NCBI GenBank assembly: GCA_005884925.1
Contig: VAYU01000024.1
Location: 41,120 to 105,119, forward strand
Length of the DNA stretch: 64,000 nt
Direction: 5' to 3'
Origin: Actinomycetota bacterium
GTDB lineage: Bacteria; Actinomycetota; UBA4738; HRBIN12
The position numbers were made by a program, and so were the translations under genes. This document shows positions 1-64,000 of this stretch, in pieces. The notes under the pieces were generated by a model, which saw nothing but the letters and a program-made list of their open reading frames with translations, did no database searches and had not been told where the DNA came from. How positions within the stretch are numbered: position 1 is the stretch's first letter; every line of letters starts with the position of its first letter.

Positions 1-2
1 TC

Positions 3-854
3 GGGTGGATCCTGGCGGAGCTGCCGCGGGCGGTCGTGGGGTACGCCCGGCTGGAAGAGGTCTTCCGCACCAGCGTCACCCTCAACCCGCCCGCACATCC
101 CGAGGAGCTGCCGGCCGGGCCGCTGGGCATCGAGGTGCTCGGGGTGCGCCATCTCTACGACGGCGTGCCGATCCTCGATGGGGTCACGTTCGACGTCCGG
201 CCGATGGAATCGGTCGCGATCGTGGGCCCGACCGGTGTCGGCAAGTCGACGCTCGCGCAGCTGCTGGTGCGGCTCGCGGATCCCGACCAGGGCCGTGTGC
301 TGGTCGGGGGCGTCGACGTACGGGACGCGGACACCATCGCCCTTCGCCACGACGTTTCGATCGTGTTCCAGGAGAGCTTCCTGTTCGCGACGACCGTCCG
401 GGAGAACATCGCGCTGGACGCCGACGTGGCCGAGGCCGACGTCGTTCGCTCCGCGATGATCGCGTCCGCGGATCGCTTCATCCGTGAGCTCCCGCAGGGC
501 TACGACACGGTGGTCGGAGAGCGTGGCTACACGCTCTCCGGCGGCCAGCGGCAACGTGTGGCGCTCGCACGAGCCCTCGTGCGAGCGCCACGCGTCCTGA
601 TCCTGGACGACGCCACCTCGTCGGTCGACCCGACCGTCGAGGCCGACATCCTGGCCGCGCTTCGTCGCGAGCTGTCGACGACGCTGATCGTGGTCGCCTA
701 CCGGCTCTCCACGATCCGCCTCGCCGACCGCGTGATCTTCCTGGAGAACGGCGTGGTCAAGGCCACCGGCCCGCACGAGGACCTGCTCGCCCGCGCGCCG
801 GGGTACGCCGCGATCATCCACGCCTACGAGCGCGGCGAGCGGGGAGAGCGATGA
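3..854 (+). CDS. ABC exporter, fused permease/ATPase; C-terminal ATP-binding domain, 5' end outside the window
   Basis: Walker A (GPTGVGKST), ABC signature (LSGGQRQRVALARAL) and Walker B (LILDDATS). The reading frame stays open back to the window edge and its end shows the tail of a TM domain. Its stop overlaps the next ABC gene (ATGA). Confidence 0.85.
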   Translation, partial: GWILAELPRAVVGYARLEEVFRTSVTLNPPAHPEELPAGPLGIEVLGVRHLYDGVPILDGVTFDVRPMESVAIVGPTGVGKSTLAQLLVRLADPDQGRVLVGGVDVRDADTIALRHDVSIVFQESFLFATTVRENIALDADVAEADVVRSAMIASADRFIRELPQGYDTVVGERGYTLSGGQRQRVALARALVRAPRVLILDDATSSVDPTVEADILAALRRELSTTLIVVAYRLSTIRLADRVIFLENGVVKATGPHEDLLARAPGYAAIIHAYERGERGER

Positions 855-2707
855 GCACCGTGGTCGAGTTGCTCGCCGACGATGAGGACGCGAAGGTCCC
901 CGAGCACCTGAAAGGCGCCTTCGCCGTCCTCGGGCGCGGCATCAAGGAGAGCCCCGAGCTCCGGACGGGGCTCGGCTTCACGGTGATCGTCTCGTTGGGC
1001 GTGACCGTCGCCTCGCTCGTGACGCCCGTGCTCGTCCAACAGATCTTCGACAAGGGCTTCGCGCCGACGTTCAACGCTCGGTTCGTCTACGGACGTTGCG
1101 CCGCGGCCTTCCTGCTCGTCGTCCTCGCGTTCGTGGCGGCCCGAGCAGCAGGTCGCCGCCTCGTTCGTGCGTCCGAGAACGCCCTGATGCACCTGCGAGT
1201 GCGGACCTTCCGCCACATCCACGCGCTGTCGATCGCCGAGCAGAGCGAGGAGAAGCGTGGCGTCTTCGTGGCCCGTGTGACCGCCGATGTGGACGCGCTC
1301 CAAGAGTTCATGGAGTGGGGCGGTGTCGCATGGATCATCTCCGGCGCCCAGGCGATCGGCGCGTTGCTGTTGATGCTCTTCTACTCGTGGCAGCTCGCGA
1401 CGGCCATCGTGCTGCTGCTGATCCCCCTGCTGATCGTGGTGTGGTCGATGCAGGCGAGGCTGTCGGCCGCGTTCAACGCGGCCCGGACCCGGGTGGGCGA
1501 GATGCTCTCTGAGGTGTCCGAATCCGTGATGGGTGCGGCCGTGGTCCGGGCGTACGGGCTGGACGAACAGACGCACGACAAGGTCGAACACGCGATCAGC
1601 GAGCGCTACAAGGCGGAGGTCCTCGCACACTTCCGCGCGGCCACCTTCTGGCCGATGTCCTCGATCTTCTACGCCGTCGCCCTCTCCACCGTGATCGTGC
1701 TGGGCTCGGTCTACGGCAGATCGTGGGGACTCACGTTCGGGCGGGTCTCGGCGTTCCTGTTCCTCGCCGACGTGTTCCTGCACGTGTTCACGGATCTCCC
1801 GGAGATCTACAGCGAGACCCAGACGGCGATCGCGGGGTGGCGCAAGATCCTGGCCGTCCTCGACCTGGACATCGAGGTCGTCGAGCCCGCGAACGGCGTC
1901 GCGCTGCCCCGCGGTGCGCTGTCGGTGGAGGCCGAGGATGTCCGCTTCGCGTATCGCGAAGGGGCGGAGGTGCTCCACGGGATCACGCTGTCGGTTCCGG
2001 CGGGCCGCCACGTGGCGATCGTCGGCGAGACCGGATGCGGGAAGACCACCTTCGCGAAACTGATGTCTCGCCTGGCAGACCCGCTCGCCGGGCGGATCGT
2101 GATCGGCGGCGTCGACCTGCGCGACGTCCAGAGCGACTCCCGGCGTACCCGGATCCGGATGGTTCCCCAGGATGGGTTCCTGTTCGACTCGACGGTCCGG
2201 GAGAACGTCCGCTACGGGAGACCGGCCGCGACCGATCCCGAGGTGGAGGCCTCGTTCGTCGAGCTCGGCCTGTCGGATTGGGTCGCGGGGTTACCGGAGG
2301 GACTCGCTACGCCGGTCGGCGAGCGCGGCGAGGCGCTGAGCGTCGGGGAGCGCCAGCTGGTGGCGCTGGCGCGTGCGCAGATCGGCGACCCGGGGTTGCT
2401 GATCCTCGACGAGGCAACGTCGGCGGTCGACCCGGCGACGGAGCGACGGATCACGGAGGCGCTCCGCCGGCTCTCGGCGGGACGCACGGTGATCACGATC
2501 GCACATAGGTTGTCGACGGCCGAGGGCGCGCAGCGGGTGTTCGTCTTCGACGCGGGGCGGCTCGTCCAGGAGGGGACGCACGGCGAGCTGGTGATCGCCG
2601 GAGGCCGATATGCGGCGCTCTATCGGAGTTGGCTGGGCAACGTCCGGGACGCCGACGCGGCGGGCGCGGACGAGGGCGAGGGCGAGCCCGCGCGAACCCA
2701 AACTTGA
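851..2707 (+). CDS. ABC exporter, fused permease/ATPase, MdlB/MsbA-like heterodimer partner
   Basis: 618 aa with an N-terminal six-helix TM domain, then Walker A (GETGCGKTT), signature (LSVGERQLVALARA) and Walker B. It is translationally coupled to the upstream ABC gene. Confidence 0.85.
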   Translation: MSTVVELLADDEDAKVPEHLKGAFAVLGRGIKESPELRTGLGFTVIVSLGVTVASLVTPVLVQQIFDKGFAPTFNARFVYGRCAAAFLLVVLAFVAARAAGRRLVRASENALMHLRVRTFRHIHALSIAEQSEEKRGVFVARVTADVDALQEFMEWGGVAWIISGAQAIGALLLMLFYSWQLATAIVLLLIPLLIVVWSMQARLSAAFNAARTRVGEMLSEVSESVMGAAVVRAYGLDEQTHDKVEHAISERYKAEVLAHFRAATFWPMSSIFYAVALSTVIVLGSVYGRSWGLTFGRVSAFLFLADVFLHVFTDLPEIYSETQTAIAGWRKILAVLDLDIEVVEPANGVALPRGALSVEAEDVRFAYREGAEVLHGITLSVPAGRHVAIVGETGCGKTTFAKLMSRLADPLAGRIVIGGVDLRDVQSDSRRTRIRMVPQDGFLFDSTVRENVRYGRPAATDPEVEASFVELGLSDWVAGLPEGLATPVGERGEALSVGERQLVALARAQIGDPGLLILDEATSAVDPATERRITEALRRLSAGRTVITIAHRLSTAEGAQRVFVFDAGRLVQEGTHGELVIAGGRYAALYRSWLGNVRDADAAGADEGEGEPARTQT

Positions 2708-2863
2708 GTTCGTCGGACGCCCAGCTGCCCCACGCGCCGAAACCGACAGCATCGTTGAGTTGTTCGAACTCACATCCGGCATCGGTCTGAAGCGATCCGG
2801 ACGCGACCGCGGCGAACCCAGGTTTGAGGTCGGATCCCCTATCCTCGCGATACCCTCGCCCGC

Positions 2864-5044
2864 ATGTCGGACCAACTCCGCGAGATGGCCCGCCCCTCGC
2901 TCTTCCCCGACGAAGGCACCCTCTACCTGAACGGCTTGGAGCGACCCGTCACGATCCGCCGCGACCCCTTCGGCGTGCCTCGGATCGAAGCCGAGACCCT
3001 CGACGACCTGTGGTTCGCGCAGGGGGTCGTGACGGCGGGGGAACGGCTCTTCCAGGTCGAGCTCGCGCTCCGCACCGCGACGGGTCGGCTGGCCGAGGTC
3101 TTCGGCGAGCGGATCTTCGAGGACGACCGGTTCATCAGGACGATCGGGCTGCACCGGGCGGCCGCGCGCCACCTCCTGGCATGGACCGACGAGGATCACC
3201 ACATCCACGGCCGGTTCCGGGCGGGGCTCCGGGCCTGGATCGACACCGCGCCGGCCCTTCCGGTCGAATACACCTTGCTCGACCTCACGCCCGATGTTCC
3301 GGACGATCCCCTCCCGTACGCCGCGGCGTTCGCGTACCTCGCGTGGTCCCTTTCGAGCAACTGGGAGTCCGAGGTCCTGCGAGCCGAGTTGGATGAGCAG
3401 CTCGGCCGCGACGCGGCCGAGCTGCTCATGCCGCGCGCGCCGAGCGCGCACGGCCAGGGCTCCAACGACTGGGCCGTCGCCGGTTCCCTGACAGCGTCCG
3501 GCGAACCGCTGCTCGCGAACGACCCGCACCTGCTCGTGTCGCAGCCCGGACCCTGGCTCGAGCTCCATCTCGCCGCGCCCGGGTACGAGGCCCGCGGCGT
3601 CGCACTTCCGTTCTCACCCGGGATCATCCTCGGCGCCACGCCGCATCATGCCTGGGGTGCAACGAACGTCACGGGCGACGTGCAGGACCTCTTCGAGGAG
3701 ACCGTGAACGACGAGGGGACCGCCGCCCGGTACCGCGACCGGTGGGAGCCGCTGGTGCTGCACGAGGAGCGGATCGCGGTCCGCGGCGAACCCGAGCCCC
3801 GGACCGTGACGGTCCGCGAGACCCGCCACGGCCCGATCCTCACGCACGGCACCGCAGGCGTCCTGCGCACGACCTACTGGCCGCTCGACCGGCCCTACGC
3901 GCTGCGGTGGACCGGCCACGAGAGCGCCCTGCGGCCCTCGCTCCCGCTCGACGTCGCCCGCGCCCGTGACGTCGAGGAGTTCCGAAGCGCGGTGCTGCAG
4001 ATCGGATGCCCCGGGCAGAACTTCGTCTACGCGGACGTCGACGGGACGATCGCCTATCAGTGCACGGGTTGGTACCCGCTGCGCGAGGCCGGCGACGGGA
4101 CGCGGCCGGTCCCGGGCTGGACGGGCGAGCACGAATGGCTCGGATGGATCCCGCTCGATGAGCTCCCGAACGAGGTGAACCCGGACCGAGGCTTCGTCGC
4201 CACCGCGAACCACGACATCCAACCGAGGGGGTACCCGTACCTGATCGCGAAGGACTTCCACCTCCCCTTCCGGAATCGACGGATCGAGGAGCTGCTCGAA
4301 CGGCGGGACGACCACGACGTGTCGTCGATGCGAGCGATCCAGATGGACACGATCTCGAGGACTGCGCTCGAGACGGTGTCCCTGCTGCTCCGGGTAGAGA
4401 CCCGGTCGGATGAGCAGGCGGCCGCCGTGAAGCAGCTCGGCGAGTGGGACGGCGATCTGCGCGCGGATTCGGAGGAGGCGGCCCTGTTCAACGTGTGGTG
4501 CGCCGCCATCGCGCGGCGGGTCCTGGAACCGAGGATCGGCGAGGGGCTGTTCACGGCGTACCACTCCTGGCGAGAGACGTTCCAGGGATCGGTCCTCCCC
4601 CGCCTGCTCCGCGAGCCGGACGGATGGATCGACGATGACCTGCTTCGCGCGGCCCTGGACGAGGCGATCGAGCGAACGGACGGGGTGACGTGGGGCGAGC
4701 TCCACCGGCTCGTGATCGCGCACCCGCTCGCGTCGATCCCCGGCTTGGAGCCGATGTTCACGGCCGCCGACGTCCCCTTCGGGGGCGACGAGCAGACCGT
4801 GGCCCAGGGCGGTTTCGACGGCTCGCTCGGGTTCCGTCCGGCGGTGATCCCGTCCTGGCGCGTGGTGTGGGACCTCGGTGGCCTCGAACGGAGCCTCGGC
4901 GTCGTCCCGACCGGCGTGAGCGGCAACCCGGCCTCCGCGCACTGGAACGACCAACTCGAGCTGTACGTCGGGGGCGGGGCGAAGCCGTACGGCTTCGCCC
5001 CGCCCCCGACCGCGCCGCCCACCTTGACCCTCGTCCCCTCCTGA
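2864..5044 (+). CDS. Penicillin amidase/acylase family protein (S45 Ntn hydrolase), no obvious signal peptide
   Basis: 726 aa. The SNDWAV nucleophile motif (GSNDWAVAGSLTASGEPLLANDPHL) is typical of penicillin G / AHL acylases. Confidence 0.8.
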   Translation: MSDQLREMARPSLFPDEGTLYLNGLERPVTIRRDPFGVPRIEAETLDDLWFAQGVVTAGERLFQVELALRTATGRLAEVFGERIFEDDRFIRTIGLHRAAARHLLAWTDEDHHIHGRFRAGLRAWIDTAPALPVEYTLLDLTPDVPDDPLPYAAAFAYLAWSLSSNWESEVLRAELDEQLGRDAAELLMPRAPSAHGQGSNDWAVAGSLTASGEPLLANDPHLLVSQPGPWLELHLAAPGYEARGVALPFSPGIILGATPHHAWGATNVTGDVQDLFEETVNDEGTAARYRDRWEPLVLHEERIAVRGEPEPRTVTVRETRHGPILTHGTAGVLRTTYWPLDRPYALRWTGHESALRPSLPLDVARARDVEEFRSAVLQIGCPGQNFVYADVDGTIAYQCTGWYPLREAGDGTRPVPGWTGEHEWLGWIPLDELPNEVNPDRGFVATANHDIQPRGYPYLIAKDFHLPFRNRRIEELLERRDDHDVSSMRAIQMDTISRTALETVSLLLRVETRSDEQAAAVKQLGEWDGDLRADSEEAALFNVWCAAIARRVLEPRIGEGLFTAYHSWRETFQGSVLPRLLREPDGWIDDDLLRAALDEAIERTDGVTWGELHRLVIAHPLASIPGLEPMFTAADVPFGGDEQTVAQGGFDGSLGFRPAVIPSWRVVWDLGGLERSLGVVPTGVSGNPASAHWNDQLELYVGGGAKPYGFAPPPTAPPTLTLVPS

Positions 5045-5065
5045 GCCGCTACCATCGGGTGCGTC

Positions 5066-5308
5066 ATGCCGAAGTCGAAGGGTCGCCCCAAGCAGCGGAT
5101 CAGCCGTTACCAGCTGGAGCCGCAACACAAGAAGAAGGTGAAGGCGAGCCCTCGCTGGTACGGGCCTCTCATGCTCGCCCTCATGGGCATCGGGGTCGTC
5201 GCGATCGTCTGGAACTACACGCGTGGCGATCAGGCGAGCAACATGGTCCTGATGGGTGGGCTCGGGATCATCGCGGTCGGGTTCTTCGGCGTCACGTTCT
5301 GGAGGTGA
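5066..5308 (+). CDS. crgA: Cell division protein CrgA
   Basis: 80 aa. MPKSKGRPKQR... N-terminus followed by two TM helices, like actinobacterial CrgA. Confidence 0.75.
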   Translation: MPKSKGRPKQRISRYQLEPQHKKKVKASPRWYGPLMLALMGIGVVAIVWNYTRGDQASNMVLMGGLGIIAVGFFGVTFWR

Positions 5309-5312
5309 TCGG

Positions 5313-5334
5313 CGCTCGCATCGGCGCCGAACGC
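5313..5334 (+). terminator. GC-rich hairpin just after the crgA stop (tcggcgc-N8-gcgccga), no U-tract
   Basis: A 7 bp perfect stem that starts 5 nt after the crgA TGA. Actinobacterial intrinsic terminators often lack a U-tail. Confidence 0.25.
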
Positions 5335-5426
5335 CTGCCTCGCGCATTCACGACCCGTTCATGCGTTGTGGATAACCCTGTGGATGACCGGTTGGCACAC
5401 GTGTGGAAAACGATCCTTCCGTGGGG

Positions 5427-5702
5427 TCAGGGTTCCGTCACACGGCGAACCACCTGCATCTTCTCGCCGCAATGACGCGGGACCTGGAGCGCCCCCAGCC
5501 GGGAGACCTTGAACTCGGTCCCGCACTCGCCACACACGAGGTAGACATCCAGCCCGTCGACGTCCTCGGGTTCGGAGGGGGGCGGCCCCTCGTCGAGGGA
5601 ACCGGGTGCCGGACCGGAGAGCGCTCGAAGATGAGCGGTCCCGAATCGCCAGATCAGGTAGGCGAACGGGACGGCGGTGAGGAAGGCGAGCCACCGGGGC
5701 AC
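5427..5702 (-). CDS. Hypothetical small membrane protein with a C-terminal Cys4-type zinc ribbon
   Basis: 91 aa with an N-terminal TM helix, then CGECG...HCGEK. Confidence 0.5.
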   Translation of the reverse strand: MPRWLAFLTAVPFAYLIWRFGTAHLRALSGPAPGSLDEGPPPSEPEDVDGLDVYLVCGECGTEFKVSRLGALQVPRHCGEKMQVVRRVTEP

Positions 5703-5790
5703 CGTTCCACCGTAGCAGCCGGCCGGATAGGCTTGCCGGGCGTTCGCGTTCCTGACACTTCGTATCCACCTGCCGGAGGCAGCCGTAGCG

Positions 5791-7152
5791 ATGGGTGATT
5801 ACGTGAACCGGCTCATGGCGCAGCTCGTCGCGAAGAACCCCGGCGAGCCCGAGTTCCACCAGGCGGTCCAAGAGGTGGCCGAGTCCGTCGAACTGGCGCT
5901 CGCGCGGAACCCGCGCTACGTCGACGCGAAGGTCTTCGAGCGGACGATCGAGCCCGAGCGCGTCGTGATGTTCCGGGTCCCGTGGGTCGACGATCGCGGC
6001 GACGTCCAGATCAACCGGGGGTTCCGGGTCGAGATGAGCAGCGCGATCGGGCCGTACAAAGGCGGGCTCCGCTTCCACCCGACGGTCTACCTCGGTCTGC
6101 TGAAGTTCCTCGCGTTCGAGCAGGTGTTCAAGAACGCGCTGACCACGCTCCCGATGGGCGCCGGGAAAGGTGGCGCGGACTTCGACCCGAAGGGGAAGTC
6201 CGAAGGCGAGGTGATGCGGTTCTGCCAGTCCTTCATGACCGAGCTCCAGCGTCACATCGGGCAGTTCACCGACGTGCCGGCGGGCGACATCGGCGTCGGC
6301 GGACGCGAGATCGGCTACCTGTTCGGTCAGTACAAGAGGATCCGGAACGAGTTCACCGGCGTCCTGACCGGCAAGGGCCTCAACTGGGGCGGGTCGTTGA
6401 TCCGGCCCGAGGCGACCGGCTACGGGGCCGCCTACTTCGCCGAGGAGATGCTGAAGACGCGTGAGGAGACGCTCGAGGACAAGACCTGTCTGGTCTCGGG
6501 GTCGGGCAACGTGGCGCAGTACACGGTGGAGAAGCTGCTCGACTTGGGTGCGAAGCCCGTCACCCTCAGTGACTCCGGCGGATTCATCCACGACAAGGAC
6601 GGGATCGACCGCGAGAAGCTCGCGTACGTCATGGACCTGAAGAACGTACGGCGCGGACGGATCATGGAGTACGCGGAGAAGTATCCGGGCGTCGACTGGA
6701 CCGCTGTCGACCCCGCGAAGCACTACAACCCGTTGTGGGCGCTCCCGGCGGACTGCGCGTTCCCGAGCGCGACCCAGAACGAGATCAACGGCGAGGACGC
6801 GACCAACCTGCTCGCGGGGGGCGTCTACGTCGTCAGCGAGGGTGCGAACATGCCGACCGTCCCGGCGGGGATCGAGGCGTTCCTGGACGCGCGGATCCTC
6901 TACGGACCCGGGAAGGCGGCGAACGCCGGAGGCGTGGCCGTGAGCGGGCTCGAGATGGCACAGAACTCGGCCCGCCGCGCCTGGTCGCGCGGGACCGTCG
7001 ACGAGCGGTTGCGGACCATCATGCAGGCGATCCACGGCACCTGCCGGCGTACCGCCGAGGAGTACGGGGTGGCCGGCAATTACATGCACGGCGCGAACAT
7101 CGCCGGCTTCACCAAGGTCGCCGGCGCGATGCTGGACCAGGGCGTCGTCTGA
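5791..7152 (+). CDS. gdhA: NADP-specific glutamate dehydrogenase
   Basis: 453 aa. KGGLRFHP and GAGKGGADFDPKGKS motifs plus a C-terminal Rossmann domain. Confidence 0.95.
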   Translation: MGDYVNRLMAQLVAKNPGEPEFHQAVQEVAESVELALARNPRYVDAKVFERTIEPERVVMFRVPWVDDRGDVQINRGFRVEMSSAIGPYKGGLRFHPTVYLGLLKFLAFEQVFKNALTTLPMGAGKGGADFDPKGKSEGEVMRFCQSFMTELQRHIGQFTDVPAGDIGVGGREIGYLFGQYKRIRNEFTGVLTGKGLNWGGSLIRPEATGYGAAYFAEEMLKTREETLEDKTCLVSGSGNVAQYTVEKLLDLGAKPVTLSDSGGFIHDKDGIDREKLAYVMDLKNVRRGRIMEYAEKYPGVDWTAVDPAKHYNPLWALPADCAFPSATQNEINGEDATNLLAGGVYVVSEGANMPTVPAGIEAFLDARILYGPGKAANAGGVAVSGLEMAQNSARRAWSRGTVDERLRTIMQAIHGTCRRTAEEYGVAGNYMHGANIAGFTKVAGAMLDQGVV

Positions 7153-7175
7153 GCGCCAGGATCTGGGCGCCGGGG

Positions 7176-8984
7176 TCAGATCGCGCGCAGCCCCGGCACG
7201 ACGGAGTGAAGGAAGTCCAGCACCACCCGCTGCTGGCGAACATCCTCGTCGGTGGCCAGGGCGCCGTGGCCCGTGGTGTAGAGGTACACCTCGTGCGGCT
7301 TCCCCTGCTCCTTCAGCCGATCCGCGTACGCGAGCGCCTGCCCGACGGGGCATCGGGAGTCGTTCTCGCCTATCACCAGGAGCACGGGAGCCGCGACTTC
7401 ATCGGCATATGTGATCGGGCTCGAGCGGCGGAACGCTTCTGGCTCGGTCGCGGGCGTCCCGCCCATCAGCGCCCGGTCGAGCGCCTGCAACGACGGCGCT
7501 TCCTCCTCGTACGCACGCACGTAGTCCCCGACCGGCACCCCGGCCATCCCGGCAGACCACAGCTCGGGGTAGCGCCCGAGCTCCATCAGCGTGATGTATC
7601 CGCCCCATGACCACCCGGCGACAACGGTCCGGGACGGGTCGACGTCCCGCCGCCCGAGCAGGTCACGCAGTCCGGCCGTCACGTCGTCGACGTCGGCGGA
7701 TCCGACGTCGCCCGTGAGCGCGTCGCTCCACGCTCGCCCGTACCCGCTGGAACCCCGGTAGTTCGGCATCGCGACCAGGAACCCAGCGTCCACGTACGCC
7801 TGTACCTCGGGGAAGTACGTGTCCTCGTAGAGCCAGTGCGGCCCGCCGTGCACGAAGACCATCACCGGATACGGGCCCCCACCCTCGGGCTGGACGATCC
7901 ACCCGTGCACCTGCTGCCCGTGGTCATTCGCGTAGCGCCAATCGATGAACGGCCGGCCGGGTGGGGCCGGCTCGCCGAGGACGGCGACCGGCTCGTCCCC
8001 GCGGTCGTCCACGATCCGGGCGCGGTGGACGCCGTCGGTGTGCAGGTACCAGATCGAACCATCGGGCCGGACCCGCGCGCTGGCGATCGAGCCGGGCGGC
8101 GTCTCGATCCGCGAGGAGGACGCCGCGGCGAGGTCGTGGCGATAGAGCTCGTGGCGGCCGTCGTACGCATGGCGCAGCAGCAGCGCCGAGGCGTCCGGCC
8201 ACCAGTCCACGGCGGTCACGTCGCCGGGAAGCGAGATGTCGAGGTCCGACCACGCGCCGGTCGCGAGGTCCCAGATACCTGCCCGCTCCCGGTCCTGCTC
8301 ATCGTGGACCGCCGCGAGGCGAAGATCGCCCTCGAGCGGCGACCACGCGGTCGCGAAGACGCTCGACGACCCATCCCCCCGCTCACCGACGGTGCCGCCC
8401 GTCCTCGGGTCGACGATCCGGAGCGAGGGATGCAGCAGGTCGCCGTGCTCGGCGTGCTGCAGGGCGAGCAACGTCCCGTCCGTCGAGAGGCCGGCGCGGT
8501 CACCGGCGTCGTCCCGATCGCCGGCGATCCCGATCCACTCGGTGCTCCGCGCGATCTCCTTCGCCGGCCCACCGTCGATCGACACGAAAACCGCGAAGCC
8601 GACGTCGCGATCCGCGATCGCGACGGCGGCGATCCCCGGGCCGAGCGCCACCCCGTCGTTCCAGCCGACCGGCAGGCCTTCGAAGAGCGGCTCGGAGCCG
8701 CCCCCTTCGAAGGCCTGCGTCAACCACCGCCCGGTCTCATCCCCCGTGTCTTCCTGCCAGAACACGACCTCGGCGCCATCGAGGCTCGCGTAGCCCTGGG
8801 TCACGCCGACGGGATGATCGGAGATCTTCCTGCGCTCGCCCGTCGCGACGTTCCAGCAGTGAACCTGCCACACGCCCGACTCGTTCGATGCGAAGACGGT
8901 CCGGTCGGGGGCGCTCCTGGACCATCGCGGGAGGGTCATCCTCGGGGCGCGGAACCGGCATTCCCAGAGCGGCAACTCGGACAT
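7176..8984 (-). CDS. S9 family peptidase (prolyl oligopeptidase / acylaminoacyl-peptidase-like)
   Basis: 602 aa. N-terminal beta-propeller and C-terminal alpha/beta hydrolase with GWSWGGY (GxSxGG catalytic Ser). Confidence 0.85.
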   Translation of the reverse strand: MSELPLWECRFRAPRMTLPRWSRSAPDRTVFASNESGVWQVHCWNVATGERRKISDHPVGVTQGYASLDGAEVVFWQEDTGDETGRWLTQAFEGGGSEPLFEGLPVGWNDGVALGPGIAAVAIADRDVGFAVFVSIDGGPAKEIARSTEWIGIAGDRDDAGDRAGLSTDGTLLALQHAEHGDLLHPSLRIVDPRTGGTVGERGDGSSSVFATAWSPLEGDLRLAAVHDEQDRERAGIWDLATGAWSDLDISLPGDVTAVDWWPDASALLLRHAYDGRHELYRHDLAAASSSRIETPPGSIASARVRPDGSIWYLHTDGVHRARIVDDRGDEPVAVLGEPAPPGRPFIDWRYANDHGQQVHGWIVQPEGGGPYPVMVFVHGGPHWLYEDTYFPEVQAYVDAGFLVAMPNYRGSSGYGRAWSDALTGDVGSADVDDVTAGLRDLLGRRDVDPSRTVVAGWSWGGYITLMELGRYPELWSAGMAGVPVGDYVRAYEEEAPSLQALDRALMGGTPATEPEAFRRSSPITYADEVAAPVLLVIGENDSRCPVGQALAYADRLKEQGKPHEVYLYTTGHGALATDEDVRQQRVVLDFLHSVVPGLRAI

Positions 8985-9039
8985 CGGGACAGGCTACCGG
9001 GAACGGCCCGTGCCCGGGGTTATCACCCGTGCGGTCTGC

Positions 9040-9576
9040 TCAGGAGCCGATCGCGGTGCCGCCGCTCGGTGGACCGTGCGACGCGGAGTTCCCGTGCACG
9101 CCCGTGCTCCCGTGGACGCCCGCGTTGCCGTGCACCGTGGCGGCCTTCGCCGCCTCGTGCGCCTGGTGGCGCTGCCAGTTCGCGACGAGGTGCCCGAGAG
9201 CGTTCACCAGCCCGGGCGCCTGGACGTTCTTCTCGCAGTTGGCCTCGACCGTGTTGATCGCGTGGGCGAGACCCGTCGCGTCCTGCACCGCCGGGAGCTG
9301 ACCCTGCACGCCGGTCAGGGCGGCCTGGCAGTCCGCCGCCGTGTGGACGGTGGCTCCGCCGCCGGCGATCGGAGCGCCGTTCTGCTGAACCCGCCCCGGT
9401 GCCTGCGGGATCCCCGACGGGGGGGAGGATGCGGTCTCGGACGAGGTTGGGTTCGTGGTGCCGCCGGGATGGGCGACGGCGACGCCCCCGAGGAACCCGG
9501 CGATCAGCAGGCACAGGAGCATGCCACCGACCGGACCCTTGAGGACTCGCTCGAGCGTGCGGCGTGGACTAGTCAT
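9040..9576 (-). CDS. Hypothetical secreted protein with signal peptide/TM and a C-terminal VHGN(A/S)G(V)HG repeat tail
   Basis: 178 aa with an N-terminal hydrophobic segment, two Cys and a His/Gly-rich repeat at the C-terminus. Confidence 0.5.
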   Translation of the reverse strand: MTSPRRTLERVLKGPVGGMLLCLLIAGFLGGVAVAHPGGTTNPTSSETASSPPSGIPQAPGRVQQNGAPIAGGGATVHTAADCQAALTGVQGQLPAVQDATGLAHAINTVEANCEKNVQAPGLVNALGHLVANWQRHQAHEAAKAATVHGNAGVHGSTGVHGNSASHGPPSGGTAIGS

Positions 9577-9670
9577 GCAAGGGGTATCGCCTTCCGGGCG
9601 GCCTTCAGCATATGAGCCTCAGGGCTCGTTCGCGACCATCGTTCGGCCTAGCTCGCAGGAGGCGCATCCG

Positions 9671-11968
9671 TCAGCTTCCCTCCGCGATCGAGGCCCGGAC
9701 CCGCTCCGGCGAGCAGGGGAGGTCCACGTGCCGGACGCCCAGGTGGGATAGGGCGTCCACGACCGCGTTCTGGACCGCCGGGGTCGAGCCGATCGAGCCC
9801 GACTCCCCGATCCCTTTAGCGCCGAGCGGGTTCACATCGGTCAAGGTCTCGGTGTTCGCGGTCTCGAACGTGGGGAGGTCCGCAGCGCTCGGCATCAGAT
9901 ACGTCGCGAGGGTGCCGGTGACGGGGTTCCCCACCTCGTCGTAGACGACCTCTTCGAACAGCGCCTGCGCGATCCCCTGTGCGATCCCGCCGTGCTGCTG
10001 ACCGCGGACGAGCGCGGGGTTCAGGATCCGGCCGCAGTCGTCGACGGCCACATGACGGATCAGATCGACGGAGCCGGTCTCGCGATCCACCTCGACCACG
10101 GCGACGTGGGCACCGAACGGGAACGTCGAGCCCGGCTCGCGGTAGACCCCTTCGGCCGACAGCGGCGACCCGCGATCCTTCGCGGTCGCCGCCAGCTCGG
10201 TCCACGAGATCACGCGGTCGGGAGCACCGGTGACGCGGAACCCTCCGTCCCTCGGCCCCTCGAGGTCGGCGGGATCGACCTCCAGCAGCTCGGCGGCGAG
10301 CATCCTCCCGCCGTCGGCAACCTCTCCCGCCCTCGTCGCGACCGACGAGCCGCCCGCCTGGAGCGATCGCGACCCCCACGTGCCCTCGCCCCGCTCCACG
10401 AGCGCCGTGTCCGAATGGATCACACGCACGTCTTCGATCGCGACGCCGAGCACGCCCGACGCGAGCTGAGCGAACGCGGTCTCGTGTCCCTGGCCGTGCG
10501 ACGACGTCCCCACGTAGACGCTCACCCGGCCGTCATCCTCGACGTCCACCCGCGCGAACTCCTTGGAGGAGAACGACGTGATCTCCACGTAGGTGGACAC
10601 GCCGATCCCCAACAGGAGAGGGTCCGCGCGCTCGCGACGGGCTCTCTGTTCCTTCCGGAGGCCCTCGTATCCCGCGAGCTCGAGCGCGCGATCGAGCGAC
10701 TCGGCGTGATCGCCGGAGTCGTACGTCATCTCGGTCGCCGTGGTGAACGGGAAGGCGTCCGCCGGGATCAGGTTCTTCCTGCGGATCTCGACGGGGTCGA
10801 TCGCCAGTTCCTGCGCGAGCATGTCCATCGCGCGCTCGACGCACGCCGTCGCCTCGGGACGCCCCGCGCCGCGGTACGCGCCGACCGGCGTCGTGTTCGT
10901 GACGACCGACCGCCCGCGGTAGGCGATCGTCGGGATGCGATAGACCCCCGCCAGCATCTCGCCGGTCGTCGCAGGCAAGAACGCGCCCAACGGGTACGCG
11001 CCCATGTCGGCCACGATGTCCACGCGCATGCCGACGACGGTCCCGTCCCGACGGGCCCCGATCTGGACATGCTGGACCTGCGCTCGACCGTGCCACAGGC
11101 CGAGCATCGATTCGCTCCGTGTCTCGAACCACCGGACCGGCCTGCCCAAGAGCTTCGCCGCCTTCGCGACGACCAGGTACTCGGGGTAGACGGGGATCTT
11201 CGCGCCGAAGCCCCCACCCACGTCCGGAGCGATCGCGCGGACCTGCTGCCGATCGACGCCGAGCAGCTCGGCCAGGTCGTTGCGGACGTCGAACGGAACC
11301 TGGGTCGACACCCAGACGGTGTAGCCGTCCTCCTCCGGAACGACGGCGATCCCATCCGCCTCCATCGGCACCGGTGCGAGGCGCTGGTTCACGAAGCGTC
11401 CTTCGACCACGACGTCCGCACCGGCCAGGACGTCCCGTTCCCAGTCGTGCTCGAAGCGGTGGGCGACGTTCGTGCCGATGGCCGGGAACAGCAACGGGGC
11501 ACCGTCCCCCGCGGCCTGCTCGGCGTCGGTCACGGCGTCGAGGGGGTCGGCCGACGCCCAGACCAGCTCGGCGGCATCCTGCGCCTGCCCCCACGTCTCC
11601 GCGATGACGACCGCGAAGGGTTCGCCGACGAACCGCAACCGATCGCGGGCGAGCGCCTCACGATCGAACGGCTGGTCCAGCTCCCCGCCGGGAGCCTCAA
11701 CGTTGCCGGCCGGCGGCTGGGCACGGATGTCCAGGTCACCCGCCGTGTACACGGCGACAACGCCTGGCATCGACCGAGCTTCATCCAGACCCTCCACCTT
11801 CGAGAGCTCCGCATGGGGGAAGATGGAGCGAACGAAGACCGCCCGCAGCGATCCCTCGATCTGGACGTTCTCCAGGTACCTGCCTTCCCCGCGGAGGAAC
11901 CGTGGGTCTTCGGTGCGGAGGGCGGGGATCCCGAACGTCGATGGAGGAACCGTGGTCACGGTGGACAT
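9671..11968 (-). CDS. Xanthine dehydrogenase family molybdopterin-binding subunit (CoxL / aldehyde oxidase large-subunit-like)
   Basis: 765 aa. Typical N-terminus (ALRTEDPRFLRGEGRYLENV) and MoCo-binding domain architecture. Confidence 0.85.
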   Translation of the reverse strand: MSTVTTVPPSTFGIPALRTEDPRFLRGEGRYLENVQIEGSLRAVFVRSIFPHAELSKVEGLDEARSMPGVVAVYTAGDLDIRAQPPAGNVEAPGGELDQPFDREALARDRLRFVGEPFAVVIAETWGQAQDAAELVWASADPLDAVTDAEQAAGDGAPLLFPAIGTNVAHRFEHDWERDVLAGADVVVEGRFVNQRLAPVPMEADGIAVVPEEDGYTVWVSTQVPFDVRNDLAELLGVDRQQVRAIAPDVGGGFGAKIPVYPEYLVVAKAAKLLGRPVRWFETRSESMLGLWHGRAQVQHVQIGARRDGTVVGMRVDIVADMGAYPLGAFLPATTGEMLAGVYRIPTIAYRGRSVVTNTTPVGAYRGAGRPEATACVERAMDMLAQELAIDPVEIRRKNLIPADAFPFTTATEMTYDSGDHAESLDRALELAGYEGLRKEQRARRERADPLLLGIGVSTYVEITSFSSKEFARVDVEDDGRVSVYVGTSSHGQGHETAFAQLASGVLGVAIEDVRVIHSDTALVERGEGTWGSRSLQAGGSSVATRAGEVADGGRMLAAELLEVDPADLEGPRDGGFRVTGAPDRVISWTELAATAKDRGSPLSAEGVYREPGSTFPFGAHVAVVEVDRETGSVDLIRHVAVDDCGRILNPALVRGQQHGGIAQGIAQALFEEVVYDEVGNPVTGTLATYLMPSAADLPTFETANTETLTDVNPLGAKGIGESGSIGSTPAVQNAVVDALSHLGVRHVDLPCSPERVRASIAEGS

Positions 11969-11995
11969 GGTCCCATAGCAGGAGGGGATGGAGCG

Positions 11996-13111
11996 ATGCG
12001 AATGATCCGTCTGTTCACCGCCGCAACGTGTCTGGTCCTACTCTCGCCAGGAATCGGCGCGGCGCAACTCCAGGATCGGACGGCGACGCCGGCCGTCTCG
12101 TCGGCGGTCAAGGTCGTCCCGGTGAAGACCGGTCTCAACGGCCCCTCCGGGTTCACGTTCTCGCCCTCCGGGAACATCTGGTACCTGGAACGAGGGTCGG
12201 GTGAGGTTCGGATCATCAACCGGAAGACCGGCACCAACCACCTGTTCTTCACGATCGGCGGCGTGGACGGCAGCGGTGAGCGCGGAGCCCTCGGGATCGC
12301 GCTCGACCCCTCGTTCCCCACCGCGCCCTTCGTGTACGTCTACGTCACGAGGACATGGAAGGGAGCGCTCCGCAACCAACTCGTGCGCATCACGAAGAGC
12401 GGCGCCCACGGGATCGGACTCCGCGTGCTCGTGAGCACACCTGCGAGTTCCACCCCGTACCACAATGGTGGTCGGATCCTGTTCGGCCCAGACCACAAGC
12501 TCTACGTGATGATCGGCGAAGGCCACAACGCTGCGAACGCGCAGGACCTGACGGCGAACCTCCGAGGCAAGATCCTGCGCCTCGATCGGGACGGGACGGC
12601 GGCAGCGGGCAACCCGCACGGACGGATCTGGTCGTTCGGGCATCGCAACTCGTTCGGGTTCACGTTCGACCCGAGAACCGGCCGGCTCTGGGAGACCGAG
12701 AACGGACCCGCGTGCAACGACGAGATCAACCTCATCGTCAAGGGCGGGAATTACGGCTGGGGTCCCAACGAGTTCTGCGGCGGCGCGGCGCCACAGGACA
12801 CGAACAACAGCGGCCCCGCGCCACGGCACCTTCCGAAGACGTATTTCACCGGCACGATCGGGATCACCGGCGCGGCATTCTGCATCTCGTGCGGACTGGG
12901 TGCCGGCATCAACGGTGACCTCGTGTTCGGCGACGTGAACACCAGCTCGATCCGAGCGATGAACATGAACGCGGCGCGCACTGGGTTCTCGACCGGATCG
13001 AGGGTCCTGATCACGACCTCGACGGGAGGCGTCCACTCGGTGGAGGTCGGGCCGAACCACCACATCTTCTTCAGCGGACCCAGCGGGATCTACCGGCTCG
13101 CTCGCGCCTGA
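11996..13111 (+). CDS. PQQ-dependent sugar dehydrogenase (soluble glucose/sorbosone dehydrogenase family), secreted
   Basis: Signal peptide (MRMIRLFTAATCLVLLSPGIGAA) and beta-propeller motifs (GALGIALDP, NPHGRIWSFGHRNSFGFTFDP, LWETENGP). ATG at 11996 has a GGAGGGG RBS. The longer 9992.. ORF in the track is an antisense artefact. Confidence 0.85.
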   Translation: MRMIRLFTAATCLVLLSPGIGAAQLQDRTATPAVSSAVKVVPVKTGLNGPSGFTFSPSGNIWYLERGSGEVRIINRKTGTNHLFFTIGGVDGSGERGALGIALDPSFPTAPFVYVYVTRTWKGALRNQLVRITKSGAHGIGLRVLVSTPASSTPYHNGGRILFGPDHKLYVMIGEGHNAANAQDLTANLRGKILRLDRDGTAAAGNPHGRIWSFGHRNSFGFTFDPRTGRLWETENGPACNDEINLIVKGGNYGWGPNEFCGGAAPQDTNNSGPAPRHLPKTYFTGTIGITGAAFCISCGLGAGINGDLVFGDVNTSSIRAMNMNAARTGFSTGSRVLITTSTGGVHSVEVGPNHHIFFSGPSGIYRLARA

Positions 13112-13209
13112 ACGGGACCTTTGGGGGGTCGCGCGTTCGGAAGAGGTCCGGTACGCTCCTTCATCAGGGGGGAGCGTCCGTCCCCCGACGGATGCAGGGA
13201 GGTCTCGCG

Positions 13210-13356
13210 GTGAACATCGGCCGTCCCAAGCGGATCATCGAGATCGAGCCCGCCACGATCCCGCTGCCCGACCCTCAGATGCCGATGCCGGAGCCCGGGC
13301 CCGCGCCCGTCGAACCGATGCCGCTCGAGGTCCCCGTGGAACCGCCCGGTTCATGA
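13210..13356 (+). CDS. Hypothetical small Pro-rich protein (48 aa), translationally coupled to the next gene
   Basis: GTG start with a GGGAGG RBS 8 nt upstream. Its stop overlaps the ATG of the next ORF (ATGA). Not in the ORF track because it is shorter than 60 aa. Confidence 0.35.
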   Translation: MNIGRPKRIIEIEPATIPLPDPQMPMPEPGPAPVEPMPLEVPVEPPGS

Positions 13357-13928
13357 GCGCCAACGTCTCCCTCGCGCGCGAGCTCACCGTCGGTGCCACG
13401 ACGGAGCCGATCGTCGCGTGGCGGGCCTGGGCGCTCACCGGGCATCGCGACGGGACGGAGCTGCTGCTCCGCCCGGTCGCGGGGCGCTCCCGCCCCTGGC
13501 GACCCATGGAGCCCGCGGAGGCCGCGTGCAAGCACGCGCGCCTCCACGGAGCACCCAACGTGGACTGCTCATGCGGGCTCCACGGCACCCACGACGTCGA
13601 GATCCTTCGGCGGACGAGGTGCCCCGCCGTCTTGGGCCGGGTCGCGTTCTGGGGACGGGTGATCGAGCACGAGCTGGGGTACCGGGCGCAGTTCGGCTAC
13701 CCCCAGCGGCTGGCGCTCGTCTGTCAGTTCTGCTTCTGGCTCTGGGGGCCGCACGGCACGCGCCCCGCCGTCGTCGGGTGGCTCCAGCGCGACGAGCTGA
13801 TCCCGTTCTGCTGGCCGCACCTCGAGCAGGCCCAGCGCTATGGGATGGAGCCGAGGAGGTTGCTCCCGGCGGACGAGATCGATCTGCGGCTGCGCGAGAC
13901 GTACGCGGTCGACCTGCTCGCCTTCTAG
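13353..13928 (+). CDS. Hypothetical Cys/His-rich protein
   Basis: 191 aa with 8 Cys (CKHARLHG, CSCGLHG, CQFCFW, FCWPH). No family recognised. Confidence 0.5.
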   Translation: MSANVSLARELTVGATTEPIVAWRAWALTGHRDGTELLLRPVAGRSRPWRPMEPAEAACKHARLHGAPNVDCSCGLHGTHDVEILRRTRCPAVLGRVAFWGRVIEHELGYRAQFGYPQRLALVCQFCFWLWGPHGTRPAVVGWLQRDELIPFCWPHLEQAQRYGMEPRRLLPADEIDLRLRETYAVDLLAF

Positions 13929-13932
13929 CGCA

Positions 13933-14448
13933 CTACAGGTAGCCGCCGGGCTCGGCCGCTGCCTCGGCCGTCGGATCAGCCTCCGTGCTCGCCCTGGGAT
14001 CGGACGGCGCCTCCTCCGCAGGGTTCCCCTCGAAGAACGTCTGCCCTCCGAACGTGCGCTTGAGCTCGTCGTCCCAGTGGTCGGCCGCGAACGTGATCAG
14101 CCCGCACGCGTAGGAGATCTGCTCTGGTGTCAGCTCCTCCACGAACAACTCCATCGCGATGCAGACGGTGTCGTCCGTGAGGAACACGCGAGCGAACGAG
14201 AAACCCGCGTTCATGTCGTTCAGCTTCTCGAGCAGCTCCAGCGAGGTCGTGACCCCGTGGAGCAGCGGGGAGGACACCTGCAGCAACGGGTGGCCGCCGG
14301 CCGACCCCTCGAGGAGCCGAACGTTGACCGCCGAGGAGCCCGCTCGGATCGGGATCGTTCCATCGTCGAGGACCTTGAGCTCCTCGACCCCCAGGAACTC
14401 CTTGACGGTCTGCTCGACGAACGGTCGGATGACCTCCACGCGCGTCAC
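13933..14448 (-). CDS. YbjN-domain protein (T3SS-chaperone-like fold)
   Basis: 171 aa. LLEKLNDMNAGFSFARVFL and a C-terminal FGGQ region match the YbjN family. It is the last gene of a 3-gene minus-strand operon. Confidence 0.7.
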   Translation of the reverse strand: MTRVEVIRPFVEQTVKEFLGVEELKVLDDGTIPIRAGSSAVNVRLLEGSAGGHPLLQVSSPLLHGVTTSLELLEKLNDMNAGFSFARVFLTDDTVCIAMELFVEELTPEQISYACGLITFAADHWDDELKRTFGGQTFFEGNPAEEAPSDPRASTEADPTAEAAAEPGGYL

Positions 14449-14458
14449 GCGGAAGATG

Positions 14459-15127
14459 CTACTTCCCGTTCGTTGAGAAGTGCTGGTAGTCGATGGGCCA
14501 TGACCAATCGCCGCCCCACCCCCAGCCGATCATGTGGAACGCCTTCCACACGACGTCGCCGTGGAAGATCATCCCCTTGCGCCTGTTGGACCGATCCGTG
14601 TACGCCGCCCCGTTCGGCGGAGCGATCCCGCCCGACCACAGCTCGGGGTTCTCGACGGGGTTGATGTCGATCGCCTTGCCGTAGGCGTGCATCGACCAGG
14701 TGCAACAGACACCGTTGCGGTACCGACAGTTGAATGCCGATGTGTTGTCGTGCTTCATCGAACGCTTGTCGACGGCCCCGTAGCGATCGACCAGCCGGAT
14801 CCTGCGGATCGGGAAGCGGGCTGCGTAGAGCTTCCCGAATAGCCGCTGGACGTCCCGCGCGACCGTTCGATGCACGACGAGCCTGCCGTGGTGCGCCTGG
14901 CGGTCGAACCCCCAGAAGGTGACGCCGACCACGCGGAGGTCGTTCAGCCCGACGGGGCACCCCGGCCGCCACGACGATCCGCGCATCAGGTCGCGGACCG
15001 ACGCCGAGAGGGGTCGCACGCTCGAGCGGTACGGCGGCGCCGAGGCGGCGACCGGTCCGGAGGGAACGAGGACGAGCGCCACGGCCAGCAGGACAACGCC
15101 ACGTCGCATCAGCCGATGATGGCGCAT
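14459..15127 (-). CDS. Secreted peptidase M15 (VanY / D,D- or L,D-carboxypeptidase-like)
   Basis: Signal peptide (MRHHRLMRRGVVLLAVALVLVPSG). M15 zinc signature SMHAYGKAIDINP (SxHxxGxAxD) and a distal His (DYQHF). The upstream 290 aa of the 510 aa track ORF are an alternate frame of the neighbouring gene. Confidence 0.75.
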   Translation of the reverse strand: MRHHRLMRRGVVLLAVALVLVPSGPVAASAPPYRSSVRPLSASVRDLMRGSSWRPGCPVGLNDLRVVGVTFWGFDRQAHHGRLVVHRTVARDVQRLFGKLYAARFPIRRIRLVDRYGAVDKRSMKHDNTSAFNCRYRNGVCCTWSMHAYGKAIDINPVENPELWSGGIAPPNGAAYTDRSNRRKGMIFHGDVVWKAFHMIGWGWGGDWSWPIDYQHFSTNGK

Positions 15128-15158
15128 CCTGGCCAGGAACGTCCGGAGGCGCGCGGGC

Positions 15159-17156
15159 TCAGGACGAGGGTGATTCGAGGTCGCCGAGGCCCTTCTTGCG
15201 GGCCGCCGACTGCGCGAGGCGGAACCGAAGGCTCTTGTCGCCCTGTTCGCCGTCGCCGTTCTTGTCCGAGGTCCCGTTCCCGTCCGCCTCGGACGGAACC
15301 ATCGTCCTGAACGCGGGGATCGGCTTCGGCTCGGGGTCCATGTCCGGCTCGAGGTCGCCTCCCTCGTCGATCTCCCGAACGCCATGCCGCTCGGCAAGCA
15401 GGTCCGCCTCGAGCCTGGCCGCGCGTTCCTCGGCCGCCTGAGCGCGCTCGAGAGCGCGAGCGAGCTCCTGGCGGAGCTCGTGGGTGCGCGGATCCTCGCC
15501 GCGTGAGGCGGCGGGATCGGGGGCCCGTTGCAGTGATCGAGCCTGTGCCACTTCCGCGTAGGCCCTCCGGAGACGCTGATCCATCTGTTCGAGCTCTGCG
15601 CGCGTCGAGTCGAGGTGCCGCTCGAGCTCTTCGGTCCTCGTATCGGGCGCGTCCGGCTTCGTAGGCGGCGACTGTTCGAGCTCGAGGAGCCGAGCGCGGA
15701 GCGCGTCCCGCTCGGCGGTGAGCTGCGCCATCTCGCCGCGGACCGCGTCCCCGCCGGACTCCGCCTCCTGTGCCCGGCGCTCCAGATCGGCTTTCGCGGC
15801 TTCGACCTCTCGCAACTGCTGCGTCGCGGCGGCCGTCGTGGCTTCGAGCTCCGCCGCACGCGAACCCAGCTGTGCGACCTTCGTCTCGAGCTCGTCCCGG
15901 ACCGCCTCGGTCGCCTCGGCCCGTCGCGCGCTGTCCGCGGCCGCTGCCATCGCTTCTTGGGCCGCGCGTTCCAACTGGGTGATGCGCTCATCCGTCACCG
16001 GCCGCATGCTCGCCTGGCTCGCCTCCACGAGACGAGCCTCGAGCTCCGTCACCCTCGCCTCGGCGGCCGTGGCTTTGGCCTCGAACCCGCGAGCTCGCTG
16101 GCCCGTCTCCTGAGCGAACCGCTCGGCGGCGGCGAGCCGCTGCGCGGCCTCGCCGCCGCCTGGAGCTGCCGCGCGCGCCTCGGCTTCCTCGGCACGTGCG
16201 GCCGCCACCTGCAGCTGCTGGGTGAGCTCGAGGACGTGCCGTCCGGCTTGATCCTCCTGCTCGCGGATCCTGGTCCGGAGCTGCTCGAGCTGCGTCTCGA
16301 GCGCCTCCCGGACCTGGATCTCGCGCTGCGCTTCCTTCTCAGCTCGTTCGACCTCTTCCTTCGAGGGGCGACCGTCGGCGGTCGCCTCCTTGTCCCTGCG
16401 GAAGCGCCACCTCTTGGGGTCGGCCTTCGGCGACCCCTCGTCTGCGGTGAGTCTGGTCGAGGTTCCGGGCGGGGACGCCGGGCGGGAATGGGCGCGCGCG
16501 CGAGCGCGCTTGATCGAAAGGCGCCGCGAGAGCAGCAGCAGGGTGATCAGGAGGAACACCACGGCCGCGGCCCCGAGCCCCAGCTCGGCCGTGTGCCACG
16601 GCTTCTGGGATGCAGCTTCGATCGGTGCGTAGCGCTGATCCACGGACACCGCGCCGCTGGGCTTGCCCCTGGCACCTTGCAGCCGGACGTAGGTGTGGAG
16701 GAGCTCGATCGACGTGGGCCGGGTACCGATCGAAACCCGATCGATCCCAACGACGCCCGTGGCAGCGCCGCCTGCGGCACTCCGGATCGCATCCGCGTCG
16801 CCGGGCTTCGTTCCCGGGTCATCCCCAGCATCGGACGAGAACAGGAGCGTTCCGTCCTGCGAGAAGATCCGCACGCGAACGATCACTCCGCCGGCGAGGG
16901 GGCCCTTCTGGAGTTGGTTCCGAAGCTTGACCGCCGTCCCGCTTGGCAGCGGCTTCGTGAGGTTGGCCCCGCCGAGCGCCGGGGCCACGATCTGCCGGAC
17001 GATGGCCGATGCCTTGCTCTCCTGGCTTTTCACCTTCGACGTCAGCGCGCTCCGCTGCATGAACGAAGCGCCGGCGACGAAGAGACCACACATCACGACC
17101 AGCACCGCGAAGAGCGGCCACTTGATCCCTCTGCGGTCGTCGGTCCCGATGATCAT
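15159..17156 (-). CDS. Hypothetical two-TM membrane protein with an extracytoplasmic domain and a 450 aa cytoplasmic coiled coil
   Basis: 665 aa. TM1 lies at about residues 14-32, an extracellular domain of about 155 aa follows, TM2 lies at about 191-212, then a long Ala/Glu/Arg-rich heptad region. No catalytic motif recognised. Confidence 0.6.
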   Translation of the reverse strand: MIIGTDDRRGIKWPLFAVLVVMCGLFVAGASFMQRSALTSKVKSQESKASAIVRQIVAPALGGANLTKPLPSGTAVKLRNQLQKGPLAGGVIVRVRIFSQDGTLLFSSDAGDDPGTKPGDADAIRSAAGGAATGVVGIDRVSIGTRPTSIELLHTYVRLQGARGKPSGAVSVDQRYAPIEAASQKPWHTAELGLGAAAVVFLLITLLLLSRRLSIKRARARAHSRPASPPGTSTRLTADEGSPKADPKRWRFRRDKEATADGRPSKEEVERAEKEAQREIQVREALETQLEQLRTRIREQEDQAGRHVLELTQQLQVAAARAEEAEARAAAPGGGEAAQRLAAAERFAQETGQRARGFEAKATAAEARVTELEARLVEASQASMRPVTDERITQLERAAQEAMAAAADSARRAEATEAVRDELETKVAQLGSRAAELEATTAAATQQLREVEAAKADLERRAQEAESGGDAVRGEMAQLTAERDALRARLLELEQSPPTKPDAPDTRTEELERHLDSTRAELEQMDQRLRRAYAEVAQARSLQRAPDPAASRGEDPRTHELRQELARALERAQAAEERAARLEADLLAERHGVREIDEGGDLEPDMDPEPKPIPAFRTMVPSEADGNGTSDKNGDGEQGDKSLRFRLAQSAARKKGLGDLESPSS

Positions 17157-17379
17157 CCTCGTCCCACGCGTCGGACGCAGGCACCCACGGGTGCCTTCCC
17201 TGCTGTGTGCTTCGGCGCATGCGGGGACGACCTGAACCCCCGGGCTAGGACTTCAGGTCTGCTATGGATCTGGTAGAACCGGACCCGTTGTGGCGCACGG
17301 GGTCTAAGGACCGGTCGGTCTCGGACGCTCGAGTGCAGGGGCCATCGCGGAGTAGCCGCGCCTGCGCCAGAATCCGTAC

Positions 17380-18825
17380 GTGGAGACCGCGACGCAGACA
17401 CTGCACCGGCTGACGTCCATCGACCGCGTGTTCGCGGATGCACCGGGCAGCGAGTGGATGCCCCCGGTCGAGGACCCTCGCGTGGTCCAGGACCTCGAGA
17501 CCAACGACCTGGCTCGCTTCCCGTGGTTCTACAAGCGCTACGAGCTGACGTTGCCCCGCCTGCCGCTCCCTCGCACCCTGCCGACCACCGCGGCCCCCGC
17601 GGTCGCCGTCCTCGCGGGCACGGCGGACGTCGGTGCGACCGGATTGGATCTTCCGCAGCTCTCCCGGTTGTTGCACCTTTCCGCAGGCGTGGTGCGCACG
17701 ATGGCGCGGCCCTACACGACCTGGCTGTTCCGCGCCGCTGGGTCCGCGGGCGGCCGCTTCCCGCTGGAGCTGTACGTCGCCGTGCCCGACGGCATGCAGG
17801 TGCCTGCCGGCGTGCACTGGTACGACCCGCAGGACCATGCCCTGGTGCGGATCGCGCCGCCGCCTCGCGCCGGCGCGCCCGCCCTGATCGTCACCGGCGT
17901 CCCGTGGCGCACCGGCTGGCGCTACCGCGAGCGGGGGTACCGGCACGTGTACTGGGACGCCGGCACCATGCTCGGCCAGTCGCTCGCCGGTGCCGACTCC
18001 GCGGGGCTCACCGCGTCGCTGTACAGCCGCTTCCCGGACGGGCCGGTGGCCGCGCTCGTCGGCGCCGACGGCGTGCACGAGTGGCCCGTGGCCGTCGTTT
18101 CGCTCGGCAGCGACACGCCCGCGCTCGACGCCTCCGGTCCGGCAGCCTCGGGCGATGTCGACGCGGCGCCGTTGGAGTTCCACCTCGACACCGAAGCGCA
18201 GCGGGCGGGCGATCGCGACTCGCTCGGGCCGCCGTGGGAGCGCGGGGCCCCGGTCGACGTGCCCGTCCTCGGAGCGAGCCCGATCGAGGCCATCGTGCTC
18301 GCGCGCGGTTCGCAGCGCCGCATGGATCCCACCCGCGGCCTGCCGGAGAACACGCTCCACACCTCCATGCGCGCCGCGCTCCGTGGGGTCGATCTCCCGC
18401 ACCGCGTCGTGGTCCACGACGTCGAAGGCGTCGTGCCTGGTCTCTACCGATGGCCGGACCTCTCGGCCCCCGCACGCGCTGGTGCGATGCGAGATGAGCT
18501 CTATCGGGTGTGTTGGGAGCAGGGCCTCGCTCGCGATGCGGCGTTCGTCGTGATCGCCGCGACGAACGTCGGCGCGCTCGACGATCGGGAGTACCGCGAG
18601 GTGCACCTCGCGGCCGGCCTGGTGATGGGCCGGCTGCATCTGCTCGCCTACGGCCTGGGCGCGAGCGCCTCCGGGATGACGTTCGTCGATAGCGAGGTGC
18701 CCGGGCTGTTAGGGGAGCCGCTCGATGGTCTGTTGTTCACGTGCGTCGGCGTGCCGGAGTACACGTCGGCGACGGGCGGGTCGCCGGGTGCGCCGACCGA
18801 GGTGCGGAAGGTGACGGAACGGTAG
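17380..18825 (+). CDS. Tandem SagB-type (nitroreductase-fold) dehydrogenase domain protein
   Basis: 481 aa. Domain 1 has AAGSAGGRFPLELYV, HWYDP and RERGYRHVYWDAGTMLGQSL. Domain 2 has GSQRRMDPTRGL and a C-terminal GLGASASGMTFVD. Confidence 0.7.
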   Translation: METATQTLHRLTSIDRVFADAPGSEWMPPVEDPRVVQDLETNDLARFPWFYKRYELTLPRLPLPRTLPTTAAPAVAVLAGTADVGATGLDLPQLSRLLHLSAGVVRTMARPYTTWLFRAAGSAGGRFPLELYVAVPDGMQVPAGVHWYDPQDHALVRIAPPPRAGAPALIVTGVPWRTGWRYRERGYRHVYWDAGTMLGQSLAGADSAGLTASLYSRFPDGPVAALVGADGVHEWPVAVVSLGSDTPALDASGPAASGDVDAAPLEFHLDTEAQRAGDRDSLGPPWERGAPVDVPVLGASPIEAIVLARGSQRRMDPTRGLPENTLHTSMRAALRGVDLPHRVVVHDVEGVVPGLYRWPDLSAPARAGAMRDELYRVCWEQGLARDAAFVVIAATNVGALDDREYREVHLAAGLVMGRLHLLAYGLGASASGMTFVDSEVPGLLGEPLDGLLFTCVGVPEYTSATGGSPGAPTEVRKVTER

Positions 18826-18835
18826 ACGCGTCCGC

Positions 18836-19858
18836 TCAGTGGTACGAAGGCGAGCCACTCCCCTTGAAGACTCGGAACAACACGAACAAGGACGGAGCCA
18901 GGAGCAGGATGCCGACCGCGAATCCGACAGCGAGCGGCCGCAGCGCGTTCGCGGGGGCAGCCGCGTCCGCGACCGTCATGTCGGGGACGATGAGGTAAGG
19001 CCACTGCGCGACCCCCCATCCCGCGACCACGGATGCGACGGCGACCGCCGCGCCGACCCGCGCGGGCCGGTAATGGCGACGCGCGACCGACCACAAGGAC
19101 GCGATGCCACCCACGGCCGACACCACGGCGAACGGCCACGCTCGTGTGAGCATCCCGTGCCACAGCTGCGGTGACACGCTGCGTGTGACGACGAGTCCCA
19201 GCATGGCCACGACGCCCGACACGGCACCGGAAACGAGCGCCCGGCGGCGGAAGACCTCCTCCATCACGAGATCGTGTCGCTGCATCGCTTCGACCGTCAG
19301 GTAGCTCGCCGCGAGGAACGCACACGACGCGAGCGCCAAGAGCCCGGTCACGATCGACAGGGGGCCGGTCCATGAGCCCCACAGCGAAGCCACGACGGTC
19401 GATCCGGCGACGCGGATCCTGCCAGAGGCGACTGCTCCCGCGGCGGCGCCGAGCGCGAGTGGCGTCACGATCGACGCGACACCGAACACCCTCGTCCACG
19501 TCCGTTGCCACGCCGACCCACGATCGCCCCACGAACGGAACGCGAACGCAGCGCCGCGGAACACGATCCCGGCGATGGCGATCGAGAATGGCACGTAGAG
19601 CGCGAAGCCGAGCGACGCGAACGCCGAGGGGAAGGCCGCGAGCAAGCCGGTGATCACGAAGATCAGCCAGACGTGGTTCGCTTCCCAGACGGGTCCGATC
19701 GCTTCGGAGATGAGGGCCCGCTCACGCTCGCCGACCGATCCGATCGCCAAGAGATCCCACACGCCGCCGCCGAAGTCCGCTCCCCCGAGCAACCAGTAGA
19801 GGGTGAGGCCCCCCCCGATCGCGATCAGGATCACGACCTCGAGCTGGAACGTCGTCAT
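18836..19858 (-). CDS. cydB: Cytochrome bd ubiquinol oxidase subunit II
   Basis: 340 aa polytopic membrane protein. Its start overlaps the cydA stop (ATGA). The track ORF is a longer antisense-extended version. Confidence 0.85.
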   Translation of the reverse strand: MTTFQLEVVILIAIGGGLTLYWLLGGADFGGGVWDLLAIGSVGERERALISEAIGPVWEANHVWLIFVITGLLAAFPSAFASLGFALYVPFSIAIAGIVFRGAAFAFRSWGDRGSAWQRTWTRVFGVASIVTPLALGAAAGAVASGRIRVAGSTVVASLWGSWTGPLSIVTGLLALASCAFLAASYLTVEAMQRHDLVMEEVFRRRALVSGAVSGVVAMLGLVVTRSVSPQLWHGMLTRAWPFAVVSAVGGIASLWSVARRHYRPARVGAAVAVASVVAGWGVAQWPYLIVPDMTVADAAAPANALRPLAVGFAVGILLLAPSLFVLFRVFKGSGSPSYH

Positions 19859-21198
19859 CCCGCCGCCTCGAGCTCGACCGCCCCGCGTGGCGTCCGCGCG
19901 AGACGAAGGAGCAGCCACGCGCAGGCGGCGCCGAGTAGAGCGTAGATCGCCACGGTCGCCGCGAGCCAGAAGGCGATCCCCGGTCGCGATGTCACAGCAT
20001 CCGCGGTCCTTGTTTGCCCGTACACGATCCACGGTTGACGACCGAGCTCGGTCACCACCCAGCCCATCTCGAGGGCGACGAAGGTCGCCGGTCCAGCAAC
20101 GGCGGAGGCTCGGAGGAACCACTTCGTCTCGGGGAGGCGCCGGCGCCGGATCCACATGATCAAGGCCCACAGCCCGAGCGCGGCAAGCGCGAACCCGATC
20201 GCCACCATGATCTGGAAGGCGAGGTGCACGACGACGACGTTCGGGCGATCCGCCGGTGGCACCTCGTCGAGGCCGCGGACGACCGCCGCGGGATCGCCGT
20301 AGGCCAACCACGACAGTCCCCCGGGGATCCTGATCCCGAGGATGGTCCGTTCTTGCGACGGCAGCGGGATCCCGCCGATCGTGAGGGGCGCATGCGCCGT
20401 CGTCCGCCAGAGCCCTTCCATCGCGGCCAGCTTCACCTGCTGGCGATCCGCCACCAAGCGCGCCGCCGCGTCACCGACCACGATCTGGATCGGCGCGAGC
20501 GCGAGCCCGAGCACCAGTCCGACCGCGAGGCCGCGTCGGTGGTACGCGTCGCGACGCCCCTTGAGCATCCCGACCGAGTACACGGCCGCGACGGTGAACC
20601 CGGTCGCCATATAGGCAGCCACGATCATGTGGCTGGTCATCACCGGGGTCGATGGGTTCAACATCGCGGCGATCGGTTGCACATCGACGACCCGGCCGTT
20701 GCTCACCCTCGCGAACCCGGTCGGTGACTGCATCCACGCGTTCGCGGTCACGACGAACCAGGCGCTCGCCACCCCACCGATCGCCACGGGCCATCCCGCG
20801 GCCCAATGTGCCCACGGCGAGAGCCGATCCCAGCCGAACAGGTAGACCCCGAGGAAGATCGCCTCGATGAAGAACGCGAACGCCTCGAGGGCGAACGGGA
20901 GGCCGATCACGGCGCCCCATCTCCCCATCAGCCCGGGCCAGAAGAGCCCGAGCGCGAACGACAGCACCGTGCCGGAGACCGCCCCCACCGCTACGAGGAT
21001 CCCGAGCGCCCTCGCCCATCGCCGGCACAGCGCCATCCACACGGCGTCGCCCGTCCGGTTCGCCCGGTACTCCGCGAACAGGAGCAGCACCGGGAGGCCG
21101 ACCGCGAGCGCCGCGAAGACGATGTGGAACCCGAGCGATACGGCCATCTGTGCTCGGGCCGCCTGGAGCGACGTCAGCGCGACGATGATCAACATCAC
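19855..21198 (-). CDS. cydA: Cytochrome bd ubiquinol oxidase subunit I
   Basis: 447 aa with characteristic CydA helices and Q-loop region (GWVVTELGRQPWIVYG). Confidence 0.9.
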   Translation of the reverse strand: MMLIIVALTSLQAARAQMAVSLGFHIVFAALAVGLPVLLLFAEYRANRTGDAVWMALCRRWARALGILVAVGAVSGTVLSFALGLFWPGLMGRWGAVIGLPFALEAFAFFIEAIFLGVYLFGWDRLSPWAHWAAGWPVAIGGVASAWFVVTANAWMQSPTGFARVSNGRVVDVQPIAAMLNPSTPVMTSHMIVAAYMATGFTVAAVYSVGMLKGRRDAYHRRGLAVGLVLGLALAPIQIVVGDAAARLVADRQQVKLAAMEGLWRTTAHAPLTIGGIPLPSQERTILGIRIPGGLSWLAYGDPAAVVRGLDEVPPADRPNVVVVHLAFQIMVAIGFALAALGLWALIMWIRRRRLPETKWFLRASAVAGPATFVALEMGWVVTELGRQPWIVYGQTRTADAVTSRPGIAFWLAATVAIYALLGAACAWLLLRLARTPRGAVELEAAG

Positions 21199-21225
21199 GG
21201 GACGCCCTCAGGCTCTCATGTTGAG

Positions 21226-21298
21226 TGGAGACGAGCGGACTCGAACCGCCGACCCCCTGCTTGCAAAGCAGGTGCTCTACCAGCTGAGCTACGTCCCC
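21226..21298 (-). tRNA. tRNA-Ala (anticodon TGC)
   Basis: 73 nt cloverleaf with G3:U70 in the acceptor stem, anticodon loop CTTTGCAAG and T-loop GGTTCGAGTCC. CCA is not encoded. It sits 27 nt upstream of cydA on the same strand. Confidence 0.9.
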
Positions 21299-21397
21299 GA
21301 CGTCACCCTTGACCATACCGATTCGCCCGAACAGATGCCCCAACGTACGATGAGCGTTCCGGGCCGTTCCCACGGCCCACGAGCGAGGGAGAACGCG

Positions 21398-21712
21398 ATG
21401 ACGGATTACCTGCTCCTGTACAGCGGCGGCTCGATGCCCGAGACGGAGGAAGAGCAGAAGAACGTGATGGAGGCGTGGAACGTCTGGATGGGCAAGCTCG
21501 GCTCCTCCCTGAAGGACGGCGGCAACCCCTTCACACCGGCATCGAAGAGCATCTCGGCCGAGGGCTCCGTCAGCGATGGCGGCGGCAGCGCCAGCGGCTA
21601 CTCGATCGTCAGCGCGGACTCCCTGGACGCCGCGGTCGAGATGGCCAAGGGCTGTCCGGTGTTGCAGGGCGGCGCCCAGATCACGGTCTACGAGACCTTC
21701 GCGGTGATGTGA
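21398..21712 (+). CDS. YciI-like / DGPF-domain small protein
   Basis: 104 aa starting MTDYLLLYSGG. GAGGGAGAA RBS upstream. Family assignment is tentative. Confidence 0.55.
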   Translation: MTDYLLLYSGGSMPETEEEQKNVMEAWNVWMGKLGSSLKDGGNPFTPASKSISAEGSVSDGGGSASGYSIVSADSLDAAVEMAKGCPVLQGGAQITVYETFAVM

Positions 21713-21722
21713 GGACGCGTCG

Positions 21723-22874
21723 CTGAGCAGCCCGCGCGACCGATACGACCTCGGCGTCGTCGGGCTCGGCGCGTTCGGCTCGGCGGCCGCGTACTGGGGC
21801 GCGCGCCGGGGGGTCAAGGTGGTTGGGCTCGAACGGTACGAGCTCGGGCACGCACGAGGTGCCTCCGAGGACCATTCGCGGATCATCCGTCGCAGCTACT
21901 CGTCGGCCGACTACGTCCGGTTCACACGGCAGGCCTTCGAGGCCTGGGCAGAGGTGGCCGAGGAGTCGGGCGAGAAGCTCGTGACGATCACCGGCGGCCT
22001 CGACCTCTTCCCCCGCGACCCGATCGATGAACCTGAGGCCTTCCTCGCGGCGATGCGCGAGGAAGGCGTGCAGCATGAGCTCCTGGATGCTGCGGCGCTC
22101 GTCGCGCGCTGGCCCGCGTGGCACGTCTCCGACGAGGTCGTCGCGGTCTATCAGCACGATGCGGGGATCGTGGCGGCAAGCCGAGCGAACGCGGTGCATC
22201 GGCGCCTCGCGCGTGCGCGAGGCGCCGATCTCCTGCCCGAGACGCCGGTCGACCGGATCACCCCCGAGGGCGCTGGGTTCGCGCTGGAGACCGCGACCCG
22301 AACCTTCCGATGCGGGTCGCTCGTGATCGCGGCGGACTCCTGGATGAACGAGGTGCTGGCGCCGTTCGGTGTCCATCTCCCGCTGCGGATCCTCCAAGAG
22401 CAGGTCACGTACTTCGACGCCGCCGACCCTGCGTCGTTCGATCCCGCAACGTTCCCGGTCTGGATATGGCACAGCGACCCGCACATGTACGGACTGCCAT
22501 CGTTCGGCCAACCTGGGCCGAAGGTCGCGATCCACGGCGGCGGCCCGGAGGTGACCCCCGACACCAGGACGTTCCTACCCGACCCGGGCTACACCGCGAT
22601 CGTCGAACGGTTCATCCGGGAGCACCTCCCCGGTGCGGCCGGGCCGCCGATCGAGGTGCGCACGTGCCTCTACACGCTCACGCCCGACCAGGACTTCGTC
22701 CTGGACCTGGTGCCCGGAACCTCCAACGTCTCGTTCGGACTGGGCACGGCGCACGGGTTCAAGTTCGCAAGCGCGTTCGGGCGAACGCTGGTCGAACTGG
22801 CGCTGGATGGGACGTCCGAGTGGCGACTGCCCCGGTTCGCGGCGGATCGCCGGTCGCTCACCCAGCCGGCATGA
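21723..22874 (+). CDS. FAD-dependent sarcosine/N-methyltryptophan oxidase family protein (SolA-like); start uncertain
   Basis: MSOX-like throughout. The Rossmann motif DLGVVGLGAFGSAAAYWG is encoded at 21747..21800. That is upstream of the first canonical start, GTG at 21819, and the only in-frame start upstream is CTG at 21723. Confidence 0.7.
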   Translation: MSSPRDRYDLGVVGLGAFGSAAAYWGARRGVKVVGLERYELGHARGASEDHSRIIRRSYSSADYVRFTRQAFEAWAEVAEESGEKLVTITGGLDLFPRDPIDEPEAFLAAMREEGVQHELLDAAALVARWPAWHVSDEVVAVYQHDAGIVAASRANAVHRRLARARGADLLPETPVDRITPEGAGFALETATRTFRCGSLVIAADSWMNEVLAPFGVHLPLRILQEQVTYFDAADPASFDPATFPVWIWHSDPHMYGLPSFGQPGPKVAIHGGGPEVTPDTRTFLPDPGYTAIVERFIREHLPGAAGPPIEVRTCLYTLTPDQDFVLDLVPGTSNVSFGLGTAHGFKFASAFGRTLVELALDGTSEWRLPRFAADRRSLTQPA

Positions 22875-22877
22875 CGA

Positions 22878-23441
22878 TCAGCGTTGGGTCCACCCCGGGC
22901 GCGTGCCGTCGTCCTCGAGGAACTGTACGAACGGTGAATCGTCGTTCGCGAGACCGACGATCGCCCGCACCGTTCCGTCGGCATCAAGCAGCCTGAGCAC
23001 GGGGGCACCCCCCGCCGCCAGCCCGAGCCGGACGCGAACCTTCCCGCGCTGGTCGTACAGACCCATCGTCGGGGTTCCCTGCTCCGCGAGCTTGTGGCGA
23101 TGTTGCAGCTCGCCGTCTTCGACGTCGACGCCCATCGTGGGCGAGGCATCCGAACCCAGTCCGAACTTCGCGCGGATCCTGCCGTGTTTGTCGCCGAACG
23201 CCAGGGACGCCGACCCATCGGAAGAGAGCCCGAACGTCGCGCGGACCTTGCCGTTGTCGTCGGCGATCGCCAGACCCGCCGCTCCGTCCGACTGCACCCC
23301 GAACCGGGCTCGGACGCTCCCGTCGGCATCGAGCATCGAGAAGAACGGGTGTTCATCGCCGGACAGGCCGATCCGCATCCGGACGTGGCCGAGTTCGTCC
23401 ACGACTTCGAACTCCTCGGCTCGAACGACACGCTTCTTCAT
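22878..23441 (-). CDS. Hypothetical tandem-repeat protein (about 7 copies of a roughly 23 aa LxDxDGxVRAxFGLxSDGxxx unit)
   Basis: 187 aa, monocistronic and convergent with the SolA-like gene. The repeats are visible by eye. Confidence 0.55.
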   Translation of the reverse strand: MKKRVVRAEEFEVVDELGHVRMRIGLSGDEHPFFSMLDADGSVRARFGVQSDGAAGLAIADDNGKVRATFGLSSDGSASLAFGDKHGRIRAKFGLGSDASPTMGVDVEDGELQHRHKLAEQGTPTMGLYDQRGKVRVRLGLAAGGAPVLRLLDADGTVRAIVGLANDDSPFVQFLEDDGTRPGWTQR

Positions 23442-23651
23442 GGCTCGTGGCGCGGGGAAAGGCCCGCGGCCGTATCGTCGCGCACGCGCGAGCGCGGCTC
23501 AAGCGCTGAAGGAGCAGGAACGCAAAGTGAGAGGCCGCCGAAACCCGAAGGCTCCAACGACCTCTCGCGTGATTTGTACCCCGGGGAACCGCTCGGCGTC
23601 AAGTCGAGGACGGGATCTTTGTCACTTTCTTCGCGGCGCCTGTCCTCGGCC

Positions 23652-25480
23652 TCACGGGATCCGGACGAACAGCCGCGTCCGCTGGATATCAGGCTCGTTC
23701 TTGGTGCCGGCGACCACGGCCTCGATCGGGTTGAGGGACGGGCCGATCTCGTTGTTGAAGGACGCCGCCTCCGCCGGCGGCAACTGGCCACGGACCACGG
23801 CGACGATGGCCGGCACGTCGAGGTACAGGACGCCGTCATCCGTCGGAACGTTGGCCGTGGCCGACGTGAACCGGGGGTCGGCGGAGATCGCGCCTCCGCC
23901 CGCGTGGACGTCGATCACGTGCTCGACCTGGACCCGCGACGAGCCCACGATGGCGACGTCCCCCATCACCGCGTACGCGACCGGGAGGGTCGCGCCCGAC
24001 GACGCGAACGTGACCGTGATTCCGCCGTGGTCCTCCGTGGCCCATCGGACGGTCTCCTGCGCGACCCTGCATCCTCCGGTGGAAGAGCACGACCCTGACG
24101 TGCTGCCGAGGGGGAGCTTCTTGAGCGTGCCGTCTATCCACGCAGCCGTCGCAGCAGGGTCGTTCGTCCCGACCATCAGAACGCCCCCGACCGGGATCGT
24201 TCCTTGCTCCGGGCTCGCCTCGGCGGCGACGTCACCGGTGAGCTGGGACAGCAAGCCTCCGGCACCCGTGAGCTCCAGACGCTTGAGCTCTTCGTCCGCC
24301 TGTGGATCGCTCGCGGAGATGCGGCCGACCTGATCGGCGATCGCGGCATCGAGGTGCTCGACCGCATACATCCCGATCGCTTCGTCCGGGATGAGATCGA
24401 TCAGCTTGTTCGGATGGTCCGCCGCCGAAAGGGTCTGCCGCTGGACGTCGGAGAGCTTCGCGTCGTCGTACATCATCACCGTGTCGAGGGCCAGCCCGTC
24501 GGACTCCGCGGAGACGGACACCCCTACGCCGTCGAGCGCATCCAGGCTCGTGACGCCGGTCGTGAGTCCGGCCGCATCCAGGACGTCGCCGAAGGTGCCG
24601 AGGAGCTGCGCCGTGTCGACGAATGCGACGCCGAGGCGTGACTGCGGCAGCGCGCCGGTGACGCGTAGGAACGTCGCGTCGTCCGCGATGGCCGGTCCGC
24701 CGTGCGCGGTGTCGATGACGGCCGCGACCGCGCCCTCGTCGGATCCCAGCACGACCACGCCGTCGACGATGGCGAAGGACGGATGCTCGGTCGTCGCCGG
24801 CACCGTGATCTGCACGCCGTCGTGATCGGAGAGGTGGAAGGTCGCACCTTGGTTTTCCAGACCGGCGCGGAACTTCTGCAGTGATGCCGTCGCGGCGCCC
24901 TCGTCATCCGTCGCGATGAGGACCGCGTAGGACGTGTCCTGCGCGCTCTTCACGTCCACGTAGAGCCCGACCTCTGAGCCGACCCACTGCACGTCCTCGT
25001 GCGTCATCCCCACGTCCCGGAGCAGGCCGTCGAGGGTCTGGTTCAGTTGCTGGCGCAGCTGATCCTGGCCGCCGAGGGCGGGGAACCTGGATGCGATACG
25101 CAGGAGGTTCACCTTCTGGCTGGCGGCAGGATCGAGGTTGGCCGTCACGACGACGTCGGCGCTCGCGGGGACCTTGCCCAGGATCGCTTCACCGCTGCCG
25201 CGGAGCAGCATGAAAGCGGCCGCGCCGGCGGCGCCCGCCAGCACGAGCACCGCGGCGAGCGCGATGCCGGCGACCTTGAGCCCGCGGCGGGGCGCCGCCG
25301 GCGCGGCCCCGCCTCCCTCGGTCACCTCCGCCATGGTGATCGGCAGGGCGCCTTCCGGAGGAGCCGGGAAGGACGAGCCCGCGCCGGTTCGCGGCTGCGG
25401 ATCGAGGCTCCAGGTATCGCCCGGCATCGCATCCGCCGGTGGACCGGTCATGTCGTCGGTGGGTGGTTGGTCGCTCACGG
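23652..25480 (-). CDS. DUF3352-like membrane-anchored protein
   Basis: Start chosen as GTG at 25480 (GGAAGGA RBS 9 nt upstream); an alternative is ATG at 25451. TM helix KVAGIALAAVLVLAGAAGAAAF, then a large extracytoplasmic domain. The upstream Arg/Pro-rich part of the 776 aa track ORF is spurious. Confidence 0.6.
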
Positions 25481-25579
25481 TGCGGTGTCCTTCCGTTGGC
25501 GTTCGGTCGCGCCGAGGTATCGGCCGGGCGTGACCGCAAGCGTAGTGGCCATCGGTTCCCTCCGCGAGGAACCCTCGGG

Positions 25580-26689
25580 TTAGGCCTCGAGCACCTCGCG
25601 ACGGAGCGTGCATGCCTCCAGCCGGTCGGGCAGCGGCACCACGCCGATCCCCGGACCGTCGGGAACCCACATCGTGCCATCGCTCTCGAGCACGAACGGC
25701 TCGGTCAGATCCTCCGGGAAGTACCGGGCGGATGCACTCGTGTCGTTGGGCAGCGTGAAGCCCGGCATCGCCGCGAGGGCGAGATTGGTCGCTCGGCCGA
25801 TCCCGGTCTCGAGCATCCCGCCGCACCAGACCGGTACGCCGGCCCCGAGGCAGACGTCGTGGACCGCGCGCGCTTCGAGCACGCCGCCGACGCGGCCCTG
25901 CTTGATGTTGACGATCCGGCAGGCGCCGACCTCGAGGGCGGCGGCCGCATCGGCCGCCGACCGGATCGACTCGTCCAGGCACAGATCCGTCCGGATCTGT
26001 GCCTGGAGCTTCGCATGCTGGACCAGATCCTCGTGATGGAGCGGTTGTTCGATCATCAGCAGATCGAAGGCGTCGAGCGCGCGGAACACGTCCAGATCCT
26101 CGAGCGTGTACGCGGCGTTCGCGTCGACGGAGAGCAGGATGTCCGGATGGTGGGCCCGGATCGGAGCGACGCGGTCGAGGTCAAGGCCCGGCGCGATCTT
26201 GAGCTTGATCCGCCGGTAGCCCTCGGCGAGGTATCCGTCGACCTGTGCGCGCAACTCGTCGACGGTCTCGGTGATCCCGACCGACACGCCGCAGACGACC
26301 TCTTTCTTGTCCGCACCCAGGTACGATGCGAGCGACTCGTCACGCTCGCGCAGCTCGGCGTCGAGCAGGGCGTTCACGAGCGTCGCCTTCGCCATCGGGT
26401 TGCCCCGGACGGAACCGAACACGTCGGAGAGCGAACCCGCCGTCACGTCTTGTTCGTGGAGCAGGGCCGGGCCGAGGAACCCCTCGATCGCGCTCCACAC
26501 GCTCCCGTTCCATTCAGCGCTGAAGTCGGGCTCGACGTCGGCGACGCACTCACCCCAGCCTTCGGCGCCGTCGGTCTCCACCCGGATCACGACGCATTCC
26601 TTCCGTGTCGCGATGCCGAACGACGTTCGGAAGGGCCGGGCGAGGGGCAACCCCACCAGCAGGAGCTCGATGCGACCGACCCTGGTCAT
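25580..26689 (-). CDS. Enolase-superfamily o-succinylbenzoate synthase / N-acylamino-acid racemase family protein
   Basis: 369 aa. KLKIAPG, VDANAAYT and IEQPL metal-ligand motifs. Confidence 0.8.
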   Translation of the reverse strand: MTRVGRIELLLVGLPLARPFRTSFGIATRKECVVIRVETDGAEGWGECVADVEPDFSAEWNGSVWSAIEGFLGPALLHEQDVTAGSLSDVFGSVRGNPMAKATLVNALLDAELRERDESLASYLGADKKEVVCGVSVGITETVDELRAQVDGYLAEGYRRIKLKIAPGLDLDRVAPIRAHHPDILLSVDANAAYTLEDLDVFRALDAFDLLMIEQPLHHEDLVQHAKLQAQIRTDLCLDESIRSAADAAAALEVGACRIVNIKQGRVGGVLEARAVHDVCLGAGVPVWCGGMLETGIGRATNLALAAMPGFTLPNDTSASARYFPEDLTEPFVLESDGTMWVPDGPGIGVVPLPDRLEACTLRREVLEA

Positions 26690-27429
26690 CGCGCCGCCTC
26701 CTCCTTCGCGAAGAGGTAGCTCGAGCGTTCTCGGTCGAACGCGACGCCGATCTCACCCCTCGCCATCGCGTCTTCGACGGCGACCGCGACGTCCTCGCGC
26801 CACCGGCGGGCCTCGGCCGGATCGCGCGTTCGAAGCTCCTGATGATCGACGGGGATCGGGATCTCGGTGCGGGGCCCGGTCACCGATCGCGGGCCCGGTT
26901 CGCGGGTGAGGTCCCAGCGCACCATGAACCGATCGCTCCGCTCCCCGACGTTGAGGTCGTCGGTCATCGCGCCGTAGTAGTCGCGCATGAACGCGTCCAC
27001 GACGGCCCCGAGCTTGCCGAGGTTGAGCCACGCGTTCCGTGCGAGGAGCGGATCGAACGTCCACCGCGCCACCCGGATCTGCTGTCCGAGCGCCTGCGCG
27101 CGTTGCGCGAGCTTCAACGCGTAGCCGACCCCCCGGCGGCGGCGGTCGGGCAGCGCGGCGAGCATGTGCGAGTGGACGTGGAGTCCTCCCGCGTCCACCC
27201 CCGCCCAGCCCAGCACGAACCCGATCAGGTCGGAGCCGTGGAACGCGCCCCAGCACACGTTGCCGCTCGCCGCCAGGGCCCTGACCACCTCACGATCGAT
27301 CCGCTGGCCGCCCCAGGTGGCCTGGATCACCCCGTTGATCAGGTCGGCGTCCTCCACCCCCGGGAGCGGCCGGAGCTCGACGCCCGCACCGTGGGCCGCG
27401 GCGTGGGCGAGTTCCCAAGGATCGATCAT
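26686..27429 (-). CDS. GNAT family N-acetyltransferase
   Basis: 247 aa with an acetyl-CoA binding motif (RRRGVGYALKLAQ). ATGA overlap with the downstream gene. Confidence 0.7.
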   Translation of the reverse strand: MIDPWELAHAAAHGAGVELRPLPGVEDADLINGVIQATWGGQRIDREVVRALAASGNVCWGAFHGSDLIGFVLGWAGVDAGGLHVHSHMLAALPDRRRRGVGYALKLAQRAQALGQQIRVARWTFDPLLARNAWLNLGKLGAVVDAFMRDYYGAMTDDLNVGERSDRFMVRWDLTREPGPRSVTGPRTEIPIPVDHQELRTRDPAEARRWREDVAVAVEDAMARGEIGVAFDRERSSYLFAKEEAAR

Positions 27430-27507
27430 GTCGGCGAGCGTAACAACGCGGAAGACCCGCGCTCGAGGCGCGGGCCTCCAGGGGGAAGATGTGGGCCTCG
27501 GTGCCGG

Positions 27508-27684
27508 CTATCCGCCGGCGGGAGGGGGAAGCTCTTGCCACTCGACGTCGTCGAGATCGCTGCCTTGCTTCCGCTTCCAGAAGGTGACCACGGCTCCGAT
27601 CGTCGCGAGGATCGCCGTGAACTTGAGGAGCTTCCGGAAGAAGCCCTTCTTCTTCTTTCCCGTTCCTTCGCCGTCGTCGCCCAA
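27508..27684 (-). CDS. Hypothetical small membrane protein (58 aa), TTG start
   Basis: MGDDGEGTGKKKKGFFRKLLKF, then a TM helix, then an acidic tail. GAGGAGGG RBS 6 nt upstream of the TTG. Absent from the track because it is shorter than 60 aa. Confidence 0.4.
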   Translation of the reverse strand: MGDDGEGTGKKKKGFFRKLLKFTAILATIGAVVTFWKRKQGSDLDDVEWQELPPPAGG

Positions 27685-27896
27685 GGGAAACCCTCCTCAT
27701 CGTGGGCCTGGATTGGCTCGCACCACCGGCCTCTATGTCATCAAGGACATCCGAAGGGTAGCCGCTACCTACGGCATCCGGGAAGGGCCTGGTCAGGGGC
27801 CCGCCTAGGGGTTCAGGTTGCGTCCGTCAACGCGACGACGAGGACCGCCACCATGCGTCGTCTCGACAGCTTCATCCAACCGCTCTCGGTTCGATC

Positions 27897-27971
27897 GTGG
27901 GCCTGGATGGACTTGAACCATCGACCTCTTCCTTATCAGGGAAGCGCTCTAACCGAGCTGAGCTACAGGCC
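27897..27971 (-). tRNA. tRNA-Ile (anticodon GAT)
   Basis: 75 nt cloverleaf GGGCCTGTAGCTCAGCTCGGTTAGAGCGCTTCCCTGATAAGGAAG...GGTTCAAGTCCATCCAGGCCCA. Confidence 0.9.
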
Positions 27972-28049
27972 CGTGCGATCTGACATCCGATGATCCGAGG
28001 ACGTCAACGAGCGTAGCCAGGCTTCCGAAACGCGTCAATCGGAGCCCTG

Positions 28050-28547
28050 TCAGCCGCGGTGGCGCTCGGAGAGCGTGACCTCGACGCCGCCGACGATGTC
28101 GCTGATCAGGTTGTACAGCAGCGCGATGAAGACCGTCAGCGCCGTCCACACGAGCGCGAACGCGCAGCCGGCGAAGAAGAGCCAGGTGAAGATCCGCGTG
28201 CCGTCGATGATGGCCGGGGTGCATCGGTACGTGCCCTGGTCCGGTTTCACCAGGCAGCCGATCCACTGCGCCACGGTGTCGATGACGCCGGCCGCCTGGA
28301 GTACCAGGAAGATGATCAGGAGCGCGAGCCAGATCACGAGCATCATGCAGACCGAGAACAGCAGCGAGAACCTGAACACCGAGACGAGGCCGAAGCGCCG
28401 GATCGTGACCTTGGTGCGCCGTGGCTCGCCGAACCCATGCGAACGCTGCGCCCGGCCTGGCCGGACGGCGCCGCCCAACTCCACGTCGATGACGGGAGGA
28501 TCGGGGGTTGGCGTCTGGGTGAAGGGTTCTTCAGCCGTGGTGGTCAT
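28050..28547 (-). CDS. DUF3566 transmembrane protein (Rv0007-like)
   Basis: 165 aa with an N-terminal Pro/Thr-rich region and two TM helices. It sits between gyrA and tRNA-Ile as in mycobacteria. The track ORF is extended upstream artificially. Confidence 0.65.
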   Translation of the reverse strand: MTTTAEEPFTQTPTPDPPVIDVELGGAVRPGRAQRSHGFGEPRRTKVTIRRFGLVSVFRFSLLFSVCMMLVIWLALLIIFLVLQAAGVIDTVAQWIGCLVKPDQGTYRCTPAIIDGTRIFTWLFFAGCAFALVWTALTVFIALLYNLISDIVGGVEVTLSERHRG

Positions 28548-28608
28548 CCTCGTAGGGGAAGGTTGTAAGGGTACGCCGACCCGAGGGCAAGCACCCGGAA
28601 GCCTTGGA

Positions 28609-28872
28609 TCAAGTTCGGAACGGGCCTTCCCCCGCGAACAGGAACCGCACATGCGCAACCGCGGCGATCGCCAGCAGGGCCGGAGCGAGCGCCCACGATC
28701 CCGGCTCCACGTCCCTGAGGAACAGCAAGCCGCCCACCCCGATGCCGGCGCCCCCGAAGGCGAGCATGGCGTCGACGACCCGCGGACGGAGCCGCGTACG
28801 CAGCGGGAACGTGGCAAGCGCCAGTAGAACGACTGCCGCCAGGATGGTGGTCCAGGCGCCCACGGGGTCCAT
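28609..28872 (-). CDS. Hypothetical small membrane protein
   Basis: 87 aa from MDPVGAWTTILAAVVLLALATF, with 2-3 TM helices. Confidence 0.4.
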   Translation of the reverse strand: MDPVGAWTTILAAVVLLALATFPLRTRLRPRVVDAMLAFGGAGIGVGGLLFLRDVEPGSWALAPALLAIAAVAHVRFLFAGEGPFRT

Positions 28873-28912
28873 CGACCGCGAGGATACGGCCAGATCAAGC
28901 CGACGTGGGCCG

Positions 28913-29326
28913 ATGCCGATGCAGACCTCCATGGAAGGCTGCGTGCATGGCATGGAGCCGGCCTGGTGCTACGTGTGCCGGATCGAGCGGAGCGGAGCGG
29001 ACCCGCGCACCGCGTGGGGTTTCAACGCGTGGGAGGACGATCGCGACCCCGGGGATCGCAGCGGCCCGATGAGCCTCACCCAGGCGGGCTACCTCAGGTT
29101 CCTGTGCGAGGAGTTCGAGGAGACCTTCGATCCCTCGCTCACCGACGGCCAGTCGGCGATCATCGTGGCGAGCTTCCTCGACGAGCCGATGACCGACTCG
29201 CAAGCGCGGACGTTGTTCTTCCTGAGTCAGGTCGTCGGCACGGAGCCCGACACCGGGCTCACATATGGCCAGGCGCGAACGAAGATCAGGAGCTTGATCG
29301 CGATCCGCGGCCTCAAGTCCGCCTGA
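28913..29326 (+). CDS. Hypothetical protein with an N-terminal CxxC and two tandem DUF3072-like repeats
   Basis: Repeats MSLTQAGYLRFLCEEFEETFDPSLTDGQSAIIVASFL and MTDSQARTLFFLSQVVGTEPDTGLTYGQARTKIRSLI. Start ambiguous among 28913, 28919, 28931 and 28958. Confidence 0.45.
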   Translation: MPMQTSMEGCVHGMEPAWCYVCRIERSGADPRTAWGFNAWEDDRDPGDRSGPMSLTQAGYLRFLCEEFEETFDPSLTDGQSAIIVASFLDEPMTDSQARTLFFLSQVVGTEPDTGLTYGQARTKIRSLIAIRGLKSA

Positions 29327-29386
29327 ACTCAGCCTCTCCCCGGACCCACGTGACCCGCGGGCCGAACGCCCTGCGATGATGCGGCC

Positions 29387-29701
29387 GTGGCCCCCTCGAT
29401 CACCGCGCCCGACGAGGACGCTCGCCGCGGTCTTCGCCTGGCGTTGATCGGGTACGCCGGCGTCCCCTTGACGATCGTCTTCGTCGGCTTGGCACCCCAC
29501 GGGTTCCGCGCCGGTGTCTACCTGGCCGGGCTCGCCGCCGTTGCGGTCGTCTCGACCGTCGGAGGGATCCGGGCGAGGCGCGCCCTGAGCGCCGGCACGG
29601 CGCTCAGGGCGCGCGCGATCGCGGGCGCGATCCTGGGCCTCTGGCTCGGGGTCACGGCGGCGGTGCTGTGGTTCTGGACGCTGGTGGGCGTGGCGTTGTG
29701 A
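29387..29701 (+). CDS. Hypothetical small membrane protein (3 TM helices)
   Basis: 104 aa. Its stop overlaps the GTG start of the MFS gene. Confidence 0.45.
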   Translation: MAPSITAPDEDARRGLRLALIGYAGVPLTIVFVGLAPHGFRAGVYLAGLAAVAVVSTVGGIRARRALSAGTALRARAIAGAILGLWLGVTAAVLWFWTLVGVAL

Positions 29702-30906
29702 GCACGCCCGGGGCGATTGCTGCCGGGGACGTCGAGAGCGACCTGCGGACCATCCTGTGGATCCAGGCCGTCCGAGCGTTCCTCTACGGGTTCGGTGCCG
29801 TGATCCTCGGCTCGGTGCTCGCACACAACGGTGCGAGCGACCTCGAGGTTGGGCTGCTGGGTGCCGCGATCCTCGCGGGCATGGCGTTGTCCGCGATCGC
29901 CGTCGGCATCGTCGGCGACCGGATCGGTCGCCGACGAACGTACGCCGGCCTCCTGGTGATCCTCGGCATCGTCGGTCTGGGCTACGCCCTGACCGACCGC
30001 GTCTGGGTCCTCATCGTCCTCGCGCTCTTCGGCACGATGTCGACCGACGCGAACGAGAACGGTCCGCTCACGACGCTCGAGCAGGCGATGATCGGACAGG
30101 CGCTGGCGTCGACACGCCTCCGCGTGTTCGGCCGGTACAACGCGATCGCCTTCCTGACCGGCGCGCTCGGAGCGTTGGCGGCCGGTGGACCGGCGTTCCT
30201 GCATCACGTCTGGGCGGGAGCACCCGCCGATCGCCGATGGTTCCTGCTGTTCCCGATCGGTGCGATCGCATGCGTGTGGCTGGCGACGCGGCTCAGCGGC
30301 GCGATGGAGCTCGAGACTCGCTCGCGCGCTCGGTTGAACCGGTCGCGCGAGCAGGTGTTCCGGCTCGCCTCGCTCTTCTCGATCGATGCCTTCGCGGGCG
30401 GGTTCGTCGTGACCGTCTTCGTGGTGTTCTGGTTCTCCAAGCGGTTCGGCGCGTCGCAGGAGCTGATGTCGGCGGTGGTCTTCGCAGCCGGGCTCCTACA
30501 GGCGGGATCGTCCATCGTCGCGACCCGTGTCGCCGCACGGTTCGGATTGTTGAACACGATGGTGTTCACGCACCTGCCGTCCAACATCCTGCTGATCCTG
30601 GTTCCGCTGATGCCGACGCTTCCGCTCGCGATCGCGGTCCTCCTGCTCCGGTTCGCGCTGTCGCAGATGGACGTGCCGACCCGGCAGGCGTACATCGCGG
30701 CGATGGTGGACCCGGACGAACGCACGGCCGCCGCGGCGACGACCAACACGGCTCGCTACATCGCGCGGCCGTTCGGCCCTCTGGTCGGCACGGCGCTCAT
30801 GCACTCCGTCGCGCTCGGGGCGCCTTGGGTCGTCGCGGGATCGCTGAAATCTGCCTACGACCTGGTCCTGTGGCGCGTGTTCAAGAAGGTGCCGCTGCCC
30901 AGCTAG
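29698..30906 (+). CDS. MFS transporter
   Basis: 12 TM helices. MFS motif A (GDRIGRRR). GTG at 29698 is preferred over the track ATG at 29668 because it gives a 4 nt overlap instead of a 34 nt overlap. Confidence 0.8.
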   Translation: MSTPGAIAAGDVESDLRTILWIQAVRAFLYGFGAVILGSVLAHNGASDLEVGLLGAAILAGMALSAIAVGIVGDRIGRRRTYAGLLVILGIVGLGYALTDRVWVLIVLALFGTMSTDANENGPLTTLEQAMIGQALASTRLRVFGRYNAIAFLTGALGALAAGGPAFLHHVWAGAPADRRWFLLFPIGAIACVWLATRLSGAMELETRSRARLNRSREQVFRLASLFSIDAFAGGFVVTVFVVFWFSKRFGASQELMSAVVFAAGLLQAGSSIVATRVAARFGLLNTMVFTHLPSNILLILVPLMPTLPLAIAVLLLRFALSQMDVPTRQAYIAAMVDPDERTAAAATTNTARYIARPFGPLVGTALMHSVALGAPWVVAGSLKSAYDLVLWRVFKKVPLPS

Positions 30907-30909
30907 GCC

Positions 30910-33360
30910 TTACTCCTCGTCCATCTGGATGATGACGGGAGCGATCGCGGCGACGTTCTCGCCGTCCTCCACCCTCATCGTGCGGACGCCCTGGCTCGAA
31001 CGCCCGACCCGACGGATGTCGGCCGCCCCGACCCGCTGCACCTTGCCGGACGACGAGATCGTCAGGAGGTCCTGGTCCTTGGAGCCGATGAACGCGCCCG
31101 CGAGCTCGCCGGTCTTGCGGGTGAGCTGATGGCCGATGACTCCCTTGCCGCCTCGACCCTTCGTCGGATAGTCGGCGAGACGCGACCGCTTGCCATACCC
31201 GTTCCGGGACACGCTGATCATCTCTTCGCCGTCGGATGCGAGCGCGAGGGCGATGACCTCGTCGCCTTCCGCCAACCGCATGCCGATCACGCCCGCGGTC
31301 GCCCGCCCCATCGGACGGACGAGGGACTCCTTGAACCGGATGGCTTGACCGCGCCGGGACACGAGGAACACGTCGTCCTTGCCGTTGGTCAGGCGGACGT
31401 CGACGAGTTCGTCCCCCGCCTTCAGGTTGATGGCGGCGAGCCCCGTGCGAGCGGAGGCGTACTCCGGGAGCGCCGTCTTCTTGACCATGCCGTGCTTGGT
31501 CGCGAACAGGAGGAACTGACCTTCCGCGTACTCCTTGAGGTCGAGCACCGCGCTCACCTTCTCGTCGGCGTTCACGGCGACACCGGGAAGGTTGGCCGCG
31601 TAGAGGCCTCGAGCGATGCGCGACGAGTCGGGCACCTCATGGACCTTCACCCGATACACCCTGCCCCTCGTCGAGAAGAACAAGAGCCAGTTGTGGGTGG
31701 TCGTCGTGAAGACGTCGGTGATGACGTCCTCCTCTTTGAGGGTGGCGCCCTTGACGCCCTTGCCACCCCTCCCCTGTCGCTTGAACGCATCGATGGGCTG
31801 GCGCTTCACGTATCCGGCGCGGCTGACCGTGATGACGACGTCCTCCTCGGCGATCAGGTCCTCAACGTCGAACTCGCCCTCGTCGGCCTTGAGCTGCGTC
31901 CTGCGCGGATCCCCGTATCTCTTCTTGATCTCCGCAAGCTCGTCCTTGATCACGCTCCGGAGCTTCTTGGGGCTCTTCAACAGGGAGTCCAGGTACTTGA
32001 TCCGCGCGAGCAGGTCCTTGTGCTCCTGCTCCAGCTCGGCGCGGGCCAGCCGCGTGAGGCGGCGCAGCGGCATGTCGAGGATGTGGTTCGTCTGGACCTC
32101 GCTCAGCTTGAACTTCGCCATGAGCTTGGTCCGCGCCTCTTCGGAGTCCTGGGACCCGCGGATGATCTTGATGACCTCGTCCAGGTGGTCGAGGGCGATC
32201 AGCAGGCCCTGCACGATGTGGTCGCGCTCTTCGGCCTTCCGCTTCTCGTATCGGGTCCTGCGCGTGACGACGTCGATCTGGTGATCGACGTAGTAGCCGA
32301 TCATCTCGGCGAGGTTCAGCGTGCGCGGCACGCCGTCGACGAGCGCGAGCATGATCACGCCGAAGTTGTCCTGCAGCTGCGTGTGCTTGTAGAGCTGGTT
32401 CAGCACGACGTGCGGGTTCGCGGCTCGTTTGAGATCGATCACCAGCCGCATGCCCTCGCGACCGCTGGAGTGATCCTGGACGTCGGCGATCTCCTTGACC
32501 CGGCCGGTCTTCACGAGGTCCGCGATCTTCTCCGCGAGCCGCGCCTTGTTCACCTGGTACGGCAGCTCGGTGATGACGATCCGGGAACGGCCGGAGCTAC
32601 CCTCCTCGATGGAGCAGACGCCCCGGACCTTGATGGACCCACGCCCGGTCTCGTACGCGTCGCGGATGCCGTCCTTGCCCAGGACGATGCCGCCGGTCGG
32701 GAAGTCGGGTCCCTTGACGAGCTTCCGGAGGTCCGCCGCCTTCACCTCCGGGTTGTCGATGAGATGGATGACGGCATCGATCACTTCGCCGAGGTTGTGC
32801 GGCGGGATGTTCGTGGCCATCCCGACCGCGATGCCCCCCGAGCCGTTCACCAGCAGGTTCGGGAACCGGGAGGGGAGCACGACGGGCTGCTGCTCGTACC
32901 CATCGAAGTTCGGCTCGAAGTCGACGGTCTCGGCCTCGATGTCCCGCAGGAGCTCCAGGGCCACGGGCGCGAGCCGAGCCTCCGTGTACCGGTAGGCGGC
33001 GGGCGGATCGCCATCGACGGAACCGAAGTTCCCGTGACCGTCGACCAAGGGTGCGCGCAGCGAGAAGTCCTGGGCCATCCGGACCAGCGCGTCGTAGATC
33101 GCGTCGTTGCCATGAGGGTGGTACTTCCGGATCACGTCGCCGACGACCGCCGCCGACTTGCGGTACGGACGGTCGGGTCGAAGACCGGACTCGAGCATCG
33201 ACCACAAGATCCGGCGGTGGACCGGTTTCAGACCGTCGCGCACCTCGGGCAACGCGCGTCCGACGATGACCGACATCGCGTAGTCGAGGTACGAGCGCTG
33301 GATCTCGTCCTCGAGCTGGACGGGTTCGATGTTCCCGGCGAACAGACCTTCCTGTGGCAC
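30910..33360 (-). CDS. gyrA: DNA gyrase subunit A
   Basis: 816 aa. [26 protein letters not shown] motif and C-terminal beta-pinwheel repeats. Confidence 0.97.
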
Positions 33361-33379
33361 GGGTGCTCCTGATCTCCTC

Positions 33380-35417
<2,038 letters not shown>

Positions 35418-35461
35418 TTACCGGACGAGGGTGACGTTTGACCGTATCTCGACGGTCGAAA

Positions 35462-35836
35462 TCAGCCCTGTGACCTGCGGTTTCGCCCCTCTCGGGACAC
35501 CGGGCCGACCACGATCCGGACGGCCTTCACCGACCCGGTTCCGAGGGCCGCATCGGCCCGTTCCCGGATCTGTTCCGAGAGGTATTTCGCCTGTGCTCCC
35601 CAGGGCCCATCGGACGCTCGGACGACGAGGACCCCACCCTCCAAGGACGCCGGCTGCGTCGCTCGCGCGAGCCGCTCCCCCACCAGCTCGGGCCACCGCC
35701 GGGCGAGGGTCGCGATCGGCATCCCGCGGCTGAAGACGTCTTCACGCATCAATGCATCGACGACGTCGCCGATCGGCACCGGATCCCCGGTGCGCCGATC
35801 CGAGCGACGCCCGAACCCCTTCGAGTGCGGCATCAC
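35462..35836 (-). CDS. dciA: DUF721 / DciA-like protein
   Basis: 124 aa. It lies between recF and gyrB as Rv0004 does. A conserved WxxxVGxxLAxxxxPxxLxxGVLxVxAxxxxWAxQ pattern is present. Confidence 0.6.
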   Translation of the reverse strand: MMPHSKGFGRRSDRRTGDPVPIGDVVDALMREDVFSRGMPIATLARRWPELVGERLARATQPASLEGGVLVVRASDGPWGAQAKYLSEQIRERADAALGTGSVKAVRIVVGPVSREGRNRRSQG

Positions 35837-36930
35837 GCGGCCTCGTGCCGCGCGATGACGCTGCCGCCGCGCACGTCCAGGATCGCCGTCGCCTGAGCGG
35901 GGACGTCGGCTTCGTCGGCCACACTAATCACGACCTGACCCGGTCGCGCGGCGAGGATCGAGGCGATCCTGTCGCGGCGTGTCGGATCCAGCGCGCTGTA
36001 GGGATCGTCCACCAGCAGGACCGGCGGCTCGCCGATCGCGGCTTCCACGGCGGTCGCGAGTCCCAGACGGACGGCGAGCGCCGCGACCCAGGTCTCCCCG
36101 TGAGAGGCGAAACTGCGGGCACCGAGATCCCGCACGGCGAGGTCCAGATCGTCTCGATGAGGGCCGACGAGCGAGGTCCGACGCTGAAGCTCGTCGGACC
36201 GTCGCTCGTCGAGCCGATGCCGGAACCCCGCCTCCACCTCGGTCGCCGGGACGTTCGGCGCGTAGCGCACCACCAGGTCGTACCCCGACACGGCCGAGAA
36301 CGCTTGCGAAGCTGGAGGTGCGACCGCGTCCACGGACTCGGCCCGAGCCCGGATCACCGCCGCGCCGGTTTGGATCAGCTGCTGGTCCCACGCCTCGAGC
36401 TCCGGAGGAGCGCCTCGGCCTTCGTGCTCCTTCAGGAGACGATTCCGCTGCCGGAGCACACGCTCGTACGAGCTGGTCAGCGTGTCGCGCGACGGTTGCA
36501 GCAGCACGACGACCTCGTCCATGAATCCACGGCGGCGAGCAGGATCGCCGGTGACGATCGGCAGATCGAACGGTCCGAACAACACGACACGTACCGCTCG
36601 GCGCAGGTCTCGCCGACGACGGACGGTCGACCGATCGACCTGCACCCTGTTGGCGCCTTTCCGCCGGATCTCGACCTCGACGAGGACGCGGCCGTCGCGC
36701 GTCTCGAACTCCCCCCGGACGTACGCGACGTCCGCGCCGTGTCGCACGAGCGGTTCGCTCGCGCTCACGCGCGGACTCCCGAGCGAATACAGGAAGTGCA
36801 TGGCCTCCAACAGATTGGTCTTGCCTTCGCCGTTGGGGCCGGCCACCACGATGACCCCATCGTGTCCGAGATCGACCCGGGTGTGCACGTGGTTGCGATA
36901 GTCCCGCAACTCCACCCATGACAGGCGCAT
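35833..36930 (-). CDS. recF: DNA replication and repair protein RecF
   Basis: 365 aa with Walker A (GPNGEGKTNLLEA) and an SMC-like signature. Confidence 0.95.
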   Translation of the reverse strand: MRLSWVELRDYRNHVHTRVDLGHDGVIVVAGPNGEGKTNLLEAMHFLYSLGSPRVSASEPLVRHGADVAYVRGEFETRDGRVLVEVEIRRKGANRVQVDRSTVRRRRDLRRAVRVVLFGPFDLPIVTGDPARRRGFMDEVVVLLQPSRDTLTSSYERVLRQRNRLLKEHEGRGAPPELEAWDQQLIQTGAAVIRARAESVDAVAPPASQAFSAVSGYDLVVRYAPNVPATEVEAGFRHRLDERRSDELQRRTSLVGPHRDDLDLAVRDLGARSFASHGETWVAALAVRLGLATAVEAAIGEPPVLLVDDPYSALDPTRRDRIASILAARPGQVVISVADEADVPAQATAILDVRGGSVIARHEAA

Positions 36931-36955
36931 GGCGGGACCGCGGGCCCGAAGCGAG

Positions 36956-38068
36956 CTACACCACGGCGGCGGGGAGCCGCACTGGCATCACGAGGTAGGT
37001 GAACCCGTCGCTCTCCCCGTGCACGACGCCGGGCTTCAGCCCGTCCCGCACGTCCAGACGCACGGACTCACCGACCGCGGCGGTGAGTCCGTCGATCAAG
37101 TATTGCGGGTTGAACGCGACCGTCAGATCGTCTCCTTCGTACCGAGCTTCGACCGTCTCTACGGCCTGGCCGAGGTCCGGGGAGCTGGAGGACAGTTTGA
37201 CGCCGAGCGCGTTGAACTCGAGTCGGACCGGCGTGGTGTCGCGAGCGAGGAGTCCGACGCGTCGAACGGCATCCAGCAGCTGTTGCCGCGACACGGTCAG
37301 CCGGCTCTCGTGCGTGTCCGGGAGGAGCTGACGGTAGTTCGGGAACTCACCCTCGATCAGCCGAGAGGTGAGCGTCAGGCCTCCGGCGCGGAACGACACC
37401 TGGGCATCGTCGACGAGGATCTCGACCTTGCCCTTCTCGTCGCCCGCGGCCGCGCGCCCGGCCTCGGAGAACGCACGTTCCGGAACGATCGCCTTCGCCT
37501 CACCGTCAGCGCTGGCGACGAGGTCGCGAACCGCGAGCCGATACGAGTCCGTCGCGACCAGCACGCAACCTTCGCGGCTGACCTCGACCAGGACCCCGGT
37601 GAGGACCGGTCGCGCTTCGTCGCGGCTGGCCGCCCGCGCGACCTGTGACACGGCCTCCGCGAATGCGCCGGCGTCGGCCTCGACCCGAGTGCCTCCGGGC
37701 TCCTGCAATCCCGGGAAGTCCTCGGCGGGGAGCAGCCGAAGCGATCCTTCGTACGCCGCACACCTGATCCTCGCCTGCGACTGGTCCGTCTCCACGTCCA
37801 CCGGGGCGTCGGAGAGCGATTTCACGGTGTCCGTCAGCAGCCGGGCCGGGATCAGCGCGACACCAGGCTCAGTCACCTGAACGTCGATCGTGAGCCGAGC
37901 CGAGACTTCAAGATCCGTCGTCGTCATGGTCAACTGGCCGTCGGCGGCTCCGTCCAGCAGGACCCCCGTTAGCGCGGGGATCCCCGGTCGCGATGACACC
38001 CCGCGCTGAACCGTCTGCAAGGCCTCGGACAACGCATCTCGATCGCATCGGAACTTCACCGTGCACAC
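36956..38068 (-). CDS. dnaN: DNA polymerase III subunit beta (sliding clamp)
   Basis: 370 aa with three clamp domains. The start may instead be GTG at 38059 (VKFRCD, cf. MKF...). Confidence 0.93.
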   Translation of the reverse strand: MCTVKFRCDRDALSEALQTVQRGVSSRPGIPALTGVLLDGAADGQLTMTTTDLEVSARLTIDVQVTEPGVALIPARLLTDTVKSLSDAPVDVETDQSQARIRCAAYEGSLRLLPAEDFPGLQEPGGTRVEADAGAFAEAVSQVARAASRDEARPVLTGVLVEVSREGCVLVATDSYRLAVRDLVASADGEAKAIVPERAFSEAGRAAAGDEKGKVEILVDDAQVSFRAGGLTLTSRLIEGEFPNYRQLLPDTHESRLTVSRQQLLDAVRRVGLLARDTTPVRLEFNALGVKLSSSSPDLGQAVETVEARYEGDDLTVAFNPQYLIDGLTAAVGESVRLDVRDGLKPGVVHGESDGFTYLVMPVRLPAAVV

Positions 38069-38262
38069 CCCCTGTATCGGTATCTGTTCTTCATGAAGAC
38101 CTGTAGTGGTAGGGCCGGTGGAACCGTGGACAACTCCGTCATCCGCGCAGCGTAGTGCCCATGCCGGACATGGGGACGAGCTGTGGATAAGTCGTGCCGC
38201 TCTGCCGGCGGGAGACGGGGGCCGTCCGGGCCGCCGAAGTCATCCACACCGTTATCCACATG
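38069..38262. other. oriC: dnaA-dnaN intergenic region with DnaA boxes
   Basis: Perfect TGTGGATAA at 38182..38190 (minus orientation) and perfect TTATCCACA at 38252..38260. TCATCCACA at 38240..38248 has one mismatch. GC content is locally lower (cttcatgaagacctgtagtgg). Confidence 0.75.
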
Positions 38263-39690
38263 TCAGGAGGCCCCTCGTACGCGTCCGCGGACGATCCGGG
38301 TCAGGTCCTGAACCTGTCGGAAGGTCGCGTCGCGCTCGCGCATCTCATCCTCGACCTTCTTGATCCCGTGCAGGACGGTGGTGTGGTCGCGGCCACCGAA
38401 GATCTCGCCGATCTTCACCAACGACAGCCCCGTGCATTCGCGCATGAGGTACATGGCGATGTGCCGCGCTTGGGTGAGCGGGCGTGACCGGGACTTCGAG
38501 ACGAGGTCTCCGGTGGACAGGGAGAAGTACTCGGCGGTCTGCTCCATGATCAGCTGCGGGGGGATCTCATGGTCGGTCTGCGGGATCAGGTCCTGCAGCG
38601 CGCGCTCGGCCAACTCCTGGTCGATCCGTTGTGCAGTCAGCTCCGACCAGGCGACGACCCTGACCAAGGCCCCCTCCAGCTCTCGGACCGACTGATCGAA
38701 CTTGGACGCGACGAACTCGATCACGTCGTGGGGGATCGTCAAGCGTTCACGTTCCGCCTTGAGCTGCAGGATCGCGATGCGCGTCTCGAGGTCGGGTGGC
38801 TGCACGTCGACGCAGAGGCCCCAGCGGAACCGGCTTACGAGGCGCTCCTCGAGACCGGACAGCTCGTGCGGCGGGCGATCGGATGCGATCGCGATCTGAC
38901 GGCCGCTGCCGTGGAGATGGTTGAAGGTGTGGAAGAACTCCGTCTGGGTCTCCTCGCGCTTGGCGAGGAACTGGATATCGTCGACCAGCAAGACGTCCAC
39001 CTCGCGGTAGCGGTGGCGGAACTGGTCCCCCTGGCGTTCACGCACTGCCTTGATGAACTCCGTGACGAAGCGCTCGGAGGTCACATACTTCACGCGGATC
39101 CCCGGGTTGACGCGGTACATGTGATGACCGACGGCGATCAACAGGTGCGTCTTGCCCAGGCCGACGCCGCCGTAGATGAACAAAGGGTTGTACGCGGTCG
39201 ATGGCGGCGCTTCGGCGACCGCCATCGCAGCCGCGTGCGCGAACCGGTTGCTCGGTCCCGGCACGAACGCTTCGAACGTGTAGTTCGGGAACGGCAAGCC
39301 GGGGGCACCGAGCGAGATCGCCGCGGCGCGGCGCCGGACGGCTTCACTCGATTCGCCGATCGCTGTGCGCGCTGGCGTTGCGGGAACGTCGACGACGGGG
39401 GTCTCATCGAGCGGATGGCGGATCCCCTCCTCGACCTCGAACTCGATCTTCACCGGGCCACCGTATGACGCTGCGGCCGCCTCCTCGATCAACGTGAGAT
39501 GGTTGTGCTGCAAGCGCTCACGGACGAGCGGGCTCGGAACTGCAAGGGTGAGGACGTCATCAACCAGGCCGGCGGGGCGCACGTCGGAGAACCACATCAC
39601 GAGCGTGGTGTCGGGGAGCTCCGCTCGCGCTCGTGCCAGCACGCCCGACCACGCTTCGAGCGCCGCGTGCTCCGGGTAGGCCGTCACCAT
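38263..39690 (-). CDS. dnaA: Chromosomal replication initiator DnaA
   Basis: Start MVTAYPEHAALEAWSGVLARA... at 39690. AAA+ Walker A (GGVGLGKTHLL) and a C-terminal DNA-binding helix. The first 109 aa of the track ORF, upstream of this start, are Arg/Pro-rich junk. Confidence 0.95.
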   Translation of the reverse strand: MVTAYPEHAALEAWSGVLARARAELPDTTLVMWFSDVRPAGLVDDVLTLAVPSPLVRERLQHNHLTLIEEAAAASYGGPVKIEFEVEEGIRHPLDETPVVDVPATPARTAIGESSEAVRRRAAAISLGAPGLPFPNYTFEAFVPGPSNRFAHAAAMAVAEAPPSTAYNPLFIYGGVGLGKTHLLIAVGHHMYRVNPGIRVKYVTSERFVTEFIKAVRERQGDQFRHRYREVDVLLVDDIQFLAKREETQTEFFHTFNHLHGSGRQIAIASDRPPHELSGLEERLVSRFRWGLCVDVQPPDLETRIAILQLKAERERLTIPHDVIEFVASKFDQSVRELEGALVRVVAWSELTAQRIDQELAERALQDLIPQTDHEIPPQLIMEQTAEYFSLSTGDLVSKSRSRPLTQARHIAMYLMRECTGLSLVKIGEIFGGRDHTTVLHGIKKVEDEMRERDATFRQVQDLTRIVRGRVRGAS

Positions 39691-39948
39691 GCCTATTCCA
39701 CAGAACCTTTCCACAACGGTGGAAAACCCAACGGGGGGATCCTCCGACTCGGGAGACGCGGCCCGGTCGCGCGCCCCGGGGGAAGGCGGGCTGGAAGATA
39801 GCACGGTGGTTTTCCACACCGCACGCGCGACGGGGGGTCTTGACGTTCTTTCTGTTGTCAAGAGCTTTGGCCAGCGAGGATGCTCGCCCCGTATACTGCC
39901 CGCTCGACCGGCGCGAACCGGTCTCCGATCGAGCGAGGATCTCCACGG
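39691..39948. promoter_or_regulatory. dnaA-rpmH divergent promoter region with DnaA-box-like sites
   Basis: TATTCCACA at 39694..39702. The palindrome TTTCCACAACGGTGGAAA at 39708..39725 is two inverted box-like half-sites. TTTTCCACA at 39810..39818. Confidence 0.6.
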
Positions 39949-40092
39949 ATGGCCAAGGGCAAGCGGACGTACCAGCCGAACAACCGTCACCGCGCGAAGG
40001 TGCACGGTTTCCGGCACCGGATGCGGACCCGCGCCGGTCGCGCGATCCTGGCCGCTCGCCGCCGCAAAGGGCGCGCGCGGGTAACCGTCTGA
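39949..40092 (+). CDS. rpmH: 50S ribosomal protein L34
   Basis: [47 protein letters not shown] (47 aa). Confidence 0.95.
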
Positions 40093-40112
40093 CCCGCGCG
40101 AACGGGGTCCAG

Positions 40113-40418
40113 GTGCAATCGCGTGACGTGCAGCGCGTCTTCGATGAGGGCCGTCCGGTTCACGGGAGGCGGGTGGTAGTGTTTCTCGCGTCCGGGACTG
40201 GGGCAGCGGCGTTCGTCGCCGGTCGCAAGGTCGGCAACGCGGTCACGCGGAACCGAGCTCGGCGCATCCTTCGAGCGGCGTGGCTGGAGGTCGCTCCGGG
40301 GATCGGGAACGGACACGACGCCGTCCTCGTGGCCCGAGAGGCCATCCGGGGGGCCAAGACGCAGGACCTGGTGGCCGAGATGACGCAGCTCCTTCGCGGG
40401 GAGATCACGCACCCATGA
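40113..40418 (+). CDS. rnpA: Ribonuclease P protein component
   Basis: Basic protein of about 101 aa directly after rpmH. GTG start chosen; CTG at 40089 or GTG at 40128 are also possible. Conserved RnpA position. Confidence 0.75.
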   Translation: MQSRDVQRVFDEGRPVHGRRVVVFLASGTGAAAFVAGRKVGNAVTRNRARRILRAAWLEVAPGIGNGHDAVLVAREAIRGAKTQDLVAEMTQLLRGEITHP

Positions 40419-40732
40419 ACGCGGTCCGACGCGGTCTGCACGGCGCTGGAACTCCGGTCCGCATGATCCTCATCGCTTGCATCCGGGTGTATCGGATCAC
40501 CCTTTCGGGCTGGCTCGGTGGCCAGTGTCGGTTCTCTCCGAGCTGCAGCGGGTACGCGGAAGACGCGATCAGGGTGCACGGCGCCATCCGCGGCTCGGGG
40601 ATGGCCCTGTGGAGGGTGCTGCGCTGCAACCCATTCGGTCGTGGCGGGATCGATCGCGTTGACGGTGCCCAGCCCAGCGCTCCGTATGACGATGTCTCAC
40701 GTGGCGCACCCGACGAGAAGGCACGGGTGTAG
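40415..40732 (+). CDS. yidD: Membrane protein insertion efficiency factor YidD
   Basis: MILIACIRVYRITLSGWLGGQCRFSPSCSGYAEDAI... with the conserved Cys pattern. ATGA overlap with rnpA. Confidence 0.85.
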   Translation: MNAVRRGLHGAGTPVRMILIACIRVYRITLSGWLGGQCRFSPSCSGYAEDAIRVHGAIRGSGMALWRVLRCNPFGRGGIDRVDGAQPSAPYDDVSRGAPDEKARV

Positions 40733-40735
40733 GGC

Positions 40736-41989
40736 TTGGTCGCCAACGTCCTGTGGCAGGGTCTCCTCAACGCGCTGGGCTCGGTTCTCGCCTGGATCTA
40801 CGACATCGTCCCGAACTACGGCATCGCGATCATCGTCTTAACGCTCGCGATCCGGCTCCTCTTGCTTCCTTTGGGGATCAAGCAGATCAAGAGCATGCAG
40901 CACATGCAGGCGCTCCAGCCGAAGCTGAAGGAACTTCAGAAGAAGTACAAGAACAACCGCCAGAAGCAGCAAGAAGAGCAGATGAAGCTCTACAAGGAGG
41001 CAGGAGTGAACCCGCTCGGCGGGTGCCTCCCGATGCTCCTCACCCTGCCGTTCCTCTTCGCGATGTATGCAGTCATCAGGCCTCCGACCTTGACCCCGTC
41101 CCAGGATCCGCAACAGAGGGGCTCCTTCGTCGTGGCCAACAACCACCTTCCGCAGGACAGCGCCCTGTTCCAGAACGTCCTGACACACCAGAACACGGAT
41201 TTCTTGTTCATGAATCTGCAGTGCAACCTCGTTGGGGCCGGGACCCAGGTTGAGATCAAATATAAAGACCCGGCTGATCGCCTGGTGAAGCAACTGCCAG
41301 GGCCCGGTAACACGACCGACGCCACGCCGGCGCCGATCTTGGGGAAGGATGGCACAGCCCTGCCCTTCAGCGCCCAAACGCGGGGCACCCTCGACTGCGG
41401 GCACCAGCGGTTCCCCGACATGATCCCGTACATCCTCCTGCTCGCCATCATGGTCGGATCCACGTTCTTCCAGACGTGGCAGATGCAACGGGCGAGCCCG
41501 AAGGACTCCCAGTCGTCGCAGCAGCAGGCGATCACCCGGGTGATGCCGCTCATGTTCGCTTTCTTCGGGCTGCAGTTTCCCGCCGGGCTGGTCCTCTATT
41601 GGACCGTTTCGAACGGTCTGCAGGTCGCCCAGCAGACATACCTCCTACGCGCTGGGCACATCGGTCCAGAGGCGCTGGAGCGCCGGATGGCCGAGCAGAA
41701 CGAGAAAGCTGCGAACCCCACGCCGAGGCGCGGCGTGATGAGCTGGATGACGGAGCGGGCGCAGGCCATACAGGATCAAAGGGGTCAGACACCGAAGCCG
41801 AAGGGGAACGGTTCCGCGCCTCAAAGGAAGAAGCGACCGAACCCGGGCCCACGGAAGCCGCCGAGCGGCGGATCGGCGCGCGGTGGGAAACCACCCGCGG
41901 GTGACCCGGGCGGCCGAAAGAAGGGTGCGGCGCCTGGGAACCAGCTGAGGCGCAACCCGAAGCCAGATCAACCGGAGGATGAGGCGTGA
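40736..41989 (+). CDS. yidC: Membrane protein insertase YidC
   Basis: 417 aa. TTG start. Conserved 60KD_IMP core (GGCLPMLLTLPFLFAMY). Confidence 0.9.
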   Translation: MVANVLWQGLLNALGSVLAWIYDIVPNYGIAIIVLTLAIRLLLLPLGIKQIKSMQHMQALQPKLKELQKKYKNNRQKQQEEQMKLYKEAGVNPLGGCLPMLLTLPFLFAMYAVIRPPTLTPSQDPQQRGSFVVANNHLPQDSALFQNVLTHQNTDFLFMNLQCNLVGAGTQVEIKYKDPADRLVKQLPGPGNTTDATPAPILGKDGTALPFSAQTRGTLDCGHQRFPDMIPYILLLAIMVGSTFFQTWQMQRASPKDSQSSQQQAITRVMPLMFAFFGLQFPAGLVLYWTVSNGLQVAQQTYLLRAGHIGPEALERRMAEQNEKAANPTPRRGVMSWMTERAQAIQDQRGQTPKPKGNGSAPQRKKRPNPGPRKPPSGGSARGGKPPAGDPGGRKKGAAPGNQLRRNPKPDQPEDEA

Positions 41990-42477
41990 ACAGCGACGTG
42001 CCGGACGAGGTCGATCTCGAAGAACAGGCTGACGCGGTCGCTGACTTCGTCGAGGAGCTCCTCGGCCAGATGGACATCGATGCGATCGCGGAGCCGGCTC
42101 AACAGGGCGAGCGGTTCTACGTCGATATCCTCGAAGGACCGCCGGAGGACCTGGCGCTGCTGATCGGCAAGCACGGTCAGACGCTCGATGCGATCCAGGA
42201 GCTCGCGCGCAACGTCGTCGGGCGGCGTCTCGACGAGCGGATCCGGGTCCTCGTCGATGTGGAGGATTACAGGAAGCGGAGGGCGTCCCGGCTTGAGGAG
42301 CGAGCGCGCGAGGCGGCAGAGCGGGCGCTGGCTACCGGTCAGGAGCAAGAGCTCGAGCCGATGGACGCCCTCGAACGGAAGATCGTTCACGACGCTGTGG
42401 CGAGCATCGTAGGCGTACAGAGCGGCTCACGCGGCGAGGATCCGAACCGGTTCGTCGTCGTCAGCCCGGCCGACTGA
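41986..42477 (+). CDS. jag: RNA-binding protein Jag/KhpB (KH + R3H)
   Basis: 163 aa. GKHGQTLDAIQELAR (KH) and C-terminal R3H. GTGA overlap with yidC. Confidence 0.85.
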   Translation: MNSDVPDEVDLEEQADAVADFVEELLGQMDIDAIAEPAQQGERFYVDILEGPPEDLALLIGKHGQTLDAIQELARNVVGRRLDERIRVLVDVEDYRKRRASRLEERAREAAERALATGQEQELEPMDALERKIVHDAVASIVGVQSGSRGEDPNRFVVVSPAD

Positions 42478-42508
42478 AGGATCGCCCCTCTCCTCCCAGC
42501 GATGGAGT

Positions 42509-43126
42509 ATGTTTCACGTGAAACATGAGGCTTGGGGTCGGTGGAACGAGCTGCTCGGCCTCGACATCGATGCTGAGGCCGTCGAACGGTTGGAGGACTT
42601 CGAGCAGCTCCTCCTCGAGAAGGCGCTCCCCCTTGGCATGATCGGTCGCGCTGACCGAGGGCAGCTGCGCGAACGCCACATCGTCGATTCGCTCCGGGCG
42701 GTCTCCTTTCTCGGCTCTCCGCCGGTTCGGATCGTAGATCTGGGCTCCGGCGCGGGCCTCCCGGGGATCCCCCTCGCGATCGCCCGACCCGACCTCTCGT
42801 TCTGCCTGGCGGAATTCCGCCGCCGCCGCGTCGCCTTCATCGAACTGGCGGTCGACAGCCTGCGGCTCACCAACGTGAGAATCTTCGCCGGGAAGGCCGC
42901 GGACCTGACCGGTCCGTTCGATCTGTGCCTGTCCCGAGCGTTCGCGGAGCCCGCTCGAGCGTGGGCGATCGCCCAGCCGCTGCTGTCGCCAGAAGGCAAG
43001 CTCCTGTTTTGGGCCGGTCGCAGCTTCGACGCCACCTCCGGAACACCTGAGGGAGCGCACATCTCGGTTTCTGTCCCTCTCAGCCTTGCGGTTGGCGGGC
43101 CTATCGTTATCATGACCCGGCAGTGA
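42509..43126 (+). CDS. rsmG: 16S rRNA (guanine527-N7)-methyltransferase
   Basis: 205 aa with a SAM motif (VDLGSGAGLPGIPLAI). Confidence 0.9.
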   Translation: MFHVKHEAWGRWNELLGLDIDAEAVERLEDFEQLLLEKALPLGMIGRADRGQLRERHIVDSLRAVSFLGSPPVRIVDLGSGAGLPGIPLAIARPDLSFCLAEFRRRRVAFIELAVDSLRLTNVRIFAGKAADLTGPFDLCLSRAFAEPARAWAIAQPLLSPEGKLLFWAGRSFDATSGTPEGAHISVSVPLSLAVGGPIVIMTRQ

Positions 43127-44580
43127 GCAAGCCTTCTCCCGGCGCTACTTCCTCATCCCCTCGTTCTGACAAGGGCACCCAGGGCTCTGCCACGGCTCCC
43201 GGTCCGTCGGGGGAGCCGGGACTGGCGCGGATCGTTGCCATCGCGAACCAGAAAGGCGGCGTTGGCAAGTCAACCACTGCCGTCAGCTTGGGAGCGGCTC
43301 TCGCGGAGCTCGGCTACCGGATCTTGGTGGTCGATCTCGATCCCCAGGGCAACGCGTCGACCGGCATGGGGATACGCCACGAGGCGCGACGCGTCACGGT
43401 GTATGACGTCGTCCTGTCGGAAGCGCCCATCGACAGTGCCATCGTGGCGACCTCGGTGAAGCATCTCGACGCGGTCCCTTCGACGATCGACCTTGCAGGG
43501 GCTGAGATCGAGCTCGTGAGCCAGTTCTCTCGGGAGACACGCCTCAAGAAAGCGCTTACCCCCGTCGGGGAGGGCCGCTACGACTTCGTATTCCTCGATT
43601 GCCCGCCTTCCCTCGGTCTCCTGACGATCAATGCCCTTACCGCCGCGGAAGAACTGATCGTCCCGATCCAGTGTGAGTACTACGCGCTGGAGGGGCTCGG
43701 GCAGCTCCTTCGGAACGTCAACCTGGTCCAGCAGAACATCAACCAGGAGCTCAGGCTCACGGGCATCGTCATGACCATGTTCGATCCGCGGACCAAGTTG
43801 TCGGAGCAGGTGGTGGACGAGGTTCGCCGCTTCTTCGGAGGGGTCGTGTACGACGTCGTCATCCCGCGTACCGTCCGGCTCTCCGAGGCGCCTGGCTACG
43901 GCCAGCCGATCACCGTCTACGACCCACGGTCAAAAGGGGCGGAGTCCTATCGACAGCTGGCCCGCGAGGTCGCGGGCCGCCCGCGACCGGACCGCCCGAT
44001 GCCCGTCTTCGACGATCTTCCGTCGGTCGTGGTCCAGGCTCCGTCCAACGCTACCTCAGAGTCGCCGGTCGATGAGACGTCGTCGCCGCACGAGCCCCCC
44101 GATGTGAGCCGGTCGACGCCGGGCCGTGGAGCCGAGCTGGACGGCGCGGCAAACCAGACCGCGTCTTCGCAGGTGGAGGCCGACGTCGAACCGGAAGCTA
44201 CTCCAGAGCCCGAGGCCGAGATGGCTACCGCCGAACCGAGTGAAGGGTCCGATCCGCTCCCGGCTCCGCCGGCTCCCGCCCTCGGCGAACACACCCAGGA
44301 CGAGGAACGCGGTGAGGTGGAATGGACCGAGGGGACTGCCGAGCCGCGCGTCCGGCCGCCGCGAGAGGTGCTCCCACCCGGTCGGCTCCCGGAACGGCGG
44401 GTCGTGGTGATCGGCGAGGACACCGAGATCGATATCGAGGCTGCGCGTGAGCCCCTGGTTCAGGTGCCCCAAGCGTCCCGTCCCTCCATCGATCTCGCGA
44501 ACGACATCGGGGAGACGTTGCAGGACGACGGCAAAGCACCGAAGCGACGGTGGCGATTGTTCCGCAAGGGAGGCCAATGA
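43123..44580 (+). CDS. parA: ParA/Soj chromosome-partitioning ATPase with an unusual acidic C-terminal extension of about 195 aa
   Basis: Deviant Walker A (KGGVGKSTTAV). The ParA core ends at about residue 290 (...SYRQLAREV). Beyond that the ORF continues without a stop through an Asp/Glu/Pro-rich tail ending KRRWRLFRKGGQ. Confidence 0.85.
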   Translation: MSKPSPGATSSSPRSDKGTQGSATAPGPSGEPGLARIVAIANQKGGVGKSTTAVSLGAALAELGYRILVVDLDPQGNASTGMGIRHEARRVTVYDVVLSEAPIDSAIVATSVKHLDAVPSTIDLAGAEIELVSQFSRETRLKKALTPVGEGRYDFVFLDCPPSLGLLTINALTAAEELIVPIQCEYYALEGLGQLLRNVNLVQQNINQELRLTGIVMTMFDPRTKLSEQVVDEVRRFFGGVVYDVVIPRTVRLSEAPGYGQPITVYDPRSKGAESYRQLAREVAGRPRPDRPMPVFDDLPSVVVQAPSNATSESPVDETSSPHEPPDVSRSTPGRGAELDGAANQTASSQVEADVEPEATPEPEAEMATAEPSEGSDPLPAPPAPALGEHTQDEERGEVEWTEGTAEPRVRPPREVLPPGRLPERRVVVIGEDTEIDIEAAREPLVQVPQASRPSIDLANDIGETLQDDGKAPKRRWRLFRKGGQ

Positions 44581-45479
44581 TGTCGAAGCGAGGAGGGCTC
44601 GGTCGAGGGTTGTCGGCGCTGATCCCGGGCGCGCCGGAGGCGGGTGAAGCCGCGGTGGGACTGATGGAGGTGCCGGTCAACGCCGTCGCGCCGAACCCGA
44701 AGCAACCCCGGACGCGCTTCGACGATGCAACGATCGCCACCCTGGCCGCCTCGATTAGAGAGGTGGGGATCCTGCAGCCGCTCGTCGTTCGCCGAGCAGG
44801 AGACGGACGGTACGAGCTGATCGCCGGAGAGCGGCGCCTCCGGGCCGCCAAGGCCGCCGGACTCGCAAGCGTCCCGATCGTCCTTCGGGATTCGGAGGAT
44901 GCCGATCTCTTGCGAGAGGCATTGATCGAGAACATCCACCGGGAGGATCTGAACCCGATCGAGCAGGCCGAGGCGTTCAAGGCGCTGCTCGGCGAGCTCG
45001 GGCTCAAGCAGGAAGAGCTGGCAGATAGGGTCGGTGTGTCGCGGTCACACATCGCGAACACGATCCGACTCCTCGCCCTTCCTTTGGAGGTCCAGCAGCT
45101 CCTGGCCGACGACAAGATCACCGCCGGCCATGCTCGCGCCGTGCTCTCGTTGGGAGACAAGGAGGCGATGACATCGCTCGCGACTCGGATCGCCGCGGAG
45201 GACCTGTCGGTCCGCCAGACCGAGGAGATCGTCCGACGATTCCTCGAGGTTCCCCAAGCGACGGAAGAGAAGCGACGCGTCGCCGAGTCCCTCACAGTCG
45301 AGGCCGACGCGAACCTGGGTGAGGTCGAAGAGATCCTGTCGGAGCAGCTCGCCACGCGAGTATCGATCCAGATGGGCGCCAAGCGGGGGAAGGTCGTGAT
45401 CGAGTTCGGGTCGCCGGATGACTTGGAGCGCATCGTCTCCGAGATCATCGGATCGGGTCCCGGCCTGGCTCCGGATTAG
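44577..45479 (+). CDS. parB: ParB/Spo0J partition protein
   Basis: MMSKRGGLGRGLSALIP. ParB box (LIAGERRLRAAK) and HTH. ATGA overlap with parA. Confidence 0.93.
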   Translation: MMSKRGGLGRGLSALIPGAPEAGEAAVGLMEVPVNAVAPNPKQPRTRFDDATIATLAASIREVGILQPLVVRRAGDGRYELIAGERRLRAAKAAGLASVPIVLRDSEDADLLREALIENIHREDLNPIEQAEAFKALLGELGLKQEELADRVGVSRSHIANTIRLLALPLEVQQLLADDKITAGHARAVLSLGDKEAMTSLATRIAAEDLSVRQTEEIVRRFLEVPQATEEKRRVAESLTVEADANLGEVEEILSEQLATRVSIQMGAKRGKVVIEFGSPDDLERIVSEIIGSGPGLAPD

Positions 45480-46411
45480 ATCCGGCGGAGCGCAGACCGT
45501 AGGATATCATCACACAGGTCGCTCAACGACATGCCCTGCGCTTGCGCGGCGATCGGCACCAGAGACGTTTCGGTCATCCCGGGTGAGACGTTGACCTCGA
45601 GCACCCAGGGTCGTTCCTTCGCATCGACGATGAGGTCGACCCGCGTCAGATCACGAAGGTGGAGGGCTGCGGCCGCAGTCGCCGCGGACGCGGCGACGGC
45701 GGCCGCAGCCCCCTCTGAGAGCCTGGCCGGGCAGAAATACTCTGTCGCGCCGGCCGTATAGCGTGCGGCGTAGTCGTAGACCCCCTCCTTCGGAACGATC
45801 TCGACGATGGGCAACGGTTCCAGGTCGGCGCCGGCAAGCGCTGCCGCCACCTCTTGACCCTCGACCTTCGCTTCGATCAGGGCCGCGCCGCTGAAAGCGA
45901 GCGCCGCCATCACGGCCTGGGGGAGGTCGCCCTCACGCTCGACGAAGCTCATCCCTAACGCCGACCCACTCCTCGAGGGCTTGACCACGCAAGGGAGGCC
46001 GACGCGTTCGGTCGCCTTGCCGAGCGCGGCGCCGCCACCGAGGTCGCGGAGCGCCCAGCCCTCGATCACGACCCAAGGCGGGGTCGGCACGCCGGCGCGC
46101 TGCAACGCGTCCTTCGCGAGCACCTTGTCGAAGGCCACCTCGCAGTCGAAGGCCGCGGTCCCCGTGTAGGGGATCTCGAGGAGGTCGAGGAGGCGTTGGA
46201 CGGTGCCGTCCTCGCCTTCCTTGCCGTGCAGTGCAAGCCAGCACAGGTCGGGCCTCCGCTCGCCCAGAGCCTCGACCAGCTGCACCTCGGCCGGATCGAC
46301 GAGCCAGGCTTCGTGGCCCAGCTCTGTGAGTGAGAGCGTCATACGCCGGCCACCCCGGAGGGATACGTCACGCTCCGGCGTCCTGCCGCCCGCGACGATC
46401 GCGATCCTCAT
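45476..46411 (-). CDS. ddl: D-alanine--D-alanine ligase
   Basis: 311 aa with an ATP-grasp fold (MRIAIVAGGRTPERDVSL...). Confidence 0.9.
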   Translation of the reverse strand: MRIAIVAGGRTPERDVSLRGGRRMTLSLTELGHEAWLVDPAEVQLVEALGERRPDLCWLALHGKEGEDGTVQRLLDLLEIPYTGTAAFDCEVAFDKVLAKDALQRAGVPTPPWVVIEGWALRDLGGGAALGKATERVGLPCVVKPSRSGSALGMSFVEREGDLPQAVMAALAFSGAALIEAKVEGQEVAAALAGADLEPLPIVEIVPKEGVYDYAARYTAGATEYFCPARLSEGAAAAVAASAATAAAALHLRDLTRVDLIVDAKERPWVLEVNVSPGMTETSLVPIAAQAQGMSLSDLCDDILRSALRRI

Positions 46412-47640
46412 GATCGGTGAAAGCTCCGATACAGGCGCTCGTCGTCCTCGAGGAGCGTGGCGAGCCGCGCAACGCCTTCACGGATCCGATCCTCGGTGGG
46501 GTAGCAGTAGGCGAGCCGCATCCGATCCGCGCCCCGCCCGTCGGGATAGAACGCGGTGCCCGGGACGTACGCGACCCGTCGCTCAACCGCCGCCGCGAGC
46601 ATCGCCGTCGTGTCGGTCCACGGGGGAAGCGTGACCCATACGTAGAAGCCGCCGAACGGATGCGTCCACGTGGCGGTGTCCGGGAGATGCTCCTCGAGCG
46701 CCTGGAGCATCGCGTCGCGTCGCGCCCGGTATGTTTCGACCAACCCGGAGAGCGCGGACCTCCATCGCGCGTCGTCGGAGAACCATCGCTCCGTGAGGAG
46801 CATCGTGAGGTTCGAACCGCAGAGATCCGCGGCTTCCTTGGCGAGCACGAGGCGCTGGATCACGGAGTGATCAGCCAGCGCCCATCCGACCCGCACACCT
46901 GGTGAGAATGTCTTCGAGACCGTCCCGAGGTAGATCACGTTGCGAGGATCGAGCGAGCGCAGGCAGGGCAACGGTTCACCCTCGAAGCGCAGCAGCCCGT
47001 ATGGGTTGTCCTCGACGATAGGGATCCCCGTCTCGCGACACAGCGCCACGAGCCGCTCGCGCCGCCGTCGCGACATGGTGACCCCCGCCGGGTTGCCGAA
47101 GTTCGGAACGGTGTAGACGAAGGTGGGCCGCTCGCCGCGAACGATGGCTCGTTCGAGCTGTTCGACGATCATCCCTTCGTCGTCGAGCTCGATCGTGAGG
47201 AAACGCGGTTGGTAGGCGGCGAACGCGGTGAGCGCGCCCACATAGGCGGGAGCTTCCACGGCGACGATGTCGCCGGGATCGATGAAGATCTTACCGAGGA
47301 GATCGAGCGCCTGCTGGGCGCCGGTCGTGATCACGACATCATCGGGATCGGCGTCCACGCCCTCCTCGGCCATGAGCATGACCGCGCGGTCACGCAGGGC
47401 GAGCTGTCCCTGGCCTCCTCCGTACTGCAGGGCCGTCGGTCCGAGGTCGCGGAGGACCTGAGTAGCCACCTCGAGGACGTCCTGCGCAGGAAGCGCTTCG
47501 ACGTAGGGCATCCCGCCGGCGAGCGAAACGACCTCCGGGCGGGCGGCGACCGCGAAGAGCGCCCGAACCTCGGATGCGGACATGCCGGAGGTCCGTTCCG
47601 CGTAGCGGTCGACGAAACGATCGATGGAGAACTCGGCCAT
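46408..47640 (-). CDS. PLP-dependent aminotransferase, class I (2-aminoadipate / aromatic aminotransferase-like)
   Basis: 410 aa with AAT-I fold motifs. ATGA overlap with ddl. Confidence 0.8.
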   Translation of the reverse strand: MAEFSIDRFVDRYAERTSGMSASEVRALFAVAARPEVVSLAGGMPYVEALPAQDVLEVATQVLRDLGPTALQYGGGQGQLALRDRAVMLMAEEGVDADPDDVVITTGAQQALDLLGKIFIDPGDIVAVEAPAYVGALTAFAAYQPRFLTIELDDEGMIVEQLERAIVRGERPTFVYTVPNFGNPAGVTMSRRRRERLVALCRETGIPIVEDNPYGLLRFEGEPLPCLRSLDPRNVIYLGTVSKTFSPGVRVGWALADHSVIQRLVLAKEAADLCGSNLTMLLTERWFSDDARWRSALSGLVETYRARRDAMLQALEEHLPDTATWTHPFGGFYVWVTLPPWTDTTAMLAAAVERRVAYVPGTAFYPDGRGADRMRLAYCYPTEDRIREGVARLATLLEDDERLYRSFHRS

Positions 47641-47711
47641 GGGGATCGAAGGAAGACGGTCAGCCTAGCATCCGCGTCCGCCCAGACCGAGGACCGCGCG
47701 CCACTCGATCT

Positions 47712-48668
47712 TCAGGGATCGAGGCGCGGGAGAACGTCGTTGGCGACGAGCTCGAGCATCTCGAGGTCGTCGTACAACTCGAGGTTCAGGAACATGCGTT
47801 GGACGCCCGCGTCCGCGTACTCGCGGAGGCGGGCGACCGCCCGCCCGCTCGAGCCGACGATGCAGTCTCGTTCGATCTCGACGCGATAGTCCTCGAACGA
47901 TCCGGCGTCCGGATCGATCGCATGCGCTCGACGAAGCTTCTCGAAGTACTCATCTTCGGTCCGCCCGACGAAGAACCAGGTCATCATCGACGTCACGAGT
48001 GAGGACGGATCGCGGCCTTCTGCCTCGAACCCGGCCCGCGCCCGGGCGAAGCGCCCTGCGACGTCATCGGGCGTGCCGCCGACCGTGTTGAACTCGTCCG
48101 CGTACCGGCCGACCAACCGTTGCATCCGCGGTCCGACGGCCTTGCCGCCCAGGATCAGCGGGGGGTGTGGACGCTGCACCGGTTTTGGGAGGAACTCGGC
48201 CGCGTCCAGCCGGTAGTACTTCCCGTCGAAGGAGAACCGATCCTCGGTCCATAGACAGTGGACGATCTGGACCGCCTCCTCCAGCCGCGCCCACCGCTCA
48301 TGGACGTCGAAGAAGGGGAACCCGAACTGCGTGTGCTCCTCCTCCCACCAGCCCGCGCCCATCCCGACCTCGACGCGGCCGTCGCTGATCTCGTCGACGG
48401 TCGTTGCCGCCTTCGCGAGGAGCGCCGGTTGACGGAACGTAACCGGCGACACCAGCGTCCCGAGCCGGATCCGTGACGTGCGCGCGGCGAGTCCGCCGAG
48501 GAGCGTCCACGCGTCCGTGGAGCCGCGGCCCGAGACGCCTCGCGCGCTGAAGTAGTGGTCGGATCGGAACAGCCCTTCGAAACCGAACTGCTCGCACGCG
48601 TCCGCGAGCTCGCACCAATCTCGCCACGCGACGCCTTGCTGCCCTTCGATCATCACGCACGCCCGCAT
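47712..48668 (-). CDS. LLM-class F420-dependent oxidoreductase (luciferase-like)
   Basis: 318 aa. TIM-barrel LLM motifs (LGTLVSPVTFRQPALLAKA, VGMGAGWWEEEH). Confidence 0.85.
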   Translation of the reverse strand: MRACVMIEGQQGVAWRDWCELADACEQFGFEGLFRSDHYFSARGVSGRGSTDAWTLLGGLAARTSRIRLGTLVSPVTFRQPALLAKAATTVDEISDGRVEVGMGAGWWEEEHTQFGFPFFDVHERWARLEEAVQIVHCLWTEDRFSFDGKYYRLDAAEFLPKPVQRPHPPLILGGKAVGPRMQRLVGRYADEFNTVGGTPDDVAGRFARARAGFEAEGRDPSSLVTSMMTWFFVGRTEDEYFEKLRRAHAIDPDAGSFEDYRVEIERDCIVGSSGRAVARLREYADAGVQRMFLNLELYDDLEMLELVANDVLPRLDP

Positions 48669-48806
48669 ATCGCTAGCCTAGCCGTCGATGTCGGAGCACC
48701 CTGAGCCGCCGGACGAGACGCGTCGCGCGATCCAGGCGATCGTGCTGGGGAGCGTCCTCGGAACGTTCCTCGCCCTGCTCGGACGCGCGCGTGATCGCCG
48801 CGCGTC

Positions 48807-49829
48807 TTAGCCGAAGAACCGCCGCGCGCCGCCCGCGACCGCGCGGGCGACGCGCGGCGGGAACCCCTCATCATCGATCAAGGAAGCCTCGAGCTCGTTC
48901 GTCGCGACCAGCGGTTCGACCTGCACGGCAGGCATCCTGGTCTCTCTGAGCATCCCGACCGTCAGGCGCTGCAGGCGGCCGCGGCGACCGAACTCCCGCT
49001 CCAGCTCCTCCAGGATCAGCTCGGCGAGCCGCCGACCGGCGGGGGAGTAGGTCGTGGCGCTGCCGAAGTAGGAGCAGGTTGGGCCGCTCGCCTCGGGGAC
49101 GCCGCCGCCCAGATGCACAGACACGCAGAGCGACGCCCCCAGCTCGTTGGCCGCTCGGGCGCGGTCGGATGGCGCAACGGTGTCGCCGTGCAGGATCTCC
49201 GGCTTCGCACCGAGGCCCGCCAGCTCTTGCGCGACCGACGCGGCCATCGCCTCCCGGACCTCCTCGGGGCCGTCCGCGGGTCCGTTCCCCGGATCGACCA
49301 CGATCACCTTCCCCTCGATCGACCCGCGCATCCCGCGGAGCTCCTCGCCCTCCCGCACGACCGCGCGGCTCGGCACGTCCTCGAGTGGCCGCATCCGCTG
49401 GATGGTCGCGATCGTGTGCAGACCGACCATGCCGTCCGGTTCTTCGCCGACGTTGCGTTGGAACTCGCGCACCGCCAGGTCGGTCCGTTGGCCGTGGACC
49501 CCGTCCTGCTTGCCGGCGTCGAACCCGAGGGCGTTGAGCTTCCGTTGAAGTTCGCGAACGTCGTCTCCTCGGAACGCGGGCGCGTGCAGGTACAGCGTTC
49601 GGTCGCCGAGCCGGAATCCCGCCTCGACCAGCTGCATCCAGGTGTCCGGACCCACCAGGCCGTCGACCCGGAGGTGGCGGAGGTCTTGGAACGCGCGGAT
49701 CGCCGCTTCCGTGGAAGGTCCGAACCACCCCGCCAGCTCATCGGGTGCCAGCGCGTATCCGAGGGCCGCCAGACGCTGCTGGACGTCCAGCACCTCGGAC
49801 CCGTGGTCACCGAGCCGGAAGACACGCAT
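48807..49829 (-). CDS. cwlM: N-acetylmuramoyl-L-alanine amidase with two peptidoglycan-binding domains (CwlM-like)
   Basis: Start MRVFRLGDHGSEVLDVQQRLAALGY. Two PG_binding_1 repeats, then an amidase_3 domain. It has the same position relative to trxA/trxB as Rv3915. Confidence 0.75.
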   Translation of the reverse strand: MRVFRLGDHGSEVLDVQQRLAALGYALAPDELAGWFGPSTEAAIRAFQDLRHLRVDGLVGPDTWMQLVEAGFRLGDRTLYLHAPAFRGDDVRELQRKLNALGFDAGKQDGVHGQRTDLAVREFQRNVGEEPDGMVGLHTIATIQRMRPLEDVPSRAVVREGEELRGMRGSIEGKVIVVDPGNGPADGPEEVREAMAASVAQELAGLGAKPEILHGDTVAPSDRARAANELGASLCVSVHLGGGVPEASGPTCSYFGSATTYSPAGRRLAELILEELEREFGRRGRLQRLTVGMLRETRMPAVQVEPLVATNELEASLIDDEGFPPRVARAVAGGARRFFG

Positions 49830-49884
49830 GCCACGAGTGTGCGACTCGACCGGGTGCCCCGCAAACGCGGCGGTTCTCAGGGAG

Positions 49885-50208
49885 CTACAGGTGTGGCGCG
49901 AGGTCGCGGAGGATGGCGTCCTTCGGCTTGGCACCGATGACCCGGGCAACCTCCTGCCCGTCCTTGAACAGGATGAGCGACGGGATCGACATCACGCCAT
50001 AGGTGCGTGTGGCCTGCGGGTTCTCGTCGATGTTGAGCTTCGCGACCTTGAGGGTCTCGCCCTTCTCGTTCCCGATCTCCTCCACGACGGGGGAAACCAT
50101 GTGACACGGGACGCACCATTCCGCCCAGAAGTCCACGAGGACCGGGGTATCGGAGTCGAGAACCGCTGTCTGGAAATCCGTTTCCGTGACCGTTCCGATG
50201 TTCGCCAT
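49885..50208 (-). CDS. trxA: Thioredoxin (active site WCVPCH rather than WCGPCK)
   Basis: 107 aa thioredoxin fold. DNA reads GAATGGTGCGTCCCGTGTCAC (E-W-C-V-P-C-H). Confidence 0.9.
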   Translation of the reverse strand: MANIGTVTETDFQTAVLDSDTPVLVDFWAEWCVPCHMVSPVVEEIGNEKGETLKVAKLNIDENPQATRTYGVMSIPSLILFKDGQEVARVIGAKPKDAILRDLAPHL

Positions 50209-50304
50209 GATCGTTCGTTCTCCTTCGTTCGGGGCCCCCCTGCGGGAACCGCAGGAACCGACCCCTACGCTCTCAGAACGCTACCCGGGCGGGCGGACAT
50301 TCCG

Positions 50305-51240
50305 TCAGCGGTCGTGGGCCTCATCCTCGAGGAAGCGCTCGGCGTCGATCGCTGCCTTGCACCCCTGTCCGGCAGCCGTCACGGCTTGGCGGTAGATCCG
50401 GTCGGTCACGTCGCCCGCCGCGAAGACCCCGGGCACGCTCGTTGCCGTCCTGGGCTCCGCGACCGTGATGTAGCCCTCGTCGTCGAGCGCGAGCTTGCCG
50501 CGGAACAAGGCGGTGTTCGGATCGTGTCCGATCGCGACGAACAGGCCATCCGCGGCGAACGTGCGCGACTCGTCCGTGCGCACGTCGTTCAACGTCACTC
50601 CCGATACCGCGTCGTCGCCGTGAACCTCCCCCACCGTCGTGTTCCAGATCACTTCGACCTTCGGGTTGGCGAGTGCCCGAGCCGACATCACCTTCGACGC
50701 GCGGAACTCGTCGCGTCGGTGAACGATCGTGACCTTCCTCGCGAACTTCGTGAGGAAGGTGGCCTCTTCCATCGCCGTGTCGCCCCCGCCGACCACGACG
50801 AGCTCCCGATCGCGGAAGAAGAAGCCGTCGCAGGTGGCGCATGCGGAGACACCCCGGCCTCGGAGCTTCTCCTCGCCCGGGACACCCAGCCACCGCGCCG
50901 TCGCACCGGTCGCCACGATGATCGTGCCGCCTCGCCACTCCTGGTCACCGGCCCGCACGACGAACGGACGCTCCGACAGGTCGACGTCGGTGACATGCAC
51001 CGGGAGGATCTCCGCTCCGAAGCGCGCAGCCTGCTTCTCCATCTGATCCATCAGCTCGGGGCCGAGGAGACCGTCGGCGAAGCCGGGATAGTTCTCCACG
51101 TCCGTCGTCAGCATCAGCTGTCCGCCGGCCTCGAGGCCCTTCAGCAGGAGCGGCGCGAGGTTCGCCCGCGCGGCGTAGAGGGCTGCCGCGAACCCGGCCG
51201 GCCCGGAGCCGATCACGATCACGTTGCGCGGCTCGTCCAC
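50305..51240 (-). CDS. trxB: Thioredoxin-disulfide reductase
   Basis: 311 aa. GSGPAGFAAALYAAR FAD motif and redox-active CATCDG. Confidence 0.95.
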   Translation of the reverse strand: MDEPRNVIVIGSGPAGFAAALYAARANLAPLLLKGLEAGGQLMLTTDVENYPGFADGLLGPELMDQMEKQAARFGAEILPVHVTDVDLSERPFVVRAGDQEWRGGTIIVATGATARWLGVPGEEKLRGRGVSACATCDGFFFRDRELVVVGGGDTAMEEATFLTKFARKVTIVHRRDEFRASKVMSARALANPKVEVIWNTTVGEVHGDDAVSGVTLNDVRTDESRTFAADGLFVAIGHDPNTALFRGKLALDDEGYITVAEPRTATSVPGVFAAGDVTDRIYRQAVTAAGQGCKAAIDAERFLEDEAHDR

Positions 51241-51288
51241 TGGATGCGAATCCTCCCATAGCGGGAAACGCCCGCCTATTCCCGGAGG

Positions 51289-52071
51289 TCAGGTCGTGGC
51301 CTGGGTCGATGTGAGGATCGAACAGTCACCGCTCGACACGACCAAGACCCGGACGATGTCTGCGGGCTGCCCGGCCCCGGGCCCGATCAGGTAGACACCG
51401 AGGATGGCCGGCGTCCCCCGGAACCGAGCCTGGATCACGCGGACGAGCTTCCCCTCAGGCCCTCGTTGTCCGGCCGGGACGGTGAAGGCGCGATCGAGGC
51501 ATGCCACGGCAGCAGCGAATGGTATCCGTTGCGCTGGCGTGGCCTCTGCCGCTACCGGGATCTGTGAGGACTGGTTGTTCGATCCGAACGCTCGATCTTG
51601 ACCGCCGTACGAGGTCGCGAGCGCCTCGACCCCCGCGAGGTCGTAGTCGACGTTCTGCGCCTCGACGGAGGTGGCCTCGGGCAGGGCCGCGCTCGGCGCG
51701 GCCACACCCGCGGCCGGCTCCTCGCCAGGGCTCGAGCCGACGTGCGGCAGGACGAGTGCGGCGACCAGGAGCGCGGCGGCGATCCCTGCCGCGGCGCCGG
51801 CCCATCGGTACCACCCGGGCTGCCCCGAACGGGATGCAGGAGCCGGCTCGTGCGCTGCGCGTCGTCTCGCCCCTGCGATCGCCGCGGCGCCAAGGTCGCC
51901 GGGCGCCGGGATCTCCGCCACAGAGGCAAGGGCCTCGCGCGCCGCGCGGGCGAGGGCGACCTCACCCCGGCATCGCTCGCACGAGTCGAGGTGGCGCTCG
52001 ACGACGGCGCGCTCGCCCTCGGCGAGCGCGCCGTCGACGTACTCCGCGAGCAGTTCGTCGGGGTGCCTCAT
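51289..52071 (-). CDS. Anti-sigma factor with ZAS motif (HLDSCERCR), one TM helix and an extracytoplasmic domain
   Basis: Start MRHPDELLAEYVDGAL. ATGA overlap with the sigma gene. The remainder of the 385 aa track ORF is an upstream extension. Confidence 0.7.
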   Translation of the reverse strand: MRHPDELLAEYVDGALAEGERAVVERHLDSCERCRGEVALARAAREALASVAEIPAPGDLGAAAIAGARRRAAHEPAPASRSGQPGWYRWAGAAAGIAAALLVAALVLPHVGSSPGEEPAAGVAAPSAALPEATSVEAQNVDYDLAGVEALATSYGGQDRAFGSNNQSSQIPVAAEATPAQRIPFAAAVACLDRAFTVPAGQRGPEGKLVRVIQARFRGTPAILGVYLIGPGAGQPADIVRVLVVSSGDCSILTSTQATT

Positions 52072-52664
52072 GATTGGTCCTCGGACGCTCTGAACGGCGC
52101 TTCGGGTTCCCGGGTCGTGATGCCCATCGCGCGCGCGAGCGCAACGCGCCCGCGATGCACCCGGGATTTCACCGTTCCGATCGGGACGTCGAGCACCTTC
52201 GCGATCTGCTCGTACGCCATGTCGTGGAGATCCGCGAGCACGAGGGCCACCCGGAACTCCTCCGGAACCTCCTTGAGGGCGGCCACGGCGTCGTGCGTCC
52301 CGGCCAGCTCTTCCGCGTGGTCGGGCACCGGCGACCCCAGTTCCGCTTCCGGCAGATCGGGATCGCCCGCGAGCCGGAGCATCGGTTGCCGCCGCCGCTT
52401 CCGGGAGAGGTCGTAGCAGGCGTTGACGGTCACGCGGTGCATCCACGTCGTGAAGGCCGCGTCACCGCGGAACTGCCGGAGCTTCGTGAGGACGGACAGG
52501 AAGGTGTCCTGAGCTGCGTCGGCCGCGTCCTCAGGATCGCCGAGGATCCGCAAGCAGAGGTTGTAGACGCGTTGGCGGTGCCGTTCGACGAGCCGCTCGA
52601 AGGCGTCGGCATCTCCGCGCAGGAACCGGCGGACCAACTCCTCGTCGCGCTCAGGCGGGCCCAC
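52068..52664 (-). CDS. ECF (sigma-70 family) RNA polymerase sigma factor
   Basis: Region 2 (FTTWMHRVTVNACYDLSRKR) and region 4 (AYEQIAKVLDVPIGTVKSRVHRGR). Position equivalent to sigM in M. tuberculosis. Confidence 0.85.
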   Translation of the reverse strand: MGPPERDEELVRRFLRGDADAFERLVERHRQRVYNLCLRILGDPEDAADAAQDTFLSVLTKLRQFRGDAAFTTWMHRVTVNACYDLSRKRRRQPMLRLAGDPDLPEAELGSPVPDHAEELAGTHDAVAALKEVPEEFRVALVLADLHDMAYEQIAKVLDVPIGTVKSRVHRGRVALARAMGITTREPEAPFRASEDQS

Positions 52665-52673
52665 GGGCGAACG

Positions 52674-53105
52674 CTACAACGAGGATGGAGACGCGGATTC
52701 CCGCTGCACGACCTTCGTGAGATCCCTGGTGAACGAGAACCGCCCTGCGATGATCGTGTTCGCGGTCTTGCGGAGCGTGATGGTGACGTCACCCGACGAG
52801 GTGTCCACCTTGCACCAGCCTTTCGCCATCGTCGCGTCGGGGTCGGCCTGGTGCACGGTGAGCTCGGCGGCGCCGCACGCGGCCGTGACGTCCCGCTCGT
52901 TCTGGTAGGTCGAGACGGCGGTCGATGCGGCGGTCGCCGCGGCGTCCGAAAGGCGGAATTTCGTGAACAGGACGGACGCGGCGTCGACGGCGAAGATGCC
53001 GAGGACCGCCACGAAGAGCAACCAGACCAGGATGATCTTCCCGACCAAGCCGAACTGCTCGTGGTGCACGCGCCGAAGGGTTCCTGGCATCCCGGTCTCC
53101 ATCAC
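52674..53105 (-). CDS. Hypothetical membrane-anchored protein
   Basis: 143 aa with an N-terminal TM helix (IILVWLLFVAVLGIFAV). ATGA overlap with murJ. Confidence 0.45.
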   Translation of the reverse strand: MMETGMPGTLRRVHHEQFGLVGKIILVWLLFVAVLGIFAVDAASVLFTKFRLSDAAATAASTAVSTYQNERDVTAACGAAELTVHQADPDATMAKGWCKVDTSSGDVTITLRKTANTIIAGRFSFTRDLTKVVQRESASPSSL

Positions 53106-54775
53106 GCCCCGCGACGCGGACGGCCGAGGAGCGCCACCTTGACTTCATCGACCTCGTGGATCCCGAAGATAAGGGCGCAGGCGAGGAACACAAGCACCCC
53201 GGCAGCGACCCCGGCGGTCACCTGGATGAGCCGAGCGAGGGTCCAGTCGACGTCGATCGCGACGCTCACCAGCGCCGCCGCTCCTGCGGCCGCGGCCGCG
53301 GTGATGCCCGCCGCGAGCAGCGTCGCGGCGATCGTCACGCCGACCCTGCGGTCATCCGCACCGCCGAGCCTCCGCCGGACGATCACGAACAACACGGCGG
53401 ATCCGAAGACGTACGAGACGGCATGGCCGAGGGCGAGCCCGGTTACCCCTCGATGCCAGGCGAACGCGAACAAGAGGTCGGCCGCGATGTTCACAACCGC
53501 GACCCCGATGTTGACGACCGCGGGCGTGCGCGAGTCGTGCATCGCGCAGAGCGTGCGCGTCATCAGCTGGAAGGCCGAGAAGAACGGCAGACCGATCGCG
53601 AATGCTGCGAGGATCCGCGCGAGGATCGGCAGCTCGACGCCGCGCACGGCGCCGTGGCCCGCGAGCAATGCGACGATCGGTCCGGCGAGCACCAGGTAGC
53701 CGGCGGCCGCCGGGATCATCACGATCATGGTGTCGCGGAACCCTCGTGAGAAGAGCTCCCGGACACCTGCCCGATCCTCGCCGGTCCATCGCTCGGCCAT
53801 GCCGGGGATCAGGGCGGTGAAGATGGAGACCGCGACGATCGCGTGCGGGAGCGAGAAGAACACGAACGCCTGCGAGTACGCCGTATAGGCCCCGGCCGAG
53901 ATCTTGCTGGCGAGCCTGATGATGATGAGGTACGCGACCTGGTTCGCGACGACGTAGACGACGACCCATCGAGCGAGATGGAAGAGCTGGCGGACCGTCT
54001 CGTGGCGCCAATCCCAGCGGAGCCGCCAGCGGAACCCGATCCGGCGGAGCGCCGGCCACAACGCCGCCGTCATCGCCAGGACGCCGAGCGTCGTGCCCGC
54101 GCCAAGGAGCGTCTTCTGGGCGAACGTGATGGTCCCGACCTGCGGCGGCGTCGTCCCGCGCATCGCGATGAGGGCGAACATGGTGGCGATCACGGCGATG
54201 TTGTTCAGGACGGGTGCGTACATCTGCGCCGCGAACCGGCGGTTGGCCGTTAGCAGCCCTCCGGCGACGGCGCCCACCCCGTAGAAGACGATCTGCGGCA
54301 TGAACCAGCGGAGGAAGAAGGTTCCGAGCTCGACCTCCTGCGTGCGACGGACCGGGTCGTCGACGCTCCCGAGGTAGAGGCGCATGATCCACGGCGCGGC
54401 GGCCGCACCCAGAACGGCGACGCCCGTGAGCAGGACGAGGGCGATCGTCAGGAAGCGGCTGGCCGCTTCGAACTGGGCTTCGCGACCCCGATCCTTCCCG
54501 CGCCCGACCAGCGCCGGCACGAAGACGCTCGTGAGGATCCCGCCGAGCACCAGCTCGTAGATGATGTTCGGGGTCGTGTTCGCGGCGTTGTAGCCATCCG
54601 ACACGACCGTGAAGCCCAGCGCCGCGAGGGTCACCGTGACGCGGAGCAAACCGGTGACCCGAGACAGCAGCGTGCCGCCCGACATCACGGCCGCGTTCCG
54701 GACGGTGGCCTCCCGTGAGTCCACCGCCTCGGACGCGGCCGGGCTCAGCTCGAGACCTTCGTCCGCCGGAACCAC
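53102..54775 (-). CDS. murJ: Lipid II flippase MurJ
   Basis: 557 aa with 14 TM helices and N-terminal LLSRVTGLLRV. The start may instead be the internal M at about residue 31. Confidence 0.9.
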   Translation of the reverse strand: MVPADEGLELSPAASEAVDSREATVRNAAVMSGGTLLSRVTGLLRVTVTLAALGFTVVSDGYNAANTTPNIIYELVLGGILTSVFVPALVGRGKDRGREAQFEAASRFLTIALVLLTGVAVLGAAAAPWIMRLYLGSVDDPVRRTQEVELGTFFLRWFMPQIVFYGVGAVAGGLLTANRRFAAQMYAPVLNNIAVIATMFALIAMRGTTPPQVGTITFAQKTLLGAGTTLGVLAMTAALWPALRRIGFRWRLRWDWRHETVRQLFHLARWVVVYVVANQVAYLIIIRLASKISAGAYTAYSQAFVFFSLPHAIVAVSIFTALIPGMAERWTGEDRAGVRELFSRGFRDTMIVMIPAAAGYLVLAGPIVALLAGHGAVRGVELPILARILAAFAIGLPFFSAFQLMTRTLCAMHDSRTPAVVNIGVAVVNIAADLLFAFAWHRGVTGLALGHAVSYVFGSAVLFVIVRRRLGGADDRRVGVTIAATLLAAGITAAAAAGAAALVSVAIDVDWTLARLIQVTAGVAAGVLVFLACALIFGIHEVDEVKVALLGRPRRGA

Positions 54776-56796
54776 CTCCGCGAATACAGCAGCGCCAGCA
54801 CGCCAGCCGCGGCGAGCGTCACGAGCAAGGCGATGTGGTTGACAGCGGTCGAGCGCACCACGATCGCCTGGGGCTCGCCGACCTCGTCACCGTTCGGTGC
54901 GATGACGGCGACGAGGATCGGGTTCTGTCCGGCCGCCTTCGCGATGACGCGGAAGGACACGACCTGATCGGGTCGCTCGAGGACGACCTCCCGCTGGAAC
55001 CCGTCGGGGAAGTCGAACTGGGAAGACTGCAGCTGGATCGTCACGCGGAGCGGGATCGCGCCGGGGTCGCCCATGAGGATCGGGATCGTTCCCTCGCCGG
55101 AGGTGAAGGTGAAACCCTGACCGACCTGCGGCTTGACGCTGTCGAAGGCCTGTTGCGTCGTCGCGGCGACGGCGTTCAACCACGACGTCCCTGCCTCCCA
55201 ATCCGTGACGTAGGGCGCCGACTCGGCGTAGTAGACGTCGCGGGCGAGGTCATCCGGCGCGGCGCTCGGCTGGGTCAGCATCGAGCGGTATGTCCCGATC
55301 CGATGCTCCTGCTCTCGGATCTGCTCGCTGTAGGACGTCGGGAAGGAGGATGAGTCCGGCGAACGCAGCACCGCGGGTTCGCCGGGCGGGTTCACGCCCG
55401 CTGCGAACGCCGCGGCATCCTGGAGCTGCATGAACGGCGTGCCGTGCAACCGCTCGAGCAACGGCGTCCACATCTTGGGCGGCAGGGTCGATGGGAGCGC
55501 GACCGCGATCCCGCGAACGTGTCCGCCTTCCGGCACCGGCGACTCCTTCCAGATCACTGCGAGCTCGCCCAGCACCGCCTGGGCGGCTCGGACGGGGTCT
55601 TCCAAGAGGTCTTGCCGCGCGAGCAGCCCCTCGATGCCGGGGTCCGGCAGGATGACCGTCACCGGGGAACCGTCGGGAGCGGTTACCGTCGCGGTGGGAT
55701 CGGGGTTCAGGTTCGGCCCCTGGGCGTGACGATCGACCGTGTCGGGGTTCGCAAGGACGGTTGAGGCGCCGGAGTCCGCGAGCCAGCCGATCGCGTCGTC
55801 GGAGAGCGACCCGGAGGGGGGCCGAGCGACGTCCGTCTGGAGTGGCGTTCGCGCCAGCGACTGAAGGGTCTCGAGGCCGAGCGAACGCTGCGCCTCGAGA
55901 TCGTGGACGAGTCCGCTCGCGAGCATCGCCGGGATCGTCGGACCCGCGAGGGGGGTGGCCACGGTCCGAACGCCGGGCCCGCTCATCGCGCTCGAGAGGG
56001 AATCGAGGAACCCTGCGGCTCGCAGGGCGCCGTCCGCGCCCTTCGGCACGACCGTTCCGTCCGTCAAGGTGTAGCCGCCCGCAGCGCGCTGCGCTTGCTC
56101 GACGAGTGCCGGTTCCACCACGACGCTCAGTGGGAACTCGCCCGCCGGACCGAGCCGTGCCAGCGCTCCGTTCAGTGCGGCGATCGGCGCTCCGATCTGT
56201 CCCTGAGCGCTGAGGGCGTCGGGGAACGCCGTGTCGAGGAGCCGGCCGTCGGGACCGAAGACGACGGGCGGCGCGAGCTCGATCCACGACGTCAATCGCA
56301 TCGGTGCCTCCGGCGGTCGGATGAAGTACAGGACGGGTGTCGTGAGGGATGCCAGCACCGAGCCGTTCGATCGCACGTCCACACGCGCCGGGTAGACCTG
56401 GTTGTCGGTCTGGTCGATCCCGGTCGCCGTGGAGAGATCGACGCTGGGGGCGCCCAGGGTGGTCGTCGTGTTCGGCTCCAGGCTCCCTCCGACCGGTTCC
56501 ACGGTCTGGAACACCGTTGAGGTCGGTCCTTCCACCAAGGATGACTCGTACCCGACGACCGTCTCGTAGTGAGCACCGATCGAGATGCCGACCGAGAGAT
56601 GTCCCAGCGGCGTTGCGCCGAGGTTCGTCGCCACGACCGAGATCATGAGCTGGGGATCCCCGAATCGCGCGCTCCAGGGAGATTGGCTGAACAGGGACAG
56701 GGAAACGACCGAGCTCTGTGCGGACGCGGGCAGACCGAACGGCACGGTGAGGGTGACGATGACCATCACGAGCAGGGCACGGACGGCTCGTTCCAC
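54745..56796 (-). CDS. Rv3909-like (DUF6049-type) secreted protein with signal peptide and C-terminal TM anchor
   Basis: 683 aa. Signal peptide MERAVRALLVMVIVTLTVPFGLPASA and a C-terminal TM helix. Conserved position next to murJ. Confidence 0.6.
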   Translation of the reverse strand: MERAVRALLVMVIVTLTVPFGLPASAQSSVVSLSLFSQSPWSARFGDPQLMISVVATNLGATPLGHLSVGISIGAHYETVVGYESSLVEGPTSTVFQTVEPVGGSLEPNTTTTLGAPSVDLSTATGIDQTDNQVYPARVDVRSNGSVLASLTTPVLYFIRPPEAPMRLTSWIELAPPVVFGPDGRLLDTAFPDALSAQGQIGAPIAALNGALARLGPAGEFPLSVVVEPALVEQAQRAAGGYTLTDGTVVPKGADGALRAAGFLDSLSSAMSGPGVRTVATPLAGPTIPAMLASGLVHDLEAQRSLGLETLQSLARTPLQTDVARPPSGSLSDDAIGWLADSGASTVLANPDTVDRHAQGPNLNPDPTATVTAPDGSPVTVILPDPGIEGLLARQDLLEDPVRAAQAVLGELAVIWKESPVPEGGHVRGIAVALPSTLPPKMWTPLLERLHGTPFMQLQDAAAFAAGVNPPGEPAVLRSPDSSSFPTSYSEQIREQEHRIGTYRSMLTQPSAAPDDLARDVYYAESAPYVTDWEAGTSWLNAVAATTQQAFDSVKPQVGQGFTFTSGEGTIPILMGDPGAIPLRVTIQLQSSQFDFPDGFQREVVLERPDQVVSFRVIAKAAGQNPILVAVIAPNGDEVGEPQAIVVRSTAVNHIALLVTLAAAGVLALLYSRRWFRRTKVSS

Positions 56797-56820
56797 GGGC
56801 GCATCCTAGCCCGGCCCGTC

Positions 56821-57588
56821 TCAGCCCCTCGCGAGCCGCGCGATCTCGACGACCGCGTACACGGCTGCCACGACGAGCAGGAACGAGCCCACCATGAGCC
56901 GGAGCGTGCGCTCCCGCGTGCCGAGCGCGATGCTCGCTCCGATCCGGGCGCCGGGGATCACACCGAGCGCCAACACGAAGGCGATCCCCCAGTCGATGTG
57001 GCCGAGCGCGGCGTGCACGATCGTCCCAGGGATCGCGATGATCGCGATCAGGAGGAGGGACGTGCCGAGCGCACGTTTCAGCGGCATCCCGAGCATCGTG
57101 GTGACGATCGGCACGAAGACGATCCCTCCTCCGACGCCGAGCAGTCCGGACACCAGGCCGGTGAACGCGCCCAACACGGCGTACCGCCAGCCGGGGGTCG
57201 AGCCGCGCGGGCGGATCCGGTACGTGCTGGAGCGTCCGATGCGCACCGCCTGCCACCCGATCAGGCCGGCGGTGACGAGCAGCAGCCAGTGCGGATCGAT
57301 CAGCGACGTCAGCCATGCACCCCCAGCCGCCGCCGCGATGCCGGGGATCGCGGCGAACCGGACGGCGCGCCAGCTCACCTCGTGAGCCCGTGCGTACGTG
57401 TATCCGCCGACGACGGCGGTCGGGATCGCTACCGGCAGCGGGGTACCGACCGCGATGTACGGGGCCCCGCCGAGGAGCTCCTGGATCGCCGGGGTGGTGA
57501 CGATGCCACCGCCCACGCCGAACAACCCCGACAGCACACCCGCCGCGACCCCGATCGCGATGCCGAGGACGATCTGTTCCGTCGTCAC
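56821..57588 (-). CDS. Sulfite exporter TauE/SafE family protein
   Basis: 255 aa with 8 TM helices and duplicated GxGGG motifs. Confidence 0.8.
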   Translation of the reverse strand: MTTEQIVLGIAIGVAAGVLSGLFGVGGGIVTTPAIQELLGGAPYIAVGTPLPVAIPTAVVGGYTYARAHEVSWRAVRFAAIPGIAAAAGGAWLTSLIDPHWLLLVTAGLIGWQAVRIGRSSTYRIRPRGSTPGWRYAVLGAFTGLVSGLLGVGGGIVFVPIVTTMLGMPLKRALGTSLLLIAIIAIPGTIVHAALGHIDWGIAFVLALGVIPGARIGASIALGTRERTLRLMVGSFLLVVAAVYAVVEIARLARG

Positions 57589-58268
57589 TGCAAGAGCTCC
57601 GCGGCGCGAGCGAGGACCTCTCGCTCACCGCGGTACGCCGCCCGCTTGAGCGCCCGCTCCAGCGGGAACCAGCGGATCTCCTCCATCTCGTCGTCGCGAT
57701 CTTCCACGTCACCGCCGACGTGCTGCATCAAGAAGAAGTGCACGCGCTTGCGGATCCGGACGTCTTCCCAGACGTAGATGTACTTCGTGTCGCCGAGGTC
57801 TGCCTCGATCGTCGCGTCGAGACCGGTCTCCTCTCGCACCTCGCGAACGGCTGCGTCTTCGCGTGTTTCGCCGGGTTCGATCCCACCCTTCGCGAGCCCC
57901 CACGCGAGGTCACCCCGGCGGGTCCGACGCGATGCCAGGACGATCTCGATGTCCTCGCCCGCCCTTCGGTACACGACACCCCCGGCCGAGACCTCGCGCT
58001 GGGTGACGATGCGCCGGCGGGAGACGCCCTTCTTCGAGGATCGCTTCTTCGAGGCTCCCTTCGCCGTCGCCGTCTTCGCGGTCGCGGTTCCTGCCGTCGC
58101 AGCGGCCTGCCTCCGTCGCTTGGATCCCGTCCCCGAGGCCGACTTCGCCCGTGCCCCGCTCGGGGTCCCGGCTGCGGCCGGAGAGGCCGGCTTGGGTCTC
58201 CGACGCCTCCGCCGCCGCTTCCGCGGCGGCGGTTCGTCGGAGCCCGCGGGGATGTCTTCACCGGCCAT
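57585..58268 (-). CDS. NUDIX hydrolase with an Arg/Lys-rich N-terminal tail (MutT4-like)
   Basis: Nudix box GGIEPGETREDAAVREVREETG. Confidence 0.85.
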   Translation of the reverse strand: MAGEDIPAGSDEPPPRKRRRRRRRPKPASPAAAGTPSGARAKSASGTGSKRRRQAAATAGTATAKTATAKGASKKRSSKKGVSRRRIVTQREVSAGGVVYRRAGEDIEIVLASRRTRRGDLAWGLAKGGIEPGETREDAAVREVREETGLDATIEADLGDTKYIYVWEDVRIRKRVHFFLMQHVGGDVEDRDDEMEEIRWFPLERALKRAAYRGEREVLARAAELLQ

Positions 58269-58339
58269 GACGTGCGGATAGTAGCCCGAGGGCCTCGCCG
58301 CTCAGGCTCGGGGCCCATCATGCCGAAACGGAAGCCGGG

Positions 58340-59452
58340 ATGAATATCGACGAGCTACTCAGGCATACCGTGGAACGGGGCGCCAGCGACCTGCATCTGA
58401 AGGTCGGCAACGTGCCGTTCCTCCGCGTGGACGGGGATCTGCAGCCGGCGCCCTTCGCTGAGCTGACCTCGGAGGATGCCGTCGCGTTCGCACTCGCGGT
58501 CATGAGCGAGCACAAGCGGCACGAGTTCGACACGACGAACGAGGCGGACATCGGCTACACGCTGCAAGGCGTCGGACGCTTCCGCATCAACGTGTTCCGT
58601 CAGCGTGGTCTGGTCGGACTCGCGGTGCGACGCGTGCGCTCCGAGATCCCGACGTTCGAGGAGCTCCGACTCCCCGTCGTGATGCGGACGCTCGCCGATA
58701 GTCCTCGCGGTCTGGTGTTGATCACCGGACCGACCGGAACCGGGAAGACCACGACGATCGCGTCGATGATCGGACACATCAACCGTTCGCGTCGCGCCCA
58801 TATCGTGACGATCGAAGATCCGATCGAAGTCGTGCACGACGACGAGCTCTCGATCATCCAACAGCGCGAGGTCGGGATCGACACGGGTTCCTACCAGGCC
58901 GCGCTCAAGCACGTCGTCCGGCAGGATCCGGACGTGATCTTCGTCGGGGAGATCCGGGACGCCGAATCGGCCCTCTCGGCGATCCAGGCGGCGGAGACGG
59001 GCCACCTCGTGATCTCGACGCTCCACACGATCGACTGCATGGAGACGATCAACCGCGTCCTCGACCTGTTCCCCCCCCAGCAGGCCAAGGAGGTGAGGAC
59101 GTCGTTCGCGGGCGCGCTCCGCGGGATCGTTTCGCAACGGCTCGTCACCAAGGCCGACGGCAAGGGCCGCGTGCCCGCGGTCGAGGTCCTCGTCAACACG
59201 GGGCGCGTGTTCGATCGCATCGTGGATCCCGAGCAGACCGACTCGATCGTCGACGTGATCGCCGAGGGCGATTACTATGGGATGCAGTCGTTCGATCAGG
59301 CGCTGGTGGGCCTGGTGAAGGAGGGGCTCGTGGGCGTCGACGAGGCTCGGCGCACCGCGACGAGCCCTCACGACTTCGACCTCCAGCTCGCAGGTGTCTT
59401 GGACCGGCGGTCCGCGTTCAGCGACGACCAGACCGCCGGGATGCCGTTCTGA
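58340..59452 (+). CDS. pilT: Type IV pilus retraction ATPase PilT family
   Basis: 370 aa. Walker A GPTGTGKTT. Asp box, His box and PilT-specific motifs. Confidence 0.85.
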   Translation: MNIDELLRHTVERGASDLHLKVGNVPFLRVDGDLQPAPFAELTSEDAVAFALAVMSEHKRHEFDTTNEADIGYTLQGVGRFRINVFRQRGLVGLAVRRVRSEIPTFEELRLPVVMRTLADSPRGLVLITGPTGTGKTTTIASMIGHINRSRRAHIVTIEDPIEVVHDDELSIIQQREVGIDTGSYQAALKHVVRQDPDVIFVGEIRDAESALSAIQAAETGHLVISTLHTIDCMETINRVLDLFPPQQAKEVRTSFAGALRGIVSQRLVTKADGKGRVPAVEVLVNTGRVFDRIVDPEQTDSIVDVIAEGDYYGMQSFDQALVGLVKEGLVGVDEARRTATSPHDFDLQLAGVLDRRSAFSDDQTAGMPF

Positions 59453-59834
59453 CCCGCGCCTGATCGGAGATCTCCCCGGCCGCCCGCTGCGCGGCGAGCT
59501 CCATGGGATGGCGCCGGTAGCCGTACGGGATCGCCAGCAGCAAGTAGACGGGGATGAACAGCGGTCCCCACGCGCAGTACTGCCGAACATGGTGCCGCTC
59601 GTGGGCGAGCAGCTGACCTTCGACGGGGCGCGCCGACACGATGACGAAGCCGATCGTCACCGCGACCCGATCGGCTCGCAGCATCAACCACGTGAGTCCT
59701 CTCGGGGTGCGGTCGAACAGCAGGAGCCCCGCTCGCACGGACGGGCGCTGGAACGTGAGGAGCCCGGCGAGCAGACCGATCAGCGTGTTCGGCGATGTCC
59801 AGATGAACCCCAGCCAGACGGGCACGCACAGCAC
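59418..59834 (-). CDS. Hypothetical small polytopic membrane protein with an HExxH motif (LAHERHHV)
   Basis: Three TM helices. GTG at 59834 is preferred; ATG at 59882 would overlap the cca start. The plus-strand frame over this stretch encodes only an Arg-rich, hydrophobic-poor sequence. The 486 aa track ORF is otherwise antisense to cca. Confidence 0.45.
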   Translation of the reverse strand: MLCVPVWLGFIWTSPNTLIGLLAGLLTFQRPSVRAGLLLFDRTPRGLTWLMLRADRVAVTIGFVIVSARPVEGQLLAHERHHVRQYCAWGPLFIPVYLLLAIPYGYRRHPMELAAQRAAGEISDQARVRTASRRSGRR

Positions 59835-59870
59835 GGTAGCGCGCCCGGCCCCGGCTATCCTCGTCCCGTC

Positions 59871-61256
59871 ATGGCCGACCATGCGTCCGGCGCAGCCCTC
59901 GATGTCCCCGATCTGGCGATCGAGCTCGGTGCCCTTTTCGCCGACGCCGGTCACGAGCTCTACCTCGTGGGCGGGAGCGTCCGCGACCTGTTGCTGGGGC
60001 GGGACGTGAGCGATCTCGACTTCGCCACGAGCGCTCACCCGGCAGAGACCACGAAGGTGCTCCATGGGTGGGCGGACCGCCGGTACTTCGTGGGCGTTCG
60101 GTTCGGCACGGTGGGCGCGCTCAAGGAGGGGACGCGCCTGGAGATCACGACGTTCCGTCAGGAGGTCTATGCCGAGCAGGACCGGAAGCCGGCCGTCACC
60201 TTCGGGCGGGACATCGAGACCGACCTGGGCCGACGAGACTTCACGATCAACGCGATGGCGGTCTGGCTGCCGGGCGGCGAGCTGATCGACCCGCACGGTG
60301 GGGCGAAAGCGTTGGGCGCGCGCGTCCTGGACACGCCCACGGATCCGGCGATCGCGTTCTCCGACGATCCGCTCCGGATGATCCGCGCGGCGCGGTTCGT
60401 GGCGCAGCTCGACGTCGTGCCCGCCGAACGGGTCATCGAGGGGATCCGCGCGATGCGGGACCGCCTCGACATCGTGGCCGTCGAGCGGATGCAGGCGGAG
60501 ATCGACAAGCTCCTCGTTGCCGAGCATCCGGCCAAGGGGCTCTCGTTGCTGGTGGACACGGGCCTCGCGGACGTCTTCCTTCCGGAGCTGCCGGCCCTCC
60601 GACTGGAGCAGGACCCGGTGCACCAGCACAAGGATGTGCTCCGGCATACCTACGCGGTGGTCGAGCGGTGCGAGCCCGACCTGGTCCTTCGACTGGCCGG
60701 TTTGCTCCACGACATCGGCAAGCCGAAGACGCGACAGGTCACCCCCGAGGGGGTGAGCTTCCATCACCACGAGATCGTTGGCGCACGGATGGCCAGGGAG
60801 CGGCTCACCTCGCTCCGGTACCCCAACGCCATCGTGGACGACGTCTGCACCCTGATCGAGCTCCACCTCCGCTTTCACGGGTACGGGGAGGGGTGGACCG
60901 ATGCGGCGGTCCGACGGTACGTGCGTGACGCCGGGCCCCTCCTCGACCGGCTCAACCAGCTCACGCGCGCCGACGTCACGACCCGCAACGCCGATCGCGC
61001 TCGCCGCTTCGCCGCGTTGCAGGACGAGCTCGAGGAGCGGATCGCGGCGCTCGCCGAGCAGGAGAACCTCGAGGCGATCCGCCCCTCCCTCGACGGACGC
61101 CAGGTGATGGAGCGCCTGGGGGTGCCGCCGGGTCCGGTCGTCGGTGAAGCCCTTGCCTACCTGCTGGACGTGCGGATGGAGCGGGGCCCGATCTCGGAGG
61201 ACGAGGCCTTCGTCCTGTTGGACGCGTGGGGGAAGGAGCGCGGCCTCGCCGGTTGA
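59871..61256 (+). CDS. cca: CCA tRNA nucleotidyltransferase (HD-domain, actinobacterial PcnA type)
   Basis: Start MADHASGAALD. GGSVRD and DLDFAT head motifs. HD domain (LLHDIGK). Confidence 0.88.
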   Translation: MADHASGAALDVPDLAIELGALFADAGHELYLVGGSVRDLLLGRDVSDLDFATSAHPAETTKVLHGWADRRYFVGVRFGTVGALKEGTRLEITTFRQEVYAEQDRKPAVTFGRDIETDLGRRDFTINAMAVWLPGGELIDPHGGAKALGARVLDTPTDPAIAFSDDPLRMIRAARFVAQLDVVPAERVIEGIRAMRDRLDIVAVERMQAEIDKLLVAEHPAKGLSLLVDTGLADVFLPELPALRLEQDPVHQHKDVLRHTYAVVERCEPDLVLRLAGLLHDIGKPKTRQVTPEGVSFHHHEIVGARMARERLTSLRYPNAIVDDVCTLIELHLRFHGYGEGWTDAAVRRYVRDAGPLLDRLNQLTRADVTTRNADRARRFAALQDELEERIAALAEQENLEAIRPSLDGRQVMERLGVPPGPVVGEALAYLLDVRMERGPISEDEAFVLLDAWGKERGLAG

Positions 61257-61268
61257 CCCCCGCGGCGG

Positions 61269-61595
61269 CTACCAGAGCGACACGCCGGCCGCGCGACTGA
61301 GGCGGTCGAGGCTGGCGGCGTCCCCGCGCCAGTGCTCCCGGATCACCTCGGGGCCGGCGCTGCGCACGAAGTGGCGCACCACCAGAGCGGCGAGCACGGC
61401 GTCATCCACCTGACCGATGAACGGCACGAAGTCGGGGAGCAGGTCGACCGGGGAGACGATGTAGGCGACGGTGCCGACGAGCAGCACCTTGCTGCTCCGC
61501 GGCACCCTGCGGTCTTTCAGCAGATCCCGGAAGAGCAGGACGATGTTCGGGATGAGCGAGACGAGCTCCTTCGGCGAGATCGTCCGGCTCCGCAT
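61269..61595 (-). CDS. DUF1232 (YkvA-like) membrane protein
   Basis: LLPDFVPFIGQVDD motif. Confidence 0.65.
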   Translation of the reverse strand: MRSRTISPKELVSLIPNIVLLFRDLLKDRRVPRSSKVLLVGTVAYIVSPVDLLPDFVPFIGQVDDAVLAALVVRHFVRSAGPEVIREHWRGDAASLDRLSRAAGVSLW

Positions 61596-61624
61596 AGAGG
61601 AAGCCTACCCGCGGATCCGGTGCG

Positions 61625-62302
61625 CTAGAGCCCGGTCCACCGTGACGGAGGCCAGACCAGGAAGAACGCCTTCCCGATGATCGCGTCGCGCGGGATGAAG
61701 CCGAGCCCGAACCGCGAATCGAGCGAGTTCGAACGGTTGTCTCCCATCACGAAGTAGGAGTTCTTCGGGACCTTCGTGCGCGGGAAGTCCCGCGTCTTCA
61801 CACTTCGCGGCAGGTAGGGCTCCGCGATCGCGATGTCGTTGACGTACACCTTGCCGTGCTTCGCCCAGACGGTATCGCCCGGCAATCCGATCACGCGCTT
61901 GATGAAGTCCTCGTTGTCGGGCTTCTGGACTCCGACCGCCTGGAAGAGCCAGTGCGTGAACCCTCCGACCACACCGCGGTCCGGACGCTTCGACGGGTCC
62001 GGGTCCTCGAACACGATGATGTCGCCGCGCTTCGGGTCGCCGAAGTAGTAGGGGATCTTCGTCACCAGCACCCGGTCCCCGCTGCAGCCGGTGCATCCGT
62101 GGAGCGTCGGCTCCATCGACGCGCTCGGGATGTAGAAGGCTTGGAAGAGGAAGGTCTTGATCAGGATCGCCAGGACGAGGGCCATGATCACGAGCCCGGG
62201 CAGCTCGCCGAGGAAACGGAGGATCGGGTTCCTGGGACGCTCACCGGTCGCCTTCGCTTCGGGCGCCCGCTTGAGCGCCGTGCGCTCGGCTTCGGTCTTC
62301 AC
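61625..62302 (-). CDS. lepB: Signal peptidase I
   Basis: IPSASMEPTL (catalytic Ser box) and GDNRSNSLDSR (box E). Confidence 0.9.
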   Translation of the reverse strand: MKTEAERTALKRAPEAKATGERPRNPILRFLGELPGLVIMALVLAILIKTFLFQAFYIPSASMEPTLHGCTGCSGDRVLVTKIPYYFGDPKRGDIIVFEDPDPSKRPDRGVVGGFTHWLFQAVGVQKPDNEDFIKRVIGLPGDTVWAKHGKVYVNDIAIAEPYLPRSVKTRDFPRTKVPKNSYFVMGDNRSNSLDSRFGLGFIPRDAIIGKAFFLVWPPSRWTGL

Positions 62303-62305
62303 GGC

Positions 62306-63391
62306 CTACAGGGTATCGGCTGCGCCTGGTTCGACCATGAGATGGACCTCGACCGCCTTGAACGACGCCCACACCAGGGTTCCCGTCTGGATCGCCATGC
62401 GGCCCGCCGACCCGGTCGTGATCTCGGCGACGAGCCGCGGCGAGCTGTCGAGGCGCACGCGTGCTCGATCGCCGAGGATCGCGACCTCCTCCACGACACC
62501 CTGAACCACGTTGCGGGCGGATCCCTCGGGCCGGGCGGCGTGCAACGACACGTCGGCCGGCCCGAGGGTCGCGAGCACGTCATCGAGGGGATCGACGGCC
62601 ACGCCGTCCGGCCACGGGACGGTAACGACGCCGTCCGCGGTCTCCAGCGCGCCGGCGCCGGCCTCGAGCGGCGTGAGCCGGCCAGCGAACAGGTTCATCC
62701 CGACGAGATCCGCGGCGTACCGTGTTCGCGGTGCGTCGCGGATCTCCTCGGGCGTGCCGGTCTGGGTGATCCGGCCATCCTCCAGGACGACGACTCGGTC
62801 CGCGAGCGTCATCGCCTCGACGGGATCGTGTGTGACGAGCAGACGGGGCCCGTCGAAATCGCGCAACGTCCGGCGCAGGAGCGCGCGGAGCTCGGCACGC
62901 GCCGAGACGTCGACGGCCGAGAGCGGCTCATCGAGGACCAGGACCCGCGGCGCGCCGGCGAGGGCGCGTGCGAGGGCCACTCGCTGGCGCTCTCCGCCGG
63001 AGAGTGCCCCCGGCTTCGCGCCGGGGTCGATCCCGGGAGCGAGCCGTCCGAGGAGGTCGAGTGCGTGCGCGCGCGCGGCGCGCGATCGCGCGCCACGCGC
63101 GCGCACCGGGAAGGCCACGTTCTCCAGCACGCTGAGATGCGGGAACAGCACGCCGTCCTGGAACGCCATCCCGATCGGGCGGCGCTCGGGCGGCAGGCCG
63201 TGGATGGGCACGCCGTCGAGCAGGATGTGGCCGTGCGCGGCAGGGATGAGGCCGGCGATCGACTCGACGATCGTGGTCTTGCCGGCGCCGTTCGGCCCGA
63301 GGAGCGCGAGGGTTTCGCGGTCGCCGGCGGAGAACGCCGCGGCGACGATCACGTCGCCGCGGCGCACTTCGATCCCCGCCTCGAGAACCAT
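62306..63391 (-). CDS. modC: Molybdate ABC transporter ATP-binding protein with a C-terminal TOBE/MOP domain
   Basis: Walker A GPNGAGKTT, signature LSGGERQRVALARAL, and a C-terminal MOP domain. Confidence 0.85.
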   Translation of the reverse strand: MVLEAGIEVRRGDVIVAAAFSAGDRETLALLGPNGAGKTTIVESIAGLIPAAHGHILLDGVPIHGLPPERRPIGMAFQDGVLFPHLSVLENVAFPVRARGARSRAARAHALDLLGRLAPGIDPGAKPGALSGGERQRVALARALAGAPRVLVLDEPLSAVDVSARAELRALLRRTLRDFDGPRLLVTHDPVEAMTLADRVVVLEDGRITQTGTPEEIRDAPRTRYAADLVGMNLFAGRLTPLEAGAGALETADGVVTVPWPDGVAVDPLDDVLATLGPADVSLHAARPEGSARNVVQGVVEEVAILGDRARVRLDSSPRLVAEITTGSAGRMAIQTGTLVWASFKAVEVHLMVEPGAADTL

Positions 63392-63403
63392 CGGGCCCGT
63401 CCC

Positions 63404-64000
63404 CTAGCGGATCCCTGTGAGCCGGCCGCCAAGCGCGACCAGCACCGAGACCGATATGACGACGAGGATCAGCGAGAGCACGATCGCGCCTCCCGGGTCG
63501 ACCTGACGCGCCTGGAAGACGGCGAGCGGCATCGTCTCGGTGCGGCCGGCGAGGTTCCCCGCGAACGTGATGGTTGCCCCGAACTCCCCCAGCGCACGGG
63601 CCCACGTAAGGACCGCGCCAGCCGCGAGCTGGGGCGCAACCATGGGCAGGGTGACCCGCCGGAACACGTACCAGGGCGATCCGCCCATCGCCGCCGCCGC
63701 CCGCTCGTAGCGCAGGTCGAGACCTCGGAGTCCCGCTTCGGTCGCGAGCACGACGAGCGGCATCGACACGAACGTTGTGGCCACCACCGCGCCGCCCGTC
63801 GTGAACGTGAGCTGGATCCCCAGCGCGTCATGGAGCCACCGGCCGACCAGCCCGCTCCGACCGAGCGCGGCGAGCAGCCCGACGCCCCCGACGACGGGCG
63901 GCAGCACGATCGGCAGGACGACGGCTGCGCGGAGCAGGTTCCGACCCGGGAACTCGCCTCGGGCGAGCACCCACGCGAGGGGGATGCCGACCGCGACCGA
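63404..64000 (-). CDS. modB: Molybdate ABC transporter permease, C-terminal part; 5' end beyond the window
   Basis: EAA loop (YERAAAAMGGSPWYVFRRVTLP). It follows modC. The ORF is open to the window edge. Confidence 0.8.
   Translation of the reverse strand, partial: SVAVGIPLAWVLARGEFPGRNLLRAAVVLPIVLPPVVGGVGLLAALGRSGLVGRWLHDALGIQLTFTTGGAVVATTFVSMPLVVLATEAGLRGLDLRYERAAAAMGGSPWYVFRRVTLPMVAPQLAAGAVLTWARALGEFGATITFAGNLAGRTETMPLAVFQARQVDPGGAIVLSLILVVISVSVLVALGGRLTGIR

Follow-up and report, generated by a model that had tools for sequence, protein, structure and literature searches.

How bacteria restrain and correctly position their own wall-cutting enzymes is understood in only a few model species, through FtsEX–EnvC, WalRK and the sigma-D autolysins. 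In Bacillus subtilis, sigma-D, a sigma-28 factor, drives the autolysins LytC, LytD and LytF, and the sigma-28 factors of Actinomycetota control pili, flagella, chemotaxis, c-di-GMP enzymes or sporulation. In FtsEX–EnvC, FtsX–RipC and FtsEX–CwlO, a membrane protein with an outside domain between transmembrane (TM) helices is genetically tied to secreted hydrolases. In the WalRK system of Firmicutes, the sensor WalK (YycG) likewise has one PDC/Cache domain flanked by two TM helices, and in B. subtilis it senses the cleavage products of D,L-endopeptidases and adjusts hydrolase levels (PMC7299342). For actinobacteria, the promoter consensus is CTCA-N16-17-GCCGAACT for WhiG1 and T(A/C)AA-N16-GCCGATAA for WhiG2 (PMC12871210, PMC8325347), and in Rubrobacter the genes for type IV pili are under WhiG control (PMC8325347). 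As targets, the published accounts of these WhiG regulons (PMC12871210, PMC8325347) name neither wall hydrolases nor the protein family described below.

The locus considered here lies in a window of 64,000 nucleotides, the whole stretch of DNA that was analysed, from an uncultured soil actinobacterium. Its three genes are all on the minus strand (13933-17156): gene 1 (15159-17156; an ORF of 665 aa), gene 2 (14459-15127; 222 aa, starting from the ATG at 15127 within a longer spurious high-GC ORF) and gene 3 (13933-14448; 171 aa), with spacers that are exactly 31 nt and 10 nt in the ORF coordinates, as the earlier note on this DNA had stated. A convergent 191-aa ORF terminates 4 nt past the stop codon of gene 3 and a divergent nitroreductase-like gene begins 223 nt upstream of gene 1, so that the unit consists of exactly three genes; no internal terminators above chance were found within it, and gene 2, only 31 nt downstream of gene 1, must from this spacing share its transcript. 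The annotations given in the earlier note to all three products hold up against Pfam and NCBIfam matches, hydropathy and motifs, but four features were missed there: the fold of the extracytoplasmic domain of gene 1, the variation in the length of its rod, its conserved C-terminal motif, and the promoter, which is the strongest functional clue.

The candidate promoter, of the sigma-28 (WhiG/FliA) type, is located at 17209..17236 on the minus strand, with a -35 TTCA (17236-17233), a 16-nt spacer and a -10 GCCGAAGC (17216-17209), and this TTCA-N16-GCCGAAGC element starts 80 nt and stops 53 nt ahead of the gene 1 ATG. It falls within a definition of sigma-28-type promoters by a -35 CTCA or T(A/C)AA, an N16-17 spacer and a -10 GCCGA(A/T)xx no more than 200 nt from the start codon, with one mismatch of TTCA relative to CTCA and the CGA core of the -10 kept, although the motif is short. 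Of 51 distinct leaders in the gene 1 family, 36 keep both blocks at a constant position with diverged spacers between them, against a chance expectation, from shuffled leaders, of 0.57 on average (about 0.6) and 3 at most. A sigma factor of the type that governs pili, flagella or sporulation in related bacteria seems to activate the operon, and a second motility-type target is found in the same window, where CTCA-N17-GCCGAAAC stands ahead of pilT at 58340. A SigD-seeded search found no sigma gene in the window, in the related loci or in their retrieved flanks. The locus resembles the sigma-D autolysins and the WhiG/FliA regulons in having a sigma-28-type promoter before peptidoglycan hydrolase genes and, in this window, also before a pilus gene; it differs in that its sigma dependence is predicted and in that those regulons have no counterpart of the Cache–rod membrane protein or of the YbjN-like protein. 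The predicted 5' leader of about 45-50 nt (17157..17208, minus strand) contains a hairpin, GGCACCC-GT-GGGTGCC (17195-17180), and its ribosome-binding site, GGGACGAGG, immediately precedes the ATG. At the corresponding leader position, the distant orthologues L007, L028, L005 and L032 carry hairpins that differ in sequence, and no Rfam family matched the gene 1 leader; the leader structure is only suggestive.

Gene 1 encodes, in order, a cytoplasmic N-terminus, TM1, a PDC/Cache-like extracytoplasmic domain, TM2, a basic Pro-rich linker, a helical A/E/R-rich rod, an acidic tail and a conserved terminal motif. Hydropathy places TM1 at about aa 13-33 and TM2 at about aa 191-213, with about 155 aa between them, in agreement with the earlier description, and the residues past TM2 are strongly basic, which assigns that side to the cytoplasm. 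The region from aa 216 to 665 is 62% A/E/R/L/Q. The cytoplasmic coiled coil of roughly 450 aa that had been proposed stands as a helical, A/E/R-rich region but not as an uninterrupted coiled coil, since five Pro/Gly hinges lie between its helical segments and a clear 3.5-3.6 periodicity is confined to about aa 267-322. Searches of Pfam and NCBIfam found no kinase, MCP or other domain in gene 1, as had been claimed, and returned only weak matches of the coiled-coil type, e.g. SMC and DUF7310; HAMP, HisKA, HATPase_c, MCPsignal, GGDEF and EAL domains are all lacking in these searches, which places gene 1 outside the histidine kinases and MCPs. No curated Pfam or NCBIfam family was matched, consistent with the earlier suggestion that the large protein belongs to no well-characterised family.

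With a profile built on the N-terminal 240 aa of gene 1, 418 cluster representatives were retrieved at E<=1e-3, and 139 remain at E<=1e-10. The named sources are without exception Actinomycetota MAGs, all members so far are metagenomic, and the source labels are only 'hypothetical' or 'chromosome segregation ATPase'; judged by sequence, gene 1 is the founder of an unnamed protein family. Across this family the rod measures anything between about 100 and 1000 aa. The terminal motif, SLRFRLAQSAARKK in gene 1 (aa 642-655; 15192..15233, minus strand) and preceded by an acidic stretch, has the family consensus SLRxRLAxxAARKK and occurs in 53 of 112 representatives of the family, and truncation affects many of the others; it is kept even in L128, a 374-aa member without the long rod.

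The neighbourhood of gene 1 in relatives includes hydrolase genes of two kinds. The M15 gene lies directly downstream of gene 1 at nine distinct genome or encoding-contig loci and on about 15 further metagenome contigs, and at eight other loci it lies upstream, with an M23 gene between; in five look-ups anchored on M15, a gene 1 homologue was adjacent every time (5/5). A chance arrangement is excluded because the same gene order recurs on many independent contigs. The M23 gene, found in a sister clade, encodes a coiled-coil hydrolase, is divergent from gene 1 and carries a sigma-28-type promoter of its own, CTCAAG..GCCGAT(A/G), arranged back to back with that of gene 1 at all nine loci (9/9); no such promoter of its own was detectable for the sister-clade M15. 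The relatives of gene 3 in metagenomes adjoin M15 or gene 1 in 27 of 27 cases; one lineage has the gene behind M15, another (L022, L152 and L153) has it immediately ahead of gene 1. The co-occurrence of all three genes, named in the earlier note as a check, is borne out in part: the trio recurs, but many loci have gene 1 and M15 without gene 3, among them the close relatives L003 (whose M15 is 85% identical), L005, L007, L046 and L129. The conserved core is gene 1 with its hydrolase or hydrolases, not the trio, and the link to cell-wall remodelling is strengthened by the second hydrolase, M23, that travels with the gene 1 family. The surrounding block, with GSDH, xanthine-dehydrogenase-like and cytochrome bd genes, is also syntenic, so part of the adjacency of gene 1 and the hydrolases could be inherited gene order.

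This synteny, which takes in unrelated metabolic genes, bears on a different view of gene 1, in which it would be a stand-alone sigma-28-regulated landmark or cytoskeletal protein with a FimV/HubP- or DivIVA-type role at pili, flagella or poles, and M15 and M23 would be housekeeping enzymes held nearby by conserved gene order. FimV/HubP share with gene 1 the build of a large membrane protein that has a domain outside the cell, a TM segment, a cytoplasmic part that is long, acidic, helical and variable in length, and a short conserved element at the C-terminus, and each has an association with a pilus or motility regulon; a rod of variable length ending in a conserved motif is expected of scaffold proteins. 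Many distant members of the family, including a clade of 900-1450 aa and a subfamily of about 500 aa, also have no hydrolase neighbour despite 2-6 kb of flank, and many members keep the sigma-28-type promoter without one. However, inherited order does not readily account for an M15 gene that switches from one side of gene 1 to the other yet remains adjacent, for an M23 promoter of the same sigma-28 type facing that of gene 1 at every sister-clade locus, or for the M15 gene of this window, whose 31-nt distance implies co-transcription. Pfam searches found in gene 1 no LysM, TPR or FimV C-terminal domain, it has no sequence similarity to FimV/HubP, and what it does have are two TM helices and a Cache domain. 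We regard a landmark role as unlikely, although it deserves serious attention.

The extracytoplasmic domain of gene 1 (aa 36-190; 16587..17051, minus strand), for which structure prediction had been suggested, models as a single PDC/Cache sensor fold. The AlphaFold2 model (mean pLDDT 78) has the secondary-structure order H-H-E-E-H-E-E-E-H and shows the long N-terminal helix, five-stranded sheet and flanking helices of the PDC fold, set between two TM helices. Among PDB structures, Foldseek ranked the WalK/YycG ectodomains 4ywz, 5is1 and 7dud highest (E about 1e-5, target TM 0.62-0.67), ahead of DctB, KinD and the ligand-binding domains of chemoreceptors, and all 15 matches at E<=1e-3 are sensor ectodomains of the PDC/Cache fold. 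The curated Cache, dCache and sCache profiles of Pfam and NCBIfam gave no match to gene 1 at E<=1, so its membership of Cache/PDC holds at the fold level only, as does its similarity to WalK, at 8-13% identity. Within the family, R96 is invariant and R94, G102, L104, S107, D109, G130 and W187 are nearly invariant, giving the ectodomain signature RVRhW/FxxxGxLhFSTD. Compared with WalK, with which it shares an outside sensor tied to wall hydrolases, gene 1 lacks HAMP, PAS, HisKA and ATPase domains, and its link to hydrolases is by co-transcription or a shared type of promoter and not by a response regulator. An FtsEX-type activator was rejected, as the locus has no ABC ATPase FtsE, gene 1 has no FtsX fold and its structural matches are sensor domains; although the coiled-coil M23/LytM hydrolase linked to the family is an EnvC-like feature, the resemblance to FtsEX is functional speculation only.

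A sensor fold with a nearly invariant R-x-R...S-x-D patch could also belong to a ligand receptor without enzymatic output, in which the rod would act as a wire carrying the Cache signal to a separate partner (a kinase, a c-di-GMP enzyme or an anti-sigma factor) and the hydrolases would not be the target. Related ectodomains do occur on histidine kinases of Acidobacteriota, P0164, a distant relative within the family, has a HATPase_c kinase output, and no predicted WhiG targets are more widespread than c-di-GMP enzymes (PMC12871210). A tenfold variation in rod length together with helix-breaking hinges is, however, unlike the rigid signalling helices of kinases and chemoreceptors; gene 1 itself carries none of the usual transmitter or output domains (HAMP, HisKA, MCPsignal, GGDEF or EAL), its rod has no RsiG-type c-di-GMP motif, and no conserved partner gene lies nearby. 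Signalling to such a partner is in our judgement quite improbable.

Gene 2 matches Pfam Peptidase_M15_4 with E 1.8e-18 and 67.3 bits (cutoff 25), and has a signal peptide and conserved cysteines. It contains S145-x-H147-x-x-G150-x-A152-x-D154, the SxHxxGxAxD motif on which its identification as a signal-peptide M15 zinc peptidase had rested, and a distal D213-Y-Q-H216, which together supply the zinc ligands H-x6-D and distal H that define LAS enzymes; S145-x-H147...D154 and H216 are invariant among 19 homologues. From these motifs, gene 2 is a predicted secreted LAS-type zinc peptidase, and its product is a probable peptidase of peptidoglycan. The earlier assignment to a D,D- or L,D-carboxypeptidase type was not supported, as the nearest solved relatives are L-Ala-D-Glu endopeptidases: a PDB profile search found the L-alanyl-D-glutamate peptidase Ply500 (2vo9; E 6e-4) and LysB4 (6akv), with both zinc-ligand blocks aligned. 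The structure model of gene 2 (pLDDT 58) is too poor for pocket analysis.

Gene 3 has no signal peptide and, as first proposed, encodes a cytoplasmic protein of the TY-Chap1/YbjN fold, matching Pfam TY-Chap1 with E 4.5e-30 and 104 bits (cutoff 27) over profile positions 4-131 of 132, and YbjN with E 9.7e-8 and 32.7 bits (cutoff 22). TY-Chap1 was defined as a family of the peptide-binding chaperone superfamily (PMC9503650), and the partner proteins of its YbjN/TY-Chap1 members are bound through extended peptides (PMC5398634, PMC3575483, PMC9503650). By these Pfam matches gene 3 is similar to YbjN, AmyR, DR1245 and the class I chaperones of type III secretion; it differs from them in that no secretion system is found at its locus and in its acidic tail ending in a conserved GYL, which in a comparison of orthologues is specific to its subgroup.

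That the cassette is phage-derived or a conflict system, with a lysin-like M15 checked by the membrane protein and the chaperone, e.g. for autolysis on infection, is very improbable: gene 2 has phage endolysin domains as its nearest solved relatives and is weakly matched by a PHROG endolysin family, the first description of TY-Chap1 came from conflict-system neighbourhoods (PMC9503650) and the GC content at genes 2 and 3 is lower (0.65-0.67 versus about 0.72), but no PADLOC model of a known anti-phage defence system was matched by any of four proteins, the locus carries no phage genes, integrase or repeats, its chromosomal surroundings remain stable between lineages with proteins that are now 25-45% identical, and M15_4 enzymes with such a signal peptide are very common chromosomal genes with >7000 relatives.

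The explanation that we prefer, with a probability of roughly 0.45, is that the three genes form one operon under a sigma-28 promoter and act as the cell-wall remodelling arm of the sigma-28 regulon in a lineage of uncultured soil Actinomycetota, a function that we infer from sequence and gene context. When sigma-28 becomes active, the cell would make the three products; the secreted M15 zinc peptidase would cut the stem peptides of peptidoglycan, and in sister lineages the coiled-coil M23 endopeptidase would be made in addition. The gene 1 product may be a dimeric membrane protein whose Cache-type domain either holds or restrains the hydrolase or reads muropeptide products, and whose rod of variable length, through its conserved basic terminal motif, may dock to the membrane or to a partner in the cytoplasm. 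The chaperone-like product of gene 3 would most likely bind gene 1 on its cytoplasmic side, at the linker, at the acidic tail or at the terminal motif. Overall, the wall would be cleaved in a spatially confined or feedback-limited manner during a lifestyle switch, possibly for the separation of daughter cells or for opening the wall for pili. An extension of this explanation, which we consider decidedly doubtful, is an undescribed, ATPase-independent form of wall-hydrolase control, in which the Cache protein captures or gates M15 and M23 or senses muropeptides, a rod of adjustable length and a docking motif, served by the YbjN-type chaperone, anchor it inside, and the whole is wired into the c-di-GMP/WhiG switch of deep-branching soil Actinomycetota, coupling the onset of pili or motility to local wall opening or cell separation.

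In conclusion, this locus points to a different arrangement of hydrolase control in abundant uncultured soil Actinomycetota, at the centre of which is a sensor-fold membrane protein without enzymatic output that is linked genetically to hydrolases of two kinds and stands under a sigma-28-type promoter. The family of this protein can be recognized by two signatures, one in the ectodomain and one at the C-terminus, and the predicted WhiG/FliA regulon would gain both wall hydrolases and a new protein family that recent surveys do not contain.

The operon comprises gene 1 (15159–17156), which encodes a membrane protein of 665 aa with two transmembrane (TM) helices, gene 2 (14459–15127), which encodes an M15 peptidase of 222 aa, and gene 3 (13933–14448), which encodes a TY-Chap1/YbjN protein of 171 aa. 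All three are on the minus strand, with spacers of 31 nt (gene 1 and gene 2) and 10 nt (gene 2 and gene 3), and the true start of gene 2 is the ATG at 15127, within a longer spurious high-GC ORF. Because both ends are bounded, by a convergent 191-aa ORF (13353–13928, plus strand) that stops 4 nt past the end of gene 3 and by a divergent nitroreductase-like gene that starts 223 nt upstream of gene 1, the operon consists of exactly three genes. A promoter scan of the operon found no sigma-70-like promoter, and a terminator scan gave no internal terminator beyond a single terminator-like site at chance level. The GC content of positions 14000–15000, covering the M15 and YbjN genes, is 0.65–0.67, compared with 0.69–0.73 in gene 1 and the flanks.

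Gene 2 matches Peptidase_M15_4 (E = 1.8e-18) and carries a signal peptide, the S-x-H-x-x-G-x-A-x-D block, a distal D-Y-Q-H and conserved cysteines. When the profile of its homologues was compared with solved structures, two matches only were obtained, Ply500 (2vo9) and LysB4, both of which are phage-lysin L-Ala-D-Glu endopeptidase domains. The AlphaFold model of the M15 protein, built on a 19-sequence alignment, had a pLDDT of 58 (below 50 in the catalytic half) and was left out of fold searching. For gene 3 the matches are TY-Chap1 (E = 4.5e-30) and YbjN; the proteins of this superfamily are chaperone-like, bind peptides and have type III secretion chaperones as relatives (PMC9503650, PMC5398634). 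The earlier note had described three minus-strand ORFs at 13933–17156 with these spacers, the second encoding a zinc peptidase with a signal peptide and the third a YbjN-like protein, and the ORF coordinates and domain matches bear this out.

The ∼100 nt upstream of gene 1 are conserved among orthologues. In 51 distinct leaders of the family the conservation takes the form of (C/T)TCA, 15–18 nt and (G/A/C)CCGA(A/T), with fixed spacing and unrelated spacer sequences; in the window, the candidate operon promoter on the minus strand consists of TTCA (17236–17233), 16 nt and GCCGAAGC (17216–17209), and ends 53 nt before the ATG. The actinobacterial consensus is CTCA-N16-17-GCCGAACT for WhiG1/FliA and T(A/C)AA-N16-GCCGATAA for WhiG2 (PMC12871210, PMC8325347), and the gene 1 motif is, as judged from its sequence, a predicted promoter of the type used by sigma-28-family factors. 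It occupies a constant position in 36 of the 51 leaders (mean 0.57 and maximum 3 in Markov shuffles), and those that lack it belong mostly to one subfamily of ∼500-aa proteins. The leader of this subfamily (L056, L124, L119, L071, L089, L023, L066, L127, L016 and L045, related loci from other contigs), in which the motif is absent, is different and strongly conserved (…GTATCGTGCC…GTGCTTCCGGTGGCGAGC…GCACCGGCGAGGAGGGGCGGATGAGCGTGATC), which implies that these proteins may be regulated separately. A promoter fits the gene 1 leader better than a riboswitch because there are two conserved blocks at a fixed spacing with diverged spacers; a riboswitch or known RNA was rejected, with no Rfam match at E ≤ 5 and little RNAalifold covariation among close relatives. 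Downstream of the promoter blocks, the predicted 5′ leader contains a possible hairpin, GGCACCC-GT-GGGTGCC (17180–17195, minus strand), which may act on translation or stability; hairpins of unrelated sequence and of no Rfam family occupy the equivalent position in L005, L007, L028 and L032.

A loose version of the sigma-28-type motif has ten occurrences in the window, where 3.4 would be expected. A near-perfect WhiG1/FliA match, CTCA-N17-GCCGAAAC (58301–58329, plus strand), is located upstream of pilT (58340–59452) and ends 10 nt ahead of the start codon, implying a nearly leaderless transcript; the site is in keeping with Rubrobacter, where type IV pili are reported to be under WhiG control (PMC8325347). 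The site CTCA-N17-GCCGATAC (62341–62313, minus strand), which precedes a signal peptidase I-like gene (61625–62302, minus strand) and sits within the 3′ end of a gene for an ABC ATPase, could represent either a third promoter of the sigma-28 type or a coincidental match. Inside gene 1, CTCA-N16-GCCGAAGG (16451–16424, minus strand) falls at about aa 235, in the linker after TM2, and is probably a chance match, because orthologues do not conserve this linker; it could possibly drive transcription of the rod part from within the gene. A search seeded with an approximate Bacillus subtilis SigD sequence found no sigma factor gene in the window or the related loci, and the papers on the WhiG regulon mention neither wall hydrolases nor a gene 1-like protein among the targets (PMC12871210, PMC8325347).

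Related loci were reached through relatives of the M15 protein, through a back-translated degenerate DNA motif of the ectodomain run over genome contigs and through relatives of gene 3 in metagenomes; those reached by the DNA pattern are fixed 8-kb blocks not centred on the match, and the neighbour counts are lower bounds. Five arrangements were seen. In the first (the window, L001, L019, L040 and ∼20 metagenome contigs), gene 1, the M15 gene and the YbjN gene face the convergent 191-aa gene, and in the second (L003, with an M15 protein 85% identical to that of the window, L007, L046, L005 and L129) the order is the same without the YbjN gene, an M23 gene on the other strand coming next in L005 and L129. 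In the third (L020, L039, L041, L100, L109, L125, L126 and L128), seen in a sister clade with a gene 1 N-terminal identity of 25–31%, the M15 gene is followed by an opposite-strand coiled-coil M23/LytM gene (M23 Pfam E = 2e-12), gene 1 and the convergent gene. In the fourth (L022, L152 and L153) an M23 gene is divergent from the YbjN gene, with gene 1 directly following, and in the fifth, which includes a clade of 900–1450 aa and the ∼500-aa subfamily, no hydrolase is present in the 2–6 kb of available flank. Gene 1 and the M15 gene are kept together through a rearrangement, and M23 is a second hydrolase belonging to the group. As to the co-occurrence of the three genes, for which the earlier note proposed an analysis, all 27 YbjN relatives recovered are within the module, but the module is often without the YbjN gene. 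In L062 (∼7177–7200, minus strand), GGCTATCTGA immediately ahead of the gene 1 promoter resembles the end of the L022 YbjN gene, GGGTATCTGTAG (…GYL stop), which may mean that a YbjN gene once stood there and has been deleted. In the 900–1450-aa long-rod clade (L098, L014, L015, L018, L047, L083 and others), members retain the sigma-28-type promoter, their leader is highly conserved, a convergent 5′–3′ exonuclease-like gene replaces the 191-aa gene and no hydrolase is nearby.

The 191-aa ORF, for which Pfam, PHROG and PADLOC searches gave no match, is conserved far more than its neighbours, being 99% identical between the window and L003 (85% for the M15 protein and 84% for the gene 1 N-terminus). 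Its invariant residues C59, H65, C72, C74, H77, C124, C127, C153 and H156 suggest two putative zinc sites (C-x-CGLH and CxxC...CxxH). It comes last in an operon, after GSDH and a small ORF, the latter overlapping it by 4 nt in L003, and in at least three clades it points towards the end of the gene 1 module.

Adjacency by itself cannot be taken as conclusive, because the neighbouring GSDH and xanthine-dehydrogenase-like genes are syntenic too. In the sister clade, each of the nine loci with a divergent M23 gene shows a separate match for that gene, CTCAAG...GCCGATAC, placed back to back with the promoter of gene 1. Quite apart from operon structure, this pairing speaks for shared regulation of the membrane protein and a wall hydrolase. 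The best-supported reading is that the operon would be a sigma-28-regulon module for cell-wall remodelling, working by a mechanism that we infer; our confidence in this reading is about 0.45. That gene 1 encodes a stand-alone, sigma-28-regulated landmark protein, with the hydrolases nearby only through synteny, is plausible given that many gene 1 members lack hydrolase neighbours, but the co-transcription in the window operon and these paired promoters speak against it.

The gene 1 protein has hydrophobic segments at approximately aa 13–33 and 191–213, and because a strongly basic stretch follows the second, aa 36–190 are placed outside and the remainder inside. Pfam and NCBIfam gave only sub-threshold coiled-coil-type matches and no kinase, MCP, HAMP, GGDEF or LysM domain, in agreement with the earlier claim that a kinase or MCP output domain is absent. 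The cytoplasmic coiled coil claimed at the same time survives in part: this part is helical and rich in A/E/R (A/E/R/L/Q = 62%), but five Pro/Gly hinges break it up and only around aa 267–322 does a heptad-like periodicity stand out clearly, so that it would more safely be called a helical rod than a continuous coiled coil. The RsiG-type c-di-GMP motif E(x)3S(x)2R(x)3Q(x)3D is absent from the window rod and from 112 of 112 representatives. The AlphaFold2 model of aa 1–240 (mean pLDDT 78) contains one long helix, a sheet of five strands and a helix that turns back into TM2. Foldseek against the PDB placed the WalK/YycG ectodomains first (4ywz, 5is1 and 7dud; E ∼1e-5, target TM 0.62–0.67), followed by DctB, KinD and chemoreceptor ligand-binding domains, and from these matches the outside domain is predicted to be a single PDC/Cache sensor fold; none of the curated Cache sequence profiles matches it. 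Family-wide, R96 never varies, and R94, G102, L104, S107, D109, G130 and W187 are nearly invariant.

A word-indexed search with the gene 1 N-terminus gave eight matches, mostly frameshifted fragments, and a 26-sequence profile gave 28; these counts are no measure of rarity, since obvious full-length relatives were missed that were later reached via M15 neighbours. An exhaustive HMMER profile search with the N-terminal 240 aa returned 418 cluster representatives at E ≤ 1e-3 (139 at E ≤ 1e-10), ∼200 to 1200 aa long. Full-length members have in common the TM–Cache–TM module, a rod of variable length (close relatives have 665, 860 and 1137 aa, and the 374-aa protein of L128 is almost rodless) and an acidic stretch with a terminal motif, SLR(F/E/S)RLAxxAARKK or AARHR, which was counted in 53 of 112 representatives. 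The variation in rod length and the conservation of the terminal motif point to a spacer with a docking element instead of a signalling wire. The relatives are named only ‘hypothetical protein’ or ‘chromosome segregation ATPase’ in the databases, and the named sources are all Actinomycetota MAGs apart from one ‘Planctomycetaceae’ contig. This contig (L028, JBLMXP010000220.1), with a gene 1 homologue (E = 2e-76), the same promoter and an M15 relative (P0054), is probably mis-binned Actinomycetota. By these searches gene 1 belongs to no curated family; the M15 and YbjN genes are ordinary members of known families. No earlier account was found of how gene 1 is built or of its link with hydrolases and a promoter of the sigma-28 type.

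The Cache fold would also suit a receptor that passes a signal to a partner, and related ectodomains do occur on true histidine kinases (P0164, a related protein with HATPase_c, and ∼550-aa Acidobacteriota proteins); the tenfold length variation of the rod, its hinges and the lack of a conserved partner make such a role for gene 1 unlikely. The ∼550-aa kinases, from Acidobacteriota MAGs (L010, L029, L075 and L012), have the same sensor-domain start, RIRMFNREGKLVFSTD, and CxxCH motifs in their ectodomains, which suggests haem-binding sensor variants. A phage-derived or defence cassette has little support in view of the stable chromosomal context and the lack of mobile-element features, and identity as a defence system was rejected, as a PADLOC search gave no matches.

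As a sigma-28-regulon wall-remodelling module, the operon would combine one or more hydrolases with a membrane protein of sensor fold to position, restrain or monitor them, and gene 3 would supply an accessory cytoplasmic chaperone-like protein, the targets of which would be limited to the cytoplasmic part of gene 1 or the pre-exported enzyme. Cell separation and wall opening for pili are candidate purposes. In WalK, the outside Cache domain reads endopeptidase products (PMC7299342); gene 1 is like WalK in fold and context, which is not homology in the strict sense. In FtsEX–EnvC, a membrane protein controls a coiled-coil M23 enzyme, a parallel that is functional speculation, and unlike that system the module contains no FtsX fold or ATPase. 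By analogy, the module would resemble known ways of controlling autolysins. In conclusion, with a gene 1 family whose members all come from uncultured organisms, the module would extend the predicted WhiG/FliA regulon.

Follow-up and report, generated by a model that had tools for sequence, protein, structure and literature searches.

The gene located at positions 17380-18825 (+) of the window (the whole 64,000-nucleotide stretch of DNA analysed here) is a complete gene with a GTG start, which encodes a 481-amino-acid two-domain (pseudo-dimeric) putative flavoprotein of the nitroreductase superfamily. Its product is a further member of the 3EO7-like family, which is already known but remains uncharacterised. 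It is fairly probable that this flavoprotein functions on its own, probably as a monomer with pseudo-dimeric architecture, that it belongs to the SagB/ThcOx side of the superfamily, and that it exerts SagB-like chemistry outside RiPP biosynthesis. A non-RiPP substrate, which had been raised as an option in the first-pass annotation of this DNA, is plausible and is indeed the most likely one. Since the family shows no link to peptide-antibiotic genes, the protein is an ordinary member of it, neither a hidden antibiotic pathway nor an anomalous enzyme, and one more of those that automatic annotation already names as ‘SagB-type dehydrogenase family enzyme’.

The ORF exhibits GC3 and GC2 values (0.90 and 0.54, respectively) that are normal for the genuine genes of this window, which has a GC content of 69%. 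More than 3000 homologs of the protein have been found, the best 120 of which are 74-100% identical to it, and the gene is therefore far beyond what could be expected by chance. The same protein is also present, with 100% identity, on four independent public contigs, on all of which the adjacency to cydB is kept. High-GC DNA yields many long false ORFs, and several of them overlap this gene in other frames. However, the contrast between GC3 and GC2, the conservation of motifs in thousands of homologs that match over their full length, the fold predicted with confidence and the end-to-end match to a solved structure leave a negligible chance that the ORF is a spurious long frame or a pseudogene, an explanation already discarded on the basis of the homology and structure results. 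All the peptides quoted from this ORF in the first-pass annotation were located in its translation: AAGSAGGRFPLELYV corresponds to residues 119-133, RERGYRHVYWDAGTMLGQSL to residues 183-202, RRMDPTRGL to residues 313-321, and GLGASASGMTFVD to residues 425-437.

The neighbours are also those originally described. The gene cydB (18836-19858, -) is convergent with the SagB-like gene, from which it is separated by a gap of 10 nt, and cydA occupies positions 19855-21198 (-), while the gene for a 665-amino-acid coiled-coil protein (15159-17156, -) is divergent. The window represents the oriC region, and the ORFs found on the + strand at 41986-42477, 42509-43126, and 43123-44580 lie in what we take to be the usual place of jag, rsmG, and parA. 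The Rfam scan of the window for riboswitches and structured RNAs returned only two tRNAs. In the 223-bp gap upstream of the SagB-like gene, the sole candidate for a precursor peptide is an Arg-rich out-of-frame ORF of 49 amino acids that overlaps the start.

The protein is homologous from end to end to 3EO7, as revealed by both sequence and structure comparison. 3EO7 is the cyanobacterial protein Ava_2154 from Anabaena variabilis, an unpublished JCSG structure described as a ‘putative nitroreductase’, with a PDB title that does not mention bound FMN. The two proteins are only 22-28% identical, and 3EO7, unlike the 481-amino-acid protein, holds longer insertions between the domains and in domain 2. 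This comparison names the family, not the activity. A literature search on 3EO7, Ava_2154, BT_0217, BF3017, and Reut_A1228 yielded mentions in molecular replacement and a multi-gene deletion strain, with no functional data. At E<1e-30, the family comprises at least 573 species-level genomes and at least 288 clusters at 50% identity, and more than 3,600 such clusters in all. Orthologs with 65-87% identity are distributed across several actinobacterial orders, at scattered genomic positions, and the cultured Actinoplanes xinjiangensis DSM 45184 carries one that is 65% identical. The gene had been described as an ‘orphan’, but there is nothing unusual in this, given that the family is very large and its members stand alone as a rule.

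Four regions can be distinguished in the polypeptide. The N-terminal extension (residues 1-90; 17380-17649, +), recognised from alignment invariants and from the profile alignment to 3EO7, contains an RPxPFKxY motif (HxxT...RPxPFKxY overall) in which P48 and K52 are invariant and Y54 is conserved in at least 90% of the sequences. This extension is shared with 3EO7, where the aligned sequence is ‘qPvPFKeYk’, and with the single-domain relatives 3HOI, 8CQS, and 3HJ9, whose profile matches begin at profile positions 48-49. Its predicted structure is for the most part extended, and pLDDT is high from residue ~30 onwards. Domain 1 (residues ~91-247; 17650-18120, +) is the half with a SagB/ThcOx/McbC-like nitroreductase fold, as indicated by TIGR03605 and by profile matches. 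It is followed by an inter-domain linker (residues ~248-300; 18121-18279, +), defined by conservation and by the predicted structure, in which A276, G277, and W286 are near-invariant and a conserved helix is predicted at residues 268-276 with pLDDT >84. Finally, domain 2 (residues ~301-462; 18280-18765, +) is a second, diverged copy of the nitroreductase fold that arose by duplication, as recognised by hhalign against domain 1 (probability 97.4%, E 1.4e-11, 125 columns, 19% identity).

The model PF00881 matches the protein in two stretches, and this model and TIGR03605 are the only ones detected in it; no RRE or docking domain was found. The whole protein reaches 77.5 bits with TIGR03605, 0.9 bit short of the curated cutoff of 78.4. 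The N-terminal half (residues 1-290) obtains 71.3 bits by itself, and the C-terminal half (residues 291-481) gives no match. Despite this marginal shortfall, the homology of domain 1 to SagB-type enzymes is not in doubt at the level of profile comparison, with matches to McbC (4e-17), ThcOx (5e-15), and BmdC (4e-14) over profile positions ~50-250; ThcOx and BmdC align to the protein through their oxidase domain only. Domain 2 exhibits only weak matches (1NOX, 3.5e-5; AlbA, 3e-3; also 4G8S and 4DN2) and, as judged by HMMs, resembles generic nitroreductases and is not of the SagB type. The original proposal that both halves carry SagB/nitroreductase-fold signatures consequently holds for the fold, while the SagB model matches the N-terminal half only. 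Similarly, the protein is not a ‘tandem SagB’, as its C-terminal half is a diverged and complementary nitroreductase half carrying an RRSxR-type motif that has been lost from the SagB-like half.

This complementarity is clearly observed in the distribution of the active-site motifs. Domain 1 contains the ‘PSAG’ loop R118-A-A-G-S122-A-G124-G-R-F-P128-L-E130-L-Y132 (17731-17775, +), identified by conservation and by alignment to R117/R118-P-Y-P-S-G-G of McbC. In this loop, R118 and Y132 are invariant and S122, G124, P128, and E130 are conserved in at least 90% of the sequences. In homodimeric relatives, a loop of this type contacts the FMN of the partner subunit (PMC6395948, PMC8795117): Arg117 ‘of the other subunit’ of McbC binds the FMN phosphate together with R82 of the first subunit (PMC6395948), and residues 182-186 of the second protomer of BmdC contact FMN (PMC8795117). 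Domain 1 also holds the dyad R181-Y182 (17920-17925, +), aligned through ‘fKYRYRGYR’ of McbC to Lys201-Tyr202, the catalytic Lys-Tyr pair of that enzyme (PMC6395948). Y182 is invariant in the family alignment, and the dyad is RY in 112 of the 120 close homologs and KY in 34 of 57 distant family representatives. The N1 stabiliser R233 of McbC is not conserved in this protein, which has Ser213 at the equivalent position; like the Arg of the dyad, this weighs against the SagB-like reading. Domain 1 lacks the RRSxR motif, since ‘RRSIREY’ of ThcOx is aligned to the non-basic ‘LAGTADVG’. A motif of this kind, R309-G-S311-Q-R313 (18304-18318, +), is present in domain 2 only, where R309 is invariant and R313 is conserved in at least 90% of the sequences, and its aligned counterpart in 1NOX, 4G8S, and 4DN2 is their N-terminal motif (profile 312-351). 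By analogy with BmdC, whose active site includes Arg145/Arg146/Ser147/Arg149 plus Tyr260 (PMC8795117), R309-G-S311-Q-R313 is predicted to contact the FMN phosphate and N1/O2. Domain 2 lacks in turn the PSAG loop, due to a 10-residue deletion in this clade (alignment columns ~438-447), and the K/R-Y dyad.

According to these motifs and to the published descriptions of homodimers, we infer that the two halves build one composite FMN active site, and Tyr182 of domain 1 and R309/R313 of domain 2 are deduced to face this same site. An ancient duplication would have fused two nitroreductase-fold halves that were later made complementary. Domain 2 would have retained Arg-x-Ser-x-Arg, which clamps the FMN phosphate and N1/O2, and domain 1 the loop (R118, S122-A-G124) that extends, in the usual case, into the FMN site of the partner subunit, along with R181-Y182 as the counterpart of the catalytic Lys-Tyr of azoline dehydrogenases. 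Each polypeptide would then possess one complete composite site, with a degenerate pseudo-symmetric second one. In the proposed reaction, Tyr182 would abstract the C-alpha proton while a hydride would be transferred from C-beta to N5 of FMN, and the reduced flavin would be re-oxidised by O2 or a quinone. As a net result, a substrate of the amide or imine type would undergo alpha,beta-dehydrogenation or aromatisation.

In this clade, the gene would be transcribed alone, mostly as a leaderless mRNA. A candidate -10-like hexamer, CAGAAT (17368-17373, +), is located 6 nt upstream of the GTG, in a leaderless arrangement with no Shine-Dalgarno sequence. In 52 of 67 orthologs, the aligned start codon is preceded by an nAnnnT element that ends 6-8 nt upstream of it, versus 198 of 1138 other gene starts from the same loci, and motifs similar to Shine-Dalgarno sequences appear in only 10 of the 67. 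Most orthologs (those 52) thus seem to carry their own promoter of the leaderless type. A scan for E. coli-type sigma70 promoters and terminators, uninformative at this GC content, detected nothing, so the promoter is proposed from its conservation across species.

The genomic context is consistent with a protein that works without dedicated partners. Annotation of the whole window with Pfam revealed no YcaO, E1, or TfuA gene within the 64 kb, nor was a precursor-like ORF found there, which bears out the earlier remark that no YcaO or precursor partner is visible. None of these partners is enriched among the 134 immediate flanking genes of the orthologs from ~70 species, which matched 142 Pfam families with a maximum of four members each and random orientation. 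Redox enzymes (Zn-ADH, Pyr_redox, luciferase-like) are frequent in these positions, although they are not conserved (4/134 at most). All-versus-all clustering of 1273 neighbour proteins in search of a conserved operon partner retrieved no more than generic families, rich in paralogs and variable in position. A radical-SAM partner was also considered, as such genes lie beside two relatives, and it was rejected because it is recurrent in neither neighbour census. Among ~70 other species, only 2 have cydB beside the SagB-like gene, and the adjacency is already lost in a 78%-identical relative. The adjacency to cydB and to the coiled-coil gene, which had been noted in the first-pass annotation, is therefore lineage-specific synteny, and a functional link to cytochrome bd was discarded, the genes being convergent. 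Given the lack of a conserved partner and the gene's own transcription, the most likely substrate is a small molecule that diffuses, or a metabolite derived from peptides, made elsewhere.

More distant relatives show a different organisation. One member, fused to an ATP-grasp domain, is encoded by the last gene of an NRPS operon, and another is placed after the MbtH gene in a GNAT-MbtH operon; these couplings indicate that the tailoring of peptide natural products is indeed a task of some relatives. In a distant clade, genes for ACAD, PutA, Rieske, and VOC proteins are translationally coupled in 25 of 47 loci, and YbaK/ProX-type partners also occur in a distant clade. Among the 47 loci in which an upstream gene had been called, none showed a YcaO-type partner, and coupling to RiPP genes was never seen in the census of distant branches.

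These data bear on action in trans, one of the options raised in the first-pass annotation. The protein would then be an azoline-to-azole dehydrogenase serving a YcaO-dependent RiPP pathway, or an NRPS pathway that forms thiazolines, whose genes lie at another place in the genome. The invariance of Tyr182, the fact that McbC, ThcOx, and BmdC are the closest solved structures to domain 1 besides 3EO7, and the ATP-grasp/NRPS and MbtH couplings of distant relatives agree with such a role. Nevertheless, the absence of partners from the window and their lack of enrichment near the ~70 orthologs or in the 47 distant-clade loci, together with the absence of an RRE, make it quite improbable. Moreover, an identity of 65-87% maintained across orders at scattered positions agrees better with a conserved substrate of the housekeeping type than with a RiPP core, which is hypervariable, and the dyad contains Arg, a poorer general base, in place of Lys.

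An NAD(P)H-dependent nitro, quinone, or flavin reductase devoted to detoxification or redox-stress defence, in which the SagB-like features would be irrelevant, is unlikely but deserves more consideration. Membership in the superfamily (PF00881), the similarity of domain 2 to generic nitroreductases, the NADH oxidase 1NOX among them, the frequent redox neighbours, and the proximity of cytochrome bd in this lineage are compatible with it. In addition, a ‘SagB’-subgroup protein from soil eDNA exhibits NAD(P)H-type nitroreductase activity and activated metronidazole (PMC10055417), which gives the reductive direction some probability. However, the strongest conservation falls on SagB-type residues (R118, Y182, and the RGYR motif) and not on the substrate or NAD(P)H contacts of NfsA/NfsB-type enzymes, the redox neighbours are not conserved, and both the nearest characterised relatives (McbC, ThcOx, and BmdC) and flavin-dependent oxidases (FDOs) of similar architecture (TyzC) are oxidases or desaturases and not NAD(P)H reductases. 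The adjacency to cydAB might also suggest a ‘closed’ flavoprotein of the Acg type, or a protein without catalytic activity that binds or senses flavin in hypoxia and respiration. This is very improbable, because cydB is convergent, not co-transcribed, and rarely adjacent in other species, and the invariance of a catalytic-type Tyr and many Arg residues argues for catalysis. An Acg-like classification was likewise rejected, as it has no support in the sequence and the structural resemblance reflects a shared pseudo-dimer topology. Clustering with Acg-like housekeeping nitroreductases rather than with SagB/ThcOx, which had been named as contrary evidence, was not seen at the sequence level: no NCBIfam Acg model matches at E<=1, and the family profile does not match 2YMV at E<=10.

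The preferred reading, a stand-alone flavoprotein with SagB-like chemistry on a non-RiPP substrate, concerns a large, uncharacterised family with a structure solved since 2008. Automatic labels of the type ‘SagB family peptide dehydrogenase’ are probably misleading in genome mining, as they raise the expectation of thiazole/oxazole peptides. It is conceivable, albeit doubtful, that the 3EO7-like family, with the strongly conserved stand-alone clade of Actinobacteria studied here, represents an unrecognised class of free-standing flavin dehydrogenases that apply SagB chemistry to free N-heterocycles or amino-acid derivatives, with no RiPP or NRPS scaffold, at a single site formed by two sub-functionalised halves. 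As a speculation derived from the acyl-CoA dehydrogenase, PutA, and YbaK/ProX-type partners of distant relatives, cyclic imines (pyrroline-type intermediates) might be aromatised or desaturated by these proteins. The operon partners of the distant clade and branches (NRPS, acyl-CoA dehydrogenase, PutA, and Rieske ferredoxin) are testable leads to a first function, the complementarity of the motifs predicts one composite FMN site, and cultured Actinoplanes strains with the 65%-identical ortholog are usable for experiments.

Compared with known systems, the protein differs from McbC (6GOS), ThcOx/CyaGox (5LQ4, 8PZ5), and the NRPS oxidase BmdC (7LY4) in that these are homodimers with two equivalent FMN sites, each chain of which holds both RRSxR and PSGG, whereas here the motifs are split between fused non-identical halves. 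TOMM/azoline dehydrogenases have Lys in the dyad, contain an RRE or docking domain or else recruit one, and are encoded in clusters that include YcaO cyclodehydratases or NRPS Cy modules; the 481-amino-acid protein has no such domain and no cluster, bears Arg, and scores just under the TIGR03605 cutoff. The cyclodipeptide oxidase AlbA (8UC3), 1NOX, and NfsA/NfsB are homodimers or filaments of single-domain chains, and classical nitroreductases (NfsA/NfsB/Frp/NOX) display an RxS motif and a PSxxN loop in each chain, unlike this two-domain protein, for which no evidence of NAD(P)H use or of an AlbB-like partner was found. No sequence similarity is detectable to the Acg/TyzC/OxzB subgroup of FDOs (2YMV). 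FDOs are proteins of ~340 amino acids with a lid insertion, and many of them have a ThiF-like cyclase as a linked or fused partner (Grigg et al. 2023, PMC10404671), and no ThiF partner was seen for the protein studied here. A precedent, likened by description, is the pseudodimeric Ox domain of indigoidine synthetase IndC/BpsA (PMC8795117), a fused pseudo-dimer of the SagB/BmdC type that acts on a non-azoline ring derived from an amino acid. The Ox domain of IndC is embedded in an NRPS adenylation domain, while the 481-amino-acid protein is free-standing and, in its own clade, not linked to NRPSs.

The gene at 17380..18825 (+), described in the first-pass annotation as an orphan tandem SagB-type dehydrogenase, is present at those coordinates, with a GTG start and a 481-aa product, and every peptide motif quoted for it is found in its translation. 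Its GC3 (0.90) and GC2 (0.54) are the values of a genuine gene in a window of 69% GC, and the identical protein is encoded on four independent public metagenome contigs. More than 3000 homologs were recovered in a word-indexed search with the protein, the best 120 of which share 74-100% identity and measure 475-540 aa, and an exhaustive search of 50%-identity representatives returned 3633 clusters at E<=1e-3, of which 288 reached E<=1e-30.

In Pfam, the protein matches PF00881 (nitroreductase) alone (33.5 bits, two stretches), and in NCBIfam it narrowly misses the curated cutoff of TIGR03605, the SagB family peptide dehydrogenase domain (77.5 against 78.4 bits). Scanned separately, residues 1-290 gave 71 bits with this model and residues 291-481 no score. 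In a family-profile search, domain 1 (profile positions ~50-250) matched McbC (4e-17), ThcOx/CyaGox (5e-15) and BmdC (4e-14), as well as the single-domain proteins 8CQS, 3HOI and 3HJ9, whereas the matches of domain 2 (~310-490) were weak and limited to generic nitroreductases (1NOX, 3.5e-5; 4G8S; 4DN2; albonoursin synthase, 3e-3). Profile-profile comparison of the two sub-alignments (A3 and A4) revealed that the domains are homologous (97.4% probability, E 1.4e-11, 125 columns, 19% identity), which makes the protein the product of an ancient internal duplication and a fused pseudo-dimer. It is not a "tandem SagB": of the two homologous halves, only the first is SagB-like.

The divergence of the two domains is complementary. 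Domain 1 retains the loop R118-x-x-x-S122-A-G124-x-x-x-P128-x-E130-x-Y132 and the segment W-(K/R)181-Y182-x-E-R185-G-Y-R188, which aligns to the catalytic K201-Y202 and the RGYR helix of McbC, and the flavin-phosphate motif RRSIREY of ThcOx falls in this domain on a non-basic LAGTADVG. Domain 2 retains R309-G-S311-x-R313 (consensus RRGSTRRF) and lacks both the SAG loop, with a ~10-residue deletion in the clade of this protein, and the K/R-Y dyad. Arg stands in place of the dyad Lys in 3EO7 and in the clade of this protein (112/120 close homologs with RY), the canonical KY being present in 34/57 distant family representatives; Tyr182 is invariant throughout. In BmdC, Arg145, Arg146 and Ser147 hold the FMN phosphate, Arg149 holds N1/O2, the second protomer supplies residues 182-186, and Tyr260 is directed at the flavin (PMC8795117). 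Mapping the roles described in solved relatives onto the split motifs yields exactly one complete predicted site. We infer a single composite FMN site, in which domain 2 would provide the clamp and domain 1 the trans loop and the catalytic Tyr, the pseudo-symmetric second site being probably degenerate.

The neighbours had been named correctly: the gene is convergent with cydB (18836-19858, -; gap of 10 nt), beside cydA (19855-21198, -), and divergent from a gene for a membrane-anchored 665-aa coiled-coil protein without a significant Pfam domain (15159-17156, -). The latter, a Peptidase_M15_4 gene (14459-15127, -) and a gene for a YbjN/TY-Chap1-like putative chaperone (13933-14448, -) form an apparent three-gene unit (13933-17156, -), possibly cell-envelope related, that recurs on public contigs of the same lineage. 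Next to this unit, 13353-13928 (+) encodes a 191-aa protein (GC3 0.94, no Pfam match) with Cys/His clusters (…CKHARLHGAPNVDCSCGLHG…, …CQFCFW…CWPH…) that hint at a zinc-binding module; on public contigs, a 48-aa ORF precedes its gene.

The window belongs to a high-GC actinobacterium and spans its chromosomal origin region, with gyrA (30910-33360, -), gyrB (33609-35336, -), a DciA-family gene (35462-35836, -), recF (35833-36849, -), dnaN (36956-38068, -), dnaA (38263-39714, -), yidC (40736-41989, +), ORFs in the usual positions of jag, rsmG and parA (41986-44580, +) and parB (44610-45479, +); oriC presumably lies in the gaps flanking dnaA. It also holds crgA and genes for a D-Ala-D-Ala ligase, a thioredoxin-reductase-like protein, an ECF sigma/anti-sigma pair, MurJ and a CCA-adding enzyme. 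Rfam reported two tRNAs and nothing else, tRNA-Ala(TGC) (21225-21298, -) and tRNA-Ile(GAT) (27897-27972, -), each isolated among protein-coding genes; this anticodon pair is usually located in rRNA operon spacers, although no rRNA was reported in the window. A 187-aa protein (22878-23441, -) of repeated ~20-residue units (…G.VRA.FGL..DG…L…D..G…), without a significant Pfam match, could be a small repeat protein or one of beta-solenoid type. Within these 64 kb, which cover part of the genome, no YcaO, ThiF/E1, TfuA, lanthipeptide, radical-SAM or NRPS gene was found, nor any Cys/Ser/Thr-rich small ORF in the 223-bp gap upstream of the dehydrogenase gene, in agreement with the reported lack of a visible YcaO or precursor partner.

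At least 573 relatives were identified when GTDB species were scanned, each represented by one genome. The sources of the best 80 (65-83% identity) are uncultured Actinomycetota of soil (Gaiellaceae/Thermoleophilia, Streptosporangiaceae, Pseudonocardiaceae and Mycobacteriales among them), cultured Actinoplanes and a few MAGs labelled as other phyla, some MAG taxon labels possibly reflecting mis-binning. Clustering of the 1273 neighbour proteins within ±10 kb of the orthologs yielded no conserved partner; the commonest neighbour family, Zn-ADH/quinone-oxidoreductase-like, occurs at 20/81 loci with varying distance and strand. The 134 immediately flanking genes contain 142 Pfam families, none with more than four members (cydB in two), and their orientation is random (34 same-strand and 33 opposite upstream; 36 and 31 downstream). 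A tight same-strand upstream gene exists in only 8/67 loci, and a relative with 78% identity, on a contig of 185 kb, has neighbours entirely different from those in the window.

When 68 orthologs were anchored at the aligned start codon (67 distinct upstream sequences), a conserved -10-like element (e.g., GTGCGAGAGTC, GCGAGAATC, GCCAGACTG) was found to end 6-8 nt before it in 52/67 sequences, against 198/1138 other gene starts of the same loci, taken from a crude GC3-based gene caller. The copy in the window is CAGAAT (17368-17373, +), and Shine-Dalgarno-like motifs appear in only 10/67 sequences. A -10-like element just before the start codon is the classical arrangement of actinobacterial leaderless mRNAs, which argues for an autonomous transcription unit and for the annotated GTG as the true start.

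More distant family members (~36-47% identity) do have gene partners, and RiPP machinery was never found beside them among the loci examined. In one of these loci (L086:621-10781), a 926-aa fusion of an ATP-grasp (L-amino-acid-ligase-like) module and the two-domain dehydrogenase closes a two-gene NRPS operon (A-T-C-T and C-A-T) by translational coupling, which makes up a small, uncharacterised NRPS cluster with BmdC-like tailoring logic. One other member lies downstream of GNAT and MbtH genes, one downstream of a radical-SAM gene, and one is isolated. At L089:5631-8467, the CCA-adding enzyme gene has its stop codon inside the start of the family gene, within a murJ-DUF6049-…-T2SSE-CCA block; the same conserved block occurs in the window without a dehydrogenase (53102-61256; CCA-adding enzyme at 59871-61256), and this placement, together with the gene studied here, indicates that the family has entered core regions near the origin on more than one occasion. 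When metagenomes were scanned with the canonical K-Y member P0200 as anchor, 80 loci were obtained. An upstream gene was called in 47 of them, and in 25 it lies on the strand of the dehydrogenase gene at no more than 30 nt, mostly with a 4-nt overlap. Recurrent partners, confirmed with Pfam, are acyl-CoA dehydrogenase (ACAD; about 10 loci), PutA (proline/P5C dehydrogenase; 4), a small Rieske [2Fe-2S] ferredoxin (3-4), VOC/glyoxalase (3-4), a YbaK/ProX-type tRNA-editing domain (3) and DUF2017 (3). In this distant clade (loci L092-L171; ~36-40% identity with the protein of the window), tightly coupled operons end with the two-domain dehydrogenase (e.g., L095:3779-9509, L107:141-2845, L117:1989-3871), preceded by ACAD and/or PutA, the ferredoxin, a VOC/glyoxalase protein or a YbaK/ProX-type domain. 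The behaviour of the broader family is thus that of a versatile redox module in the chemistry of small molecules or NRPS products, and the clade of the window protein is its stand-alone version.

The protein is most likely a monomeric pseudo-dimer that binds FMN at one composite active site and carries out SagB-type dehydrogenation. Tyr182, helped by Arg181, would act as the base, hydride would pass to FMN N5, the substrate would be non-RiPP and derived from an amino acid or heterocycle, and the reduced flavin would be re-oxidised by O2 or quinone. In a rival reading, the protein would be an NAD(P)H-dependent nitro/quinone reductase of the classical type; the main supports for this are its membership of the nitroreductase superfamily and the nitroreductase activity described in one report for a 187-aa soil protein of the "SagB" subgroup (PMC10055417). 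The proposal that the enzyme acts in trans with RiPP partners, as a TOMM dehydrogenase, is disfavoured by the neighbourhood data, by the lack of a detected RRE in the protein and by the Lys-to-Arg change in the dyad. An Acg-like hypoxia protein could be suspected next to cydAB, but the likeness to Acg is architectural only and this adjacency is not conserved across orthologs.

All three of the defining features tested place the protein in the 3EO7-like family. Being an orphan is no oddity, since two-domain "SagB-type" proteins of this kind are abundant and already auto-annotated, and the locus itself is nothing exceptional. The interest lies in a family still functionally blank despite a structure from 2008, for which the inferred single composite site, stand-alone expression from a predicted leaderless mRNA and, in other clades, the partners of ACAD, PutA, Rieske and NRPS type provide leads; the ACAD/PutA/Rieske/VOC/YbaK-ProX set, loosely of a "proline / cyclic-imine oxidation" flavour, could guide substrate discovery. 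Compared with SagB/TOMM dehydrogenases, the protein narrowly misses the TIGR03605 cutoff, carries RRSxR outside its SagB-like domain, conserves half of the Lys-Tyr dyad (Tyr kept, Lys to Arg), and lacks an RRE and, in the 64-kb window, a YcaO or precursor gene. It is therefore not to be classed among the SagB/TOMM dehydrogenases proper, although in its chemistry it probably still resembles them.
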